Positions 1 to 64,000 are shown, counted from the stretch's first letter. The stretch is DNA of 64,000 bases from an uncultured Planctomycetales bacterium (GCA_964583975.1 CAZOXU010000007.1:11051-75050); one strand, 5' to 3'. Notes: generated from the letters alone by a model not told the origin. A program made the numbers and translations.

Positions 1-611
1 TGTGAAATTAATATCCCAAGATTTTCCTGAACATCATTCCAAAAGGAAATCCCTGATGATTGATTTGATACAAATATCTTGGTACCTAACTTTATTTGCT
101 GTCCCAAGCTTTTAGAATTGTTAGATGTATTCGAAGCGCTTGAACCATTGGCAGATTCAACGGAAGATTCGTTGCTGGTTGTATCATTAAAATCTTGAAC
201 TATTGGTGGCAAAACAATTCGAAACACTCTAGTTTCTACAGCTAAAACAATTAAGTCTCCATCCTTGATCTGAAGACCATAACCTAAAGGGTACAACAAA
301 ATATTTAAGGCCTTAGAAACAGTAACATTTAAAAGATCTACGGATACCTTACTGTCTTCAACTCCAGGTCCTAAAATTAAATGATAAGACACCTTGTCAG
401 ACAAAATTTTTAACACTTCACTTAGAGGCAATCCTTGAACCTTAATCGTAATGTTCTCAGAAAATTCCTTAGGTAAATTCAGAATTTCTTCTTTTAAATC
501 GTTACGATATGCATTGGGTGGTGTAGATCTTCTATCAGATGTAATACTTCGATTCTTCTGATTATTCCATTCCTGATCAACGATTTGAACCTTCTGGGCT
601 TCATTCATCAT
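1..611 (-). CDS. Partial CDS: N-terminal 203 aa of a protein with a secretin-N/STN-like domain; C-terminus runs off the window
   Basis: Manual minus-strand translation from ATG at 611-609 gives MMNEAQKVQIVDQEW...KVQGLPLSEVLKILSDKVSYHLILGPGVEDSKVSVDLLNVTVSKALNILLYPLGYGLQIKDGDLIVL. This is the pattern of secretin N0/STN domains. The start overlaps the stop of the upstream lipoprotein gene. No in-frame stop before position 1. Confidence 0.4.
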   Translation of the reverse strand, partial: MMNEAQKVQIVDQEWNNQKNRSITSDRRSTPPNAYRNDLKEEILNLPKEFSENITIKVQGLPLSEVLKILSDKVSYHLILGPGVEDSKVSVDLLNVTVSKALNILLYPLGYGLQIKDGDLIVLAVETRVFRIVLPPIVQDFNDTTSNESSVESANGSSASNTSNNSKSLGQQIKLGTKIFVSNQSSGISFWNDVQENLGILIS

Positions 612-1017
612 CTTTAAGGGTGCTGCTAGAACTTCTTGGCAGGGCAGTGATATTAGCAACATCCATGCCCATGTAAGAAACTTGATTTTCACCATTGCTA
701 TTCTCCTGTGTTTTTATTGGGTAAGCTGGATCCAAGCTCCATTGTCCTGGTTCAATTATCACCAGTTCGTTATGCTCTGGAATCATGACCCCATTAGTCA
801 AATGAGCTGGAACCCTAACTTCCTGCACTATAGGTGCCGTCCAATGATAGTAAGGGAAATTACCACCTTGAAATTCAGCAGCAATATCCTTAATCTGCTC
901 GCTTACTCCCTTCCTATAACCCTCCTGATAAACTTCTTTATTCTGTTGATTCGAGAAAGTTGAACAGCCTGTTAATAAAATCATCAAAATTAGCGGACAG
1001 CTTTTACTTAACTCCAT
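601..1017 (-). CDS. Lipoprotein (lipobox LLTGC), paralog of the TraV-like lipoprotein at 3498-3914
   Basis: Signal peptide plus Cys lipobox. Shares the motif P-I/V-x-x-E-x-x-V...N-x-x-V-I/L...W...IEP-x-x-W with the 138-aa lipoprotein upstream of traC. Start probably at MELSK rather than the ORF-track MLRSIH. Confidence 0.45.
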   Translation of the reverse strand: MELSKSCPLILMILLTGCSTFSNQQNKEVYQEGYRKGVSEQIKDIAAEFQGGNFPYYHWTAPIVQEVRVPAHLTNGVMIPEHNELVIIEPGQWSLDPAYPIKTQENSNGENQVSYMGMDVANITALPRSSSSTLKDDE

Positions 1018-3508
1018 ATGGATACTCCTTAGCACAGATTTTTATCGCCTCTTTAAGATCTCCATCAAAATCTTTAGCCTTATTAAAAAGATATTCATTG
1101 TTCTTTGGCTCACTGTTAGCAGCCCAATATAACCAAGGGTCAGGAATTAAACGAATAATGCCGCTGGAAGAATCTGTAATGACAAAGGCCTCGGAATATT
1201 TTCCCTTAATTGTCTCAACACTTTTAAGAGCATCAATAATTCCACTGGGTAGAGAAAGCCGGTCTTTCATCGTATCAATGAGGCTAGCTTCTTGTTTAAA
1301 GAAAATCTTGTTGGAAGAATTCGCAATAATCGCTAGTCCTGATTCATAGCGGGTCAAATCAGCCAACTCTTGGGTAATAGCTACTACGGAACAACGATAT
1401 TTTCGAAATGTTTTAAAAGCATTGGTAATAAACTCTGAGGTGTTTTTAACCTTTAATAAAGACCAAGCTTCATCAAGCATTAAATATTTTCTCTTTGGCC
1501 TCATTTGCTTATGAGAAACAAAGGTCGTTATAAAGAACATCAAATTTAGCAATACCGCCAACTGCAAATCAGGGTAGGAACTTAAATTAGCAAGTTCAAA
1601 TACAGTAAACTGTCCAGAGACCTGAAATTCATTTACACCATCAAAAAACCTCCCATAAGGCCCCTTGATAGTAAAAGGTGTCAAGCGTAACGCAAGAGTT
1701 GGCCCCATCACTGAATTAATTCCAAACGTATCATTAAATTGACTGTCATTAAGAGTACGGACAACGTCCGAAAGAAAAATCTCCGAATTTATCTTTTGTT
1801 CATAGGTTTTAATGACCGCCTTTTGTAACAATCCCTCTTCTTCTCTACTCAGACGATCACGTTCATCCCCTCCGGATGCCATTTGGGACAACAACATCAT
1901 TAAAAAAGATAAGTTCTCTGGTGTTGGCTCATTAATAAAAGGATTAATTCTTACGGGATGATTTAAATCAAAGTTAATGTATTGCCCCCTGAGAATATTG
2001 TTTAACTTTCTGTAAGATTCTCCTTTATCAAGAACAAAGAAATGAGCCCCCAAACGATCATTTTGCAAAATAAAGTCATTGATAAAAAAACTTTTTCCTG
2101 AACCTGAAGCGCCAATCACAACCCCATGCGGATTAATATTCGAATCAAAGAAATCCAAGAAAACAATCTCACCACGACGGTTTAAATATTGCTGACAAGG
2201 CGTTTTAGTTCCTTTAAATGAACCGTAAACCGGAAGCATATCTGCCGCACTTGAAGCCATAAATCTTTTAGCCCTACGAATAAATTTTTCAAAGTAATCA
2301 TCAAAATTAAGAGGCAAACAAGTCAAAAATAATGATGAACCAATTAGGTCTTCTTTAATACCCTCACAACCCAAACGATTAAGAGTATTAATGATATGGT
2401 TTGCACTTTCTTCAACACGATTTTCAGACCTGTCCGATAAAATAAAATGAAACCGAGCATGAATAATTTTCTGCCCACTTTTAAACAAATCACCCACAGT
2501 CTCGTCCATCTCTTTTTTCTGTTCCACTACCTCTACGCTTTTATCTCCTATCCAATTGTTCTGATGGATAAAAGCAAAACTCTTTTGCATATTCAAATGA
2601 TTCATGGCGTCTTGCAAAGGAGGTATTATAAAATTAACAACTATCATTAAATTAGATGGGATATCCAAAAGACAAAACCTGGTCCCCTCATAAAGTTCAC
2701 GACTAAACATTCCAACTGTTGTATTTAAAGGAAGTTCTTTGAGGCTGACAACGCGCATTAATGTATCTTCCAAATCAAACCCATTAGATGAAGCTTTAGG
2801 AATATTAAATAGAAGCTGATCACGTAAAACTGTTCTCTTACCAACCGAGGGAGCAGACAATAATTTAGAACGCTGTGGATTAAGTACTCTATAAACAAAA
2901 TTGACTAACCCTTGATCACCTAAAACGTGATACTCAATACCTGCAACCTGTAATGCACCTTGAATTAATTCACTGTATTTATCGAATACATCTCTATATT
3001 CATTAAATTCCTTTTGAATGTTCTCATTTATTTCCTTACGAGTTTGTAAAATGTTGACGGTTTTTCTCCAAAATGAAGGATAAATATAGTTAGGGAAAAA
3101 ACGAATTGTAAAATATACATCAATCTTCTTAGGAACAAAGTTATTGTCTTTTTGAATATGTTCAATCTTTCCAGAAGAAAAAACATTAATTCTTGATCCT
3201 TCTTCACAAAAACTATCGTACGTATGTAATCTTTCTTGGATATGCTGATGGCTGCATAAAATAACCTGGCAAGCTAATCTTCCTATTGGTAGACGATTAA
3301 GAACATTCTCCATGTGCAAAGATAAATTCTTTAGAAAATCATCCTCTTTCCCTTCAGTTTCATAAGAACTAATTTGCCAAACCTTCCCCATTGAACCGTC
3401 AGATAAAATAAATACATTGTTTTCATCAGATTCGATATAGGGCAAAAGGTCAGAAAAACAGTACCCTTCTTCGAAGATCTTCTCTATATGCTGTGTCTTA
3501 ATTGCCAT
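1004..3508 (-). CDS. traC: T4SS ATPase TraC/VirB4 family
   Basis: 834 aa, Walker A GASGSGKSFF, Walker B-region LMLDEAWSLL (the DEAW signature of VirB4/TraC/TrbE). Size and position after the traV-like gene as in F. Confidence 0.8.
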   Translation of the reverse strand: MAIKTQHIEKIFEEGYCFSDLLPYIESDENNVFILSDGSMGKVWQISSYETEGKEDDFLKNLSLHMENVLNRLPIGRLACQVILCSHQHIQERLHTYDSFCEEGSRINVFSSGKIEHIQKDNNFVPKKIDVYFTIRFFPNYIYPSFWRKTVNILQTRKEINENIQKEFNEYRDVFDKYSELIQGALQVAGIEYHVLGDQGLVNFVYRVLNPQRSKLLSAPSVGKRTVLRDQLLFNIPKASSNGFDLEDTLMRVVSLKELPLNTTVGMFSRELYEGTRFCLLDIPSNLMIVVNFIIPPLQDAMNHLNMQKSFAFIHQNNWIGDKSVEVVEQKKEMDETVGDLFKSGQKIIHARFHFILSDRSENRVEESANHIINTLNRLGCEGIKEDLIGSSLFLTCLPLNFDDYFEKFIRRAKRFMASSAADMLPVYGSFKGTKTPCQQYLNRRGEIVFLDFFDSNINPHGVVIGASGSGKSFFINDFILQNDRLGAHFFVLDKGESYRKLNNILRGQYINFDLNHPVRINPFINEPTPENLSFLMMLLSQMASGGDERDRLSREEEGLLQKAVIKTYEQKINSEIFLSDVVRTLNDSQFNDTFGINSVMGPTLALRLTPFTIKGPYGRFFDGVNEFQVSGQFTVFELANLSSYPDLQLAVLLNLMFFITTFVSHKQMRPKRKYLMLDEAWSLLKVKNTSEFITNAFKTFRKYRCSVVAITQELADLTRYESGLAIIANSSNKIFFKQEASLIDTMKDRLSLPSGIIDALKSVETIKGKYSEAFVITDSSSGIIRLIPDPWLYWAANSEPKNNEYLFNKAKDFDGDLKEAIKICAKEYPYGVK

Positions 3509-3914
3509 TGTCTTTGGACTCTACTTTTGATGAAACAGGTATAATTACTGGGAGCTTTGTATCCATGATCCTCCCATCCACAAACCATTTAGATGGTTCA
3601 ATCATTAAATAAATCCAATGGCCTGCCACAAGCACATCCGGATTCTCTTCAGATTTCTGATCGGGAATCCATACCTTACGTACAACAGGCTCATTAATCA
3701 CAGGTATGTAAGGCTTGACGTATCCATACGTCTTTTGTTCTTTTAGATTTCTCTCTATATATTGGGAGACATCTTTTTGGGATTGACCAACTGCAGAGGC
3801 ATAAATATCCATCATGCTCTGTTGCTGCATCTTTTCTTTCTTTATACTTTTACTCGATGCGCATCCACTGATGGAAAAGACACAAATTATAATAATTAAA
3901 ATAAACGAAAACAC
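3498..3914 (-). CDS. TraV-like outer-membrane lipoprotein
   Basis: 138 aa, signal peptide with lipobox SISGC. Immediately upstream of traC and translationally overlapping it, matching traV-traC order in F-like systems. Confidence 0.45.
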   Translation of the reverse strand: MFSFILIIIICVFSISGCASSKSIKKEKMQQQSMMDIYASAVGQSQKDVSQYIERNLKEQKTYGYVKPYIPVINEPVVRKVWIPDQKSEENPDVLVAGHWIYLMIEPSKWFVDGRIMDTKLPVIIPVSSKVESKDNGN

Positions 3915-3997
3915 ACGAATAACTCTAATGGGGGAAGTTAAATTACTGAGCGCTGCTTACAGGATTTGGGAAATCCCTTAAATACAACTAAAAATCT

Positions 3998-4387
3998 TTA
4001 ATGAATACATTCATAATTCTTATTATCTTTTAAACCTTTATCAAAAGTATAGGTCTTAAGATTTCTGGATGCGCCAATTTCTCCAATCAAAGCATCACAA
4101 AACGAAAATCCTTTAAAAGATTTTGATATGGCTAAATGTATAGACGTTTCATATTCAAAATATAGTTGGGGTATTCTTAAAAGATCATCTAACGAATTTA
4201 AAGCATATTCTTTTGATAAACCATATTTCTTAGTTAACACATAATAAACTTCCATCAAAACACCATGACAAATAAAAATCTCTTTGGCTCCATGTCCTTC
4301 AATTAAGGCCTTAGAACTTTCGACCCTTAACGGATCATCTTGCGCAATAATTCTTATTAATATATTTGAATCTAAAGCTATTTTCAT
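3998..4387 (-). CDS. vapC: PIN-domain toxin VapC
   Basis: MKIALDSNILIRI...D...FCDALIGE acidic-residue pattern of PIN nucleases. The 4-nt ATGA overlap with the upstream antitoxin gene is typical of TA pairs. Confidence 0.75.
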   Translation of the reverse strand: MKIALDSNILIRIIAQDDPLRVESSKALIEGHGAKEIFICHGVLMEVYYVLTKKYGLSKEYALNSLDDLLRIPQLYFEYETSIHLAISKSFKGFSFCDALIGEIGASRNLKTYTFDKGLKDNKNYECIH

Positions 4388-4644
4388 ATTTCTGTATGCC
4401 CCCAAGATTCTTCTCTAGCAATTCTAATTTCTTCATCGGTTAATTTCTTTTTTGTTTTACCAGCATATTTCTTAATAAAATCATCAATTGTAAAATGTTC
4501 TATCTTGGGTTTTACTTCCATATGTCCATTCTTTTCTTCAAAAACAATCTGGTCACCTGGATTTAATTTCAAACGAACCATAACTTTTAAAGGAACTGTA
4601 ATTTGTCTCTTCGATGAAATTTTGGCAGCTATTACCATAAACAC
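4384..4644 (-). CDS. vapB: AbrB/MazE/SpoVT-type antitoxin VapB
   Basis: 86 aa. RQITVPLKV...GD swapped-hairpin DNA-binding signature. Precedes vapC with an overlapping stop/start. Confidence 0.7.
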   Translation of the reverse strand: MFMVIAAKISSKRQITVPLKVMVRLKLNPGDQIVFEEKNGHMEVKPKIEHFTIDDFIKKYAGKTKKKLTDEEIRIAREESWGHTEI

Positions 4645-4651
4645 CTCTTTC

Positions 4652-4690
4652 TTTGCTATAAGAACAATTATTCTTTGTTCTTATAGCAAA
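4652..4690. promoter_or_regulatory. Perfect 16-bp inverted repeat TTTGCTATAAGAACAA-N7-TTGTTCTTATAGCAAA immediately upstream of vapB: candidate antitoxin operator
   Basis: Read directly in sequence, 8 nt upstream of the vapB start. Confidence 0.5.
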
Positions 4691-4864
4691 TATACCATAT
4701 CTTCTTCAAAGAGCAAATATTAATATAACTTTTGAGGAATTATTTTGACTTTCTAAAACTTTAAATTCTGGGGAAGAATTTATTTATTGATGAAACTACA
4801 ATTAATATACTTAAATATTTAAAAATGTCAAGCAATTAAATTGACTTAAAATCAATATTACAAA

Positions 4865-5902
4865 TCACCATTTAAATGCAACACCAGTGCGTTGGCATTG
4901 CTTGCAGATGGACATACTGGTACGGCCCTTTGTCTTCATAAGTTCACGAGTAGCTTGAGCAGCAGGACCATTCCAAATTTCCTTAACGCGAGATTGGTTG
5001 GTTGCGTAAGTTGTATATGGTTTAATATTACTCCAGATCACTCCTTCACAACACTGAAGAACATCACCATTGAAATTAACCTGCATCGCCTTCCACAACC
5101 AATCACAAGACATAGGTAACGTTGATGTAGGCAATGGGGTTTCCTTATCTTCTAACCCCCCACGGGGATTGCCCTGACGAAAACTCAGCATCAAATCATT
5201 GTCTTTGCAGAATTGGCGTATCAAAGGAATTTGATGTTCGTTATATTGATAAGTAATCCAATCAATGAGAATAACCGCATGGGATTTTAATTCTTTTTTT
5301 ATGTTAGTTACCATGCGGATATTATTTTTAAGCTTTTCTACTTCCCCATAACGAATTTGAATGCTGTAAATATCTTGAGTGAAGCCGCCTAATTGGATTT
5401 TGATAAAATCAATGCCAGAGGACAGCAAAGCCCGCGCATTTTCTGGAGTAAATAAAAGACCGTTGGTTGAAATCATGGTCATCACCTTACGCTCGGTTGA
5501 GAATTTGACCAAATCAGCTAAATCTTTATATAGGAGTGGTTCGCCATTAGTGTAGAGCACCGCAATCAGCACGTCTTCTTTGATCTGATCGATGATATCC
5601 TTAGCCATTTCAACAGGCATCTTGCCTTTAGATATGGATCCTAAAGAAGGCTGCTCTGGATTGATGTTATAGATCTTGCCCTTAGCATCACGGCAAAATA
5701 AACATCCGGCATTACATTCATTCCACAATTCTAAACTTAAAATAAAAGGTGAAGCTGCTGATATTTTTGTCTTTAAGAAGTACGAAACTGTGCATACAAC
5801 TACATTCCACATCTTACGAAAAGTAATCTTGCCTATCGAAAGTGCTGTAAAAAATAACCGGATTTTTAAAAGGAAATAGTGATTATGCTTTGGGGTTTTC
5901 AT
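4865..5902 (-). CDS. Radical SAM enzyme with C-terminal SPASM domain
   Basis: CNAGCLFC (CxxxCxxC) cluster, C-terminal Cys-rich CCEGV...CKQCQ SPASM-like region. The ORF-track start at 5983 overlaps the GT2 gene, so the true start is probably an internal Met (5902 or 5812). Confidence 0.7.
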   Translation of the reverse strand: MKTPKHNHYFLLKIRLFFTALSIGKITFRKMWNVVVCTVSYFLKTKISAASPFILSLELWNECNAGCLFCRDAKGKIYNINPEQPSLGSISKGKMPVEMAKDIIDQIKEDVLIAVLYTNGEPLLYKDLADLVKFSTERKVMTMISTNGLLFTPENARALLSSGIDFIKIQLGGFTQDIYSIQIRYGEVEKLKNNIRMVTNIKKELKSHAVILIDWITYQYNEHQIPLIRQFCKDNDLMLSFRQGNPRGGLEDKETPLPTSTLPMSCDWLWKAMQVNFNGDVLQCCEGVIWSNIKPYTTYATNQSRVKEIWNGPAAQATRELMKTKGRTSMSICKQCQRTGVAFKW

Positions 5903-6854
5903 CTTTGAATCCATAAACGGAATTGACGATATAGCGTGGCCGACCCTTGCTTTGCTCATGCACTGAATGCAGATATAAACCAATAGCTCCTAAACAAAAC
6001 AACTGTACTGCACTGACAAATAAAATAACAATCATCAAGGCTGTCCATCCAGGGACAGATTTACCTTGCAGCTTCTCTAAGAGAGCATAAACCATTAAAG
6101 CCACATCAACCAAAATGGTCGCGAAACCACAATAAGAAGCAATTTCTAAAGGTACTGAAGAAAAATTAATCAAAGCAGAATTAAGGAAATTTGAAATTGC
6201 TTTAGGGCCTAAAAAAAAGAATTTTGTTTTACCTGCAAAACGAGGTTGTCGCTCATAATAAATAAACGCTTGTTTAAACCCAATGTGAGCTATTAGCCCA
6301 CGAATCCAAGGGCGAGCCTCCTGCATCGTCAAAAGATGATCAACAACCCTCCTTGATAATAGTTTAAAATCACCCGCCTCTCGAGGTATAGTTACTGATG
6401 AATAGCGATTTAAAATAGCATAACAAATACGAGTCAAAAACATTTTAAATGCAGATTCGCCTAAACGTTTATTACGTACCGTGTGGACAACATCAATTTG
6501 ATCCCCTTCGCTCATAGCTGCCAACATCTGTGGAATCAGTTCTGGAGGGTCCTGCAAATCACAATCCATATATACAACAGCATCCCCTTTGGTACGGGCC
6601 AAACCTGCCATCACACAAACAAACACACCAAAAGTACGCGACATAGTGATAATTTTGATATCGTTATGATTTCTGTCTTGATCAATAAGGATTGCTACAG
6701 ACTGATCGGTAGAGCAGTCATCAACAAAAACAAACTCCCAACCAGAGATTTTTTGATTGTTTTTTAAATCTAAAAGCACCTTGCGGGTTCTGGAGATAAA
6801 CTCAGGCAACACATCTGCTTCATTACGGAAAGAGAATACAAAGGATAAAAACAT
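5883..6854 (-). CDS. GT2 polyprenyl-phosphate sugar transferase (GtrB/ArnC/DPM1-like) with C-terminal TM helices
   Basis: VFVDDCSTDQS and DCDLQDPPE motifs of GT-A family 2. Two C-terminal TM segments as in bactoprenol-P glycosyltransferases. Confidence 0.75.
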   Translation of the reverse strand: MFLSFVFSFRNEADVLPEFISRTRKVLLDLKNNQKISGWEFVFVDDCSTDQSVAILIDQDRNHNDIKIITMSRTFGVFVCVMAGLARTKGDAVVYMDCDLQDPPELIPQMLAAMSEGDQIDVVHTVRNKRLGESAFKMFLTRICYAILNRYSSVTIPREAGDFKLLSRRVVDHLLTMQEARPWIRGLIAHIGFKQAFIYYERQPRFAGKTKFFFLGPKAISNFLNSALINFSSVPLEIASYCGFATILVDVALMVYALLEKLQGKSVPGWTALMIVILFVSAVQLFCLGAIGLYLHSVHEQSKGRPRYIVNSVYGFKDENPKA

Positions 6855-6924
6855 GGGCCTATTGTGTCAAAAATACGCACCATTAACAATAAAAAATTCC
6901 CAATATGGATGTATTATTAAGATT

Positions 6925-8040
6925 CTACTTCCTTCTGTTTCCTCTAGCAAGACCAGTAATCGTCACACCTTTTTGAACAATAAAAAATACCGCAGCTCCA
7001 TTCTTAATATGGATAGCTGGAACCATGTCTTCGGCTTGTCTTTGATAATACTCTGAGAGCTTGCCTGCACTTTGAGCTAAGCCAGAAAATGCTGCAGCTT
7101 TACCTGGACTACCAGTCACTTCCTGCGCACTGTCACCTTGTAGACTCTTATGAGTAGTCACCTGACTGTCAGCAATAGCTTGGGCACCACCTGAAACGAA
7201 CCCGCCCATAAAAGAAAGAGCCAGCTGGCGACCTGTGCTGTAAATAATCTGTCCTTTAATACCCAATTCACCTGACTCATCAGTGACATATCCTAATTCC
7301 TGCTCATTCTCAAAGACATACCCGCTAGGCAATACACTTGAAATCGCTACAATTTGAATCAACGCGCGCTGGGAAACTAAGTCTCCGTAAGCCTTACCTA
7401 ACACAAAAGCTCCTTTTAATGGAACGCGTGATTTATTAGGCCCATAAAAAGCTTCATCTAAAGAAATTAACACTGGCAAAGGATTATTCATATCAGCAGC
7501 CGCATAAACACCAGTCAACAGTGTACCTTTACAAAAACTACCAATGGGTAGATAAACCCAGTCTTCTTGATTAGTTGGGGCAATATTAGCGACTGATAAT
7601 TCCAATGTCCTTTGAGAAGAATTCTTAGTCTGATCGTCATCTTGCTCCTCTAAATGGTTATTAAATTCATCAAATCTTTGCTGCATCCTTACTCCTAAAT
7701 CTTGATCAAGCTTAAGAACACTTTGGACAATTTCTTTTTGAGAATTACTCAGATGATCTGCTGAGGTTTGTATCTTCTTAACCTGATTTTCCATATTCTT
7801 AACCCTATCCTCGAAGTCATAATAATTCTTCTCCAAACGTTCTATATATGCCTGCTGCTCTACCCCTCCAACTGAAATACCAATATCTTTAACCACGCTA
7901 GTTTTTACCATTTCTTTATTTTGGGGCTCAACTTTCTGGCTCAGTATTAAAAATACAAAACCAATAATTAAAAAAATAACTACAATTATAATAATGATAG
8001 GTTGCTTCTTAAGGCTATTTCTAAATTCCTGGATTTTCAT
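6925..8040 (-). CDS. traB: TraB/VirB10-like T4SS inner-membrane to outer-membrane bridge protein
   Basis: N-terminal TM, coiled-coil/charged region, C-terminal beta-rich domain (LPIGSFCKGTLLTGVYAAADMNNPLPVL...). Position between traK-like and traV-like genes. Confidence 0.6.
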   Translation of the reverse strand: MKIQEFRNSLKKQPIIIIIVVIFLIIGFVFLILSQKVEPQNKEMVKTSVVKDIGISVGGVEQQAYIERLEKNYYDFEDRVKNMENQVKKIQTSADHLSNSQKEIVQSVLKLDQDLGVRMQQRFDEFNNHLEEQDDDQTKNSSQRTLELSVANIAPTNQEDWVYLPIGSFCKGTLLTGVYAAADMNNPLPVLISLDEAFYGPNKSRVPLKGAFVLGKAYGDLVSQRALIQIVAISSVLPSGYVFENEQELGYVTDESGELGIKGQIIYSTGRQLALSFMGGFVSGGAQAIADSQVTTHKSLQGDSAQEVTGSPGKAAAFSGLAQSAGKLSEYYQRQAEDMVPAIHIKNGAAVFFIVQKGVTITGLARGNRRK

Positions 8041-8728
8041 TTGTTGCCCTCATGATTACGTAAACCTTAGATGAATCGCCTTCTCGACCTTTTGGAGTAA
8101 GCATATCCCTTTGTGAACTGACTGCTAAAAGATCTGGTAGAGCTATCTGTTCAATCGGAATAATGACAGAATTCTTAGCTAAATTCCTGGCTACTAGTAT
8201 GTATGCTTTCCAATCAGACAATTCATATACCTTATCCACAGTTAACTTGATTTGATCATTGGATAGCAAAACGCTTCCTTGTGCCGGCAACAGGCTTGCT
8301 CCCGCCGGTTCCCGATTCAGCAAAAGGTCTTTCATTAAATCCATCACATCTGAATAATACCCGCCAACTGGACCAGAAGATTGGTTCTTAATGGAACCCG
8401 CCTGTATTTTAATATCATGATTCGATCCTATGCGCAGATTCAGAGGATAGCTGCTACCCGATACGGTGGTTACAAAAATGTCTGATGGAGTTTGGTTCTT
8501 GGGAAGTAAATACACAGAGTTATCCAAAACCTCTACCAAAACAGAATCTGGATCTCCGCCCTTGACGATCTTAGCAACCTTGGCTGGGAATTCCACCTGG
8601 GTAACCTTACCTTCTTCAACCTTAATATCTGTGGGACGTCCTTCATCCTTTAGCGATGCTGCATAAGAATTAAAACTAAAAAATAAGACAAGCATTACTA
8701 CACTAATAATTAATTTATTTAACATCAT
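8021..8728 (-). CDS. traK: TraK-like (VirB9 analogue) periplasmic T4SS protein
   Basis: 235 aa, signal peptide. Size and position between traE-like and traB-like genes as in F. Assignment is by synteny plus composition only. Confidence 0.45.
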   Translation of the reverse strand: MMLNKLIISVVMLVLFFSFNSYAASLKDEGRPTDIKVEEGKVTQVEFPAKVAKIVKGGDPDSVLVEVLDNSVYLLPKNQTPSDIFVTTVSGSSYPLNLRIGSNHDIKIQAGSIKNQSSGPVGGYYSDVMDLMKDLLLNREPAGASLLPAQGSVLLSNDQIKLTVDKVYELSDWKAYILVARNLAKNSVIIPIEQIALPDLLAVSSQRDMLTPKGREGDSSKVYVIMRATNENPGI

Positions 8729-9329
8729 CCATAACCTCCTGATTTACATCGTCAATAATTAAACCGTAGGGATTAAAATCCGTTGGTGGAGTCGGCTTAA
8801 GTCGTATGTGATAAATAGTCCTTTGTAATTTAATCTCTTCCTTACCCATATACACACCTTTATCTCCTTTAATCACCACATTAAAACCTTGCGAATCTTC
8901 GCGTACCTGCGGGTCTTGATTTAATGAAAACAAAGAGGCAATGTTGTTCTCTTTAACCTGCTGAATATCTTTCTTTAATCTGTTGCGTGTTTGATTTAAA
9001 AGCCTCGGCGACATAAAACGTTGAGCCCGCTTATAAACATCCTCTACTGAGGCTGGCGTAAAATTTGTCCAATTAAGTAACCATGAGGCTGAAAACATTA
9101 CCGCTGTCGTTTGAGGAGTATTCTGTGAATAAGCTATACCTGCAGATCCAACGCCTGGCACGTAATAAATTGGCCTAGGTTTTGTAATCATAAAAACTAA
9201 AGCAGCCGTTAAAACCAAAAAACAAAAGCTCATTACCATAAGCATAGCTCCTAACCTGGTATTGAGGAATTCCGATGTAGACCAGCGATCAATGAACTGT
9301 GAACTTTTTGACATAATCGGTTTTTGCAT
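8715..9329 (-). CDS. traE: TraE-like (VirB8 analogue) bitopic T4SS protein
   Basis: Single N-terminal TM then periplasmic domain. C-terminal YHIRLKP...FNPYGLIIDDV resembles the F TraE C-terminus. Synteny supports the call. Confidence 0.5.
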   Translation of the reverse strand: MQKPIMSKSSQFIDRWSTSEFLNTRLGAMLMVMSFCFLVLTAALVFMITKPRPIYYVPGVGSAGIAYSQNTPQTTAVMFSASWLLNWTNFTPASVEDVYKRAQRFMSPRLLNQTRNRLKKDIQQVKENNIASLFSLNQDPQVREDSQGFNVVIKGDKGVYMGKEEIKLQRTIYHIRLKPTPPTDFNPYGLIIDDVNQEVMDDVK

Positions 9330-9603
9330 AAATGCAGTACCTTTGAACTTTCTTAACTGGAGGTATTAGCCCAGGCAAACTAAAACCTTGGTTATATAAC
9401 CAATGCAATAAATAACCTGGTGGCTTATCCTTTTTAAACTCCATTAATGCAAACCACGCGACAATGGTTAAAATTCCAAAAATAAGTGGATTAAAAAACA
9501 AACAACCCAATCCGCCAAACATTCCCAAGAATCCTATATCTTCGATTTCAAGACCAAGAAGTAAAAGAGGTCGATCCAAAGTTCTAGGGCATTTTCGCTT
9601 CAT
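9289..9603 (-). CDS. traL: TraL-like (VirB3 analogue)
   Basis: From internal Met: MKRKCPRTLDRPLLLLGLEIEDIGFLGMFGGLGCLFFNPLIFGILTIVAWFALMEFKKDKPPGYLLHWLYNQG aligns by eye with F TraL (P-x-TL...GLPLDE...FGIKKLKKG...LIYWY). The ORF-track N-terminal extension is treated as spurious. Confidence 0.6.
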   Translation of the reverse strand: MKRKCPRTLDRPLLLLGLEIEDIGFLGMFGGLGCLFFNPLIFGILTIVAWFALMEFKKDKPPGYLLHWLYNQGFSLPGLIPPVKKVQRYCIYAKTDYVKKFTVH

Positions 9604-9613
9604 TTTATTCTCC

Positions 9614-9895
9614 TTAAACTCGTCCAAGCAAAATTGGTAAGAACAACAGAAGCAGAAAAGCCGTTCCGCAACAAAGGGCAGTTTTATGTTTACCCTGTAA
9701 TAAACTTGCAATTCCCACTAACAACACAACAGCTGCCAAAATCTTTATAACTGGCCCTTGTACAATGCTCAGAACCTTATCTGAAAAATCTTTACTAACC
9801 TCTAGTGGATCGTCCGTTGCTGCTATAGCTTTTGAAGCACAGACAAAAAACATTAAAAGTACACCTGATATAAAATTACTAACTTTTAACAACAT
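9614..9895 (-). CDS. Candidate T4SS pilin (TraA/VirB2/TrbC-like)
   Basis: 93 aa. Cleavable signal peptide ending AIAA, then about 68 aa with two hydrophobic helices. First gene of the L-E-K-B block, as traA is in F. Confidence 0.45.
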   Translation of the reverse strand: MLLKVSNFISGVLLMFFVCASKAIAATDDPLEVSKDFSDKVLSIVQGPVIKILAAVVLLVGIASLLQGKHKTALCCGTAFLLLLFLPILLGRV

Positions 9896-9910
9896 ACATT
9901 TCCCCCTTTG

Positions 9911-11089
9911 TTAACGTTTATTAATAATTTGAAAACATTGTCTAAACCCAATAAAACTAAAAATAGGCAGGACACACAATATAAATGCTGACACCGCACT
10001 AAAATATGGATACTCCCAAATACCATAAATTGCGCCAGAATTATGAATTTGAATATGAAAGACCATCATAGAAACATAATGTGCTAAAGCAGCAATTAAA
10101 CCCCAAGATTTAATCCACAAAAATATCTCAAGATAGTGCAACAAAATACTAAAACGATGAAAGATAAGTACTGCAAACATAAAAAAAGGGAAACTCACGT
10201 ATAAACAAAAGTTTACCCATCCATATATATAGAGAAAGAAGCTGTGAACGCCTGTGATCAAAAACCAATACAAATTCTCTTGGCGCGGACGCAATTGCCC
10301 CTGAAAGATACTGTCAAGAATTTGATTATCAATATTGCTAGATGAAATATTAGAATGCTGTAATAATTGCCTGATTTTCATCCATGGCCCTTGAGGATCA
10401 CTAAGTAATTGCAGTAGATTATTCTTTATTTCATCCCACTTTTGCTTCCCTTGTTGTGAATATTGATGAACAATACTCACGCTTCCTGGTGATAATGAAC
10501 GTAAATCATAGGTTGGATTACGATTAGTATAGAAAGCCAGCGCAGGTAAATAATGCGCATAAATAAAATCATTCAAATCTTTCTTTAAGCTTATATCAAT
10601 AATGGGCGTGTTAATAAATTGATTGGCCTGCAATGCGAGCCTCTGAATTCCTAGAGGTTCATCCAGAAAACGAAAATCATCAGCCAACACGTTATCTATA
10701 GCAGAAATTATCCCAATATTCATAGCATCAGCCATCTGTCCAAAATACGACAGGACTAATGGCATAACATTCATAGTAGTTTGAGAATTCTTGACATCTT
10801 GTGTTGATGTATTACTTGTGCCGTAGACTTCCATGACACTTTTAATATGAGGCTCTTGGCGAGAAGGCACTACTATCATCATCCATCCGGCAATACAAAT
10901 AAAAGCAAACACAGCAAAATGCCTGTAATTTGCCTCTCTAGCTGAACGCCAGACGCTGTAGCCAAATCCGATAGCAAAGGCTACAAATCCTAAATGTGAA
11001 GTAAAAAAGAATCTAACAAGGCTTTGCGATACATTTAACCCCCACGCAGATAGCGCAGCATCAATGGGCGTGAAACCAAAAATATCCAT
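9911..11089 (-). CDS. Polytopic membrane protein (2 N-terminal TM, about 200-aa periplasmic loop, 4-5 C-terminal TM), possibly VirB6/TraG-N-like
   Basis: Topology read from hydrophobic segments only. First gene of the tra-like array. Confidence 0.3.
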   Translation of the reverse strand: MDIFGFTPIDAALSAWGLNVSQSLVRFFFTSHLGFVAFAIGFGYSVWRSAREANYRHFAVFAFICIAGWMMIVVPSRQEPHIKSVMEVYGTSNTSTQDVKNSQTTMNVMPLVLSYFGQMADAMNIGIISAIDNVLADDFRFLDEPLGIQRLALQANQFINTPIIDISLKKDLNDFIYAHYLPALAFYTNRNPTYDLRSLSPGSVSIVHQYSQQGKQKWDEIKNNLLQLLSDPQGPWMKIRQLLQHSNISSSNIDNQILDSIFQGQLRPRQENLYWFLITGVHSFFLYIYGWVNFCLYVSFPFFMFAVLIFHRFSILLHYLEIFLWIKSWGLIAALAHYVSMMVFHIQIHNSGAIYGIWEYPYFSAVSAFILCVLPIFSFIGFRQCFQIINKR

Positions 11090-11130
11090 GAATCGTATTT
11101 CTAAAGGGGGAATTAACTAGGAAACTACTT

Positions 11131-11148
11131 TAGGATTGGGGAATCCTA
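11131..11148. promoter_or_regulatory. Palindrome TAGGATTGGGGAATCCTA in the putative promoter region of the tra-like operon
   Basis: Seen in sequence about 45 nt upstream of the first tra-array gene. Confidence 0.3.
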
Positions 11149-11225
11149 GGAAAGATGCAAATATCTTAGCCAACAATGCTTAATTGTCAATAAAATTATG
11201 ATATATAATCAATTATGTTTGTAAT

Positions 11226-11261
11226 AAAAAAGCCTTCTGTAAATTTCACAGAAGGCTTTTT
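11226..11261 (-). terminator. Strong bidirectional rho-independent terminator after the major pilin gene
   Basis: 9-bp perfect stem GCCTTCTGT/ACAGAAGGC, 7-nt loop, flanked by A5-6 and T5 runs. Confidence 0.7.
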
Positions 11262-11274
11262 GAATCAAACCATA

Positions 11275-11676
11275 CTAACAAATACCTGCATAAGTTCCTG
11301 TTGCTGTACAAACCCAAGAACCAGCGCTACCTGATGTTCTTGATAATTGAACATAATTGGTACCAGAGGCTTGACGAGAGTTAGTTGCCACAATGAGCAC
11401 TGAACTTCCGCCAGGATTAGTAATGACATAACCCCATTTAGGACTGGAAGCAGCTCCACCCAAAAGACAATTGGTAGGAACGAAATCTTTTCCTTGAAGA
11501 CATCCTTCTACCTGTGTTTTCAAAGAAGAAGCATTTGTTAAAGCTTCAGCTGCTTGTGAACGTTCTACGTTAGCAAATAAATTTGGCAATGCAATAGCTG
11601 CCAAAATACCAAGAATAATCAAGACGACGATAATCTCAATAAGTGTAAAACCTGAATTATTACGTATTTTTCTCAT
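11275..11676 (-). CDS. Type IV prepilin / T2SS major pseudopilin (GspG/PilA-like)
   Basis: MRKIRNNSGFTLIEIIVVLIILGILAAIALP: a class III leader with G/FTLIE prepilin-peptidase site and Glu+5. 133 aa. Confidence 0.85.
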   Translation of the reverse strand: MRKIRNNSGFTLIEIIVVLIILGILAAIALPNLFANVERSQAAEALTNASSLKTQVEGCLQGKDFVPTNCLLGGAASSPKWGYVITNPGGSSVLIVATNSRQASGTNYVQLSRTSGSAGSWVCTATGTYAGIC

Positions 11677-11693
11677 TCTATTCTCCTTATTAG

Positions 11694-13817
11694 TTATTTT
11701 GATAATACCATTTTTAACTTCAACGCCCTTTTAGGATCAACTAAAAAGGCCTGCTTATAAGCATTGTCGGCTAATTCATATTGAGCACTAAAAAATAAAA
11801 TTTCTCGCAATCTGATAAGAAGTTCAAAACTTTTACTTTTACTTATCAGTTCAGTTGCAATCTGTTTTGCTTTTTCTATATTATTAGCTCTCAAATATAT
11901 TCTCACTTTATACAACTCAACTACATCATGAACAAAATAATTCTCTTTAACTTGATCTAAAACGTCTATTGCTTTTTGATACTGCTTTTGCTCTTCCAAT
12001 ATACTTATTTTGTATATCGGAATATCTATGGAAAATATATCATACTTTTGAGCTTCGTCAAGGTAAGATAAAGCTTTTTTATAGTCCCCTTGAAACCTAT
12101 GTATGACAGCATAAATGTCTTCTTTTTTGTCACTAAACTGTGGGCTTAAATTAATTTTTTCTGAACTGCTTATTTTATGAAATTTATTTAAAATGTTACC
12201 TTCATGATCTATGTATCCAAAACGTTCTAAATCCTCAAATAAAGCCTCTACATCAACCTCAATTTCATTAAAATCTGAAGCCTTAATTTTCCCTCCTTCA
12301 AGCATAGATATAGTAGCTAAACCCAAATATGCCGACAAAAATGTGGGGTCCGCATCTAACAATTTATTATAATAAAACTTAGCTTCCTTATAATCCCCCT
12401 TCTGAACATATAAAGATCCTAAATTACCGAAAACAAAAAGCTTTCTTTGGGTTTCAAGAAGAGATTTAAAACAATTAATTGAATTGTCAATATTACTAAA
12501 ATTTTGCAAGTATGAACAATAACCAATAGCAGGAAAATCAAAGCCTGGAGTTTCAGCAACCCATTGAGTATAGTAAGAAGCAGGATTATTGAATAATAAA
12601 TTTTGTTTATATGAGAATAAAAACAAAAATGTAGAAAGCAAAACTAACAAGACATAAGGAAACCAGCTTATAAGAAATTTTGTTTTATGTATAAACCATG
12701 AAATAATGGCAAAAAACCCAATATTTGTATAAAAAATCCAATGTGGTTCAAAATAAAAGAATCCCTGACCAAGTATATTATAAGAAGCAGGGGCAGATAA
12801 AACAAAACCAAATGAAAACATCAACCAAAAAAACAACATCTTCTTGTTTTCTCTATAAAACACTACAGAGAAATATAAAAAAACACATAAATAAAAAACA
12901 AACACCCATATCCATTTCCCAGCCATGTATTTATCAACCGACGTCACCCATTGAAGAAAAATATTGTCTGGATAGAATAATTTTGTAATAACCCATCTAA
13001 TTATCCTGGCGTATGCCGCGCAAGCTTCATACCAAGTGATTTTAAAACCTCCAAAAACAGCACCTAAAAGCCCCCCGGAAGTCATGGACAACTTTGAACG
13101 AAAATATAGATAGAATAAAAAGACGCTAAAGAATCCAGAACAAAGAAAAAAACGAAACCTATTAATGGTTATGGTAGCTAAAAAATAAAACAATAAAATT
13201 AGAGGAAATATAAACGCTAACTCATGAAATAAAAGTGTAAAAAGAAAAAGTACCAAATAAAGAAGATACTGGCTCCAATGAAAAAGACCTCTCTCCTTTG
13301 AAATCTTATTAATATAAATAAAGATTAAATTAAAAAATACAATTTGAAGAGACAGATGAAACGCGGTCTTATAATTAACAGCTAAACCATTAAATGGATG
13401 CAAAAGATACAGCAATGCGGATGAGCTAGATATAAAGCGGCTAGAAGTAATTGAAAAAACAAACAGAAAAATACTGTAACAAGCCAAAACGAAAGAAACC
13501 AAACTAACAAATTGATAGGCTACACTATTACTATTAAGCAAAGAAGATTCTATACTAAACAAAAAATGAGTCAGCGGACGATAATACCCCCACCGGTTCT
13601 CAAAATTCTCAAAACCAACACGATCTGTTAAATTAGGAATAAAATCATAAGAAAAGAATTGGGGATTCTGCTTTCTTACATTTAAATAATGATCTGCATC
13701 ATCTATAAAAAATGGATTCTTAAAACTATCCCAGAAATTAAAGACACCAACTAGAATAAGAAGAAAAAAGAAAAGAATCTTGAAATGTTTATTAAAGAAA
13801 TTGGGCAAGCTAAACAT
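11694..13817 (-). CDS. GT-C fold membrane glycosyltransferase (about 11 TM) with C-terminal TPR domain
   Basis: FFIDDADHY acidic motif in the first extracytoplasmic loop, many TM helices over about 430 aa, then TPR-like repeats (GDYKEAKFYYNKLLDADP...). Sits between gspF and the pilin gene. Confidence 0.5.
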   Translation of the reverse strand: MFSLPNFFNKHFKILFFFLLILVGVFNFWDSFKNPFFIDDADHYLNVRKQNPQFFSYDFIPNLTDRVGFENFENRWGYYRPLTHFLFSIESSLLNSNSVAYQFVSLVSFVLACYSIFLFVFSITSSRFISSSSALLYLLHPFNGLAVNYKTAFHLSLQIVFFNLIFIYINKISKERGLFHWSQYLLYLVLFLFTLLFHELAFIFPLILLFYFLATITINRFRFFLCSGFFSVFLFYLYFRSKLSMTSGGLLGAVFGGFKITWYEACAAYARIIRWVITKLFYPDNIFLQWVTSVDKYMAGKWIWVFVFYLCVFLYFSVVFYRENKKMLFFWLMFSFGFVLSAPASYNILGQGFFYFEPHWIFYTNIGFFAIISWFIHKTKFLISWFPYVLLVLLSTFLFLFSYKQNLLFNNPASYYTQWVAETPGFDFPAIGYCSYLQNFSNIDNSINCFKSLLETQRKLFVFGNLGSLYVQKGDYKEAKFYYNKLLDADPTFLSAYLGLATISMLEGGKIKASDFNEIEVDVEALFEDLERFGYIDHEGNILNKFHKISSSEKINLSPQFSDKKEDIYAVIHRFQGDYKKALSYLDEAQKYDIFSIDIPIYKISILEEQKQYQKAIDVLDQVKENYFVHDVVELYKVRIYLRANNIEKAKQIATELISKSKSFELLIRLREILFFSAQYELADNAYKQAFLVDPKRALKLKMVLSK

Positions 13818-15061
13818 TAATGACTAATTCCTCCCCCACCCTGTCCAAGCTTAAACAAAGGAAGGAAGATTGAAATGACAATAACCCCAATAACTCCCGC
13901 CATAAAAACTAACATGACTGGTTCAAAAATAGTACTAAACCTTTTCATCGTGGTTTCCACATGATCTTTATAATATTTAGCTACATGATCAAACATTTTA
14001 GCAAGCTCACCTGTTTCTTCTCCCACCTGAATCATTTGAACAGCCAAGACAGGAAAAAAGCTTTCCTTAACCATTGAAACAGCTAGCCCCTTACCCTCGC
14101 TGACATCTTCACGTATTTTGGCAATCAGATACCCGGCGGTTTGATTTTCAACTAATTTTTGGACAATTTCCAAGGCTAAAACAATAGGAACACCTGAACT
14201 CACTAAAATTGACATCTGAGAAGAGAATCGTTCCATAATAATCAATTTCGTCACATCACCAATAATAGGCAATTGAAATATAATTTGTTCAAACTGTAAG
14301 CTTCCCATGGGGGTCTTAAAATAGCTTCTCAAAATAAAGAATACCCCTGCTACCCCCCCTAAAATATACAAAAAATTTGTTTTAATAAATTTAAAAGTTG
14401 CCAATAGAATCTTGGTCATACCCGGAAGATCTGCATGCATGGATACAAAGATTTCTTCAAATCTGGGCGCCACAAAAAGAGCAAAAAACATAACAGCTCC
14501 AACACTAACAAAAACTAGTATAAGTGGATAGATCATAGCTGATATAACCGTACTCTTAAAAGCTGCCTGCTCTTCCACATGTAAGGCTAGTTTATTTAAA
14601 ACAAGAGGCATTGTTCCAGAAGCCTCCCCTACTTCAATAATAGAAACCCAAAACTGAGAAAAAACCTTCGGATGTTTAGCCAAACTTTCGCTTAGGGATT
14701 TACCAGCCTCAACATCCGTTCGTATCTGTTTGGTTACTTCATGAAATTTCTTACTGCTAATCTGAGAAATACATACATCCAAACTACGCAACAAAGCAAC
14801 CCCAGCTTCCAACATCGTTGCTAATTGTCTAGAAAAAATCAAAAGGTCTTCTAACTTAACGCTATCATGAGTAAACTTCATGGTTGTTGATCGAGCTGCT
14901 ACAACCTGTTCTTTAGTCTTTTCATTCATTAATCCGACTTTAATGATAAAAAGACCTTCGCTTTGCAATCTATCTACCACAGCCTGCTCATTGAAAGCCT
15001 CTATAACATCGGTTTTAACCTTACCTTGAGCATCCCTAGCTGTATAAGTGAACATCGGCAT
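13817..15061 (-). CDS. gspF: T2SS/T4P platform protein GspF/PilC
   Basis: 414 aa, duplicated GspF-type domains with three TM helices. Confidence 0.85.
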   Translation of the reverse strand: MPMFTYTARDAQGKVKTDVIEAFNEQAVVDRLQSEGLFIIKVGLMNEKTKEQVVAARSTTMKFTHDSVKLEDLLIFSRQLATMLEAGVALLRSLDVCISQISSKKFHEVTKQIRTDVEAGKSLSESLAKHPKVFSQFWVSIIEVGEASGTMPLVLNKLALHVEEQAAFKSTVISAMIYPLILVFVSVGAVMFFALFVAPRFEEIFVSMHADLPGMTKILLATFKFIKTNFLYILGGVAGVFFILRSYFKTPMGSLQFEQIIFQLPIIGDVTKLIIMERFSSQMSILVSSGVPIVLALEIVQKLVENQTAGYLIAKIREDVSEGKGLAVSMVKESFFPVLAVQMIQVGEETGELAKMFDHVAKYYKDHVETTMKRFSTIFEPVMLVFMAGVIGVIVISIFLPLFKLGQGGGGISH

Positions 15062-15085
15062 AACTAAATTATCCTTGTTATAAAA

Positions 15086-16810
15086 CTAACCCGTACTTAA
15101 AGTCGAGCCTAAAATTTCCTCGACACTCGTTAAACCTTCTTCAACTTTTTTCATTCCTGATTCAAACAAGCTATCCATACCATTTTTACGTGCCGCATCT
15201 TTAAGCTCTTCATAGGTGCAGTTTTTAGCTAACATAGAACGAATTTCTTCATTAATATACATTACCTCTGATATAACCATACGTCCCTTATACCCTGTAT
15301 GAGCACATTCATCACAACCCTTAGCTTTATATAGTAAATCTGTTTTGACCTTATAATCTCCCACAACGACGCCATTATTTTCATAAGGTTCTTTACACTT
15401 TGGACAAAGTTTTCTAGCTAATCTTTGACCAATAACCATAACCAATGAGGGCGTCAAAAGATAGTTAGGCACTCCAATATCCATAAGACGCGTCAAGGCT
15501 GATGGAGCATCGTTGGTGTGAAGCGTGCTTAAAACCAAGTGTCCCGTAAGCGCGGCACGCACACAAATCTGCGCTGTTTCCAAATCACGAACTTCACCCA
15601 CCAGCATTATATCAGGATCCTGGCGCAAAAATGCTCTAAGAGCAGAAGCAAAAGTTAAACCAATTTCTGTACGTACGGCCACCTGATTAATACCTTCGAT
15701 TCTAAATTCTACAGGATCCTCTACTGTAACAATATTTTTAGAAACATCTTTAACTTCATTAAGAGCGGCATAAAGGGTAGTTGATTTTCCACTTCCCGTG
15801 GGTCCAGTAACAAAAAATAAACCGTAAGAAGAATCTAAAGCTTTACGAATAAACCCAAGCTGTTTAGCATCAAATCCTAAATTAGCCAGCTCAAGCTTAA
15901 TGGCGCCTTTATCCAAAATACGCATAACAACCTTCTCCCCCCAAATAGTAGGAATGGTTGAAACGCGTAAATCCACCACTCTGTCTTCTAGTTTAGCTGA
16001 AATATTACCATCCTGTGGCAAACGTTTCTCAGCAATATCTAATTTAGCTAGAATTTTTACACGCGAAACAATGGCCAGATGCAAATGGGCTGCTGGAGGT
16101 GGAATCTGATACAACACACCATCAATACGATAACGAATCTCAATCTTATCCTTACCAGGTTCAATATGGATATCACTAGCCTTCTCATCAATAGCCTGAC
16201 GGATAATCAAGTCCACCAATTTAATAACAGGAGCTTCCTCAGCTTTCGCAATAAGACGGTCAATACTTAATTCTGTTTCAGGCTCCCTAGTCAGACTAAC
16301 ATCTACATCTTCTTCTTTTTGATCCGAATAGCTTTTCTGGACTTCTTTACCCAACATGCTATCTTTACCTTGAGAGGTATAGAAATCATTGATAGCTTTA
16401 GTAAGGTCTGTTTTAGTACCAATCACCAAATTTAGATCAAAACCTGTCAGCTTTGATAAATTATCCAACATTAAAAAATCAAGAGGGTCAAAAACAGCAC
16501 ATGTCAAAGCATTCATGTTTTTTGACAAAGGAAGCACCATATGCTTGCGAGCAAAATCATAAGGTACAATTTGTTCAAGATTTTGATCTAACCGAGGTTT
16601 CATTAATTCGGTTTTTTGAGAAGCGTAAGGTATCATAAGCTGCGTGCCAAGAGCCATGGCTAAATCAGCTTCCGTAATCATACCCAACTTAAGCAACACC
16701 TCTCCAATGCGGCCTTTTTGCTGTTTTTGAGCTTCAATAGCCTCTTGCAGCTGGCTTTCAGTGATCAAACCTTGTTTAATGAGTAGTTCACCGAGTTTTA
16801 GGTGTATCAT
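15086..16810 (-). CDS. gspE: T2SS/T4P assembly ATPase GspE/PilB/MshE with N-terminal MshEN domain
   Basis: Walker A GPTGSGKST, Asp box, His box, tetracysteine CPKC...CDEC. The N-terminus carries two tandem 24-aa RLGxxLLxxGLIxxxxLxxALxxQ motifs separated by 5 aa. Confidence 0.9.
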   Translation of the reverse strand: MIHLKLGELLIKQGLITESQLQEAIEAQKQQKGRIGEVLLKLGMITEADLAMALGTQLMIPYASQKTELMKPRLDQNLEQIVPYDFARKHMVLPLSKNMNALTCAVFDPLDFLMLDNLSKLTGFDLNLVIGTKTDLTKAINDFYTSQGKDSMLGKEVQKSYSDQKEEDVDVSLTREPETELSIDRLIAKAEEAPVIKLVDLIIRQAIDEKASDIHIEPGKDKIEIRYRIDGVLYQIPPPAAHLHLAIVSRVKILAKLDIAEKRLPQDGNISAKLEDRVVDLRVSTIPTIWGEKVVMRILDKGAIKLELANLGFDAKQLGFIRKALDSSYGLFFVTGPTGSGKSTTLYAALNEVKDVSKNIVTVEDPVEFRIEGINQVAVRTEIGLTFASALRAFLRQDPDIMLVGEVRDLETAQICVRAALTGHLVLSTLHTNDAPSALTRLMDIGVPNYLLTPSLVMVIGQRLARKLCPKCKEPYENNGVVVGDYKVKTDLLYKAKGCDECAHTGYKGRMVISEVMYINEEIRSMLAKNCTYEELKDAARKNGMDSLFESGMKKVEEGLTSVEEILGSTLSTG

Positions 16811-18337
16811 TTATTTGTTGTTTTTCTCAGTCGAATCAAGCTGCTGATTGACAGCATCCATTTTGAGGGGATCCATACCTTCACGATCGATGCGTTGGGA
16901 TGCTTCCATTGTAAATTTCTTAAGAAGATTATCATTAGCAATCTTAGGAGTAATAAAAATAATTAATTCTCTTTCGGTCTCTATTACACTCTTGTGACGG
17001 AAAGGTCCTCCTATCACTGGCAGGTCGCCCAAAAAGGGTAATTTAGAAATATCGACAATTCTTTGTTTACGCAACAGCCCCCCGATAATCACTGTTTCTC
17101 CATTCTTGACCTTTAATATGGAATCTGTTTTACGTGATTCCACATCAATAACATTAGTTCCATTAACTCTTATTCCAGAATCGCTGGTGTCATCAATCTG
17201 AGGTGAAACTTTTAAGACAATCTCTCCTGTAGTTAAATTAGCTTGCGGAGTGACATCTAACATAACCTTAACAGGCTTAGTTATAGCTGTTTCTGTTTTA
17301 GTGGTCCCTGTGGTACTTGTACTTTCTGTAGCAGAAACACCCACCGTTCGATCTCCACCAACTTCAATATGACCAGTCTGATTATTTAATGTCAAAATCT
17401 TTGGACTAGCTAAACTATGCGTGTCAGCCTGAGATTTTAAAAAATCTAGAGCTGCCGTCATGCCAGAAAAATCAAGAATACCAGGAGTAAATTGTAACGA
17501 ATTAGCAGGTCCCGAATCGCTACCCGAGCTAGATGATCCTGAACCCCCTGATGAACTATCCGATGAATCAGAACCTGATGCTAATTTATAAGGGGCTCCC
17601 CCATTATTCATTTTATTTAAAATAAAATTTTGATTAAAAGGAACCAGGGTCTCTCTAGAACCACCCCTAAACGTAAGAGGCGTTTGCCCATAAAGCACAC
17701 CTATTTTCTCTGAATTCCCCTTAGAAACGTCTAATATTTCCACTTCAATTAAAATTTGCACTACAGGCACATCAAGCTTGGCAATAGTTTCTTCAATTAA
17801 AGGAAATTGTTCAGGAACATCCGAAATGATAAAACTATTTGTCCTAGGATCTTCTTGTAATTTTCCATCTTTGGATTTAATAGCATCTAACGCAGCCTTA
17901 ATGCCTCCTGTTGCATCCTTGCCGTTCATTTTAGAAGTCGACACCGAAGCAAACTTTAGAGGAAAAACCTTTGTAACTGTTTTGTCTTTTTCCTTGGGCT
18001 TAACAATAAAAACGTTGCTATTTGCAGTCATTTCATAAGTTAAATCATTAGCATCTAAGATTTTCTCTAACGCTTCTTCCGTAGGAACTTTTTCTAAAAA
18101 AATTGTTACTTTCTTGTTAGACACTTCTGCCGCTGATATAAAATTTAATCCTGCTTGCTGGGAGAATATTTTTAACACATCAGTTAATGAAGTATCTCTA
18201 GAATTGATTGAAATTTTCTTGGAATAATCAGAATAGATAAAACGATTTTCAATATCTTCCACAGCTGCTACCGATAAAGTAGTAGAAAACATGATCAGGT
18301 ATAACGACATTGCTAGGTAACGAAAATTCATGAACAC
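16811..18337 (-). CDS. gspD: Secretin (GspD/PilQ family), short form
   Basis: 508 aa. Signal peptide, N0-like domain, Ser/Gly/Asp low-complexity linker, C-terminal secretin domain (VIIGGLLRKQ...LPFLGDLPVIGGPF). Confidence 0.85.
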   Translation of the reverse strand: MFMNFRYLAMSLYLIMFSTTLSVAAVEDIENRFIYSDYSKKISINSRDTSLTDVLKIFSQQAGLNFISAAEVSNKKVTIFLEKVPTEEALEKILDANDLTYEMTANSNVFIVKPKEKDKTVTKVFPLKFASVSTSKMNGKDATGGIKAALDAIKSKDGKLQEDPRTNSFIISDVPEQFPLIEETIAKLDVPVVQILIEVEILDVSKGNSEKIGVLYGQTPLTFRGGSRETLVPFNQNFILNKMNNGGAPYKLASGSDSSDSSSGGSGSSSSGSDSGPANSLQFTPGILDFSGMTAALDFLKSQADTHSLASPKILTLNNQTGHIEVGGDRTVGVSATESTSTTGTTKTETAITKPVKVMLDVTPQANLTTGEIVLKVSPQIDDTSDSGIRVNGTNVIDVESRKTDSILKVKNGETVIIGGLLRKQRIVDISKLPFLGDLPVIGGPFRHKSVIETERELIIFITPKIANDNLLKKFTMEASQRIDREGMDPLKMDAVNQQLDSTEKNNK

Positions 18338-18369
18338 TCCACGATCTTGTTAAGAAGTATTATTAAAAA

Positions 18370-18933
18370 TTATTTTATTTCATTTTGCAACAAAAAGCTA
18401 CTGCCATCCTGACTTTTTATTAGGACACCCTTTTGCTCAATTTTTAAAACTTTGACAAACTCAACCTTATCATTTTCAGCGAGATCCAAAACTCCACCAT
18501 CATAAAGAACGCGAGTCTTGGTAAGATTAACATCATGACCAACACCTTTAATCTGTTGATTAATAATAATAAAATAATCTCCTTCGCTCACCACATTATC
18601 ATTAATCACCGCTTGAGGATGCGGGGTGTCTAAAACCAAACAGCTGATTTTAAATTCCTTACTCAAGTCCACTCTGTCAGGCGGCTTGGGTTTTATATCA
18701 ATTGGCTTTGGTGGTTCTGGCGGTTTGACGACAACCTTCTTCTTAGGAATCAGCCTTAAAAATGGATTCTTAGGATCAGACAAGAAGTCATTAATAAGCT
18801 GCTCTTCAGCATCTTTATCTTGTTTGAGTTCAACTGCTTTTTCAGCAACAGCGGCAGACTTTTCTGCAGACCATTTGACAGGAACAAATACAAAACATTG
18901 GAATACTAAAAGTATTATGACTCTTTTAATCAT
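18370..18933 (-). CDS. PilP/GspC-like periplasmic protein with Pro/Lys-rich linker
   Basis: 187 aa, signal peptide, PPEPPKPIDIKPKPP linker, C-terminal beta domain. Immediately upstream of the secretin. Confidence 0.4.
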   Translation of the reverse strand: MIKRVIILLVFQCFVFVPVKWSAEKSAAVAEKAVELKQDKDAEEQLINDFLSDPKNPFLRLIPKKKVVVKPPEPPKPIDIKPKPPDRVDLSKEFKISCLVLDTPHPQAVINDNVVSEGDYFIIINQQIKGVGHDVNLTKTRVLYDGGVLDLAENDKVEFVKVLKIEQKGVLIKSQDGSSFLLQNEIK

Positions 18934-19460
18934 TTTTTAACCTGAACAGAAGTAAGATTAAACTCATAACTAGTTGCTTCTGCATCGGATTCATCCATCG
19001 TTCCCTTCCATTTTTCAATCTTAAATGGATATTTTCCCGTCTCTAGCATATTCATAAAAGAGACCAGATCTTTGAAGTCTTTTATTTTAACTGTTAACAA
19101 TATAGGGGTGACTATGTAATAATCAAATTTTTTAATGTCTCCGGCATTGATTTCAATAATTTCTACGTTATGTTGCAGGGCGTAGTCGGCAATTTTATTA
19201 GTTAAAGCATCAGAAGTAAGGGGCTTAGGTAAAGCAGCGACATAGTCACTAAGTTGCTTTTTAACATTACCCCGCTCTTCAATCACAATATTTTTCTGCT
19301 TTTTTTGCTGAATCTGGCTCTGGTAAGCAGCTGTTTTAGAAGAAAAACTGCCCCACAAAACTATCCCCAATATAAAAAAAGCCAGCACAACGACCACAAC
19401 TAAAATAAGGCTTTTTTTAGCAAGAATATTTTGTAGCGTATTATTCGGATTCGCACTCAT
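18930..19460 (-). CDS. PilO/GspM-like bitopic protein
   Basis: 176 aa, single TM after about 20 aa, periplasmic coiled-coil plus ferredoxin-like region. Operon position. Confidence 0.4.
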   Translation of the reverse strand: MSANPNNTLQNILAKKSLILVVVVVLAFFILGIVLWGSFSSKTAAYQSQIQQKKQKNIVIEERGNVKKQLSDYVAALPKPLTSDALTNKIADYALQHNVEIIEINAGDIKKFDYYIVTPILLTVKIKDFKDLVSFMNMLETGKYPFKIEKWKGTMDESDAEATSYEFNLTSVQVKK

Positions 19461-19466
19461 AGAATC

Positions 19467-21029
19467 TTATAACCCCTGAGAACCGGTAATTGTAAATGTC
19501 GAAACATTTTGACCATCCAATTCTTTTTTCTGCGGAGATGTCGAAGTAAAGGTCATTTCAGAAAAATACTTGCTCTCTCTTAAATTATTCAAGAATTCAC
19601 TAACCTTTCTATATTCGACCCCTTTATCTTTCACATAAATATACCCAGCCAATTCTAAACTTATACGATTATTCGAAAGGGTTGTAATTTTAGCTTCCTG
19701 CAACCATATTCCAGCTGGAACGGCCCTCGTCAAAACTACCACCATTGGCGCCATACGACTACTACTTTGAGACTGAATTTTTTCGTAATTATCTATCTTA
19801 TCTTTATCAGCTTTTATTTCTAATTTAAGCTGTTCGACAGAGAAATTAAGAAAGTCTTGATCTGTCTTAGCCATCTTCTCATTTTGTTTTTTAATAACAT
19901 CTAACTTTTGTTGCCCCAGATAAAAAACGCCTCCCAACAATAAGGAGCACAATAAAGCAGCGACAATAGCAGGTTTAAAATCTTCTAGGGTCAGACCTAA
20001 AAATTGACTAAAATCAAAAGATAAAGCATTAGGGCTTGAACTACTGGTTGCCTGAGGCGCGGCCTTCGCTTCCAAGAAATTAAATGCATTAAACTTTGAA
20101 GAAACCTTATCCAACGAAGAACCCCAAGCGCACACACTATCCATGCCCAAATGTCGCTGCAAACCTACGTTAAGCGAGGGATCTGCAATTCGGACTTTCA
20201 CTGTCAATTCTTCCGTCAAAATACGGGTCAATTCTGGATCAGGAATATCTGTAAGGACTAATACCTCTTTTATTTTTTCTTGGGAAAACTGACTATTGTA
20301 ATAACCAAATGATTTTCTAACCTCCCTTACGAGTTGCGCCCGTACAATATCAGAAGCAGCCTTAGGATCATGCCCTTCCGTCACAGATAAAGCAAAATCT
20401 CTCACAAAGTAAGCAATCCCCTTTTCATAAAAAATAATGTGGACATCATGCTTATTGATATAAACAACAACCGTACTTTGATCAATTTTTAAGAACTTTT
20501 TAGAGATGAGATACTTAGCCAGACTAACTAACGCTGGTTCAAAAATAAATGGCTTACCACCGATTTGCTTGATGATACGTTCATATTTTTCTAACGTCTG
20601 TTTTCGAACAGCATAAAAAATAATTCTCCAGCGTTTTTGATTTCCATCTATTTGAACCACTGGCTGATACATGTAATCCAACAGTTTTAAATCAAAAGGT
20701 AAATATTTCTTGGCTTCATAAAAAACGGCATTATTTAATTCGTTAGTTGTCATCCAAGGAATCACAAAAGAACGTAAAAATATTTCTTCAATAGGAATAG
20801 AAACGCAAACTTGACCAGGATTAATCTTTTCATCTCGAAATACTTTTTGAATATGGCCAACGATCTGTGTTTCAACTACAGTTTCAGAGCCATAGGATGC
20901 ATCTTGGGCAGGACTAAGGATAGAATTTAAAGGGGTAGATAAAACCCTTTGCAATTTATTGCGATTAGAGTTTGTTAAAACAAGGAGCTGATCGGTAAGA
21001 TAAATACCTATTCTATCGAGATTTGCCAT
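19467..21029 (-). CDS. PilM-PilN fusion (GspL-like): cytoplasmic actin-like domain, TM, periplasmic domain
   Basis: 520 aa. N-terminal about 330 aa actin/FtsA-like, TM helix AIVAALLCSLLLGGVFYL, then coiled-coil periplasmic segment. Confidence 0.55.
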   Translation of the reverse strand: MANLDRIGIYLTDQLLVLTNSNRNKLQRVLSTPLNSILSPAQDASYGSETVVETQIVGHIQKVFRDEKINPGQVCVSIPIEEIFLRSFVIPWMTTNELNNAVFYEAKKYLPFDLKLLDYMYQPVVQIDGNQKRWRIIFYAVRKQTLEKYERIIKQIGGKPFIFEPALVSLAKYLISKKFLKIDQSTVVVYINKHDVHIIFYEKGIAYFVRDFALSVTEGHDPKAASDIVRAQLVREVRKSFGYYNSQFSQEKIKEVLVLTDIPDPELTRILTEELTVKVRIADPSLNVGLQRHLGMDSVCAWGSSLDKVSSKFNAFNFLEAKAAPQATSSSSPNALSFDFSQFLGLTLEDFKPAIVAALLCSLLLGGVFYLGQQKLDVIKKQNEKMAKTDQDFLNFSVEQLKLEIKADKDKIDNYEKIQSQSSSRMAPMVVVLTRAVPAGIWLQEAKITTLSNNRISLELAGYIYVKDKGVEYRKVSEFLNNLRESKYFSEMTFTSTSPQKKELDGQNVSTFTITGSQGL

Positions 21030-21139
21030 AAATTATGGAATACAAACTTCTTCCGTTTTTACAAACACTATAACAATAATATATAAACTTTTTTTATTTA
21101 ACTATAGGTAGGATGGCTTGTCAATACAATAGATGAGAA

Positions 21140-21472
21140 TTAATAACTAACATTGACTTGAATATTAGATCCCGTAGAAGCAAAGGATGTATTAAAAACC
21201 CGGCCATTAATAGTATCGCTACAGACACCTGATACGCAAGTACCTGTAAATGCGGTCCCGCTCCCTGCCGATTGAGAAAAACTTTTCCAATATTGACCTT
21301 TGGCTAACTCTTCTGCAACGATGGCATCAACTTGAGAACGAGTGGTTCGACTTTGACTCATACTTTGGGAAAAAATAGTCGCACTAACAATAGACATAAT
21401 GATAATAATTATTAAAACAACTATTAGAACAATGCCTGTCTCGTTTTTATGGATCGCCAATTTCTTAAACAT
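21140..21472 (-). CDS. Minor (pseudo)pilin with PilX_N/GspK-like N-terminus lacking Glu+5
   Basis: NETGIVLIVVLIIIIIMSIVSATIF hydrophobic N-terminus after Gly. 110 aa. Confidence 0.4.
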   Translation of the reverse strand: MFKKLAIHKNETGIVLIVVLIIIIIMSIVSATIFSQSMSQSRTTRSQVDAIVAEELAKGQYWKSFSQSAGSGTAFTGTCVSGVCSDTINGRVFNTSFASTGSNIQVNVSY

Positions 21473-21523
21473 CCGTTCTCTCCTTACAGGACCCCATCGT
21501 TTGGCCTCACGAGCCAGACGAAA

Positions 21524-21754
21524 CTAATCATGGTAACTCAAACACCTTGGACATCGGCATGCATCTTTTTTATTCTGAAAAAAGTCTAAATATACATAAC
21601 CACAATAATGACAATGTTTTAAATACTCTGAAACTTTATGCCCAACCACTTCTCGATCTCTCTTTAAATTATATATGACCCAGAAAGTTAAAACAAGGCC
21701 AATGGATAAAATCAATGTCACTGCAAAAATAGCATCAAATCCCCAAATAAACAT
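21524..21754 (-). CDS. Small membrane protein with C-terminal Zn-ribbon (CHYC...CRCPRC)
   Basis: 76 aa, one TM, four Cys in CxxC pairs. Confidence 0.3.
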   Translation of the reverse strand: MFIWGFDAIFAVTLILSIGLVLTFWVIYNLKRDREVVGHKVSEYLKHCHYCGYVYLDFFQNKKDACRCPRCLSYHD

Positions 21755-21781
21755 ATAAATTTTCCTGTACGGCTTAGGTTA

Positions 21782-21801
21782 CCTGCCTGCCGGCAGGCAG
21801 G
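21782..21801. repeat. Copy A of GC-rich palindromic repeat, CCTGCCTGCC/GGCAGGCAGG
   Basis: Perfect 20-nt palindrome in an otherwise AT-rich spacer. Core shared with copies at 41611-41651 and 52964-53010. Confidence 0.55.
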
Positions 21802-21812
21802 CCCATCCCCTA

Positions 21813-22070
21813 CTAACGTGGCTTATTGATTTGCCGCATCTTTAACCATGGCTGAAAGAACGCTCCAGAAGATTCATTAAACATAACTTCTTCCATCCCT
21901 TTACTTGATACCACGCTCAAGGTGTTTTCTTGATCAGATTGAGCTGGAGCTATCATTTGCCCCAAATAAGCAAATGAACTGCTTTGTCTGGGAGAAGAAA
22001 CAGAAAAACCAACCCAAACAAAACTTACAATTAAAATATGCACAAAAATGGAAACCAGATAATAGCGCAC
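21813..22070 (-). CDS. Short TonB/TolA-like membrane-anchor protein (stub)
   Basis: 85 aa. N-terminal TM directly following exbD. No recognisable C-terminal TonB domain. Confidence 0.25.
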   Translation of the reverse strand: MRYYLVSIFVHILIVSFVWVGFSVSSPRQSSSFAYLGQMIAPAQSDQENTLSVVSSKGMEEVMFNESSGAFFQPWLKMRQINKPR

Positions 22071-22071
22071 G

Positions 22072-22473
22072 TTAATTCCTTTGGTCGGTCACGATATGAA
22101 CTTGAGCATTTCCCATGGCCCGACATAAATCCCAAACATCCATTACCCTACCCATCGATGAATGACGATCAACTCTAATAAAAATATTGCGATGAGAATA
22201 ATCAATCTTAGCAAGATTCTTTCTAAGCTCATTAAGTGTCACAACCTTACCATTTAAATAGAATATGTTCTCGGCTGTAATCGTGATCGTTTGATCGTTT
22301 TGTAAATTCTCACTTTCAACGCCTGAAGGAATAAACACTTCAAAACCAGCAGGTCTAGAGAACGAAGAACAATAAATAAGAAACAAAAGAATTAATAAAA
22401 AAAGATTAAAGACCGCAGCCATTAAAATTGGATAAAAAGGGATTTGTATAATTTGAAAATTATTGGTGTTCAT
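22072..22473 (-). CDS. exbD: ExbD/TolR biopolymer transport protein
   Basis: 133 aa, single N-terminal TM. Characteristic size and position after exbB. Confidence 0.75.
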   Translation of the reverse strand: MNTNNFQIIQIPFYPILMAAVFNLFLLILLFLIYCSSFSRPAGFEVFIPSGVESENLQNDQTITITAENIFYLNGKVVTLNELRKNLAKIDYSHRNIFIRVDRHSSMGRVMDVWDLCRAMGNAQVHIVTDQRN

Positions 22474-22476
22474 TGT

Positions 22477-23139
22477 CTAGGTGTTTTCTTGGGAAGTATT
22501 CAGCTGAGACATTTGAACCATAATATGTACTGTTTGAGCCATAGCAATTTGCAAATCAGCAACGATGTTATTAATCCTTGATACACAAAAGCTATACACA
22601 GAAAAACTCAAAATACAAACCATCAATCCCGCCACACTCGAGAACAAGGCCTGCCAAACACCTAAGGTCACATCACCTACACTTAAAGGATTTAACACGT
22701 TGGAACGAATCTGAATTGAATGAAAGACTATTGTTAAACCTATTATAGTTCCCAATAAACCTATCAATACCGATAAATTAATAATGAAATACAAAATGCT
22801 CATTCGTTCTTTCAAACGATAAGCCTCATAAACAAAAACTTCTTCGGCTGCTGTTTTAATAACATCTGCCGAACTACCAAACTTTAATAAGGCTGCTTTA
22901 AAAATACGACTAAAAGGACTATCATAAGATTCACAAATGCTCAATGTATGTTTAATGCTTTCTTTTTGTAGTGAATTCATTAAATTGATCCTATGAATTT
23001 TTCCAAGTTTTTCTAAAGAAGACAAAAAAACAAGTCTTTCAATCCCCACAGCTAAGGCGACAACAGACATCAAAATAAGCGGCCACATCATCGGTCCGCC
23101 TCTTAAAATTAATTGCCAAACATTAAATATTGTTACCAT
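22477..23139 (-). CDS. exbB: ExbB/TolQ/MotA-family proton channel
   Basis: 220 aa, three TM helices, conserved C-terminal TM pattern. Confidence 0.75.
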   Translation of the reverse strand: MVTIFNVWQLILRGGPMMWPLILMSVVALAVGIERLVFLSSLEKLGKIHRINLMNSLQKESIKHTLSICESYDSPFSRIFKAALLKFGSSADVIKTAAEEVFVYEAYRLKERMSILYFIINLSVLIGLLGTIIGLTIVFHSIQIRSNVLNPLSVGDVTLGVWQALFSSVAGLMVCILSFSVYSFCVSRINNIVADLQIAMAQTVHIMVQMSQLNTSQENT

Positions 23140-25598
23140 TATTTTCTCCCTCCCACATTAGCAGCCAGCCAATCTAAACGCTCTTGGGCAAATTTAGATT
23201 CCTCAGAGTTTAATTGAACAATCTTCTGATAGGTGACCCGCGCTCCATCCCAATCCTTACGATCTTCATAAATCCTGGCAACTCTCAAGTAGGCCTTCGC
23301 CGCCCAAGATGATTGCTTGGCAGACACAGAAGAAACTTTTAAATACTCGCTAACAGCCTCATCTAACCGCCCCATGAGTTCATAGGTGTCTCCAATATCA
23401 AACAAAATCTCAGCATTACTAATCTTTCCTTTAGAAGCATCTACTTCCAAAGCTTTGCGATAGGTTTCAATTTCTTTATCATAACTTTGATTATTACGAT
23501 AAAGTTGGGCTATTTTTAAATACGATTCTCTGGCCAACTCTGGAGACTCAGCAGCAATAGCTTCATAAGCCTGCGCAGCTTTTTGAGAATCAAATTCTTT
23601 GGCAAATATGCCTGCAATAGCTAACTTGACCTTAGAAAAAAGCACCGCGTCTGTATTAGAGATTTGCTTATACCGAGCTAGGGCTTGATCATATAACCCT
23701 TGAATTTCAAAGGCCTGTCCCATTTCATAATTAATCTGTTCAATACCTGCATGCTCAGGAAAATGATCTAGAATTTGCTGATAATACGTCAATGATTGGG
23801 TATAATCGCCATTCTTTAAATAAAACTGAGCCAACCACAATGAAGCTTCAAACTCAGCCTCGGTTTTAGGATATTTATAAACAATTAATTTAAATCGTTT
23901 AACGGCCTCTTTAATTTGTTTTAATTCATACTGACATTTAGCAATACCAATATCTGAATTCTTGGCCACATTGGTATCTTCTGGATAAAGCCGTAGAATC
24001 TTTTGAAATAACTTTAATGCCTCCTCTGGCTGTTTTAAATTTAAATAAGACAAAGCTAAAACATAATTAGCTTCTGGCAAAAAGCTAGCTGGACGAGAAT
24101 AATTCTTTAAGAATTCGTCCATTTTTATAGCAGCGGCTTTAAAATTACCGCTTCGAAAAGCAGCCAATCCCAAATAATAATTAACGTCCTCCAAATAACG
24201 ACTATTGGGGAAATTAGCTTTTAAGTGTTCAAAAGCAACAACCGATGCTTTAATCTTTCCGATCTTTAAAAGAGCAATGGCCTGACGATGTTCAACATAA
24301 TCAAACATTGTGTTATCTGGATATTTCTTCAATATTCCATCATAAATATCCACCGCTTCACTCATTTTCCCAGCATCGGCTAAAGCATCGGCCATCTGAA
24401 GCAAAGCATTGACCTTCACATCCACTTTGTCTGTAGTATCAGCAATTTTTTGGAAACGCTCTTGAGCCATATTCAAGCTATTTAACTTAGCATAGGTCCA
24501 TGCTATTCCTAAATTAGCTTTTAAAGCTAACTCTTGATTCTCTCCCCGATCAATCACATAGCTGTAGTCTCCCAAAGCATCTTCAAATTTCTTAAGCATG
24601 AAATTGACGTTGGCCCTTCCTAAATGAGCCTCAAGGTAATGTGTTCCTCGCGGATAATTCTTAATTAAGTCATTATAAACTTCGACGGCAGATTGAAAAT
24701 CTTCTTTCTCCACAAAAATATTGGCTTTGACAAGCAAAAGATCATCATCAGGAATCCCTTTAGCTTTACAAAACTCTTGTCCATCCTTAAGAACTTTTTG
24801 AGCTTCTGTGAATTTTTTTAACTTCAAACAACTCCATATCTTTCCTGTATAAGCTGTAAAAACCAATTTAGTATCAGTGGATTTCAAAGCCTTATCATAA
24901 TAGGTAAGCGCATTTTCATAGTCATCCATATAATAATAAGTATCCGCCACATTCAAATAAACATCCCATAGATGCTCTGATTGAGGATATTTAGTCAGAT
25001 AACGCATGAATTTACTTAAAGCCCCGTGATAATCCTCTGTATCATAAAGTGATTGCGCCAGCTTCAAAGTAGCATCTTCTGCCAATTGATGTTTTGGAAA
25101 ATCCTTCACCAATTGATCAAATAGGTCTCTAGCTTGAGCGTATTTCTTCTGATCAAAGTAAGACCATCCTAAAGAATAATATGCTTGAGGCAAATAAGCT
25201 GATTGGGGATAATTATCGATAAGTTCTTGGTAGCGAGCCTGGGCTTGAGGATAATTATTCATTTTTAAATACACCTCTCCCAGCCAAAAAATCAAAAGTT
25301 CTTTATTATCAAACGTATCATCCAAACTATTAAATGCATTTAGCGCCTCTGGAAATTTATTCTTAAAGAAATAACACTGTCCCAACAAAAATTTAGCTTG
25401 AGACAATTTAGGATGAGAAGGAAAATCCTGCATCAACTGCTCTAAATAACGAATAGCAACATCATAAAAGCCATCGTCAAAAGCTCTCAGAGCAGTAGCA
25501 TACAATTCATCTCTTTGGCTTTGGGCATAAACTGCACTCGAAGAAGAAAAACAAAATAAAAGACATAAACAAAAACCCAGCCATTTAATTTTTCGCAT
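23139..25598 (-). CDS. Large secreted TPR-repeat protein (>15 TPR units)
   Basis: Signal peptide MRKIKWLGFCLCLLFCFSSSSAVYA. Repeated Y/F-x-x-A-x-x-x-Y motifs throughout 819 aa. Confidence 0.85.
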   Translation of the reverse strand: MRKIKWLGFCLCLLFCFSSSSAVYAQSQRDELYATALRAFDDGFYDVAIRYLEQLMQDFPSHPKLSQAKFLLGQCYFFKNKFPEALNAFNSLDDTFDNKELLIFWLGEVYLKMNNYPQAQARYQELIDNYPQSAYLPQAYYSLGWSYFDQKKYAQARDLFDQLVKDFPKHQLAEDATLKLAQSLYDTEDYHGALSKFMRYLTKYPQSEHLWDVYLNVADTYYYMDDYENALTYYDKALKSTDTKLVFTAYTGKIWSCLKLKKFTEAQKVLKDGQEFCKAKGIPDDDLLLVKANIFVEKEDFQSAVEVYNDLIKNYPRGTHYLEAHLGRANVNFMLKKFEDALGDYSYVIDRGENQELALKANLGIAWTYAKLNSLNMAQERFQKIADTTDKVDVKVNALLQMADALADAGKMSEAVDIYDGILKKYPDNTMFDYVEHRQAIALLKIGKIKASVVAFEHLKANFPNSRYLEDVNYYLGLAAFRSGNFKAAAIKMDEFLKNYSRPASFLPEANYVLALSYLNLKQPEEALKLFQKILRLYPEDTNVAKNSDIGIAKCQYELKQIKEAVKRFKLIVYKYPKTEAEFEASLWLAQFYLKNGDYTQSLTYYQQILDHFPEHAGIEQINYEMGQAFEIQGLYDQALARYKQISNTDAVLFSKVKLAIAGIFAKEFDSQKAAQAYEAIAAESPELARESYLKIAQLYRNNQSYDKEIETYRKALEVDASKGKISNAEILFDIGDTYELMGRLDEAVSEYLKVSSVSAKQSSWAAKAYLRVARIYEDRKDWDGARVTYQKIVQLNSEESKFAQERLDWLAANVGGRK

Positions 25599-25601
25599 AA
25601 G

Positions 25602-28400
25602 TTAACGGTCTCTTTCCATAAAAGTTTTTAAATATACTCCAGTATGTGAAGAACGATTCTTAAGGATTTCCTCAACACTACCACTAAAAACAAGCTCTCC
25701 ACCCTTATCTCCACCATCTGGACCTAAATCAATAATATAATCAGCCGATTTAATAACATCGAGATTATGCTCAATTACAAGGACAGTATTGCCTCGATCA
25801 ACCAATCTTTGCAACACCTTCAGAAGCTTATCTACATCAGCAAAATGTAATCCTGTGGTTGGCTCATCTAGGATATAAAACGTGCTTCCTGTGGCAGGTT
25901 TACATAATTCAGTAGCTAATTTGACTCTTTGAGCCTCACCACCGGAAAGTGTTGTTGCTGATTGCCCCAAGCGAATATAACCTAAACCAACATCATGAAG
26001 TGTTTCTAAAACAATCTTGATTTTGGGTATATTATCAAATAAAGCGATTGCTTCTTCAACCGATAAGTTTAGAACATCCGCAATATTCTTACCCTTAAAC
26101 TCTACTTCCAAGGTTTGTTCTGTAAATCTTTTCCCATGGCAAACCTCACATTGAACATAAACATCTGGCAAGAAATGCATTTCTATTTTCTTAATACCAT
26201 CTCCACCACAAGCCTCACAACGACCTCCTTTAACATTAAAACTAAACCTGCCTGGTTTGTAACCACGCATTTTAGATTCAGGCAACTGAGAGAATAAATC
26301 ACGAATATGAGAAAACATTCCGGTATAGGTGGCAGGATTCGATCGTGGGGTCCGCCCAATTGGAGATTGATCTACAACAATCACTTTATCGATATGTTGC
26401 AACCCCTCTATCTTTTTATGCTGACCCGGCTTTTCTTTAGTACCATGCAATTTATGGCTAATAGCTTTGTATAAAATCTCTTCTACCAAGGTTGACTTGC
26501 CAGACCCAGAAACCCCTGTCACACAAACAAATGTCCCTAAGGGTATTAATACATCAATATTTTTTAGATTGTGTTCTTTGGCTCCTATGATTTTAAGAAA
26601 CTTGACATCAACAATGTCTCGTCGTTTATCTGGTGTATGAATTTTAAAAGAACCATTCAAATATTGTCCTGTAAGCGAATCATTACACTTAACCAAGCCT
26701 TTGACAGCACCCGCATACATAATCTTACCACCATGTTCCCCTGCTCCTGGCCCTAAATCAATTACATAATCAGCGCGGCGAATCGTATCTTCATCATGCT
26801 CCACAACAATAAGCGTATTTCCCAAATCTCTTAAAGCATGTAGTGTTGCCAACAATCGATCATTATCTTTTTGATGTAAACCAATGCTTGGTTCATCAAG
26901 AACATAAATTACACCCACTAAACCAGAACCAACCTGGGTGGCCAATCGAATGCGTTCAGCTTCACCACCGGAAAGCGTAGAACTCCGCCTATCCAAACTT
27001 AAATATTCCAAGCCAACATTGATACAAAAATCTAAACGACGATTAATTTCTTTTAATATCTCAGCACTAATGATTTGTCTATCTTTAGAAAGTTTTAAAC
27101 CATCAAAGAAAACTTTTGCTTCCTTGATAGAGAGACATGTCACATCCGTAATATTACTGTTTCCCACCTTAACTGAAAGCGACTCTTTTTTAAGACGCTT
27201 GCCTTCGCAAGCTGGACAAGAAGACACAGACATAAAAGAAGAAATCTCTTCCTTTAACCAATCACTATCTGTCTCTTTAAATAATCGTTCAAGGTAACCC
27301 ACTACCCCCTCAAATTGCCGTCCCCAAACCTCATCCTCAGAACCATAAAAAATAATATTCTTAAATTTCTTGTCTAATTGGCTAAATGGCAAACGAGGAT
27401 CCACATCGTAGGCATTTGCTATCTCTCGAAGCACTGCCCGATAATACATCATGTAACCACGTTTCCCTTTTTTCCAAGGAACAATTGCAGTTGTCCAAGG
27501 TTTAGAAGAATCAGGGACCAAGGCCTCAGGATCTATTTCCATCTTGGTTCCTAAACCATTACATTCGACACAAGCGCCATAAGGAGAATTAAACGAAAAA
27601 ATACGCGGTTCTATTTCACTTAAAGAAGTGCCACAGTCTATACAAGCATAGCGCTCGCTAAAAGTCTGGTCAGGTCGACTGCCATTGAAATCAATAACTA
27701 CAATCCCCTCTCCGATCTTTAAAGCTGTTTCTACAGACTCAAAGAGACGCTTACGAATATCTTCTCTAATACTAAGACGATCAACAACAGCTTCAATATG
27801 GTGAATTTTGTATTTATCTAGCTTAATATTATCTTGTGTTTCATAAATCTTACCATCCACTCGAAGTCGGGCAAAACCAGACTTCACAACCTGCGCTTGA
27901 ATATTTCGATACTCTCCCTTGCGACCACGAATTAAAGGAGCCAGAACATTGATCTTTGTTGCTTCTGGCAAGCTTAAAATCTGATTAACAATTTGTTGAA
28001 CACTTTGCTGTTCAATCTTCTTTCCACAGGAATAACAATATGGTTCACCAATACGAGCAAACAAAAGACGCAAATAATCATAAATCTCTGTCTGAGTTGC
28101 CACTGTTGATCGAGGATTACGGCTGGTTGTTTTTTGTTCAATGGAAATAGTAGGCGACAGTCCTTCAATGTGTTCGACCTGGGGTTTTTGCATCTGGTCT
28201 AAAAACTGTCGGGCATAGGCTGAAAGGCTTTCGACATAACGTCGCTGCCCTTCGGCATAAATAGTATCAAAAGCTAAAGAAGATTTACCTGAACCACTTA
28301 AACCCGTCACAACCACAAATTGATTACGCGGAATGGTTAAATCAATATCTTTAAGATTATGTTCCTTAGCCCCACGAATAATAATAGAGTCTGATTTCAT
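25602..28400 (-). CDS. uvrA: Excinuclease ABC subunit A
   Basis: 932 aa. Two ABC ATPase modules ([23 protein letters not shown]). Zn-finger Cys clusters. Confidence 0.95.
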
Positions 28401-28445
28401 AGCCGTTTATTTTATATAAAAGACAACCCCTGTACCATAGAAAAG

Positions 28446-28473
28446 TGAAGGGTCGGGAATAATCCCGACCCTT
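28446..28473 (-). terminator. Hairpin GAAGGGTCGGG-AATAA-TCCCGACCCTTC downstream of the Lys-rich protein gene
   Basis: Perfect 11-bp stem followed on the minus strand by a T-rich tract. Confidence 0.5.
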
Positions 28474-28562
28474 CATCCCGAGGAAAAATGACGAGGGATC
28501 TACGAACTTAAGATCCTTCGGCAGCTGCCTCAGGATAATTTGCTGATTAACAGCAAATTAAA

Positions 28563-28862
28563 CTATTTGCGCTTTGCTGTCTTCTTTTTAGAAGATTTTT
28601 TCGCAGAAGACTTCTTTGCAGAAGACTTCTTGCGTGTACCGCCGCGCACCATCTTAGCACAGGAGACGTCTCCTTGTTTATCGATGAAATAAAGATACCC
28701 TTCTTCTCTTTTGACTCCGACCTTGGCGACTTTCTTGGTTGAACCACCTTTGCTGCCACCTCGGGCCATTTTAGCAGCAGAGATATCTCCCTGCTTGTCT
28801 AAGAAATACAGGTAACCCTTTTCTTTCTTAACTCCTACTTTAGCGACTTTTTTAGATGCCAT
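28563..28862 (-). CDS. Small basic protein with tandem about 39-aa duplication and Lys/Ser/Ala-rich tail (histone H1-like, nucleoid-associated?)
   Basis: KKVAKVGVKKEKGYLYFLDKQGDISAAKMARGG repeated as KKVAKVGVKREEGYLYFIDKQGDVSCAKMVRGG, then KKSSAKKSSAKKSSKKKTAKRK. Confidence 0.5.
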   Translation of the reverse strand: MASKKVAKVGVKKEKGYLYFLDKQGDISAAKMARGGSKGGSTKKVAKVGVKREEGYLYFIDKQGDVSCAKMVRGGTRKKSSAKKSSAKKSSKKKTAKRK

Positions 28863-28912
28863 AACGTGTTCCTCCTTTCTTTGATTTATTTTATGCTACG
28901 GTACTTCTTGCT

Positions 28913-29740
28913 TCACGTACCGATTCTAACTTGTCCAAAATACTGCTTTAAAGTCACAATAGCTGACAATACCGCTAAATAACTTGTCTTAGGATTATCA
29001 GGACAGACAACATTCTCTGTTTTTGTAACCATACGACCAAACTCGCCTGTCACTTCTATTTCATGGGAATTGACTTTAAACTCTGGAGATGTGGCTATAC
29101 GAATACGTAATTTATCTTTAGCGCCAGAAGCCAAGGCAATGGTAGCCGCTACATTAATATTTTGCGGAAAACATTTCACAGCTTCTTTCACATTTCCGTC
29201 AAACAACACGGTTTCTTTGGTTAACTGAGAAAGATTAATTCGTTTTTGCTGTACATAGGAATTATCACTAAAACCATAGATAGGTTTTCGTGTTGTTAAA
29301 GTAATATGTTGAATTCTACCAAGGCGTGCTGCTTTAATAGCATCGATACCTGCAATAGCTCCCGAAGGAATTAATAACTGACAGCCCTGCTTTTGAGCTA
29401 AATTTAAAATGGATTCTCCATTAAAAAGCTTACCTACACTCATCACCAGAACATCCTTCTTGGCCAATAACGCCTGACGAATCAACTCATGAGTATCAGG
29501 AGCATTAACAGCCTCAACCACTAAATCACAGTGATCTAATAATTGCTGATATGATTTTTGAACTATATTTTTATTAGGAAGGTACTTAGAAAGACTGGAT
29601 GCTTTGGCTGGATTAATATCATACAAAGCTGAAACAATCGCTGAATCTTCACACTCAGCTTTAATACTACGGGCAATTCTTGAACCTATGGCTCCACAGC
29701 CGAGAATTCCTACTTTAGTTTTTGTCTTGCTTCGGGTCAT
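28913..29740 (-). CDS. nadX: L-aspartate dehydrogenase
   Basis: GILGCGAIG Rossmann motif. FPQNINVAATIALA and PDNPKTSYLAVLSAI match Thermotoga NadX motifs. Confidence 0.65.
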   Translation of the reverse strand: MTRSKTKTKVGILGCGAIGSRIARSIKAECEDSAIVSALYDINPAKASSLSKYLPNKNIVQKSYQQLLDHCDLVVEAVNAPDTHELIRQALLAKKDVLVMSVGKLFNGESILNLAQKQGCQLLIPSGAIAGIDAIKAARLGRIQHITLTTRKPIYGFSDNSYVQQKRINLSQLTKETVLFDGNVKEAVKCFPQNINVAATIALASGAKDKLRIRIATSPEFKVNSHEIEVTGEFGRMVTKTENVVCPDNPKTSYLAVLSAIVTLKQYFGQVRIGT

Positions 29741-30584
29741 GAATGGGGATAATAACATTATCTATTAATCTTGTTTTACCGAAGAACACTGCTAAAGCAA
29801 TTAAAACATCGCCTTTTAAAACTTTAAGCGCTTGTAAACTCTTTGTATCCACACATTGAACGTATTGGATTTTTCCTGAGGATTGCTTTTGAATCATTGC
29901 GCGAATTTGAGCTGTAATCTTCGTTGAGGAACGCTCGCCAGCTTTAATACGTTGCTTAGCTTGCACAAGTGCCCTATATATTACAGAAGCTTCTTGGCGA
30001 TGCTCATCACTCAAATACTTATTACGAGAACTCATGGCTAAACCATCTACTTCTCGCATCGTCGCAACAATTTTAACTTGAACAGGAAAATTTAAATCCT
30101 CAACCATGGCCTTTAAAACAACCACCTGTTGGGCATCTTTTTGCCCCAGATATAACACATCAGGGCTTACAATATTCAAAAGCTTCGCTACAACCGTAGC
30201 TACTCCCCTAAAATGGCCCGGACGAAAATACCCACACAGGGTTGAAGAAATTTTTCCAACGTCAATGTATGTCAAATAACTTTCTGGATAGATGGCATTA
30301 TCCGACGGAACAAAAAGAATGTCAATATTTTCTTTTTTTAACATCGACGAGTCTCGCCGAATATCTCGGGGATATTTCTTAAAGTCTTCCTTAGGACCAA
30401 ACTGTGTAGGGTTCACATAGATACTCACTACACAAATATCATTGTGTTTCTTTGCCTCTCGCATTAACGATAAATGACCTTCATGAAAATATCCCATGGT
30501 CGGCACAAAACCAATCGTCTTATTCTCCCGACGATAATTAGCAATAATTATACGTAATTGATCTATGGATTTAACGATGCGCAT
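29715..30584 (-). CDS. panC: Pantoate--beta-alanine ligase
   Basis: PTMGYFHEGHLSL (HIGH-type) motif, 289 aa. Confidence 0.9.
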   Translation of the reverse strand: MRIVKSIDQLRIIIANYRRENKTIGFVPTMGYFHEGHLSLMREAKKHNDICVVSIYVNPTQFGPKEDFKKYPRDIRRDSSMLKKENIDILFVPSDNAIYPESYLTYIDVGKISSTLCGYFRPGHFRGVATVVAKLLNIVSPDVLYLGQKDAQQVVVLKAMVEDLNFPVQVKIVATMREVDGLAMSSRNKYLSDEHRQEASVIYRALVQAKQRIKAGERSSTKITAQIRAMIQKQSSGKIQYVQCVDTKSLQALKVLKGDVLIALAVFFGKTRLIDNVIIPIHDPKQDKN

Positions 30585-30985
30585 AGCTGAGGATCAATCT
30601 CTTTTAAAGGTTTAAGCACAAATGAACGCCCCATCATTCTTGGATGCGGTATCACCAGTGATCGGGTCACCAGCTTTAAATCATCATACAACAAAATATC
30701 AATATCAATTAAACGCGGACCATTAACAACATTTCTGATGCGTCCCATTCGTTTTTCAATGGATTTTGTTATAGATAAAAGTTCTTCAGCAGGAATAGAA
30801 GTCTGAGTTTTGATAACAGCGTTAAGGTATTTTCCTTGAACAGGACCATCTACTGGATCTGTCTCAATAATGGAAGATGCTTTTAGAATCTTAATACCTT
30901 GTGTTTTAAGATGAGCAATGGCTTTTTGAATCATTGCCTTTCGATCTGAAAGATTAGAACCCAGGGCAAGGTAGACGATCGCCAT
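30563..30985 (-). CDS. folK: 2-amino-4-hydroxy-6-hydroxymethyldihydropteridine pyrophosphokinase
   Basis: YLALGSNL...GPRLIDIDILLY...IPHPRM motifs, 140 aa. Confidence 0.85.
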   Translation of the reverse strand: MAIVYLALGSNLSDRKAMIQKAIAHLKTQGIKILKASSIIETDPVDGPVQGKYLNAVIKTQTSIPAEELLSITKSIEKRMGRIRNVVNGPRLIDIDILLYDDLKLVTRSLVIPHPRMMGRSFVLKPLKEIDPQLCASLNP

Positions 30986-32163
30986 TAGAGAATTTTCTTG
31001 AGTCTTTCCACAGCCTGATGAATACGTTCTGTAGGCAAAGTGATTGCCATGCGTACGTAGCCCTCGCCTGATTTACCAAAACCATTACCAGGAGTCACGA
31101 CAATATCAGCCTGATCTAAAAAGGCCTTTGCACATTCCATCGAATCCGTAAACTTAGATGGAAGCTTAGCCCAGATATAGAAAGCGCCTTTAGGAGGATC
31201 AATTCTCCAACCAATAGAGCGCAAACCATTAATCAAAGCATCGCGACGGTTTTGATACTCTTGACGCATATCTTCAATATCACGAGGATCCATGTTCAAA
31301 GCAGCAATACCAGCATATTGAATAGCATTGAATACGCCTGAGTCACAGTTAGATTTAACTTTAGCTAAGGCTGAAACCAACGTAGGATTTCCACAAGCCC
31401 AACCTAAACGCCAACCAGTCATGTAATAGGTCTTAGAAAAAGAATGAAATTCAATAGCAATGTCCTTAGCTCCCTGAACTTCTAAAATACTTGGAGGCTT
31501 AATACCATCATAATAAACTTCAGAATAAGCCAAATCAGAGACAATAATAATCCCCTTGGCCTTGCAAACCGCGACTAATTCTTGATAAAACTTTTTATCA
31601 GCGGTCGCAGCTGTTGGATTATTGGGATAACAGACAAACAAAGCCTTAACATTCTTTAATTCTTCAATATCAGAAATCTTAGGTAACCAACCATTGCTAG
31701 CTTTAAGAGGCAGATATTGAATTTTCCCACCAGCAAAAGTAATGGCCGCCTGATACGCAGGATAGGCTGGCTCGCAAAGTACAACCTTATCCCCTGGATT
31801 AATAATTCCTAAAGGAAAATGTGCAATTCCTTCTTTAGAACCAATCAAAGGATAAATTTCCGTGGGAGCATCTAATTCAACGCCAAAGCGCCCCTTAAAC
31901 CATTTGGCAATCTCAACGCGTAATTGCGGAACGCCAGCATCAAAAGGATAGTGATGATTGTTTACGTCTTGAGCAGCCTTAGTTAGAGCATCAATGATCA
32001 CCTGATGCGTCCTTTGGTCAGGATCACCTACACCTAAATTTATCACATCCCGCCCAGCTGCGAGCGCTGCGCGTTTGGCTTTATCAATTTCAACAAATAA
32101 ATACGGTGGCAAGGCTTTTAGACGATCAGAAAAATCAATATTGAATGCTGTTTCAGTAGACAT
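30985..32163 (-). CDS. dapL: Class I/II PLP aminotransferase, probably LL-diaminopimelate aminotransferase
   Basis: Fold-type I aminotransferase with PLP-Lys region (SFSKTYYMTGWRLGW). Context with dapB-dapA-dapF-lysA and no dapD/dapC/dapE in the window. Assignment is context-driven. Confidence 0.55.
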   Translation of the reverse strand: MSTETAFNIDFSDRLKALPPYLFVEIDKAKRAALAAGRDVINLGVGDPDQRTHQVIIDALTKAAQDVNNHHYPFDAGVPQLRVEIAKWFKGRFGVELDAPTEIYPLIGSKEGIAHFPLGIINPGDKVVLCEPAYPAYQAAITFAGGKIQYLPLKASNGWLPKISDIEELKNVKALFVCYPNNPTAATADKKFYQELVAVCKAKGIIIVSDLAYSEVYYDGIKPPSILEVQGAKDIAIEFHSFSKTYYMTGWRLGWACGNPTLVSALAKVKSNCDSGVFNAIQYAGIAALNMDPRDIEDMRQEYQNRRDALINGLRSIGWRIDPPKGAFYIWAKLPSKFTDSMECAKAFLDQADIVVTPGNGFGKSGEGYVRMAITLPTERIHQAVERLKKIL

Positions 32164-32209
32164 ACTTTCTCCAATAAATGTACGGGCAAGACTACCTCGC
32201 CCTCTACGG

Positions 32210-32929
32210 TTAATTCAAACCCAATACATCCTGCATGTTATACAAACCTTTTTTCTTCTTGGCTAAAAACTTAGCCGCCACCAATGATCCTTCCGCAAAA
32301 ATATCGCGAGTCTTGGCATGATGATGGATGGAAATCAAATCTACAGGACTTTCAAAAAATATTGTATGGTCTCCAATCACTTCACCCTCACGAATTGATT
32401 CCATATCCTTAACCTTAGTCTTAGAAAATTGTTCGGCAATCTCAGCCATAGTCTTAGCTGTTCCTGAAGGCGCATCTTTCTTATGAACGTGGTGGGTCTC
32501 AGTCAAACGCAAAGCATAATTCTTACCTGTGATCTGTGAGGCGCGACGAATAAGACCAAAAACAATATTGACCCCCACCGACATGTTGGAAGAAAAAACA
32601 ATCGCAATCTTCTGAGAAGCTTTTTTAATCTGGGTGATTTGCGCTGCACTTAGGCCTGTCGTACCAATGACCATATTAACACCATACTTCTGGCAAACCT
32701 TCAAATGCTCAATCGTAGCTTCAGGTGAAGTGAACTCTATAAGGACATTAGAACCTTTTAATGTATCTGCATCCAAACTCACAGGTAAATTACAAACTCT
32801 TTCAGGAACATCGCTACGATTAGAGCTTTCTAATAGTGTAGAAATCTTAAAAACTTTGTCATTTAAAGCTAAAGCGGTGATTCTCTGACCCATACGACCC
32901 TGACAACCTGAGACAGCAAGTTTAATCAT
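32210..32929 (-). CDS. dapB: 4-hydroxy-tetrahydrodipicolinate reductase
   Basis: N-terminal GCQGRMG Rossmann motif. 239 aa. Confidence 0.85.
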   Translation of the reverse strand: MIKLAVSGCQGRMGQRITALALNDKVFKISTLLESSNRSDVPERVCNLPVSLDADTLKGSNVLIEFTSPEATIEHLKVCQKYGVNMVIGTTGLSAAQITQIKKASQKIAIVFSSNMSVGVNIVFGLIRRASQITGKNYALRLTETHHVHKKDAPSGTAKTMAEIAEQFSKTKVKDMESIREGEVIGDHTIFFESPVDLISIHHHAKTRDIFAEGSLVAAKFLAKKKKGLYNMQDVLGLN

Positions 32930-32967
32930 GCGATTTCCTTTTATTGTATGCCAAAGGCAGATCAGCC

Positions 32968-33861
32968 TTAGGCTGAAATTTTTAAACCGTAAGCAGTTAA
33001 AGCTGTTTTTAATTTGGCTAAATTATCATCTTCCATCTCACACATCGGAAGACGCATCAAATTAGAACACATACCCATCAAAGCAGCTGCTGTTTTGACA
33101 GGAATAGGATTGGTCTCAATAAATAAACTCTCAATTAAAGGCAAAAGTTTCTTGTTGATAGATTCTGCCGATGCTTTATCACCTTTATTAAATGCATTAA
33201 CCAATCCTGCAACATCCCTAGGAACAATATTGGAGGCCACAGAAATAATCCCTACCCCTCCCATAGATAAGATAGGCAAGGTCAAGGCATCATCTCCTGA
33301 GATTAAAAGAAAATCTTTAGGACATACTTCACGGATTTTCTTCATTTGCTCTAAATTTCCTGAAGCTTCTTTCACGGCAATAATATTCTTAATACCTGCC
33401 AATTTAGCCATTAAATCTGGTTCAATATTCTTTCCAGTACGTCCAGCGATGTTATAGAGGACAATCGGGATATCAGCAGCCTCACTGATCGCTTTATAAT
33501 GCAAGTAGATACCTTTATTGGTTGGCTTATTGTAATACGGTGTCACAACTAGAACTGCATCTGCTCCCACCTTGGCTGCATACTTGGTCATATGCACAGC
33601 CTCAGCGGTCGAATTAGAACCAGCTCCAGCAATAACAGGAACTCGCTTGGCTACGGTTTCCACACAAATTTTAATTACATGCTCATGCTCTTTTTCAGAT
33701 AAAGTTGGCGATTCCCCAGTAGTACCGCAGGGCACCACTCCATGAATACCTTGAGCAATCTGCCATTCAATTAATTTCTTATAGGAAGCCTCATCAATAC
33801 CATTATTAGTGAAAGGCGTTACTAAAGCTGTAAATGCACCGTGGAATTTTTTTCTGTCCAT
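32968..33861 (-). CDS. dapA: 4-hydroxy-tetrahydrodipicolinate synthase
   Basis: GTTGE motif, Schiff-base Lys region, 297 aa. Confidence 0.9.
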   Translation of the reverse strand: MDRKKFHGAFTALVTPFTNNGIDEASYKKLIEWQIAQGIHGVVPCGTTGESPTLSEKEHEHVIKICVETVAKRVPVIAGAGSNSTAEAVHMTKYAAKVGADAVLVVTPYYNKPTNKGIYLHYKAISEAADIPIVLYNIAGRTGKNIEPDLMAKLAGIKNIIAVKEASGNLEQMKKIREVCPKDFLLISGDDALTLPILSMGGVGIISVASNIVPRDVAGLVNAFNKGDKASAESINKKLLPLIESLFIETNPIPVKTAAALMGMCSNLMRLPMCEMEDDNLAKLKTALTAYGLKISA

Positions 33862-33902
33862 CTTGTTCCTTTATTGTAAGGGCGAGGTTACCTCGACCCT
33901 AC

Positions 33903-34748
33903 TTAATAATAATATTCACCTTTGGCAATCACCTTGGCCGTGCCTTTTAGCCATACATTATCAATTTTATTTCCTTCATGTAAATCAAAAGTTATTTCCA
34001 ATACTTCCTTGCTTGCTGTAGCAACCTTCATCTGCGCTGCTTTTTGTTCTTTCACAGTTGGATGCAAATGAAGATAAGAAACCAAGGCTGAGGCAACAGC
34101 TCCCGTTCCACAAGCTAAGGTTTCGGCTTCTACACCACGTTCATAGGTACGCACAGAAACCATACTATTTTGTGACTGACCTGTAATAGGTGAGGCGATC
34201 TCCACAAAATTGACATTGGTGCCTCGAGGAGCAAATCTTGGATGATTACGGATCAAGCGACCCAAACTGTTCACATCCACTTCTTGCAAACCTTCCACAA
34301 AAGCAACCGTGTGAGGCACTCCTGTATCTATAAAATCAACCGACATCTTTTGATTGGCAATGGTGATATTAAGTCCTGACATATAACCTTTAGGATCAGA
34401 TAATTTAACACGAGCCACCTCTCCTTCAGCCTCACCTAAAATTTCTCCAGCCAGGGTTTCCATACCAAAAAGCTTTTTGATAGGATGCTGATTCATGACA
34501 ATATAAGAAGCCATGCAGCGAGCTCCATTACCGCACATCTCTGCCTCGGAACCATCGGCATTGATAATGCGCATGCGGTAATCTGATGTCTTAGACTTAT
34601 CCAAAATCAAAACCCCATCTGCCCCAATCCCTGTATTTCTAGCACAAACTTTTTGGGTGAATTTTACATAATCTAAATTGGCCTGCGGCTCGATCACAAT
34701 AAAATCATTACCAGCACCAACCATTTTGACAAAAGGAATTTTATTCAT
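33903..34748 (-). CDS. dapF: Diaminopimelate epimerase
   Basis: Two catalytic Cys (MCGNGARC, LACGTGAVA), 281 aa. Confidence 0.9.
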   Translation of the reverse strand: MNKIPFVKMVGAGNDFIVIEPQANLDYVKFTQKVCARNTGIGADGVLILDKSKTSDYRMRIINADGSEAEMCGNGARCMASYIVMNQHPIKKLFGMETLAGEILGEAEGEVARVKLSDPKGYMSGLNITIANQKMSVDFIDTGVPHTVAFVEGLQEVDVNSLGRLIRNHPRFAPRGTNVNFVEIASPITGQSQNSMVSVRTYERGVEAETLACGTGAVASALVSYLHLHPTVKEQKAAQMKVATASKEVLEITFDLHEGNKIDNVWLKGTAKVIAKGEYYY

Positions 34749-34749
34749 A

Positions 34750-36006
34750 TTATTTCAGAAATTTTGGCAATTTCTCTCCACGCATTAAATCTTTAAAAGT
34801 TTCTCGTTCTCTAACTATTTCAAACTTATTTCCACGCACCATGACTTCAGGCACACGACCGCGTACATTATAATTGCTAGCCATCACATAGCCATAGGCA
34901 CCGGCACTCATAATAGCCAATAAATCCTCAGGACCGACCTTAGGCAAAAGTCTATCATGAGCAAAGAAATCTCCACTTTCACAAATAGGACCAACCACAT
35001 CAACCTTCATCTTGCCAGCCTTGCTTGCTTTGACAGGCACAATTTCATGATAAGCATCATATAACATGGGGCGAATTAAATCATTCATCCCTCCATCAAC
35101 GATCACAAATCTTTTCACTCCATTATCTTTGATATAGAGCACCTTGGTCACAAAAATTCCTGCATTGCCAACAATAAAACGACCAGGTTCCATAATAATC
35201 TTCAAACCTGTCTGTAGCAAAATTGGAAGAACCTTATCGGCATAGGCTTGAGCCGTTTGAGGCGTTTCATTCTTATAGATAATCCCCAGACCACCACCGA
35301 TATCTAAGTATTCAATACTCACACCTTCTTTGCGTAATTCATTAATGAAGGCCACAATTTTCTTTAAAGCGCCAACAAAAGGAGCCCCTTCAGTAATCTG
35401 CGAACCAATATGAATATGCACGCCGTTAATTCTAACGTTCGAATATTTCTTCTGAGACTGAAAAATCTGTCTCGTTGTGCTTAAATCAATCCCGAACTTC
35501 TTCTTCAAAGAACCTGTGGTGATATACTCATGCGTTGGCGCTGGAACATCAGGATTAACACGCAAGGCCGCCTGGACCTTTTTGCCCATCTTCTTGGCAA
35601 TACGGTTAATCTCGGCAAGCTCTGGCTCGCTTTCCACGTTAAAAAGTAAGATGCCAGTTTTAATCGCAAAGGCTATTTCTTCTTCAGTCTTTCCTACCGA
35701 GGCAAAGACAACCTTCTTAGGATCAACGCCAGCAATCAAAGCTTTCTTAAGCTCTCCTACAGAAACAATATCAATCCCTGCCCCTAAATCAATCAGGCTC
35801 TTAATGACTGCCAGATTACCGTTGGCCTTCATAGCAAAACATATTAAAGGATTAACAGGGGCAAAAGCTTTTTGAAGCTTCGTAAAATGATCCGCTAAAG
35901 TCTTATAACTATACAAATAAAAAGGCGTACCAACCGATCGAGCTATGGTTGAAACCTTGATATTCTCACAATTTAATTCACCATTCTTAAAATGAAAATC
36001 ATGCAT
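34750..36006 (-). CDS. lysA: Diaminopimelate decarboxylase
   Basis: Fold-III PLP decarboxylase, AMKAN PLP-Lys motif, EPGR, 418 aa. Confidence 0.9.
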   Translation of the reverse strand: MHDFHFKNGELNCENIKVSTIARSVGTPFYLYSYKTLADHFTKLQKAFAPVNPLICFAMKANGNLAVIKSLIDLGAGIDIVSVGELKKALIAGVDPKKVVFASVGKTEEEIAFAIKTGILLFNVESEPELAEINRIAKKMGKKVQAALRVNPDVPAPTHEYITTGSLKKKFGIDLSTTRQIFQSQKKYSNVRINGVHIHIGSQITEGAPFVGALKKIVAFINELRKEGVSIEYLDIGGGLGIIYKNETPQTAQAYADKVLPILLQTGLKIIMEPGRFIVGNAGIFVTKVLYIKDNGVKRFVIVDGGMNDLIRPMLYDAYHEIVPVKASKAGKMKVDVVGPICESGDFFAHDRLLPKVGPEDLLAIMSAGAYGYVMASNYNVRGRVPEVMVRGNKFEIVRERETFKDLMRGEKLPKFLK

Positions 36007-37375
36007 TGAGTCGGCCTATCCATTTATTTAATTGTTGATTCACTAAAACAGGATTTGTTGAACCAAAAGAAGATTTGATTTTAACAGAGCTTTGCGGATT
36101 GAAAAGTTTTTTTACATCCTCCTTCAAGAGTGGATGATAGGCTTTTAATTGCGCGGCATTTAAACGTGAAATCTTGACACCTCGATCCAAGCATTCCTTT
36201 ACCATTCGCCCTAAAACATCATGAGCATCCCGATAAGAGACACCCTGTTTGATTAAATAATCCATCGCATCAACACAGAAGAAACTTTCATCAACTGTCG
36301 CGTTAGCTAATCGTAATTTCTTCACTTGAAGATTCGCAAATAATTTCGCTAAGGTCTGCAACATTAATTCCGTAGTTTCAACGGTTGCAAATAGTGGGGG
36401 TTTATCCAACTGCATATCTCGGTTATAAGTCAACGGCAGACCTTTAAGCAAAACCAAAACTTCAGTCAAATGACCATAGATCTTGCCCGTAGTCCCTCGC
36501 ATCAGCTCCAGCACATCAGGATTCTTTTTATGTGGCATAATCGAAGAGCCCGTACAAAAACTCGCATCAATATCGATAAAATCAAATTCCTTAGTTGCCC
36601 ATAGTATTAAGTCCTCTGAAATTCGAGACAGATGCATAGCGGTAATCGAGCAGCTCGCAATTAACTCAACAATAAAGTCCCGATCACTAACAACATCCAT
36701 GCTATTGGCTGCCACCTGGGCAAAGCCTAACAAGGTAGCTACATAGCCCCGATCGGTTTTCAAAGATGTACCAGACATAGCGCAGGCACCGAGCGGCATT
36801 ACATTGGTACGATTAAAACAATCTTCCAATCGAGATTTATCCCGCTCAAGCATCTCCACATAAGCCAACAGATGATGCGCCAGCAATACAACTTGAGCCT
36901 GCTGCAAATGGGTGTAGCCTGGAATAATGACATCGTTATTGTTTTTAGCAAAAGCCAAAATAGATTTCTGCAAATTCTCGATCGCCACAGCCAGATGTAA
37001 AATATGATCTAAAGCGTATAGCTTCACATCAAGAACAACCTGGTCATTTCGCGAACGGGCCGTATGAAGCTTATCTGCCGGTTTACCCACTAAGGCTTTG
37101 AGACGATTTTGAATGTCTGTGTGAATATCCTCAGCCTTAGGATCGTATTTGAATTTGCCAGCAGTAATCTGCATCAGAATCTTACGAAGTCCCGTTGCGA
37201 TCGCAGCAGATTCTTTTTTAGAAATAATCCCCTGCTTGCCCAACATCAAGGCATGAGCAATCGAGCCAATGCAATCGTATTTGGCTAAACGATAATCATA
37301 GCTAATGCTGAAGGTGAATTGATCAGCCAGCTTATCAGACTTCTTATCAAATCGCGCTCCCCAGAGTTTACTCAT
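35999..37375 (-). CDS. argH: Argininosuccinate lyase
   Basis: GSSIMPHKKNP fumarate-lyase signature, 458 aa. Confidence 0.9.
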   Translation of the reverse strand: MSKLWGARFDKKSDKLADQFTFSISYDYRLAKYDCIGSIAHALMLGKQGIISKKESAAIATGLRKILMQITAGKFKYDPKAEDIHTDIQNRLKALVGKPADKLHTARSRNDQVVLDVKLYALDHILHLAVAIENLQKSILAFAKNNNDVIIPGYTHLQQAQVVLLAHHLLAYVEMLERDKSRLEDCFNRTNVMPLGACAMSGTSLKTDRGYVATLLGFAQVAANSMDVVSDRDFIVELIASCSITAMHLSRISEDLILWATKEFDFIDIDASFCTGSSIMPHKKNPDVLELMRGTTGKIYGHLTEVLVLLKGLPLTYNRDMQLDKPPLFATVETTELMLQTLAKLFANLQVKKLRLANATVDESFFCVDAMDYLIKQGVSYRDAHDVLGRMVKECLDRGVKISRLNAAQLKAYHPLLKEDVKKLFNPQSSVKIKSSFGSTNPVLVNQQLNKWIGRLNA

Positions 37376-37383
37376 AGGTCTCC

Positions 37384-38547
37384 TTAATAAGGCATGCCCC
37401 AGATACGAATAAAGCCTTCGGATAATTTTGGATCAAAGATATCTTTATCCCCATAGGTCGCCAGCTCTTCCTTGTAACGTGAAAATGGTGACTTGCGCCC
37501 TACCACAGAACAATTACCCTTATACAATTTCAAACGAACAACCCCACTGACACGTTCCTGGGTTTTATTAATGTAAGCATCTAATTGCTGCTTCAAAGGC
37601 GTTTCCCACAATCCGTAATACGTTAACTCAGCATATCTCGGAGAAATCAATTCTTTATAGTGCAAGGTTTCACGATCCAGGACCATGGCTTCGAGTTCTT
37701 TATGCGAGGTAATCAACAAGGTACCTGCTGGATTTTCATAAATCTCACGGGATTTGATTCCAACCAAACGGTTCTCTACCATATCAACTCGACCCACCCC
37801 ATTACGTCCACCAATCTCGTTAAGTTTTTGAACTAACTCGACAGGCTTATAGGTTTTCCCGTTAACCTTAACTGGAATTCCCTTCGCATATTCAATCTCA
37901 ACATACTCAGGCTTATTAGGACACTTCAAAGGATTCTTGGTCATCAAATAAATCTCTTCTGGTGGCTCAACCCAAGGATCTTCCAAAACGCCACATTCAA
38001 TCGAACGCCCATAAAGATTGATATCCGTGGAATAAGGACTTTTCTTAGACACATCGATCGGGATCTTATGTTTATGCGCATATTCGATCTCCTGCTCGCG
38101 TGTTTTAAATTCCCAGGTACGAAGCGGGGCCAACAATTCTAAATGTGGTGCCAAAATCTTGGCGGTTACTTCAAAACGCACCTGATCATTCCCCTTACCT
38201 GTACATCCATGAGCAATCGCATTGGCCTTTTCTTTCTTGGCAACCAGAACCTGATGCTTGGCAATCAACGGACGCGACAAAGCTGTTGCTAAGAAATATT
38301 TTCCTTCATAGACGGCATTGGCTTTGATTGCTGGAAACACATAATCCTTCACAAACTCTTCTTTCAAATCTTCAATATAAACCTTGGATGCGCCAGTGGC
38401 TAAAGCTCGTTTTTGAATAATATTAAAATCCGAGCCTTGTCCAACGTCAGCCATGAATGCGATAACTTCATAGCCTTTGTCTTTGTACCAACGAATTAAA
38501 CATGAAGTGTCAAGACCGCCTGAATATGCCAACACGACTTTTTTCAT
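37384..38547 (-). CDS. argG: Argininosuccinate synthase
   Basis: AYSGGLDTS PP-loop, 387 aa. Confidence 0.9.
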   Translation of the reverse strand: MKKVVLAYSGGLDTSCLIRWYKDKGYEVIAFMADVGQGSDFNIIQKRALATGASKVYIEDLKEEFVKDYVFPAIKANAVYEGKYFLATALSRPLIAKHQVLVAKKEKANAIAHGCTGKGNDQVRFEVTAKILAPHLELLAPLRTWEFKTREQEIEYAHKHKIPIDVSKKSPYSTDINLYGRSIECGVLEDPWVEPPEEIYLMTKNPLKCPNKPEYVEIEYAKGIPVKVNGKTYKPVELVQKLNEIGGRNGVGRVDMVENRLVGIKSREIYENPAGTLLITSHKELEAMVLDRETLHYKELISPRYAELTYYGLWETPLKQQLDAYINKTQERVSGVVRLKLYKGNCSVVGRKSPFSRYKEELATYGDKDIFDPKLSEGFIRIWGMPY

Positions 38548-38564
38548 AACATTGCTCTCCTAAA

Positions 38565-39524
38565 TTATCCTTTTCCGCCAAAATTCTTGGCGGATCCGCC
38601 ACGTTTTGTGGCGGACAATAAATATAATAAAACTGCTTTTTGAGCATGCAGGCGATTCTCAGCCTGATCAAAAATAATTGAATGCTTACCATCAATGATA
38701 TCTGTTGTAACTTCCAATTCCCGATGAGCTGGCAGACAATGCATAAACACATAATTCTTATCTGCTAATTTAGTCAATGCGCCATTAATCTGATAGCCTT
38801 CAAATTCTTTAACTCGCTTCTTAGTCTCTGCTTCCTGCCCCATACTCACCCAAACATCAGAATAGATAATGTGAGCACCTCGCACAGCAGCTCGGGCATC
38901 GCGGCCTACTTCTATCGTGGCTCCATTTTTCTTTGCAATCGCCTGTGCTTCTTTTAAAACTGCAGGATTAGGATCATAACCCTTAGGGCCAGCAAATCGA
39001 ACATTGATTCCTACCTTGGCACAACCAACGAGCAATGAGTGAAAGACATTATTACCATCCCCCACATAGGCCAAGGTCAGCCCCTTAAATTTTCCAAAAT
39101 GCTCACGAATGGTTTGAAGGTCAGCAAGAGCCTGACACGGATGGTATAAATCACACAAAGCATTAATAACCGGCACAGCAGCATGCTGAGCTAACTCCAA
39201 GAAATCTTTATTATCAAAGACGCGAGCCACAATACAGTGCACATAACGTGATAATGTCTTAGCCACATCATGAGTGGTTTCGCGCTTACCCAGACTAATT
39301 TCATCGGGTCCCAGATAGAGGCAATATCCACCAAGCTCACTAACGCCTACGGCAAAAGAAACACGCGTACGGTTCGAAGGTTTTTGAAATACCAAGGCCA
39401 CGGATTTACCTTTCAAATCAGCTCGCACCTTACCCTTATTCTTCTTTAATTGATCTGCTAATTTAAGAAGATCGAAAATCTCTGCACTGGAGTAATCTAA
39501 TAATCGAATAAAATCTCGTTTCAT
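38565..39524 (-). CDS. argF: Ornithine carbamoyltransferase
   Basis: SNRTR carbamoyl-phosphate motif, HCLP motif, 319 aa. Confidence 0.85.
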   Translation of the reverse strand: MKRDFIRLLDYSSAEIFDLLKLADQLKKNKGKVRADLKGKSVALVFQKPSNRTRVSFAVGVSELGGYCLYLGPDEISLGKRETTHDVAKTLSRYVHCIVARVFDNKDFLELAQHAAVPVINALCDLYHPCQALADLQTIREHFGKFKGLTLAYVGDGNNVFHSLLVGCAKVGINVRFAGPKGYDPNPAVLKEAQAIAKKNGATIEVGRDARAAVRGAHIIYSDVWVSMGQEAETKKRVKEFEGYQINGALTKLADKNYVFMHCLPAHRELEVTTDIIDGKHSIIFDQAENRLHAQKAVLLYLLSATKRGGSAKNFGGKG

Positions 39525-39532
39525 ATGATCCT

Positions 39533-40741
39533 TTAAGCAGCTACCTTCACTGTTGCAGGGGCTGCAGCGTGTTCCAAAGCTTTATCCAAAATAAACATCG
39601 CTTTGTTAATTTGTGCACGAGAGACATTCAGAGCTGGCATAATACGAAGCACATTGCCTTGCGTGCAATTGATAATCAAACCGTATTCAAAACATTCCTT
39701 AAAAATATTTTCGCCTGGAACGGTAAGCTCAACGCCAATCATTAACCCTACCCCCCGGACCTCTTTAATAATTGAATGCTTTGCTTTAAGCTCATTTAAC
39801 TTTTTAACTAAATACGGCCCTATCTTTTTGACATTTGCTAAAATTTTGTCGCTGTGAATGGCTTTAATAACCCCTAAGGCTGCTTTACAAATCAATGGAC
39901 TACCAGCAAAGGTTGAACCATGCATCCCAGGCTTAAATACATCTGCCAATTCTTTTTTCACAATCATGGCCCCAATCGGCAATCCACCTCCTAAAGCTTT
40001 TGCTAAGCACATAATATCGGGTGTAATGCCGTAGTGCTTATAACAAAACATTTCACCAGTTCGTGCCATCCCTGTCTGTACTTCATCAACAATCAAAAGA
40101 ATCTTTTTGTGGTCACACAACTCTCGTAAGCCTTGTACATATTCTTTCGAGGCAATATTGATCCCACCCTCACCCTGGATCAACTCCAAATTAATAGCAA
40201 TGGTCTTATCCGTGATTGCTGCCTCGATGGCTTTAAGATCATTAAAAGGCACTGTTTTAAAACCTGGCAGTAGCGGTGCAAAACCTTTTTGATGCTTGTG
40301 CTGTCCAGTTGCTGACAAAGCCCCCATGGTACGGCCATGAAAAGAATTTTCTGTGGTGATAATTTCAAAACGTTCCCCAACTGCATAGGCACGCGCAAAC
40401 TTGATAGCCGCCTCATTAGCCTCTGCCCCGCTATTACAAAAGAAAATCTTCCCGGGGAAAGAAATACGAATCAACTCTTTAGCAAGTTTGGCTTGATGCG
40501 GGTTCATTAAATTATTAGGCACATGGATCAATTTGCCTATTTGCTCACGCACAGCTCCCATGACCTTAGGATGACAGTGTCCCAAATTACTAACGCCCCA
40601 ACCTGGAAAGAAATCTAAATACTTTTTACCATTCACATCGGTTAAGACAGAACCCTTGCCTTTGACAAAAACTGTAGGAATACGAGTGTAGGTCGTCAGA
40701 AGATAATCGTTATAGGCACTAAGAATTTCGTCAGCTTTCAT
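39533..40741 (-). CDS. argD: Acetylornithine aminotransferase
   Basis: Class III aminotransferase with DEVQTGMAR...LAKALGGG PLP-Lys region. Confidence 0.85.
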   Translation of the reverse strand: MKADEILSAYNDYLLTTYTRIPTVFVKGKGSVLTDVNGKKYLDFFPGWGVSNLGHCHPKVMGAVREQIGKLIHVPNNLMNPHQAKLAKELIRISFPGKIFFCNSGAEANEAAIKFARAYAVGERFEIITTENSFHGRTMGALSATGQHKHQKGFAPLLPGFKTVPFNDLKAIEAAITDKTIAINLELIQGEGGINIASKEYVQGLRELCDHKKILLIVDEVQTGMARTGEMFCYKHYGITPDIMCLAKALGGGLPIGAMIVKKELADVFKPGMHGSTFAGSPLICKAALGVIKAIHSDKILANVKKIGPYLVKKLNELKAKHSIIKEVRGVGLMIGVELTVPGENIFKECFEYGLIINCTQGNVLRIMPALNVSRAQINKAMFILDKALEHAAAPATVKVAA

Positions 40742-40742
40742 T

Positions 40743-41612
40743 TTAACCTTTTATGATTTGTGTCCCGACCCCTTGATCGGTAAAGAACTCTAACAATAAA
40801 GCATGTGGCATACGCGCATCAACAATGTGAGTTTTGTGAACCCCTCCACCTTTTAAAGCTTCCACACAAGAACCAACTTTAGGAATCATCCCTCCTACAA
40901 TCACACCACTTTTAATCAAATCATCGACTTCTGTTAACGTTAAAGTCGAAAATAATGTTTCTTTATCAGCAATATCCCTCATCACCCCTGGCACATCTGT
41001 CAGCAAAACTAATTTCTCTGCTTTCATCGAATTAGCAATCGCTGAAGCAACTTCATCGGCATTCACATTATGCGATTGTTTCTCAACCGTCACGCCCATG
41101 GGAGATAAAACTGTAATACGTCCCTCCTCCAAGTGTGCTTCTAAATGCTTTTTATCGACCGATGTAATTGTTCCGACATAGCCCAAATCTTTAGTCGACT
41201 TCTTCTTTTTGACAAAAATAATATTTTCTTGCCCCCTAAGACCCGTCACATCGCCTTTGAGAGCTCGGATTTCTTCTACGATCCTTAAGTTTAATTTCTC
41301 TAATTCTTCGCCTACAATCTTTAATGTCGCTTTATCAGTGACGCGAATGCCATCGACAAACTCACTTTTTAAACCCTGTTCCTTCATCCGAGCAGAAATG
41401 TGTGGCCCGCCACCATGAACAATGATGATCCGAATTCCCACGTAACTTAAAAATACAATGTCTTGAAGGACATTGTGACGGATTTTAGGATCATCCAAAA
41501 TACTGCCGCCATATTTAATCACAAATATCTTACGACGAAATTCATGAATATAGGGAATCGCTTCAATGAGTATCGATGCTTTTTTAATGACGTTTTCCAT
41601 GTTTCCTGTCAT
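40743..41612 (-). CDS. argB: Acetylglutamate kinase
   Basis: VIKYGGS and VHGGGP motifs of the AAK family. Confidence 0.9.
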   Translation of the reverse strand: MTGNMENVIKKASILIEAIPYIHEFRRKIFVIKYGGSILDDPKIRHNVLQDIVFLSYVGIRIIIVHGGGPHISARMKEQGLKSEFVDGIRVTDKATLKIVGEELEKLNLRIVEEIRALKGDVTGLRGQENIIFVKKKKSTKDLGYVGTITSVDKKHLEAHLEEGRITVLSPMGVTVEKQSHNVNADEVASAIANSMKAEKLVLLTDVPGVMRDIADKETLFSTLTLTEVDDLIKSGVIVGGMIPKVGSCVEALKGGGVHKTHIVDARMPHALLLEFFTDQGVGTQIIKG

Positions 41613-41713
41613 TCCCGAATGTTTCCTGCCTGCCGGCAGGTTATCGGGAATCTAGTTAATTGCTATTCTGGATCCTCGATTAAATTCTTCGAGGATGACC
41701 CACTTTGTGGGTC
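41611..41713. repeat. Copy B of palindromic repeat plus two further hairpins in the argJ-argB spacer
   Basis: ATTCCCGAATGTTTCCTGCCTGCCGGCAGGTTATCGGGAAT nested palindrome, then ATCCTCGA-N9-TCGAGGAT, then GACCCAC-TTT-GTGGGTC. Confidence 0.55.
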
Positions 41714-42854
41714 AATTGTATTCCCCATTGATCTTCACATAGGCATAAGAAAGGTCGCAGGTATACACCGTTGCCTTGGCCTTGCCCAATTTTAAAGCCA
41801 CATCAATGGCAATGTCTTTCTTATCAAAAGGACTAAAATTGATTTTCATCGTATGCTCATTAATACCTTTGATATCTAATGATCCAACCGCTGCTCCTAC
41901 CCGGCCCCAATTAGGATTGCTCCCAAAAGCAGCCGTCTTAACTAAAGGCGAATTCGCCACGGCTTTAGCAATCTTCTTCGCTTGAACTTCATTAGCCGCC
42001 CCTGAAACATTAATCGTCATAAATTTGGTTGCTCCCTCACCATCGAGGACAATCTTTTTAGCTAGATCCACACAAACAAACTCTAAGGCTTGGTAGAATT
42101 TCTTAAAGTCTGCTCCTTCAGCCGCAATCTTTCGATTGCCTGCCAAACCATTGGCATGGATGGTGACCATATCATTGGTACTCATACAGCCATCAACAGT
42201 AATACTATTAAACGATTTATCAGTCGCTCGTTTCAGCGCCAGCTTTAACATCTTGGAAGAAATATTCGCATCGGTTGTCACAAACCCTAGCATGGTGGCC
42301 ATATTGGGCTCGATCATTCCCGATCCCTTAGCACAAGCCCCAATCGTTACTGTTTTGCTACCTAACTTCACCGTAACGGCTAATTCTTTCAGTGCTAAAT
42401 CGGTTGTCATGATCGCCTGAGCAAACTTATTGCCCCCATGAGCTGAAAGACCTTTGACCAAGGCTGGTGCCGCAACGACAATCTTTTCATAAGGCAGCTG
42501 CTTACCAATAATGCCTGTAGAGGTTACAATCACATCAGATGTTTTAATCTTTAATAAATTGCCAATAAGCTTGGTCGAGTCTTGGGCCTTTTTTAAACCC
42601 TGTGCTCCGGTATAACAATTAGCATTACCTGAATTAACCAGGACTGCTCGGCCAACGCCTTTTTTAACATGTTTGATACTTACAACCAAAGGTGCTGCCT
42701 TGATGGAGTTAACTGTAAATACTGCTGCTGTTAAGGCTGGAACCTCGCTAACAATAAGACCTAAATCAGGCTTACCTGAACGTTTGATTCCTGAAACTAC
42801 ACCATTGGCTAAAAATCCTTTAGGGGCACAGACACCACCTTTAACCTGACTCAT
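41712..42854 (-). CDS. argJ: Bifunctional ornithine acetyltransferase / N-acetylglutamate synthase
   Basis: ATMLGF autoprocessing-site Thr motif, 380 aa. Confidence 0.9.
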   Translation of the reverse strand: MSQVKGGVCAPKGFLANGVVSGIKRSGKPDLGLIVSEVPALTAAVFTVNSIKAAPLVVSIKHVKKGVGRAVLVNSGNANCYTGAQGLKKAQDSTKLIGNLLKIKTSDVIVTSTGIIGKQLPYEKIVVAAPALVKGLSAHGGNKFAQAIMTTDLALKELAVTVKLGSKTVTIGACAKGSGMIEPNMATMLGFVTTDANISSKMLKLALKRATDKSFNSITVDGCMSTNDMVTIHANGLAGNRKIAAEGADFKKFYQALEFVCVDLAKKIVLDGEGATKFMTINVSGAANEVQAKKIAKAVANSPLVKTAAFGSNPNWGRVGAAVGSLDIKGINEHTMKINFSPFDKKDIAIDVALKLGKAKATVYTCDLSYAYVKINGEYN

Positions 42855-43882
42855 ATTAACCCCTCAATCTCATTGAACCCGCACATGATATTCATATTTT
42901 GAACAGCTTGACCGGCAGCCCCTTTAACCAAATTATCTATGGCACTGGTAATCACCACCAGCTTCTTATCCTGGCTAAGCGCTAAACCAATATCACAAAA
43001 ATTGGTGTGAGCTACATGTTTAACCTCAGGCTGGCTGCCTTCGGGATGGACACGTACAAAACTTTCCGTTTTATAAAATTTATTGTAAAGCGTATGCAAT
43101 TGAGCCAATGTCACCGACTGCTTTAATTGCACATAGATAGTATCGAGGATACCTCGATCAATGGGAAGTAAATGAGCCGCAAAATTGACCTTGATGGATG
43201 ACCCAGCCAAATTCGTTAAGGCCTGGTCGATTTCAGGCGCATGCTGATGACTCAATACCTTATAGGCTTTAAAATTTTCCGTCATTTCACTCATCAAAAG
43301 ATTAACCGAGGCCTTACGCCCTGCTCCAGAAATACCAGATTTGGCATCGATAATAATCGAAGCAATTGATTTTGACCGTGTAGCAACTAAAGGCGCTAAA
43401 CCTAAGATTGCTGCGGTAGGATAACAGCCGGGATTGGCAATCAAATTAGCCTTCTTTATTTTCTGACGATAAAGTTCTGGCAAACCATAAATAGCCTTGG
43501 CAATATTTTTGGAATCCACATGCTTATGGTTATACCAACTCTCATACGTCTTGACGTTCTTAAGTCGATAGTCTGCACTCAAATCAATGACTTTGAGTCC
43601 ACTTTTAAGCAAAGCACCTGCTACATTCATAGACTCAGTATGCGGCAAGGCCAGAAAAACCACATCACAAAACTTGGCTGCATCTTTAACTGAGAATTTC
43701 TGACACACCAAGGTTGTGCGGTTTAAGAACTCAGGCCAAATGCTAGAGACTGTGCCTGTAGTGTTTTGGGCCGCCACATAGGTAATCCGAACTTGTGGAT
43801 GATTTAGCAAAAGCGAAAAAACTTCCTTGCCTGTGTAGCCGCTTAAGCCCACCACACCGCATCGCATCATATCTGTTTTCAT
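42851..43882 (-). CDS. argC: N-acetyl-gamma-glutamyl-phosphate reductase
   Basis: GLSGYTG N-terminal motif, catalytic Cys (PGCYPTA), 343 aa. Confidence 0.9.
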   Translation of the reverse strand: MKTDMMRCGVVGLSGYTGKEVFSLLLNHPQVRITYVAAQNTTGTVSSIWPEFLNRTTLVCQKFSVKDAAKFCDVVFLALPHTESMNVAGALLKSGLKVIDLSADYRLKNVKTYESWYNHKHVDSKNIAKAIYGLPELYRQKIKKANLIANPGCYPTAAILGLAPLVATRSKSIASIIIDAKSGISGAGRKASVNLLMSEMTENFKAYKVLSHQHAPEIDQALTNLAGSSIKVNFAAHLLPIDRGILDTIYVQLKQSVTLAQLHTLYNKFYKTESFVRVHPEGSQPEVKHVAHTNFCDIGLALSQDKKLVVITSAIDNLVKGAAGQAVQNMNIMCGFNEIEGLI

Positions 43883-43921
43883 ATTCTTCTCCGTCGAAAG
43901 ATTAAATATAAATAAAAAAAC

Positions 43922-43970
43922 CTATCTCGTCAATTTGTTTTCTTTAAAAGGGAGATAGGTTTCTCTAAAA
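43922..43970 (-). terminator. Hairpin ACCTATCTC-N23-GAGATAGGT with flanking A/T runs downstream of rpsI
   Basis: 9-bp stem with a long loop. T-run on the minus strand after the stem. Confidence 0.45.
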
Positions 43971-43990
43971 CTACTGTTATGTCTATATCG

Positions 43991-44386
43991 TTAACGTTTA
44001 ACCCACTGGAATCTCTTACGTGCTCCCTTCATACCCGGCTTTTTTCTTTCTTTCATTCTGTCATCTCTAGTTAAACAGCCGGCCTTTTTGAGCACGCCTC
44101 TGGTTTGTGGATCGCAAGAAATAAGGGCACGTGAAAGTCCCATTTTGAAAGCACCTGCTTGGCCTGTAGAACCGCCACCAGTCACACTCACAGAAACGTC
44201 AAATTTTTTCTCTAAATTGGTCAATTTTAAAGGAGTCATAATGGTCAAACGGTCAGTTTCGCGAGGGAAATAATCAGCAAACCCACGTTTGTTGACAGTA
44301 ATATCCCCTTGTCCAGGAGTTAACACAACTCGAGCTACTGAGCTTTTACGACGACCTGTACCTGCGTATTTGACAACTTCAACCAT
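43991..44386 (-). CDS. rpsI: 30S ribosomal protein S9
   Basis: C-terminal ...GARKRFQWVKR typical S9 end, 131 aa. Confidence 0.95.
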   Translation of the reverse strand: MVEVVKYAGTGRRKSSVARVVLTPGQGDITVNKRGFADYFPRETDRLTIMTPLKLTNLEKKFDVSVSVTGGGSTGQAGAFKMGLSRALISCDPQTRGVLKKAGCLTRDDRMKERKKPGMKGARKRFQWVKR

Positions 44387-44405
44387 TTCTTACTTCTCCT
44401 TATGA

Positions 44406-44834
44406 TTATATTTCAACAACGATAGGTTTTTGAGCGCTATGAGGATGTTTATCTCCTGTATAGACGCGTAACTTGCCTTTTTGCTTATATCCCATAGGAC
44501 CGCTTGGAAACATACGTCCAACAGCTAACTCTAATACAGTAGCAGGACGGCGTTTGAGCATATCCCCTAACGTAGCATCCCTGTAACCACTAGGATACCC
44601 CGTATAATAATCTAATTTTTTATCATTTAATTTATTGCCTGTAACACGAACCTTGTCAGCATTAATAATGACGACTGTATCGCCACAATCAAAGAAAGGT
44701 GTGTAAATGCGCTTGTGTTTGCCACGAAGAATGGTTGCTGCTTTGGCAGCGACACGACCTAAAACCTTATCTTTAGCATCGATAAGATAACATTTTGTTT
44801 CGATTTCATTGACCTTGGGTAAATATGTTTTCAT
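44406..44834 (-). CDS. rplM: 50S ribosomal protein L13
   Basis: MKTYLPK...VIINADKV signature, 142 aa. Confidence 0.95.
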   Translation of the reverse strand: MKTYLPKVNEIETKCYLIDAKDKVLGRVAAKAATILRGKHKRIYTPFFDCGDTVVIINADKVRVTGNKLNDKKLDYYTGYPSGYRDATLGDMLKRRPATVLELAVGRMFPSGPMGYKQKGKLRVYTGDKHPHSAQKPIVVEI

Positions 44835-44868
44835 AACCTATACGCCTTTGCACTTATTTTTCGAATAA

Positions 44869-44893
44869 ATAAAAAACTTCCGTACTGCGGAAG
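44869..44893 (-). terminator. Hairpin CTTCCG-TACTG-CGGAAG with T-run, terminating the mtaB-like gene upstream of the rplM promoter region
   Basis: Seen in sequence. A6 on the plus strand corresponds to T6 following the stem on the minus strand. Confidence 0.55.
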
Positions 44894-44946
44894 GTTCTAA
44901 AATATAACATGTTTCGAAATTATGTCAATTAATTTATTTGGGAATC

Positions 44947-46233
44947 TTAAAGCTCCCCAAGCACTGTCTGGCCTTGGATTCTTTGAAGTTTAACTGGCAG
45001 GATTTGATTGTGTAAACCTTGGGTCAAAACACCCTGAACCTTTACCTTAATATAATTATCTGTGACTCCTACCCAGCAATCTTCCTTAAACTCTTCAAAT
45101 AACACTGTTTGAGTGCTTCCCAACATAGATTCATGGAACATATGGCGCTTACGATTAGACAACTCGCGCAAAACCTGACTACGTTGGCTAATGACATGCG
45201 AAGCCACGACATCCCCACGTAACCGGCTTCGAGCCATCTGCCGCTCGGAATAGCTAAACACATGAACATAATGGATCGACTCTTCCCTAATGAGGTCAAC
45301 TGTCTCATCAAATGACTTCTGCGTCTCTCCGGGAAATCCCACAATCACATCGGTCCCTATACATATCTGCGCCACCCTCTGATACGCCTGGCGAATAAAA
45401 TAAATAAATTCCTCACGCGAATATAATCGCTTCATCTCTTTTAAAACTTCATCCGAGCCACTTTGCAAAGGAATATGAAGATAGCGGCAAAGCTTATGCC
45501 CTTGACCCATATAATCAAAAATATTCAAAGGAATAGTTGTAGGTTCGATCGAAGAAATACGGATCCGCTCAAGTCCCTGCAATCCTTCGAGTGATTGCAG
45601 AACATCCATCATGGTCTTATCTTGGTTGCCATAGGTGCCGATATTGATACCTGTTAAGATCAATTCCTTGTGACCTGCTGCCACCAATGCTCTTGCTTCT
45701 AAAAGAATGTCTTCAAAAATACGGCTACGCGCCCTGCCTCGAGCGTAAGGAATTTCACAAAAACTGCAGAAGAAATCACAACCATCCTGGATCTTGATAT
45801 TCGCTCGCGTATGCTGGCGATCCACCGAATGAGTTGACTGGCTAAATGGCTGACGTTCAATGGTGGGCGTAATAACCTGAGCCTGCTCGGGCTCAGGATG
45901 CTGTTGCAGAATAGCAAGCAAATCCATCTTCTTCTCATTACCCACAATCCAACGCACATTAGGCAAGGAAGCAAGCTGCTCTTTTTGAACCTGGGCTTGG
46001 CAGCCCACAAGTGCAATACGAACATTGGGATTACGGCGGTTAGCTCTATTTACCAGGCGTCTAGTATCGGCATCGCCACCTTCAGTCACCGTACAGGTAT
46101 TAATGACCACAATATCCGATGGAGCATCCGAATCAACCACCTCAAACCCACCAGCTTCAAAAGAATTTTGAATAGATGCTGTTTCGCTTTGATTAAGCCG
46201 ACACCCCAAGGTTTGAAAAGCAATCTTAGGCAT
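44947..46233 (-). CDS. mtaB: Radical-SAM methylthiotransferase (MtaB/MiaB family, MtaB-like)
   Basis: N-terminal MTTase domain (FQTLGC...VINTCTV), CDFFCSFC radical-SAM cluster, C-terminal TRAM-like region. 428 aa. Confidence 0.65.
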   Translation of the reverse strand: MPKIAFQTLGCRLNQSETASIQNSFEAGGFEVVDSDAPSDIVVINTCTVTEGGDADTRRLVNRANRRNPNVRIALVGCQAQVQKEQLASLPNVRWIVGNEKKMDLLAILQQHPEPEQAQVITPTIERQPFSQSTHSVDRQHTRANIKIQDGCDFFCSFCEIPYARGRARSRIFEDILLEARALVAAGHKELILTGINIGTYGNQDKTMMDVLQSLEGLQGLERIRISSIEPTTIPLNIFDYMGQGHKLCRYLHIPLQSGSDEVLKEMKRLYSREEFIYFIRQAYQRVAQICIGTDVIVGFPGETQKSFDETVDLIREESIHYVHVFSYSERQMARSRLRGDVVASHVISQRSQVLRELSNRKRHMFHESMLGSTQTVLFEEFKEDCWVGVTDNYIKVKVQGVLTQGLHNQILPVKLQRIQGQTVLGEL

Positions 46234-47194
46234 TGGCTTTAAGTTCCGAGAGATGTTTAATACGTTTGAGCATGTTAGGATGAGTACTTAAAAGCTCCAT
46301 CAACTTCTCACCCTGCCCTACACGAACTTGTTTATTACGCAATCGAAAAAGCTCATTGCTATCAATAGTCCCATCTTTATCAATATCCAAATCTTTCAAA
46401 TCTTTAATTTCATTAAATGCCTGTGAAGGATCGTTAATAAAAAATGCCTTCATACCTTCAACTTCTTTCATATCAGAAGAATTGGCCATGCGCGCCGTAC
46501 CATAGACCAATTTATAAAGAGCGCTTGCTAAGGCTGCGGGTTTATTACCTAACTCGACAGATCCCTTATCAGCAAAATACTCTCGGATACGAGATCCATA
46601 CAGAACAAGTAAATTGGTAATAAAATAAAACAATAGCGCAGCAATTCCTATAAGAATAGTGTTACCACCGTTCCTATCATTGCGCCGTCCGCTAAACATA
46701 AAACTCCAGGCGATACGATACATAATCATAGGAACTACTGACAACATGGTAATAAAAAGAACATCCCGACTTTTAATATGCGTTAATTCATGCCCCAAAA
46801 CAGCTCTTAATTCTTCTTCATTTAAAAGATTCAGAATCCCTTGGCTAACACATACCCGACCATCATTAATACCTCGACCAAAGGCAAAAGCATTAGGCGC
46901 TTGATGCTGCGATATACATAAACGAGGCATGGGAATATTGCCACGGCGGCACATTTCCTCAACCATGCTAAAAAGTTTTGGATTCTGTTCACGTTTGATA
47001 TATTGGATACCCATGGTCCATTCAATAATTTTAGGACCAATCATATACTGCACCCACATCATCCCCAAAGAAATCAGGAGATAGAAATAGAAATCATACA
47101 TCCCTGCGGCAGTGCCGATGACGACCACAATCCCATAGACAATGGCAAACATAACAGCGACTAGAAGCATCATTTGTTGTTGAATCGGTAACAT
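46226..47194 (-). CDS. htpX: M48 zinc metalloprotease HtpX with C-terminal EF-hand-like Ca-binding loop
   Basis: HELTHIKSRD HExxH motif, N-terminal TM helices. C-terminal DIDKDGTIDSNE fits the 12-residue EF-hand loop consensus. Confidence 0.8.
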   Translation of the reverse strand: MLPIQQQMMLLVAVMFAIVYGIVVVIGTAAGMYDFYFYLLISLGMMWVQYMIGPKIIEWTMGIQYIKREQNPKLFSMVEEMCRRGNIPMPRLCISQHQAPNAFAFGRGINDGRVCVSQGILNLLNEEELRAVLGHELTHIKSRDVLFITMLSVVPMIMYRIAWSFMFSGRRNDRNGGNTILIGIAALLFYFITNLLVLYGSRIREYFADKGSVELGNKPAALASALYKLVYGTARMANSSDMKEVEGMKAFFINDPSQAFNEIKDLKDLDIDKDGTIDSNELFRLRNKQVRVGQGEKLMELLSTHPNMLKRIKHLSELKANA

Positions 47195-47271
47195 ATTCCA
47201 CTCCTTTTAAAATATCCATATCTATTATAAACTAAATTATCTTAAAAAACAAAATCCTACCAACAACTGAA

Positions 47272-47493
47272 TCAAATCTTACGAAACCGAGGCACTGATT
47301 GACCATTCACCAACACATTTTCTTGAAACATGTTCAATGGCCTGACCCAAAGTAAACCATCGGGAAAATCACCTTTATAAAGAGCCTTGTAAACAACCAT
47401 CAACTCCATGGTTTCAGAGTGGCGCGCCACATCCATCACTTCGTAGCGCTTCCCCTTGTAATGTTCATAAATTCCTTTTTGAATATCTGACAT
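47272..47493 (-). CDS. Small DUF1653-like protein
   Basis: 73 aa, YEHYKGKRYEV...LMVVYKALY pattern. Confidence 0.4.
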   Translation of the reverse strand: MSDIQKGIYEHYKGKRYEVMDVARHSETMELMVVYKALYKGDFPDGLLWVRPLNMFQENVLVNGQSVPRFRKI

Positions 47494-47494
47494 A

Positions 47495-48112
47495 TTACTC
47501 CGGCCTTTTCATGGACAATATTTCGCCTAAGCCTGCATAATAAGACCCACCCAAACGCGCCAAAGGATTTAAGGCTTTAGGATCAATGGTAAGCCTGCCT
47601 GCTGATTCTTGAACAATGCTATCATCGAGCCACATATGATTAACCTTACCTAAAATAATTCCCTGCTGATCTTCACCTAATTCTTGAATGCTAAACTTCT
47701 CACAAAAAAATACCACCTTAGGGCCTTTGAGTTTAGGCAAACGCTGACCTTCAACTTTCTGCAACGGAAGATGCAGCTGATCAATTTCCGAGACACCATG
47801 CGGCAAGGTAGCCGAGGATCCTGCTACATTTTTAATATTCTCAACGGAGGGAATATGGACAACAAAATCGTTACGCTCTTGAATATTCACCCAGGTATCT
47901 TTGCGCGTGACCTCATCCTTCCAGCCCACTGAAATTACAATGATCGGTGGATTGGCTGACAGTACATTGAAAAAAGAAAATGGCGCCAGATTATAGGATC
48001 CATTACCGTTGTCAGACAAAACCCAAGCAATGGGCCGAGGCACGACCGTTTGGATCAAGGTGAAATAATTCTGATTAGGATTCTGTTGGCTGCAATCAAT
48101 TAACATAACCAC
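47495..48112 (-). CDS. Flavin reductase-like (FMN-binding split barrel) protein
   Basis: RPIAWVLS...NLAPFSFFN motif, 205 aa. Confidence 0.65.
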   Translation of the reverse strand: MVMLIDCSQQNPNQNYFTLIQTVVPRPIAWVLSDNGNGSYNLAPFSFFNVLSANPPIIVISVGWKDEVTRKDTWVNIQERNDFVVHIPSVENIKNVAGSSATLPHGVSEIDQLHLPLQKVEGQRLPKLKGPKVVFFCEKFSIQELGEDQQGIILGKVNHMWLDDSIVQESAGRLTIDPKALNPLARLGGSYYAGLGEILSMKRPE

Positions 48113-49353
48113 TCCAGCGCCTGTTTTATGCCAGCTGTGGTAGCTTTCACTCGCAAATCAAACAATTCGTTGCCACTGACTCCCTTAGATACATAATTTT
48201 GGATCAGCTTAGCATTGTCAGCGGCTTTGGGATGTTCGATCATATCTTCCATTGGAACACTGACTCCTAGAAAAGCCTCTACATCAAAGTTCAGCTCATG
48301 GCGCAAGAAACTGCCATCAGCTTGCTTCTTAGATAACAACATCTTCACCGGTCTTTTCAAAGGAAAAGCAATAGAACCTTCAATCCCATTTCGCACAATC
48401 ACAATTTTCTTAAAACCAGCCCGCTCGGCAATGGTCATCATCTTCTCTCCATAAGGCGGATGAAAGGCTGAGGCGATTAGAATGTCTGCCTGAGCCGGAT
48501 TGACGAATCTCTCAAGGGTTGAAAGAAAAGGTCTTTTGATCGTCTGGCGGCGGATACCTACCCATCGATCCAAAGCCTGGGAAAGGTCTGATTGATGAAA
48601 AAACCATCCAAAAGCTGGCTCAGGTCTAGCTAAATCAGCATTTCCCGAGGCAGGCTGCGCTTGTAATTCTTGGGCAATGTCCCACAAATTCATCTCGAGC
48701 TTAGGACCGCTGTTCTTACCAACCATATGAATAGCTCGATAACCCAAACTTTGAATCGACCGAGCCACTAATGGAGTAATCATATATGAATGATCGACCC
48801 CATCAAAAGGCTCAGCGAGCTGGACAACTGGCGCTCCAGCTGGAACCGGCTGCTTAAAAGACTCGCTAAGAGTCTCATGAATAGCCTGCAAAATACCTTC
48901 ATATTCATCATCGGTTTCATAACGTACGCGTAGAAAACTTGCCACCAAACCTCTAGCACCATCCCCTGGCTCGGTAGAAAACAAAAATCGGCCTAAATCA
49001 TACGCTGTTGCTCTATCCAGCGTATGTCCGGTAATTAACTGCAGGCAAACCCAGCGCACAAAATCTGGAGCATCCCAGGCGATCGAATGAACTAATTTCT
49101 GAGGATCAGCAAAGATTCCCTCTGGAAAGGCGCCAGCTAAAACTTGTTCCTGAGGTTCTATACCCTTGGCCAGCAGCCCAGCAAAAAAAGCCCCTTTGGC
49201 CGCATCAGAAACCTTATTTGCTTTGAAATCTTCAATGATCGCCAAGGCCACCTCGGCAGGTAAAGGCTGAGACCCTTTTTTACCAACCCCGACGGTCTTA
49301 ATTCCCTTCACAATCGCTGGATCTGTATCTGCGTATCGAATCATGAGGGGCAT
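48100..49353 (-). CDS. TrpD/YbiB-like (glycosyl transferase family 3 fold) protein, function unknown
   Basis: N-terminal helical LPAEVALAIIEDFKANKVSDAAKGAFFAGLLAKG resembles the TrpD/TrpD2 helical bundle. Start likely MPLMIRY rather than the ORF-track Met. Confidence 0.35.
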   Translation of the reverse strand: MPLMIRYADTDPAIVKGIKTVGVGKKGSQPLPAEVALAIIEDFKANKVSDAAKGAFFAGLLAKGIEPQEQVLAGAFPEGIFADPQKLVHSIAWDAPDFVRWVCLQLITGHTLDRATAYDLGRFLFSTEPGDGARGLVASFLRVRYETDDEYEGILQAIHETLSESFKQPVPAGAPVVQLAEPFDGVDHSYMITPLVARSIQSLGYRAIHMVGKNSGPKLEMNLWDIAQELQAQPASGNADLARPEPAFGWFFHQSDLSQALDRWVGIRRQTIKRPFLSTLERFVNPAQADILIASAFHPPYGEKMMTIAERAGFKKIVIVRNGIEGSIAFPLKRPVKMLLSKKQADGSFLRHELNFDVEAFLGVSVPMEDMIEHPKAADNAKLIQNYVSKGVSGNELFDLRVKATTAGIKQALEWLC

Positions 49354-49378
49354 TATACTGTATTTGCCTAAAAAGTAA

Positions 49379-49393
49379 ATTTGGATATAATAG
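49379..49393 (+). promoter_or_regulatory. AATTTGGATATAAT extended -10-like promoter element, copy 1
   Basis: TATAAT followed 7 nt later by ATG of an 8-codon ORF (MHYPPNAY). Same 14-mer recurs at 49834-49847. Confidence 0.4.
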
Positions 49394-49507
49394 CGCCTAT
49401 GCATTACCCCCCTAATGCATATTAACTAACAACTTTCCGTTCTATTTACCTTAGTTCACCCCCAACTATCTTTCACGCCAACGGATTCAAACGAAAGGAA
49501 CCGATGG

Positions 49508-49708
49508 ATGATTAAAGTAAAAAAAGAAACATTAGAATTTATAGCAAGATACCTTGGCGACTTAAGTAAAGCCATTATTACGGTTGGTTTTGCGAGTTAT
49601 TTCTTCAAAGATATGCCATTATTATGGAGATATGGTTGTGGGGCCATTGCAATTGTATTTCTTTTAATCAGTGTTATACTCATAGACAGAAAAGGAGAAA
49701 GATTATGA
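49508..49708 (+). CDS. Small hydrophobic protein (66 aa, two TM)
   Basis: ORF with two hydrophobic helices. A second 32-codon hydrophobic ORF follows at 49706-49804. Confidence 0.2.
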   Translation: MIKVKKETLEFIARYLGDLSKAIITVGFASYFFKDMPLLWRYGCGAIAIVFLLISVILIDRKGERL

Positions 49709-49830
49709 TAATGTTTGCTACTTGTATGATTATCGCAGCTTTTGGTATTTATGTTATTTGGCTAGATAGTCAACAACAAAAGAAATCAAAAACTCATAAA
49801 TAACCTCCTGCCGAACAATTTGCATAAATT

Positions 49831-50838
49831 ATGAATTTGGATATAATGGGGCCCATGAAAATTGGCCCCATTTCTATTAATCAGTCTCTCGCGCTCGCAC
49901 CCATGGAAGATGTTACCGAACTTCCCTTTCGCGTCATTTGCAAACGTCTGGGTGCAGACTTAGTCTACACAGAATTTACAGCCTCCGAGGCACTCATCCG
50001 CGAGATTCCTAAAGCCTTACATAAAATTGAAATCATGGAAGAAGAACGCCCCGTAGCCATTCAAATCTTTGGTGGACGGCCTGAGGCCATGGAAGGCGCT
50101 GCCCAGGTGGTTGAACGTTTTAAACCTGATTTTATTGATATCAACTGCGGCTGCTGGGTGAAGAATCATGTGGCTCGCAATGAAGGAGCCGGACTGCTGC
50201 GCGACCTCCCCTTATTTGAAAAAATCGTCAAATCTACGGTCAAATCAACTAAACTTCCGGTAACTGTCAAAACTCGTCTAGGTTGGGATGACGATAGCAT
50301 TGTGATCATGGATGTGGCTCGGATGGTTGAACAAGCAGGTGCTAAGGCGCTCACCCTTCACTGTCGCACCCGCGCCCAGGCCCACAATGGATTTGCTGAC
50401 TGGAGCTGGCTCGAAAAAATCAAAAAAGTAATCTCAATCCCCTTACTAGGTAATGGCGATGTCACCACCCCTGAAGATGTAAAGTCAATGCTCGAGACAG
50501 GCTGCGATGGTGTCATGATCGGCCGTGGGGCGATTGCCAATCCCTGGATCTTCAAACAGGCTAAGCATTTTTTAAAAACTGGTGAAACCTTACCAGAACC
50601 ATCAGCCGAAGAACGAATCCAAACCTGCCTCGAACATTTGCGGTTGAATGTGCAATACAAAGGCGAAAAATATGGCGTACAGACCTTCCGTAAGCATTAC
50701 AGCGGTTATTTAAAAGGTCTTCCTAATATCAGCCTGGTGCGCTCTGATTTAATGCAATACACTGAGCAAGAACAAATCTTGAATCGTTTCAAAAAATATT
50801 TACAAGAATCTGAGAATCTAATCCATGCAAAAATTTGA
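49831..50838 (+). CDS. dusB: tRNA-dihydrouridine synthase
   Basis: LAPMEDVTELPFR...IDINCGC FMN/TIM-barrel Dus motifs. The true start may be ATG at 49855 (see promoter-motif finding). Confidence 0.85.
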   Translation: MNLDIMGPMKIGPISINQSLALAPMEDVTELPFRVICKRLGADLVYTEFTASEALIREIPKALHKIEIMEEERPVAIQIFGGRPEAMEGAAQVVERFKPDFIDINCGCWVKNHVARNEGAGLLRDLPLFEKIVKSTVKSTKLPVTVKTRLGWDDDSIVIMDVARMVEQAGAKALTLHCRTRAQAHNGFADWSWLEKIKKVISIPLLGNGDVTTPEDVKSMLETGCDGVMIGRGAIANPWIFKQAKHFLKTGETLPEPSAEERIQTCLEHLRLNVQYKGEKYGVQTFRKHYSGYLKGLPNISLVRSDLMQYTEQEQILNRFKKYLQESENLIHAKI

Positions 50839-52216
50839 CCTGATCACCATTGGCTCAGGCGGCGGCGCCAAACTCTCCTCCCCTGCGGCATCCATGGGAT
50901 TTAAAGTCGCTGTGATTGAAAAAGATCGTTTAGGCGGCACTTGTTTAAATCGAGGTTGCATCCCCTCTAAGATGCTTATTCACCCTGCAGATGTAGCCAT
51001 TGGTATTAAAGAAGCTAAGCGTTTTGATATCCTCAACGATCCCAAATTTAGTGTTGATTTTGCTAAACTCATTAATCGTATTTCAGCAACCGTTGATGGT
51101 GATTCTGATAAAATTGTATCTAGCTACACAAAACACCCCAATATCACCTACATCAAAGGCGAAGCCAAATTTGTAGGAAATAAAATGATTGAAGTTAACG
51201 GTGAACAGATGACGGCCGATAAAATCTTTATCGCCGTTGGAGCAAGACCTCAGATCCCCAATATTCCAGGACTCGCTGGTACACCGTTTATGACCTCCAC
51301 AGAAGCTTTGCGAAGCACCACCTTGCCTGCCTCGATGATTGTTCTAGGCGGCGGGTATATTGCCTGTGAATTAGGCCATGCCTATGGCGCTCTGGGTACT
51401 AAAACCACCTTCCTCGTTCGCTCTTTCCTGTTACGTCACGAAGACTCTGAAGTGGCTACAGAATTTCAAAAGGTATTCAGCCAATATCATGATATTCGTT
51501 TAGGCGCTACACCTACCAAGGTTGAATATAGCAATGGAGAATTTACCGTCCACTTTACCCAGTCAGGTCAAAACCAAACTATCAAGGCCCAGGCCCTTTT
51601 GGTTGCAACTGGTATTACCTGCAACAGTGATACACTGGATCTTCTAAATACAGATATTGAGATGAAAACTGGAGGCCTTGTTAAGGTCAATGAATATCTG
51701 GAAACTAATGTCGAAGGCGTCTACGCTCTGGGTGATTGCATCGGTAACTATTATTTCCGACACAGCGTGAATTTTGAAGGCGAATATCTCTTTGATTATC
51801 TCTTTGGCGGTAAGGCTAAAAAACCAATTGCTTATCCTCCTGTTCCCCATGCTGTCTTTACCCATCCTCAGATCGCAGGAGTAGGCAAAACCGAAGATGA
51901 GCTTAAAAAAGAGGGTGTGGATTTTATCGTTGGCTTAAATCCTTATAAAAGTTCAGCCATGGGTATGGCCCTTTTATCCGAGTCAGGCTTTTGCAAACTT
52001 CTTTTTGAACGTAAATCTCGCCGTCTTTTAGGTGGACATATTATTGGTGATGAGGCCTCCAACATGATTCACATGGTCATTGCCTACATGAACATGAATG
52101 CAACTCTCGATGATATGCTTCGTACTATCTATATTCATCCTGCGCTGCCTGAAATTGTTCGAAATGCAGCTCGCAAAGCAAAAACAGCTCTAGACAAAAA
52201 CGTAATTCGAATATAA
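50825..52216 (+). CDS. Pyridine nucleotide-disulfide oxidoreductase, dihydrolipoyl dehydrogenase family
   Basis: GGTCLNRGCIPSK redox-active disulfide, two Rossmann folds, C-terminal dimerisation HPALPE. 463 aa. Confidence 0.75.
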   Translation: MQKFDLITIGSGGGAKLSSPAASMGFKVAVIEKDRLGGTCLNRGCIPSKMLIHPADVAIGIKEAKRFDILNDPKFSVDFAKLINRISATVDGDSDKIVSSYTKHPNITYIKGEAKFVGNKMIEVNGEQMTADKIFIAVGARPQIPNIPGLAGTPFMTSTEALRSTTLPASMIVLGGGYIACELGHAYGALGTKTTFLVRSFLLRHEDSEVATEFQKVFSQYHDIRLGATPTKVEYSNGEFTVHFTQSGQNQTIKAQALLVATGITCNSDTLDLLNTDIEMKTGGLVKVNEYLETNVEGVYALGDCIGNYYFRHSVNFEGEYLFDYLFGGKAKKPIAYPPVPHAVFTHPQIAGVGKTEDELKKEGVDFIVGLNPYKSSAMGMALLSESGFCKLLFERKSRRLLGGHIIGDEASNMIHMVIAYMNMNATLDDMLRTIYIHPALPEIVRNAARKAKTALDKNVIRI

Positions 52217-52226
52217 AGTTTTTTAT

Positions 52227-52955
52227 ATGCGTAATTCCGAAATTGCTATTTCGATCCAAGGTCTTACAAAATTCTATAAAAAATTTCAAGCCCTTAACCA
52301 AGTCTCGTTTAATGTCCGACGCGGCGACTTTTTTGCTTTCTTGGGACCTAATGGGGCCGGCAAAACAACCACGATCAACTGCCTCACAGGCCTTTCTAAT
52401 TATCAAAGCGGACAAATCAAAGTCTTTGGCTACGATGTTGTTAATGATTACCTTCATTCTCGTCGATTAATTGGTCTTTGTGCCCAGGAATTCAATTTTG
52501 ATCCTTTTTTAACCATCTTCCAACTTTTAAGTTACCAAGCCCAGTATTTTGGTATTGCCCCTGAAGAATCACGCAGACGTGCAGGCCAAATGCTTGAACG
52601 TTTTGGTCTTTTAGACAAAAAGAATGTCAAACATCGCGCGCTCTCAGGCGGGATGAAAAAACGCCTACTCTTGTGTCGCGCCCTTATTCATGATCCTGAA
52701 ATATTAATCCTTGATGAGCCAACCGCTGGTTGTGATCTGGAATTAAAATTCCTCATTTGGGATTATCTGGCACAATTAAACAAGGAAGGTAAAACTATTT
52801 TCCTCACCACCCATTACATGGAAGAAGCTGAAAGGCTATGCAAAACCATCGGTATTATCAATCATGGACATATCGTTAAGATTGGCGATAAAAAACAAAT
52901 CTTGCAGGATAAATCGTTGGAAGAATTTTTCTTAGAAAGCACTGGTTCGGAATAA
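52227..52955 (+). CDS. ABC transporter ATP-binding protein (ABC-2/DrrA-like)
   Basis: GPNGAGKTT Walker A, LSGGMKKRL signature, ILILDEPT Walker B. Confidence 0.85.
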   Translation: MRNSEIAISIQGLTKFYKKFQALNQVSFNVRRGDFFAFLGPNGAGKTTTINCLTGLSNYQSGQIKVFGYDVVNDYLHSRRLIGLCAQEFNFDPFLTIFQLLSYQAQYFGIAPEESRRRAGQMLERFGLLDKKNVKHRALSGGMKKRLLLCRALIHDPEILILDEPTAGCDLELKFLIWDYLAQLNKEGKTIFLTTHYMEEAERLCKTIGIINHGHIVKIGDKKQILQDKSLEEFFLESTGSE

Positions 52956-52963
52956 ATGATTGT

Positions 52964-53047
52964 CATCCCCGAATGTTTCCTGCCTGCCGGCAGGCAGGTT
53001 ATCGGGCATTTAGTGTACTAGATGCCCGACTAAAGCTTTCGGGCACG
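52964..53047. repeat. Copy C of palindromic repeat plus two hairpins in the ABC ATPase-permease spacer
   Basis: TCATCCCCGAATGTTTCCTGCCTGCCGGCAGGCAGGTTATCGGGCAT is about 90% identical to copy B. Followed by CGGGCAT-N12-ATGCCCG and GCCCG-N10-CGGGC. Confidence 0.55.
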
Positions 53048-53060
53048 ACAAAATATAAAT

Positions 53061-53840
53061 ATGATACATCTCACTACCAACCCCATCGGTGTCTGGGCCC
53101 TCTCTAAAAGAGAAGTCCACCGTTTTTTATCGGTTGCCAACCAAACTCTTTTTCCACCCATCGTATCTTCGGCCTTATTTATGTATATTTTTGGTGTGGC
53201 CATTGGTTCAAGAATTAACTTTGAATCAACCGGTCTTTCTTATTTTCAATTTATTGTTCCCGGCCTCATGGCCATGCACTTAATCTCCAGCAGCTATGAA
53301 AACACTTCCTCCTCGCTCTTTATTGGCCGCTGGCACAATCATATCCAAGAAATTCTCTTAGCCCCCTTATCCTACATGGAAATGGTTTTAGGATTACTGG
53401 CAGGAGGCGTTGCTCGTGGGATTATGGTCTGTCTGGGAGTTTGGGCTGTTTCTTTATTCTTTTTGCCATCAGGCACTCTTCATCCCTTAGGACTTTTGTA
53501 TTTCATGACTACAATCTCGGTGATCTTTTCTTGCGCTGGAATGATGGGTGCTTTGTGGGCTGAAGATTTTGGGATGTTATCTCTTTGGAATATTTATTTC
53601 ATTATCCCCCTGGCTCTGATGGGTGGTGTGTTTCACCCCTTAAGCATGCTTCCTGAACCTTTACAAATCTTGTCGCATTTTAACCCTCTGTATTATCTTA
53701 TCTGTGGTATTCGATGGAGTATGACAGGTGTTAGCGATACACCTATAGCCTTATGCGCTACGGTCGCTTTTGTACTGACAGTGGTATTCTTCATCGCAAC
53801 CGTTTATCTATTTAAAATTGGCTACAAATTACGTACGTAA
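53061..53840 (+). CDS. ABC-2 family permease
   Basis: 259 aa, six TM helices. Follows the ATPase. Confidence 0.75.
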   Translation: MIHLTTNPIGVWALSKREVHRFLSVANQTLFPPIVSSALFMYIFGVAIGSRINFESTGLSYFQFIVPGLMAMHLISSSYENTSSSLFIGRWHNHIQEILLAPLSYMEMVLGLLAGGVARGIMVCLGVWAVSLFFLPSGTLHPLGLLYFMTTISVIFSCAGMMGALWAEDFGMLSLWNIYFIIPLALMGGVFHPLSMLPEPLQILSHFNPLYYLICGIRWSMTGVSDTPIALCATVAFVLTVVFFIATVYLFKIGYKLRT

Positions 53841-53965
53841 ATTAGGGACAGCTCCCTATTTTGCTTACCAAATGTCCTCCTGAGGCGTAGCCGAAGGATC
53901 TGATTTCTTAAAGATTCTTCGCTTCGCTCAGAATGACCGCTTTAAAATAGGGAGTTGTCCCTAAT
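53841..53965. repeat. 23-bp inverted repeats (ATTAGGGACAGCTCCCTATTTT / AAAATAGGGAGTTGTCCCTAAT, 1 mismatch) enclosing 78 bp with nested partial palindromes: MITE-like element or long bidirectional terminator
   Basis: Exactly fills the gap between the convergent stop codons at 53840 and 53968. Confidence 0.5.
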
Positions 53966-53967
53966 TT

Positions 53968-54222
53968 TTATGCACTAGGTGTTTTGGCTTGGATAGCCAA
54001 GGCGTGAATTTTGCCTTTAAGGGGTGAAAGCGCTTCATAGATCATGCGATGGCGATCAATCAGTTTCTTGCCTTCAAAAGCAGATGAAACAATAACTACA
54101 TTATAGTGCCCGCCTTCTTTAGCTCCAGCATGGCCTGCATGCTTAGCGCTGTCATCGATGACTTCTAAAAATTCAGGCTGAAATTGTTCTTGGAGGATAT
54201 TTTCAATCTTTGCTTTAACCAT
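53968..54222 (-). CDS. BolA-family protein
   Basis: DDSAKHAGH...HYNVVIVSSAFEG motif, 84 aa. Confidence 0.75.
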   Translation of the reverse strand: MVKAKIENILQEQFQPEFLEVIDDSAKHAGHAGAKEGGHYNVVIVSSAFEGKKLIDRHRMIYEALSPLKGKIHALAIQAKTPSA

Positions 54223-54246
54223 AGTTTGATATTATACTATACACCT

Positions 54247-55539
54247 ATGAATAAGATCACTACTGACATTAATTTTTCTCAAACTATCTGTGTCCACTGT
54301 ATTCAAAACCAACAAAAAGAAATTCATACTTGGTTAAAAGGACTTGAAAAAAACTATACCCCTATCTATAGCTCTGTAGATATCCGGGATGCTGGATTTA
54401 AAATCGCTGTAGTAGACACCAACCTATTTCCTGCAGGTTTTAATAATCTGTGTGAACATGGTATTGAAGACGCTATTATCTTCTTCAAAAATGCCATTTT
54501 AAAACGAGTCCCTACGGCGAAGAATATCCTTATCATTGCGGAAGAACATACACGCAACACCTGGTACTTAGAAAATATCCGTATCCTGCAGGAAATTATT
54601 CACAAATCAGGTTTTCAGGCCACCATCGCCACCTTCTTTCAAAATCAACCTTCTTTCTGTGAGCAAGCTGCCCATGCCATTGAACTTGAAACAGCCACCG
54701 GAAAATTTGTTAAAGTCCATTGCTTCAAACAGATCTTAGAAAAGATCAAAAACCAACAGACTAAATTTGACATGATCTTAATGAATAATGATCTCACTAG
54801 TGGTATTCCAGAAGAATTGGTTTCAGCCAATATCCCCATATTCCCTTCGATTCATGCTGGCTGGCATTCGAGATTAAAATCAGAACATTTTCGGCACACC
54901 AATAAATTAATGCAAGAATTCGCCTATATGGTGGGACTTGATCCCTGGTTATTTTCTTGTCTGTACAATCAAATTGATCATATCGACATTAATAAAGAAG
55001 CTGATAGACAAAAGCTTTATGAACAAACAAAAGACCTGTTTGCCAAAATCCAAGAGAAATATGATCAGCATAAAATCGAAGAAAAGCCTTTTGTGTTTAT
55101 CAAAGCTAACAGTGGCACCTATGGCTTAGGGGTCGTTCCTATCGAAAATCCTGAACAAGTCTTGGAATTAAATCGACGAAAACGTAACGATCTGTCTCGA
55201 GGAAAATCTTCTCAAGAAACTTCTAATTTTCTCATTCAAGAAGGTGTCCCTACAATTCATAGCATCGGCGAGAGTCCTTCAGAAGTCTGTATTTATCAGA
55301 TTGACAATAATTTGGTTGGTGGATTTTATAGATTCCATACTAATAAAAGCTCACGTGAGAATCTTAATTCTCCCGGAGGAATGAGTTTCCAAAAAATGTG
55401 TCCACATCTAGATAAATATGGTAAAGATTGTGGCATTGAACATAATTTAAACATATTTGATATTTATCGTATTATTGCTCGTATTGCTGGCGCTGCAGCC
55501 ACTGCTGAGATTAAAGAATTGGAGATTAATAAGACATGA
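54247..55539 (+). CDS. ATP-dependent ligase of unclear family, translationally coupled to gshB; candidate non-canonical gamma-glutamylcysteine ligase
   Basis: 430 aa. C-terminal FVFIKANSGTYGLGVVPIE resembles the ATP-grasp motif of the adjacent GshB (VIAKPSNSFGGQSVFHIE). The 4-nt overlap with gshB supports a shared pathway. No resemblance noticed to E. coli-type GshA. The start is moved to MNKITTD to avoid overlap with bolA. Confidence 0.3.
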   Translation: MNKITTDINFSQTICVHCIQNQQKEIHTWLKGLEKNYTPIYSSVDIRDAGFKIAVVDTNLFPAGFNNLCEHGIEDAIIFFKNAILKRVPTAKNILIIAEEHTRNTWYLENIRILQEIIHKSGFQATIATFFQNQPSFCEQAAHAIELETATGKFVKVHCFKQILEKIKNQQTKFDMILMNNDLTSGIPEELVSANIPIFPSIHAGWHSRLKSEHFRHTNKLMQEFAYMVGLDPWLFSCLYNQIDHIDINKEADRQKLYEQTKDLFAKIQEKYDQHKIEEKPFVFIKANSGTYGLGVVPIENPEQVLELNRRKRNDLSRGKSSQETSNFLIQEGVPTIHSIGESPSEVCIYQIDNNLVGGFYRFHTNKSSRENLNSPGGMSFQKMCPHLDKYGKDCGIEHNLNIFDIYRIIARIAGAAATAEIKELEINKT

Positions 55540-56471
55540 AATTTCTTTTTCTGATGGATCCACTTGAAACAGTCAAGATGGAAAAAGATACAACCTTCAT
55601 TCTCATGCTTGAGTCGTATAAGCGTGGACATGAGGTGTACTATGTGCCTAAAGGTGGTTTAAGCTTAATTGATGGAAAAGTATTCTTTAATGCGATCAAG
55701 GTCAAGCCTCAATCTATTTTGCATGAACCATTTATTGAAGAACATGTCGCTCATCTTTCCCAAGATAAAATCGATGCGGTGTTTGTCCGCCCCGACCCTC
55801 CTTTTGATGAACAATATTTGATGAATACCTGGATTTTAGATCACCTTCCTAAACACGTAGCTGTCATCAATAATCCTGCGGGTATTCGTAGCGTTAATGA
55901 AAAAGTATGGTCAGCCCAATTTACAGATCTGGTGCCCGCCACTATTATCTCGTCTAATAAGAATGATTTGTTAAACTTCGCTTTGAAACATAAAAATGTC
56001 ATCGCCAAGCCTTCAAATTCTTTTGGCGGACAATCTGTATTTCACATCGAAGAAGGGCACACTAACACCAAGGTTATTTTAGAGACCCTAAGCCAGGAAT
56101 ATTCCAAGGCCATTATCCTTCAAAAATATGTGCCTGAAGCCCGTAACGGTGATAAAAGAATTCTTCTGCTTAATGGAGAATTACTCGGGGCCGTGCTTCG
56201 TGTACACTCGAAAGGCGAACACCGCAATAATTTTTATGCTGGTGGAAAACCTAAAGCAACCAATGTTAATAAACGGGACCTTCAAATCATCAAAACATTA
56301 AAGCCGTATCTTAAAAACCTGGGGCTTTATTTGGTTGGTATCGACATACTTGGCAAATATCTAATTGAGGTCAATGTAACTTCTCCTACCTGCCTGCAAG
56401 AAATGAACACCCTTTATAATCAGCGATTGGAAGAAAAAGTCATTGATTTCGTTGAAAAATTGATAAAATGA
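55536..56471 (+). CDS. gshB: Glutathione synthetase (prokaryotic ATP-grasp type)
   Basis: 311 aa. N-terminal substrate domain MDPLE, ATP-grasp core, GIDILG near the C-terminus. Confidence 0.8.
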   Translation: MKFLFLMDPLETVKMEKDTTFILMLESYKRGHEVYYVPKGGLSLIDGKVFFNAIKVKPQSILHEPFIEEHVAHLSQDKIDAVFVRPDPPFDEQYLMNTWILDHLPKHVAVINNPAGIRSVNEKVWSAQFTDLVPATIISSNKNDLLNFALKHKNVIAKPSNSFGGQSVFHIEEGHTNTKVILETLSQEYSKAIILQKYVPEARNGDKRILLLNGELLGAVLRVHSKGEHRNNFYAGGKPKATNVNKRDLQIIKTLKPYLKNLGLYLVGIDILGKYLIEVNVTSPTCLQEMNTLYNQRLEEKVIDFVEKLIK

Positions 56472-56523
56472 TTCCTTAAATATTCACTTATGAATCATCC
56501 GCCTCTGGTGGATTACCTTAATT

Positions 56524-56766
56524 ATGCAAAACTTAACTCTTTACCATTTTAATAGCTGCCCTTATTGTCATCGTGTCAGAGAATATCTAGCTAAAGAAAA
56601 AATCTCTGTTCCCATGAAGGATATCCTAGAAAACCCTTCTTTTCGTGATGAACTCCTTAAAGTTGGAGGTAAAACCCAAGTGCCCTGCCTGGTGATTAAC
56701 GGCAAAGCTTTGTATGAATCAATGGATATTATTAAATGGTTTCAAAATAATTACAAAAGATCATGA
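56524..56766 (+). CDS. Glutaredoxin (CPYC dithiol type)
   Basis: LYHFNSCPYCHRV active site, 80 aa. Confidence 0.8.
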   Translation: MQNLTLYHFNSCPYCHRVREYLAKEKISVPMKDILENPSFRDELLKVGGKTQVPCLVINGKALYESMDIIKWFQNNYKRS

Positions 56767-57017
56767 TCGACGAAATTAAATCACGCATTGAAACTGCACT
56801 CCCCCAATCAAAAGCTTATGTGCTTGACCCTATGAACGATGGTCAACATTTACAAGCCTTTGTTGTGTCGCCTGCTTTTGAAGGATTACCTGTATTCAAA
56901 CAACAGCAAATGGTCATGACAGCTATCAAAGATGTTTTTAATACGGTTCACGCTTTAGGCTTAAAAACCTTTACTCCAGCGAAGTGGGAAGCAGCAAAAT
57001 CACAATATGGATTTTAA
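56763..57017 (+). CDS. BolA/IbaG-family protein
   Basis: 84 aa, HLQAFVVSPAFEG motif. Overlaps the grx stop. Confidence 0.65.
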   Translation: MIDEIKSRIETALPQSKAYVLDPMNDGQHLQAFVVSPAFEGLPVFKQQQMVMTAIKDVFNTVHALGLKTFTPAKWEAAKSQYGF

Positions 57018-57062
57018 TAACGTAGGGGCTAGGTAACTTAAGCCCGTACAAACAAGGAGAAA

Positions 57063-57380
57063 ATGAGCATGTTATCTGATACTCTCAAAAATCAAATCGA
57101 AAATGATATTAAGAATAATAAAATCGTTATCTTTATGAAAGGCACTGCTGACTCTCCTATGTGCGGTTTTTCAGCTCGTGCCATACAAATTCTGCAATCG
57201 TATAATGCTCCTATTAAAGATTACAATGTGCTTGCCTCAGAAGAAGTCCGCCAAGGCATCAAAGAATTTACCAACTGGCCAACTATTCCCCAAATCTTCA
57301 TTAATGGAGAATTTATTGGTGGATGCGATATCGTGACTGAAATGCACGAGAATGGCGAATTAGCAACCTTACTAAAATAA
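57063..57380 (+). CDS. grxD: Monothiol glutaredoxin Grx4/GrxD
   Basis: CGFS active site (PMCGFSARA), 105 aa. Confidence 0.9.
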
Positions 57381-57381
57381 A

Positions 57382-60300
57382 TTGAAAACATCTCCCCAAG
57401 AACAAACCTTACGTCAGATCCTCCTTAAGCGTATCCTTATTTTGGATGGCGCTATGGGAACCATGATCCAAAAATACAAGCTCACCGAGGAGCATTACAG
57501 GGCGGAGCGCTTTAAAAATTATCCCAGCGATCTTAAGGGTAATAATGATTTACTATCATTAACACAGCCTCAAATCATCGAAGAGATCCATAGTCAATAC
57601 CTCAATGCTGGCGCTGATATTATCGAAACTAATACCTTTAATAGTAATCGCATTAGTATGGCCGATTACCAGATGGAAAATCTGGTCTATGAGCTCAATG
57701 TCGCTTCAGCTAAGATCGCTAAAAAAGCAGCTGATAAGTTCACCAAGGAAAATCCTGGTAAACCTCGTTTTGTGGCAGGTGCAATCGGACCTACAACCCG
57801 AACAGCCTCCCTTTCTCCTGATGTCAACAACCCAGCCTTCCGCGCTGTTAACTTTGATCAATTAGTAGAAGCCTACACAGAGCAACTCAAAGGCCTTATT
57901 GATGGCGGCGTAGATCTACTTTTGATTGAAACAATTTTTGATACGCTCAATGCCAAAGCTGCTATTTTTGCGATTGAAGAATATAGCCAGAAAATCGGAC
58001 GTAAATTCCCTTTAATGATCTCAGGAACAATCACTGATGCGAGCGGACGCACACTTTCGGGACAAACTACCGAAGCGTTCTGGATTTCCATGAAACATGC
58101 CCGCCCTTTAAGCATTGGTCTTAACTGTGCCCTGGGGCCCAAAGATATGCGCCAGTATATCGCTGAGCTTTCGCGTATTGCGGACTGTTTTATCAGCTGC
58201 TACCCCAACGCCGGCCTGCCAAATGCCTTTGGTGAATATGATCTTGGCGCTTCGCCTATGGCTAACATTGTTAAAGAATTTGCTCAAGACGGACTACTGA
58301 ATATTCTAGGCGGTTGTTGCGGAACAACGCCCGACCACATCAAAGAAATGGCGCATGTCGTCACGAATCTTTCTCCTCGAAAAATTCCAGAAATCAAACA
58401 CTACAGTTGTTTTTCTGGTCTTGAACCTCTAATCTTGCGCGAGAACACTAATTTTGTAAACGTTGGTGAAAGAACCAATGTGACTGGATCTAAACAGTTT
58501 GCCAGACTTATTATTGCTGGCAAATATGATGAAGCTCTTGTGGTTGCCCGTCAGCAAGTAGAAAATGGAGCTCAAATCATTGATATTAACATGGATGAGG
58601 CCATGCTCGATTCTAAAACAGCTATGACCACCTTCCTCAACCTGATTGCCTCCGAGCCAGACATTTCTAAGGTTCCTATCATGATTGACTCTTCTAAGTG
58701 GTCAGTCATTGAAGCTGGACTTAAATGTGTCCAGGGAAAAAGCATTGTGAACTCGATCAGTCTCAAAGAAGGCGAAGAATCTTTTAAACAACAGGCCTCA
58801 AAGGTATTGCATTACGGCGCCGCAGCAGTTGTCATGGCCTTTGACGAACAAGGACAAGCAGATACGGTGGAACGTCGAGTCAGCATTTGTAAAAGAGCCT
58901 TTAAAATACTCACCCAAGAAATTGGCTTTGACCCACAAGATATTATTTTTGATCCCAATATCTTTGCAATCGCTACAGGTATTGAAGAACATAATAATTA
59001 CGCCAAAGACTTCTTTGAAGCCACACGCCAAATCAAGGCTGCGTGCCCCGGATGTTTAATCTCTGGGGGTGTTTCCAACGTCTCCTTCTCTTTCCGAGGT
59101 AACGATCCAGTTCGTGAAGCCATGCATTCAAGCTTTCTCTACCATGCTATCAAAGAAGGCATGGATATGGGCATCGTCAATGCGGGTATGATTGCAGTCT
59201 ATGATCAGATCCCTAAAGACTTTTTAGAGCTCATTGAAGATGTAATTCTCAATCGACGTCCTGAAGCTACGGAAAAATTAGTCAGCTTTGCAGAAACCGT
59301 TAAAGCTTCTGGAGAGAAAAAACAAGAAGATCTCTCCTGGCGTCAACTTTCCGTGGAAGATCGACTCTCGCATGCGCTTGTTAAAGGCATTGTTGATTTT
59401 ATTGACCAAGATACCGAAGAAGCTCGGCAGAAATCACGACGGCCGCTCGATGTTATTGAAGGCCCCCTGATGGCTGGCATGAATGTGGTTGGTGATCTTT
59501 TTGGATCTGGAAAGATGTTCCTCCCTCAGGTTGTTAAAAGTGCTCGTGTTATGAAAAAATCCGTGGCTTATCTGCAACCTTTTATTGAAAAAGAAAAAGA
59601 CCAAGCATCCGCCGAAGGCGGATCCGCCTCTGGCGGAAAGGGTGCAGGAACAGTGATTATGGCAACCGTCAAAGGCGATGTGCACGATATTGGAAAAAAT
59701 ATCGTGGGGGTTGTTCTTGCCTGTAATGGTTTTCAAATCGTTGATCTTGGCGTCATGGTGGCTTGCGATAAAATTCTTAAAGCTGCCAAAGAACACAAGG
59801 CCAATATGATTGGTCTCTCTGGTCTTATCACCCCCTCTTTGGATGAAATGGTCACCGTAGCTTCCCAAATGCAAAAAGAAGATTTCAATATCCCTCTTTT
59901 AATTGGAGGTGCAACCACATCACCAGCTCATACAGCTGTTAAGATTGTACCTGCTTATAAAAACAATCTTGTTGTTCATATTAAAGATGCCTCCCGAGCT
60001 GTTGGAGTGTGCCGTTCACTAATGGATCCAACCCTTAAAGAAGGCATTGTCAAAAAAACTCTAGAAGAGTACGATCAGTTACGCACTGAATACGCTTCGC
60101 GTCAAGCTTCGAGAAACTTTATAAGCATTGAAAAAGCTCGAACAAAAGCTCTCCTCACCGATTGGAATAAAGCTGATATCACCAAACCAAGTTTTCTTGG
60201 CCTTAAAACATTCAAAAACTTTGACCTTAATGAAATCCGTGAACGTATTGACTGGTCCTTCTTCTTTATTGCGTGGGAGCTTAAAGGTAAATTCCCACAA

Positions 60301-61092
60301 ATTTTAAAAGACCCCACCTATGGTCAACAAGCCACCCAAGTGTACAATGACGCTATGACCATGCTTGATGAAATTATTCAAAAGAATCTTTTAACAGCTA
60401 ATGGTGTGATTGGCTTTTTTCCGGCAAATTCTGTAGGAGACGATATTGAAATCTACACTGATGACAGCCGAACAAAAGTTTCTCATGTCTTTTACAACCT
60501 GCGGCAACAAAATGTCATCAAGGACAATCAAACCATGTTGTCGCATGCCGATTATATCGCTCCTAAATCTTCTGGCATTAAAGACTATCTCGGAGCCTTT
60601 GCTGTTAGCGCTGGAACAGGACTAGATGAATTGGTTAAAAAATACGAAGATGATCATGATGACTACAAAAGCATCCTTGCGAAAGCGGTGGCTGACCGTT
60701 TAGCAGAGGCCTTTGCTGAATTAATGCACCTTAAAGTTCGCCGTGAACTGTGGGGTTTTGCTCGTGACGAACAACTCAGCGATGAACAAATCAATCTTGG
60801 CCAATACCGAAGCATCCGACCAGCCCCCGGTTATCCGGCCTGCCCCGATCATACAGAAAAAGCCACTCTCTTTAAGATTTTAGATGCCACCAGAAATACA
60901 GGCATCCAATTAACAGAAAGCTATGCGATGTACCCTACAGCCGCTGTTTGTGGCTTGTATTTTGCTCACCCTCGATCTAAATATTTCTCCATTGGTAAAA
61001 TAGAGAAAGATCAAGTAATAGACTACGCTAGACGAAAAAATATGCCTGTTACAGAAATTGAACGCTGGTTAGGTCCAAATTTAGGTTATTAG
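57382..61092 (+). CDS. metH: Cobalamin-dependent methionine synthase
   Basis: 1236 aa. Hcy-binding, pterin-binding, B12-binding (DVHDIGKN) and AdoMet-activation modules. TTG start per ORF track. Confidence 0.95.
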
Positions 61093-61142
61093 TTTTATTT
61101 CCAATTGATTGACATCCCCTTTTTAAAATTAGATAATCACTT

Positions 61143-62894
61143 ATGCCTTTCTTAGACGATAAAAACAATATGCATCCGAAACCCTCTAAAGCAATTCTCA
61201 TTGTGAACATCTTGGGTTTTCTTACTTTTGCAACGATCCTTCTTATAACCCTTCTAAAGCCTGATTTTATGAAGTCGGCTTTCATGTACACTTCCTATTA
61301 CATTATTCTTGGACTGACCGTTACCTGGCTTCTAGTTTTAGTTAATCTCAAACAAAGAAACAATTTTCTTCTTTTTCCTTTTCTTCGATCACACTGGCAA
61401 GGGCTGCTAGTTTCATTTCTTTTAGCCTCTATCGTGTTTGTTTCAGTTCCTAAATATTTTCGTGTATTAAGCGATGAAACAAATCTGCTATCCGTAGCCA
61501 AATCCATGACCTTTTATAAACATGTCTCCAATGTCACTGAAGGCCGATGGTATTATGAAATGTTCTGGCCAACCGTGCCAGGATCAACGGAAAAACGTCC
61601 TTTCTTATTCCCATTTTTTACTTCTGTCATGCACAATGTTTTAGGCTACCACATTGAAAACGTCTTTATTCTTAATTATTTTGTTTTATGGATCGCCCTA
61701 TTTCTGCTTTATCTGCTCATTCGTTTCTATATGAGCGATTTAGCTGCCTTTGCAGCCCTTATCTTGGTCGTAAGCCAACCTATTGTTTCGTTTAGCGCAA
61801 CCAGTGCCAGTTTTGAAGTCTTCAATTTCTTATTTCTCCTTATTTCATTCATTTCCTTAAGATATTTTCTAAACAATCCCACTTCTCAAAGTTTTCTAGT
61901 TCTGGCATTAACTCTTATTATGTTGGCTAATGTTCGCTATGAATCCTTTATTTATGGCGCTGTGATCATATTTATTTTACTTGTTACTAAGAATATTAAG
62001 CTTCGCTTCTTCAAAGAATCAGCCTGGTATGCTCTTATTCCCATCCTCTTTTTACCTTTAATATGGCAACGTATCATTATGATAGGAGTACCTGATCCGA
62101 ACTTTCCATCTGGATCTTGGGTCCATGCCTTTAGCTTTGCTTCAGGCATTAAAAATATAGGGAATTTAGCCAAAGAAGCATTCGATATTACCGGTCAGTC
62201 TGGTTATGCAGGTTTAATTAATATTGCAGGAATTCTAGCCTTAATCTCTTGTGTTATTGCTATCATTTTAAACATCTTTCATTCCAAAGATAAGAACCAA
62301 AATATTTTTCTCATATGCATATCATTAAGCGTCCTTGCTGTCTTTACCTTAACCACCATTTATAGCATTGACCCCCACCCTATGAACGGGCGTCTCTATA
62401 TCCCTGCTTTAACACTGTTATCCACACTTTTGATTGTTGTACTTTCAAATCTGTCTTCCTTCATGAATTGGACAAAAACTACCGTCTTAATAGTATCCTT
62501 AACAGCTTTTGTTTTTTACCATCCCGTTGCTGTAGAAGATAAACTTGCTAATAATTTAATGATCATTCGAGAATATCGTTTCGTAGATAATTTCTTGAAA
62601 CGACAAACAGACAAAAACTTCTTAGTTATCTGTGGAAGACCTGGACAGCTGATTGTCAATAATTACGGTGCTATTTATTATTGGACAGCCAATAAAAATG
62701 TTGACGAAATCCTAGAACAGTATAAAAACCATCTTTTTAAAACAATTTACGTTGTCCAATCGATTTCCTATGCCACCCTCAAACCTTTAGCTGATAATGT
62801 TTTAAATGAACGCTATCAATTGGAAACCATTGAAGAACTCATGATTAGCGGTTCTTACTTCTTTCGAATTTCTCGTATAAAGGCACCCAATTAA
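61143..62894 (+). CDS. Polytopic membrane protein, GT-C (PMT/ArnT-like) glycosyltransferase candidate
   Basis: About 12 hydrophobic helices followed by a 120-aa soluble C-terminal domain. No catalytic motif verified. Confidence 0.35.
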   Translation: MPFLDDKNNMHPKPSKAILIVNILGFLTFATILLITLLKPDFMKSAFMYTSYYIILGLTVTWLLVLVNLKQRNNFLLFPFLRSHWQGLLVSFLLASIVFVSVPKYFRVLSDETNLLSVAKSMTFYKHVSNVTEGRWYYEMFWPTVPGSTEKRPFLFPFFTSVMHNVLGYHIENVFILNYFVLWIALFLLYLLIRFYMSDLAAFAALILVVSQPIVSFSATSASFEVFNFLFLLISFISLRYFLNNPTSQSFLVLALTLIMLANVRYESFIYGAVIIFILLVTKNIKLRFFKESAWYALIPILFLPLIWQRIIMIGVPDPNFPSGSWVHAFSFASGIKNIGNLAKEAFDITGQSGYAGLINIAGILALISCVIAIILNIFHSKDKNQNIFLICISLSVLAVFTLTTIYSIDPHPMNGRLYIPALTLLSTLLIVVLSNLSSFMNWTKTTVLIVSLTAFVFYHPVAVEDKLANNLMIIREYRFVDNFLKRQTDKNFLVICGRPGQLIVNNYGAIYYWTANKNVDEILEQYKNHLFKTIYVVQSISYATLKPLADNVLNERYQLETIEELMISGSYFFRISRIKAPN

Positions 62895-62895
62895 A

Positions 62896-63987
62896 CTAGT
62901 AGGCAGGAAAAACAAATTTAGAGTCACTTCTTAATACTTCGTGTCTTGTGTGGGGCTTAGTTGGTTCCAACTCTAAAGGCAACCAACACAATTCCCTAGG
63001 TAAATAATACTGCTTAATAGGATCACCTCTCCTAACAGTCATCCAATAATCATAGATTTGTTCTTTGATCTGGCCTCCTGAATAAAAAGGACGCACATCA
63101 AATCTATTTCTATCTCCCTTAAAAAAAAGCCTAATCTCTCCGGGGCTATAGGGGTAATAGTGATACTTTTTATTCACAAGGTTAATAGCTAAAAAAGAAT
63201 TAGACATATTCAATATAATGAAAAAAAAGCAGACAACTAAAACATGTTTATTAATATCTGTCTTATTGATAAAACGAGCTAAAAAAATAGCAAAAAATAT
63301 CGACCAAAAACCTCCATAATAATATGGCCCCCAAATTCTTAAAACCAGACTGATCAAATAATTAAAAAAGAGAATAAGACCAAACAAGAAGATTGAAAAC
63401 AAAAACAATTCACTCTTCTTTCTGGCTTTAAAAAGTTTAAAAATAATAACTATCCACGACACTAAGGATGCCAAGAAACACCCTGTCAACCACTCGCCCC
63501 CCCTGAATCCTTGAGGAAAAACAATTCCCATGGTTTCTAAAATCAATATTTTTGTGTTAGCGATTAACATTTTAAGAAAATAAATAAACCCTCCAAGATA
63601 ATTGGATGAAAACTCCTTATAAGCTAGACCACTAAAGAACTTTAGAGCCTGATCAAAATGAGGAAAACTAAAACCTGCCAGGCAAGATAAGTAAGGAATA
63701 ATTTTAAAATATGCTAAAGCGGTAATTGCTGGAAGACAAAGCCACAGAAAAAGATATAACTTCCGATGAAATAAGGAATTAAAAAAAATAAGAATGGCTG
63801 GAAAGATTAACAACCCTCCCTCATCCCAATAAAACGAAAAAACAACAAAAAGCCAGAAAAACAAGAAACTCTTTAATGGTATTGCCTGCTGCTGATCTAT
63901 AAATTTCTTCTTGAGTTGGGAAGCCAAATATAAAGAAAAAATAATGACAAAATTAGTCATCGGCTTACCTGGACGAAACAACAGCAC
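62896..63987 (-). CDS. Polytopic membrane protein, probably 5'-truncated by the window edge
   Basis: Reading frame stays open to position 64000 on the minus strand. Multi-TM. Confidence 0.3.
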   Translation of the reverse strand: MLLFRPGKPMTNFVIIFSLYLASQLKKKFIDQQQAIPLKSFLFFWLFVVFSFYWDEGGLLIFPAILIFFNSLFHRKLYLFLWLCLPAITALAYFKIIPYLSCLAGFSFPHFDQALKFFSGLAYKEFSSNYLGGFIYFLKMLIANTKILILETMGIVFPQGFRGGEWLTGCFLASLVSWIVIIFKLFKARKKSELFLFSIFLFGLILFFNYLISLVLRIWGPYYYGGFWSIFFAIFLARFINKTDINKHVLVVCFFFIILNMSNSFLAINLVNKKYHYYPYSPGEIRLFFKGDRNRFDVRPFYSGGQIKEQIYDYWMTVRRGDPIKQYYLPRELCWLPLELEPTKPHTRHEVLRSDSKFVFPAY

Positions 63988-64000
63988 AACACTACTTAAT

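Follow-up and report, generated by a model that had tools for sequence, protein, structure and literature searches.

An ExbB-ExbD-TonB-like gene block upstream of a type IVa-pilus-like operon in Candidatus Omnitrophota: pilus motor or derived Ton-like module?

Introduction

Genes for an ExbB-like and an ExbD-like protein lie directly upstream of a type IVa-pilus-like operon in a 64-kb stretch of DNA (here termed 'the window') from a genome of Candidatus Omnitrophota, and their position raises the question of whether they serve the pilus or represent a separate machine that happens to be its neighbour. An earlier note, made from the sequence of this stretch, proposed that six minus-strand genes (for a TPR protein, ExbB, ExbD and proteins of 85, 76 and 110 amino acids) form a 14-gene supra-operon with the pilus genes, and that ExbB and ExbD constitute a motor driven by the proton motive force that might be coupled to the pilus or, alternatively, might belong to a Tol-Pal-like envelope system. 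The analysis described here compared the locus with related genomes, domain families and solved structures.

Gene content and transcription signals

All six open reading frames are present (Table 1), and the identities first assigned to them proved essentially right. More than 50 independent Omnitrophota loci have the same genes in identical order, and this recurrence marks them as real genes rather than chance reading frames.

Table 1. Features of the locus, numbered from the first nucleotide of the window
Feature	Position	Strand	Remarks
type IVa-pilus-like operon	11275..21029	-	starts with PilM-N fusion (pilMN, 19467-21029); PilO/GspM-like, 187-aa protein, secretin, ATPase, PilC, 707-aa membrane+TPR protein, pilin
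sigma-70-type promoter-like element	21096..21124	-	TTGACA-N17-TTAAAT, ~66 nt upstream of pilMN ATG
PilX_N/GspK-N-like protein, 110 aa	21140..21472	-	prepilin-type leader ending in Gly13
Zn76, 76-aa bitopic membrane protein	21524..21754	-	N-terminal TM helix; no Pfam family
20-nt perfect GC palindrome	21782..21801	.	CCTGCCTGCCGGCAGGCAGG, in the stub-to-Zn76 gap
second palindrome copy	52979-52998		
85-aa stub	21813..22070	-	GTG start; TM helix with S7-x3-H11; conserved C-terminal P-W-x3-R-x3-K-P-R tail
ExbD-family protein, 133 aa	22072..22473	-	Pfam ExbD (PF02472), 61.2 bits (cut-off 25.4)
ExbB/TolQ-family protein, 220 aa	22477..23139	-	Pfam MotA_ExbB (PF01618), 66.2 bits (cut-off 22.9)
secreted TPR solenoid protein, 819 aa	23139..25598	-	signal-like N-terminus; many TPR_6/YbgF-type repeats
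uvrA, 932 aa	25602..28400	-	stop 3 nt from TPR start
intrinsic-terminator-like hairpin	28446..28475	-	upstream of uvrA

The gaps between successive genes, from the TPR gene through ExbB, ExbD, the 85-aa and the 76-aa frames to the 110-aa frame, are -1, 3, 1, 58 and 51 nt, and a further 110 nt separate the last of these from pilMN. Such tight spacing is uninformative, because uvrA and 49 other genes are equally closely packed: the window contains a minus-strand run of 50 consecutive genes, in which the median gap is 6 nt and 38 of the 49 junctions measure 60 nt or less. The adjacency of uvrA and the TPR gene, moreover, is retained in nearly all of the Omnitrophota loci looked at. No TonB-dependent transporter lies nearby.

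The gap in front of pilMN carries a promoter-like element, which takes the form TTGACAA-N17-T(C/G)TAAT in relatives. Of 30 distinct genome loci, 24 have the pattern TTGACA-N17-T.(T/A)AAT close to the start of pilMN; elsewhere in the 1.04 Mb of those loci it occurs only four times (one of them, in locus L039, also 300 nt upstream of pilMN), and in the window the element is its sole match. In related loci the median distance from the PilX-like gene to pilMN is 95 nt, versus 9 nt or less inside the block. A single operon would call for a PilX/pilMN gap free of promoters and terminators, and the conserved element suggests that it is not; with close spacing being background and a putative promoter in the gap, the supra-operon is not supported. 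Of the promoter and terminator at 21,030-21,140 that the earlier note had named as evidence against its own proposal, the former is represented by the conserved element, while no terminator is predicted in that gap, and for this reason transcriptional read-through across the element may still occur. The hairpin upstream of uvrA is the only strong terminator-like site within 15-29 kb, and is followed, just before the uvrA start, by a conserved GGTACA-N16-TA(A/G)AAT element. The palindrome between the 85-aa and 76-aa genes is not followed by a T-run. Taken together, these signals suggest that the block is most likely co-transcribed with the uvrA gene before it and the PilX-like gene after it, and that a separate, conserved promoter in the 110-nt gap would start the pilus operon proper.

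A TonB-family remnant and a predicted zinc-ribbon-like protein

The 85-aa protein had been placed in the position of TonB or TolA, and that placement was borne out by profile alignment and by an orthologue with a TonB_C domain. The protein itself lacks a Pro-rich spacer, a TonB_C domain and any Pfam match, but its helix (VSIFVHIL) contains S7 and H11, the S-x3-H part of the SHLS motif, whose essential role is described in PMC8928145 (from which the definition of the motif is also taken). Alignment with hhalign connects the stub to an orthologue family of intermediate length, X150 (probability 88%, E 3e-6), and X150 to the N-terminus of full-length orthologues (probability 91%, E 1e-6), of which that of locus L048 scores 36 bits against TonB_C (cut-off 24.6). 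The orthologues form a size series, from approximately 230-260 aa with TonB_C, through approximately 150 aa, to 85 aa, and their alignment places the deletion at the C-terminal domain. The S-x3-H pair is retained in stub, mid-length and full-length orthologues across Omnitrophota and Kiritimatiellota, and is absent from Verrucomicrobiota-type loci. By sequence comparison, then, what remains in the stub is the N-terminal part of a TonB-family protein, one that bears TonB_C in sister lineages.

The gene for the 76-aa protein, Zn76, closes the ExbB-ExbD-TonB-like module, a position that is conserved in three phyla. The five invariant cysteines of Zn76 (C48, C51, C66, C68 and C71) form part of a predicted cytoplasmic, Cys-rich, zinc-ribbon-like knuckle, and its C-terminus, CRCPRCLSYHD, is invariant.

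Resemblance to Tol-Pal components

Several properties of the block recall a Tol-Pal-type envelope or division system, in which the TPR protein would be an analogue of CpoB/YbgF. The ExbB family profile is closer to TolQ than to ExbB structures in the PDB (70.5 versus 52.7 bits), the TPR protein carries YbgF/TPR_6-type repeats (TIGR02795, 240 bits, a score summed over 10 repeated TPR stretches), and the S-x3-H pair of the anchor is as in TolA. However, the ExbD family profile points the other way (78 bits to ExbD 7ajq_F versus 47.7 bits to TolR; the solved ExbD structures that it matches best are 7ajq and 6tyi), full-length orthologues of the anchor end in TonB_C rather than in TolA domains, and the stub is too short to cross the periplasm. 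The TPR protein has three times the length of CpoB (819 versus approximately 260 aa) and was rejected as a CpoB/YbgF equivalog, scoring 94.6 bits with NF008068 against a cut-off of 383. TolB and Pal were not seen in the 64-kb window (by reading of the frames at 32-49 kb and by domain matches elsewhere), nor in the domain-annotated parts of related loci; the locus maps made with the authors' own HMMs had no TolB or Pal model. The Tol-Pal alternative is accordingly regarded as very improbable.

The anti-phage system Zorya (ZorAB, with the partners ZorC/D/E) was also rejected, as ZorA gave weak matches only (E 2e-4) and the other components were unmatched.

The missing transmembrane aspartate

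In the ExbB protein the pore-lining threonine ring (TolQ T145/T178; ExbB T148/T181) is represented by T131, which matches TolQ T145 and is invariant, and by S168, which occupies the position of TolQ T178 and so keeps the second pore-ring hydroxyl. Q163, by contrast, stands where TolQ has E173 and E. coli ExbB has E176. The ExbD protein has Asn23 at the site of the transmembrane aspartate (E. coli ExbD D25, TolR D23, MotB D32), as assigned from the profile column aligned to D25 of E. coli ExbD in PDB 6tyi, and therefore lacks the protonatable residue that a proton-driven motor, as first proposed, would use. Asparagine occupies the site in all 18 stub-type metagenome loci and in the whole genome stub clade except L017, which has serine; it is also found in L052, though that locus is not pilus-linked. 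Sister Omnitrophota and Kiritimatiellota have the aspartate; it is kept together with a truncated TonB-like protein in some lineages of the mid-length type, and is replaced by G, A, S or T in Verrucomicrobiota-type loci.

Might the complex nevertheless be an active, ion-driven Ton-like motor, in which a non-canonical coupling residue energises some process in the envelope by way of the TPR protein or the tail of the stub? All five genes are under strong purifying selection, the Thr/Ser ring is kept, ExbB His140 is enriched in lineages with Asn-type ExbD, and the repeated, independent loss of the aspartate (to Asn in Omnitrophota, to G/A/S/T in Verrucomicrobiota-type loci) suggests that the family tolerates it. 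Against this, the aspartate is essential in every characterised ExbD/TolR/MotB-type member (PMC8928145), no compensating acidic residue has been gained in ExbB or ExbD of the Asn-type lineages, and several acidic positions of ExbB are lost there as well. Such a motor is therefore considered distinctly unlikely.

Measured by identity between the window and its relatives, conservation is higher in the genes of the ExbBD module than in the pilus alignment genes despite the lost aspartate: ExbB shows 62-73%, ExbD 58-64% and the TPR protein 67-73%, compared to 44-62% in PilMN and 33-53% in PilO. It is odd that a 'dead' stator should be so strongly conserved, and an unrecognised residue, such as ExbB His140, may still handle ions.

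Distribution and linkage to the pilus

The module, with or without its TPR gene, is found apart from pilus genes in other Omnitrophota, in Kiritimatiellota and in Verrucomicrobiota. In Omnitrophota and Kiritimatiellota a protein of similar size to the TPR protein is encoded directly upstream of ExbB; the Verrucomicrobiota-type module has none. The series ExbB-ExbD-X-Zn76 is followed by convergent or housekeeping genes in Kiritimatiellota, in Verrucomicrobiota-type loci and in several Omnitrophota. Conversely, 5 of 35 metagenome pilMN loci have the order uvrA-TPR-PilX-pilMN without ExbBD, so that the TPR gene is kept beside PilX and pilMN in a lineage that lost the ExbBD pair. The module is autonomous: it occurs without pilus genes, and pilus clusters occur without it.

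Conservation of the linkage in related genomes, which the earlier note had proposed as a check, was thus found in part: the adjacency is invariant in the clade of the window (clade B; neighbour-joining bootstrap 100) and extends to the L048 group, but the module is unlinked in other Omnitrophota and in outgroup phyla. Together with the promoter-like element, this means that the observations by which the supra-operon was to be refuted have largely been made.

The 110-aa protein is a candidate minor pilin of the PilX/GspK type. It scores 23.2 bits with PilX_N, just under the cut-off of 25.5, and its N-terminus also gives a weak match to GspK; Gly13 and the hydrophobic helix pattern, as looked for in a class III signal peptide with Gly at -1, are conserved among its relatives. 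An AF2 model (pLDDT 70.7) consists of a long helix and a three-stranded sheet, for which the best full-length Foldseek match is a pseudopilin in the Xcp model, with a TM score of 0.50 but an E-value of 1.6. The gene for the 110-aa protein is restricted to loci with pilus linkage, yet its place is upstream of the promoter-like element of pilMN.

These facts bear on the proposal that the ExbBD-type complex belongs functionally to the type IVa pilus/secretin apparatus, either as its energiser or, in the Asn form, as a structural subcomplex, and is joined to PilMN, PilO or the secretin by the tail of the stub, the TPR solenoid and the PilX-like protein. The adjacency holds throughout clade B, in the L048 group and in 30 of the 35 metagenome pilMN loci; the PilX-like gene follows closely on Zn76 (median gap of 9 nt in relatives), on the ExbBD side of the promoter-like element. 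TonB_C loss is confined to pilus-linked lineages and the change from Asp to Asn is found in or next to them (the unlinked L052 included), a pattern with which recruitment by the pilus machine would equally agree. Those mid-length lineages that combine the aspartate with a truncated TonB-like protein could conceivably have an active motor with a new output, and a precedent is offered by TonB-type proteins, encoded by tonB3 in P. aeruginosa and tonB2 in A. baumannii, that affect type IV pili. Weighing against the proposal are the autonomy of the module in sister Omnitrophota and outgroups, the pilMN lineage entirely devoid of ExbBD, the dedicated promoter-like element of pilMN, the equally tight and stable linkage of uvrA and biosynthetic genes, and an IS element that splits the TPR gene from ExbB in loci L004 and L005. 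Since the module is autonomous, and the window genome has neither the protonatable aspartate nor TonB_C, coupling of a motor to the pilus is unsupported here, and functional membership in the pilus is judged unlikely, if less so than the two alternatives discussed above.

A probable derived Ton-like complex

The explanation preferred here, with moderate confidence, is that the block descends, in degenerate and lineage-specific form, from an old five-gene module of the TonB type, that it acts as a non-canonical scaffold and that the pilus genes have a separate promoter. The module encodes a large periplasmic TPR protein, ExbB-like and ExbD-like proteins, an anchor of the TonB family and a small protein with a TM helix and a zinc ribbon, and is common to Omnitrophota, Kiritimatiellota and, minus the TPR protein, Verrucomicrobiota-type genomes. 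In the window genome an ExbB5-ExbD2-like complex presumably still assembles in the inner membrane, where the helix of the stub would dock on ExbB through S-x3-H, with the zinc-ribbon protein attached. The canonical Asp-based proton cycle appears impossible and outer-membrane TonB boxes would be out of reach; what these two losses would leave is a static or non-canonical membrane-periplasmic scaffold with a TPR solenoid, rather than a transducer of force from the proton motive force to the outer membrane. The pilin-like gene on the ExbBD side of the pilMN promoter-like element and the clade-wide invariance of the pilus adjacency both sit uneasily with this explanation. The module is, in summary, probably a derived and non-canonical Ton-like membrane complex with a role in the envelope, and the most evident candidate for its target is the adjacent pilus machine.

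Comparison with known systems

The Myxococcus AglRQS-Glt and Bacteroidota GldLM motors keep their acidic coupling residue and have dedicated output proteins that span the periplasm. The analogy with them, drawn in the earlier note, is one of concept, in that a 5:2-type stator may be encoded beside an envelope-spanning machine; the window module has neither the acidic residue nor an output protein, and is linked to the pilus in particular lineages only. TonB3 of P. aeruginosa and TonB2 of A. baumannii are TonB-family proteins tied genetically to type IV pilus function and transformation (cited in PMC8811193). They are full-length proteins and are not known to involve an ExbBD-TPR-Zn-ribbon module.

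The likeness to Tol-Pal (TolQ-TolR-TolA-TolB-Pal-CpoB) extends to an ExbB protein that is more TolQ-like in sequence and size, to the YbgF-type repeats and to the SHLS-type helix, and ends at TolB and Pal, which were not seen in the window, at an ExbD protein that is not TolR-like, at a TPR protein that is no CpoB equivalog and at an anchor that is TonB-type in relatives and a stub in the window genome. The Vibrio TonB2 system (ttpB-ttpC-exbB2-exbD2-tonB2-ttpD) includes an essential TPR protein, TtpD, of 425 aa (PMC6957404), and resembles the module, in gene content, as a multi-gene Ton operon with a TPR protein. The window module, however, lacks TtpB and TtpC, its TPR gene is first rather than last and encodes a protein twice the length of TtpD, and its last gene is that of the zinc-ribbon subunit.

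The E. coli TonB-ExbB-ExbD complex differs from the window module in its full TonB, here cut to 85 aa without the Pro-rich spacer and TonB_C, in ExbD D25 and ExbB E176, here Asn and Gln, and in having no counterpart of the additional conserved TPR and TM+zinc-ribbon subunits. The two nevertheless share the gene order exbB-exbD-tonB-like, MotA_ExbB and ExbD domains that score above their cut-offs, with the ExbD profile best on 7ajq and 6tyi, and an anchor with an S-x3-H helix whose sister-lineage orthologues carry TonB_C.

Gene content, spacing and predicted transcription units

The window belongs to a Candidatus Omnitrophota genome of low GC content (about 37%), and public homologues of its ExbB bear the same name. 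Reading of its open reading frames recovered the six genes upstream of the pilus operon as the earlier note had described them, and the identities proposed there hold: an 819-aa TPR protein that begins with a signal-like sequence and is rich in TPR_6/YbgF-type repeats, ExbB (Pfam MotA_ExbB, 66 bits), ExbD (Pfam ExbD, 61 bits), two proteins of 85 and 76 aa (the ‘stub’ and Zn76) that match no Pfam or NCBIfam family, and a 110-aa PilX-like protein. Downstream follow genes for a PilM-N fusion, a PilO/GspM-like protein, a 187-aa protein, a secretin, an ATPase, PilC, a 707-aa membrane and TPR protein, and a pilin. Dozens of independent loci, from genomes and from metagenomes, repeat this order, and the six open reading frames are therefore genuine genes. 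The fusion of PilM and PilN into one protein is kept in all related loci.

Tight spacing had led the same note to propose a 14-gene ‘supra-operon’. The block lies in a run of 50 consecutive minus-strand genes (Table), separated by a median of 6 nt and, at 38 of 49 junctions, by 60 nt or less, so that the spacing is at background level; by the same logic uvrA would also join the unit, as its stop codon stands 3 nt from the TPR start and the two genes are adjacent in nearly all Omnitrophota loci. The PilX-like/pilMN junction (110 nt) is the sixth largest of the 49. In compact genomes, tight co-oriented spacing is not in itself evidence of an operon or of functional coupling, which is a warning for annotation. 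GC skew is negative across the entire window.

The PilX-like/pilMN gap contains a promoter-like element that is the sole match to a relaxed pattern in the 64-kb window. The motif TTGACA-N16-18-T.(T/A)AAT, usually in the form TTGACAA-N17-TCTAAT, is found no more than 250 nt from the pilMN start in 24 of 30 distinct pilMN genome loci, with four other matches in the same loci (1.04 Mb, both strands), one of which is also upstream of pilMN; it is likewise present in 35 of 62 metagenome loci. Non-coding conservation at a depth where ExbB is 40-70% identical argues for a functional promoter, which possibly serves as an operator too. A partial palindrome in the motif of some lineages (TTGACAA...TTGTCTAA) points to an operator. 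In several lineages the PilX-like gene and pilMN are also separated by a short gene for an excisionase/MerR-like HTH protein (..KQTIYNWLNQ-K-ISGIK-G-VWRFD..).

Table. Coordinates of features in the window and in related genome or metagenome loci (L numbers)
Feature	Locus	Coordinates	Strand
50 consecutive genes, including Arg/Lys biosynthesis, ribosomal protein genes and uvrA	window	about 600-49404 (~0.6-49.4 kb)	minus
F-type conjugative type IV secretion genes: TraC (834 aa), TrbI/TraB-like, TraK-like, TraE-like, 392-aa polytopic protein	window	1004-11089	as pilin gene
PilM-N fusion gene (520 aa)	window	19467-21029	minus
Promoter-like element, TTGACA-N17-TTAAAT	window	21124-21096	minus
20-nt perfect GC palindrome CCTGCCTGCCGGCAGGCAGG	window	21782-21801; 52979-52998	
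uvrA-upstream hairpin and GGTACA-N16-TA(G/A)AAT element	window	28400-28480	
Same GGTACA-N16-TA(G/A)AAT element, gap between 99-aa protein gene and uvrA	L002, L017, L035		
99-aa Lys-rich protein gene	window	28563-28862	
99-aa Lys-rich protein gene	L002	4396-4665	
Excisionase/MerR-like HTH gene	L048	13041-13280	
Excisionase/MerR-like HTH gene	L135	8229-8471	
Excisionase/MerR-like HTH gene, in gap	L039, L057		
pilMN locus without ExbBD	L135	7428-8471	
pilMN locus without ExbBD	L147	9004-10007	
pilMN locus without ExbBD	L157, L159, L166		
IS1595-family transposase and P63C-domain genes	L004	8279-9926	
IS1595-family transposase and P63C-domain genes	L005		
ExbD without transmembrane Asp, Verrucomicrobiota-type module	L008, L009, L059-L061, L069, L084, L085, L087-L089		

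No terminator-like site was predicted in the PilX-like/pilMN gap. The only strong one between 15 and 29 kb lies upstream of uvrA, where the hairpin overlaps a conserved -35/-10-like element that ends about 12 nt ahead of the uvrA ATG, an arrangement that suggests a very short leader for the uvrA transcript; an Rfam scan of 10-30 kb gave nothing above threshold, and its sub-threshold matches fell only on this hairpin. The predicted units would be uvrA-TPR-exbB-exbD-tonB'-zn76-pilX' followed by pilMN...pilC, with read-through possible. Thus, where the earlier note had named a promoter and a terminator at 21,030-21,140 as grounds against a single unit, a conserved promoter-like element is present and a terminator is not predicted; with that element between the blocks, and spacing at background level, the ‘supra-operon’ is not upheld.

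Several other features of the region were recorded. Directly upstream of uvrA across Omnitrophota, in the window as in other loci, stands a gene for a 99-aa Lys-rich protein without a Pfam family, which contains two copies of the repeat KVAKVGVK-x-E-x-GYLYF-x-DKQGD-x-S-x-AKM-x-RGG. An identical GC palindrome occurs twice in this 37%-GC window, where none is expected by chance; the two sites have nothing in common beyond the palindrome itself, possibly a REP-like element or a binding site for a protein. The copy in the stub-to-Zn76 gap was considered as a terminator and rejected (no T-run follows, and the fold z-score is only -1.8). Adjoining the pilin gene on its downstream side are F-type conjugative genes that are missing at this position in relatives such as L002, so that an integrated mobile element may be present. 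PADLOC made no defence-system assignment.

Linkage of the module and the pilus genes in relatives

Seventy-nine genome loci were found with an ExbB profile and annotated with profiles made in this analysis. The window's own clade, defined by the 85-aa stub (NJ bootstrap 100 on TPR+ExbB+ExbD), is fully collinear from the aminotransferase, HPPK and PanC genes via uvrA to the pilin; this collinearity takes in unrelated genes, and synteny is therefore frozen for those as well. In a wider clade B (bootstrap 100) the TonB-like protein between ExbD and Zn76 (hereafter ‘X’) has about 150 aa, and the module is likewise pilus-linked. In the other Omnitrophota (clade A) X has 220-265 aa, and several lineages continue from uvrA-TPR-ExbB-ExbD-X-Zn76 into a 68-aa winged-helix-like gene, CutA1, RsmE, MiaB-like, DnaG and RpoD, with no pilus genes after Zn76; one clade A subgroup (L044, L048, L049 and L058) is pilus-linked. 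No pilus genes were found in the outgroup loci. There, the module of Kiritimatiellota (Pontiella and others) is a five-gene TPR-ExbB-ExbD-X-Zn76 unit, bounded at its end by a convergent gene, and the Verrucomicrobiota-type loci and one Acidobacteriota locus have ExbB-ExbD-X-Zn76. In L004 and L005 the TPR gene is separated from exbB by an inserted IS1595-family transposase gene together with a P63C-domain gene, and the remaining block is intact.

In the reverse test, a metagenome search from PilMN in which loci with at least 3.6 kb of upstream sequence were counted, ExbBD was present in 30 of 35 loci. The other five, from one Omnitrophota lineage, read uvrA-TPR-(68-aa wHTH)-PilX-like-(excisionase-type HTH)-pilMN; there, ExbB, ExbD, the TonB-like gene and Zn76 have been entirely lost. 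The linkage that the earlier note had taken as its basis therefore holds at the level of the clade, but the unlinking that it had named as counter-evidence occurs elsewhere in both forms, the ExbBD block without the pilus and pilMN without ExbBD.

Composition of the module

Proteins X of all lengths from Omnitrophota and Kiritimatiellota share an N-terminal helix with S-x3-H (S7 and H11 in the window) followed by a (F/Y)-x-G motif, while the Verrucomicrobiota-type proteins lack the His. S-x3-H is part of the SHLS motif by which TonB and TolA dock on ExbB and TolQ (PMC8928145). Profile-profile comparison related the stub to the ~150-aa form (probability 88%, E 3e-6) and that form in turn to the N-terminus of the full-length protein (probability 91%, E 1e-6). 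A TonB_C domain is present in full-length X (36 bits in L048, where the cut-off is 24.6; weaker in L068, L050 and L008), and the stub and ~150-aa form are without it, closing instead with a tail in which P-(W/Y)-x3-R...K-P-R is conserved. The stub is a truncated TonB-family protein, and the series of truncations can be followed through these forms.

In alignments to E. coli sequences, the column of ExbD D25 and TolR D23 is occupied by Asn23 in the window's ExbD. A profile search of solved ExbD/TolR chains confirmed the column independently, the consensus ‘plidvvlllliff’ aligning with ‘PFIDVMLVLLIIF’ of 6tyi; a single-sequence phmmer search of the PDB with ExbD gave spurious toxin-repeat matches only. 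Within the stub clade the genome loci have Asn, apart from one with Ser, as do 18/18 stub-type metagenome loci; loci with the ~150-aa X are divided (11 Asp, 8 Asn); Asp is found in most full-length Omnitrophota loci and in Kiritimatiellota; and the Verrucomicrobiota-type clade has G, A, S or T. On the NJ tree, at least three Asp-to-Asn events are needed. In ExbB, T131 (TolQ T145) is kept, Ser occupies the position of TolQ T178, and the whole family has Gln where TolQ E173 and ExbB E176 stand. The Asn-type lineages show no gain of a compensating acidic residue in either ExbB or ExbD and have lost several acidic residues; ExbB His140 is enriched in these lineages. An acidic residue at the N-terminus of Zn76, considered as compensation, was rejected on finding it in both Asp- and Asn-type lineages. 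The transmembrane Asp is regarded as essential to proton trafficking in these stators (PMC8928145).

Sequence conservation in the five module proteins (the TPR protein, ExbB, ExbD, the stub and Zn76) exceeds that in PilMN, PilO, the PilX-like protein and the 187-aa protein, and the module genes are not decaying. Zn76 has an invariant MFIW N-terminus, a transmembrane helix (pLDDT >90), a positively charged segment, a Cys-rich knuckle (C48-x2-C51...C66-x-C68-x2-C71) and an invariant CRCPRCLSYHD end. Domain searches returned weak generic zinc-ribbon matches and nothing more, and of 13 close public homologues 12 are without a name and one is a ‘hypothetical protein’. Its constant placement after the TonB-like gene in three phyla makes Zn76 a likely fifth subunit.

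The PilX-like protein matches PilX_N at its N-terminus (23.2 bits, cut-off 25.5) and also the first 50 residues of GspK; the junction between Gly and the hydrophobic helix is conserved, and a VSATIFSQSMSQ segment is invariant. Its model (helix and three-stranded sheet, pLDDT 70.7) gave no significant Foldseek match, the best full-length one being a minor pseudopilin in the Xcp model (TM 0.50, E 1.6); the seven close matches in a homologue search are all unnamed. The gene occurs only where pilus genes follow, including the lineage without ExbBD, and this distribution places it in the pilus set, despite its position upstream of the putative pilMN promoter.

Function of the module and its affinities

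The earlier note had envisaged an ExbBD-type motor, driven by the proton motive force and coupled to the pilus. With Asn23 in ExbD and a stub that lacks TonB_C, this is not borne out: we infer that the module in this genome cannot act as a canonical transducer of that force to the outer membrane, and that a static or non-canonical inner-membrane/periplasmic complex with the TPR solenoid is more likely. Any functional link between module and pilus seems unlikely to us. It would fit the invariant adjacency in the window's clade, the pilin-like gene in the upstream unit with the module, and the loss of TonB_C only in pilus-linked lineages, with Asp-to-Asn changes within or next to them; however, the arrangement can be explained without such a link, and the pilMN lineage without ExbBD counts against one. 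It is a yet more doubtful proposition that (TPR)-ExbB-ExbD-TonB-like-Zn-ribbon is an undescribed family of 5:2-type envelope complexes (Omnitrophota, Kiritimatiellota, Verrucomicrobiota-type) in which the stator Asp has repeatedly been dispensed with, and that one Omnitrophota clade, having lost the TonB output domain, co-opted it as a non-rotary subcomplex accessory to the type IVa pilus machine and linked to that machine by the PilX-like protein and the TPR solenoid. A literature search yielded no description of the module or of ExbBD in Omnitrophota, and no mention of ExbBD beside their pili; F-type ATPases have been noted near Omnitrophota type IVa pilus clusters (PMC10066038).

A Tol-Pal system, the alternative in the earlier note, is not favored either: no TolB or Pal was seen among the readable open reading frames of the window or in annotated parts of related loci, and NCBIfam equivalogs all scored far below their cut-offs. 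Against the PDB, the ExbD profile matched ExbD (78 and 72 bits) better than TolR (47.7 bits), and the ExbB profile matched TolQ (70.5 bits) better than ExbB (52.7 bits). A Ton-like lineage of its own is the best description of the family.

ExbBD, TolQR and MotAB stators are regarded as dependent, without exception, on one transmembrane Asp, and Ton systems as dependent on the C-terminal domain of TonB. In the present case an entire clade of uncultured ultra-small bacteria has a highly conserved ExbB-ExbD-TonB set without either, accompanied by Zn76 as a previously unnoticed membrane zinc-ribbon subunit. If functional, the module shows uses beyond proton-driven force transduction, or another coupling chemistry, and its nested states, in which Asp goes with full-length and with truncated TonB and Asn goes with the stub, provide natural test variants. 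The module is Ton-like with a zinc-ribbon subunit, here in a form without the Asp and TonB_C, and for its large TPR partner the Vibrio TonB2 operon offers a precedent, the TPR protein TtpD being essential there (PMC6957404).
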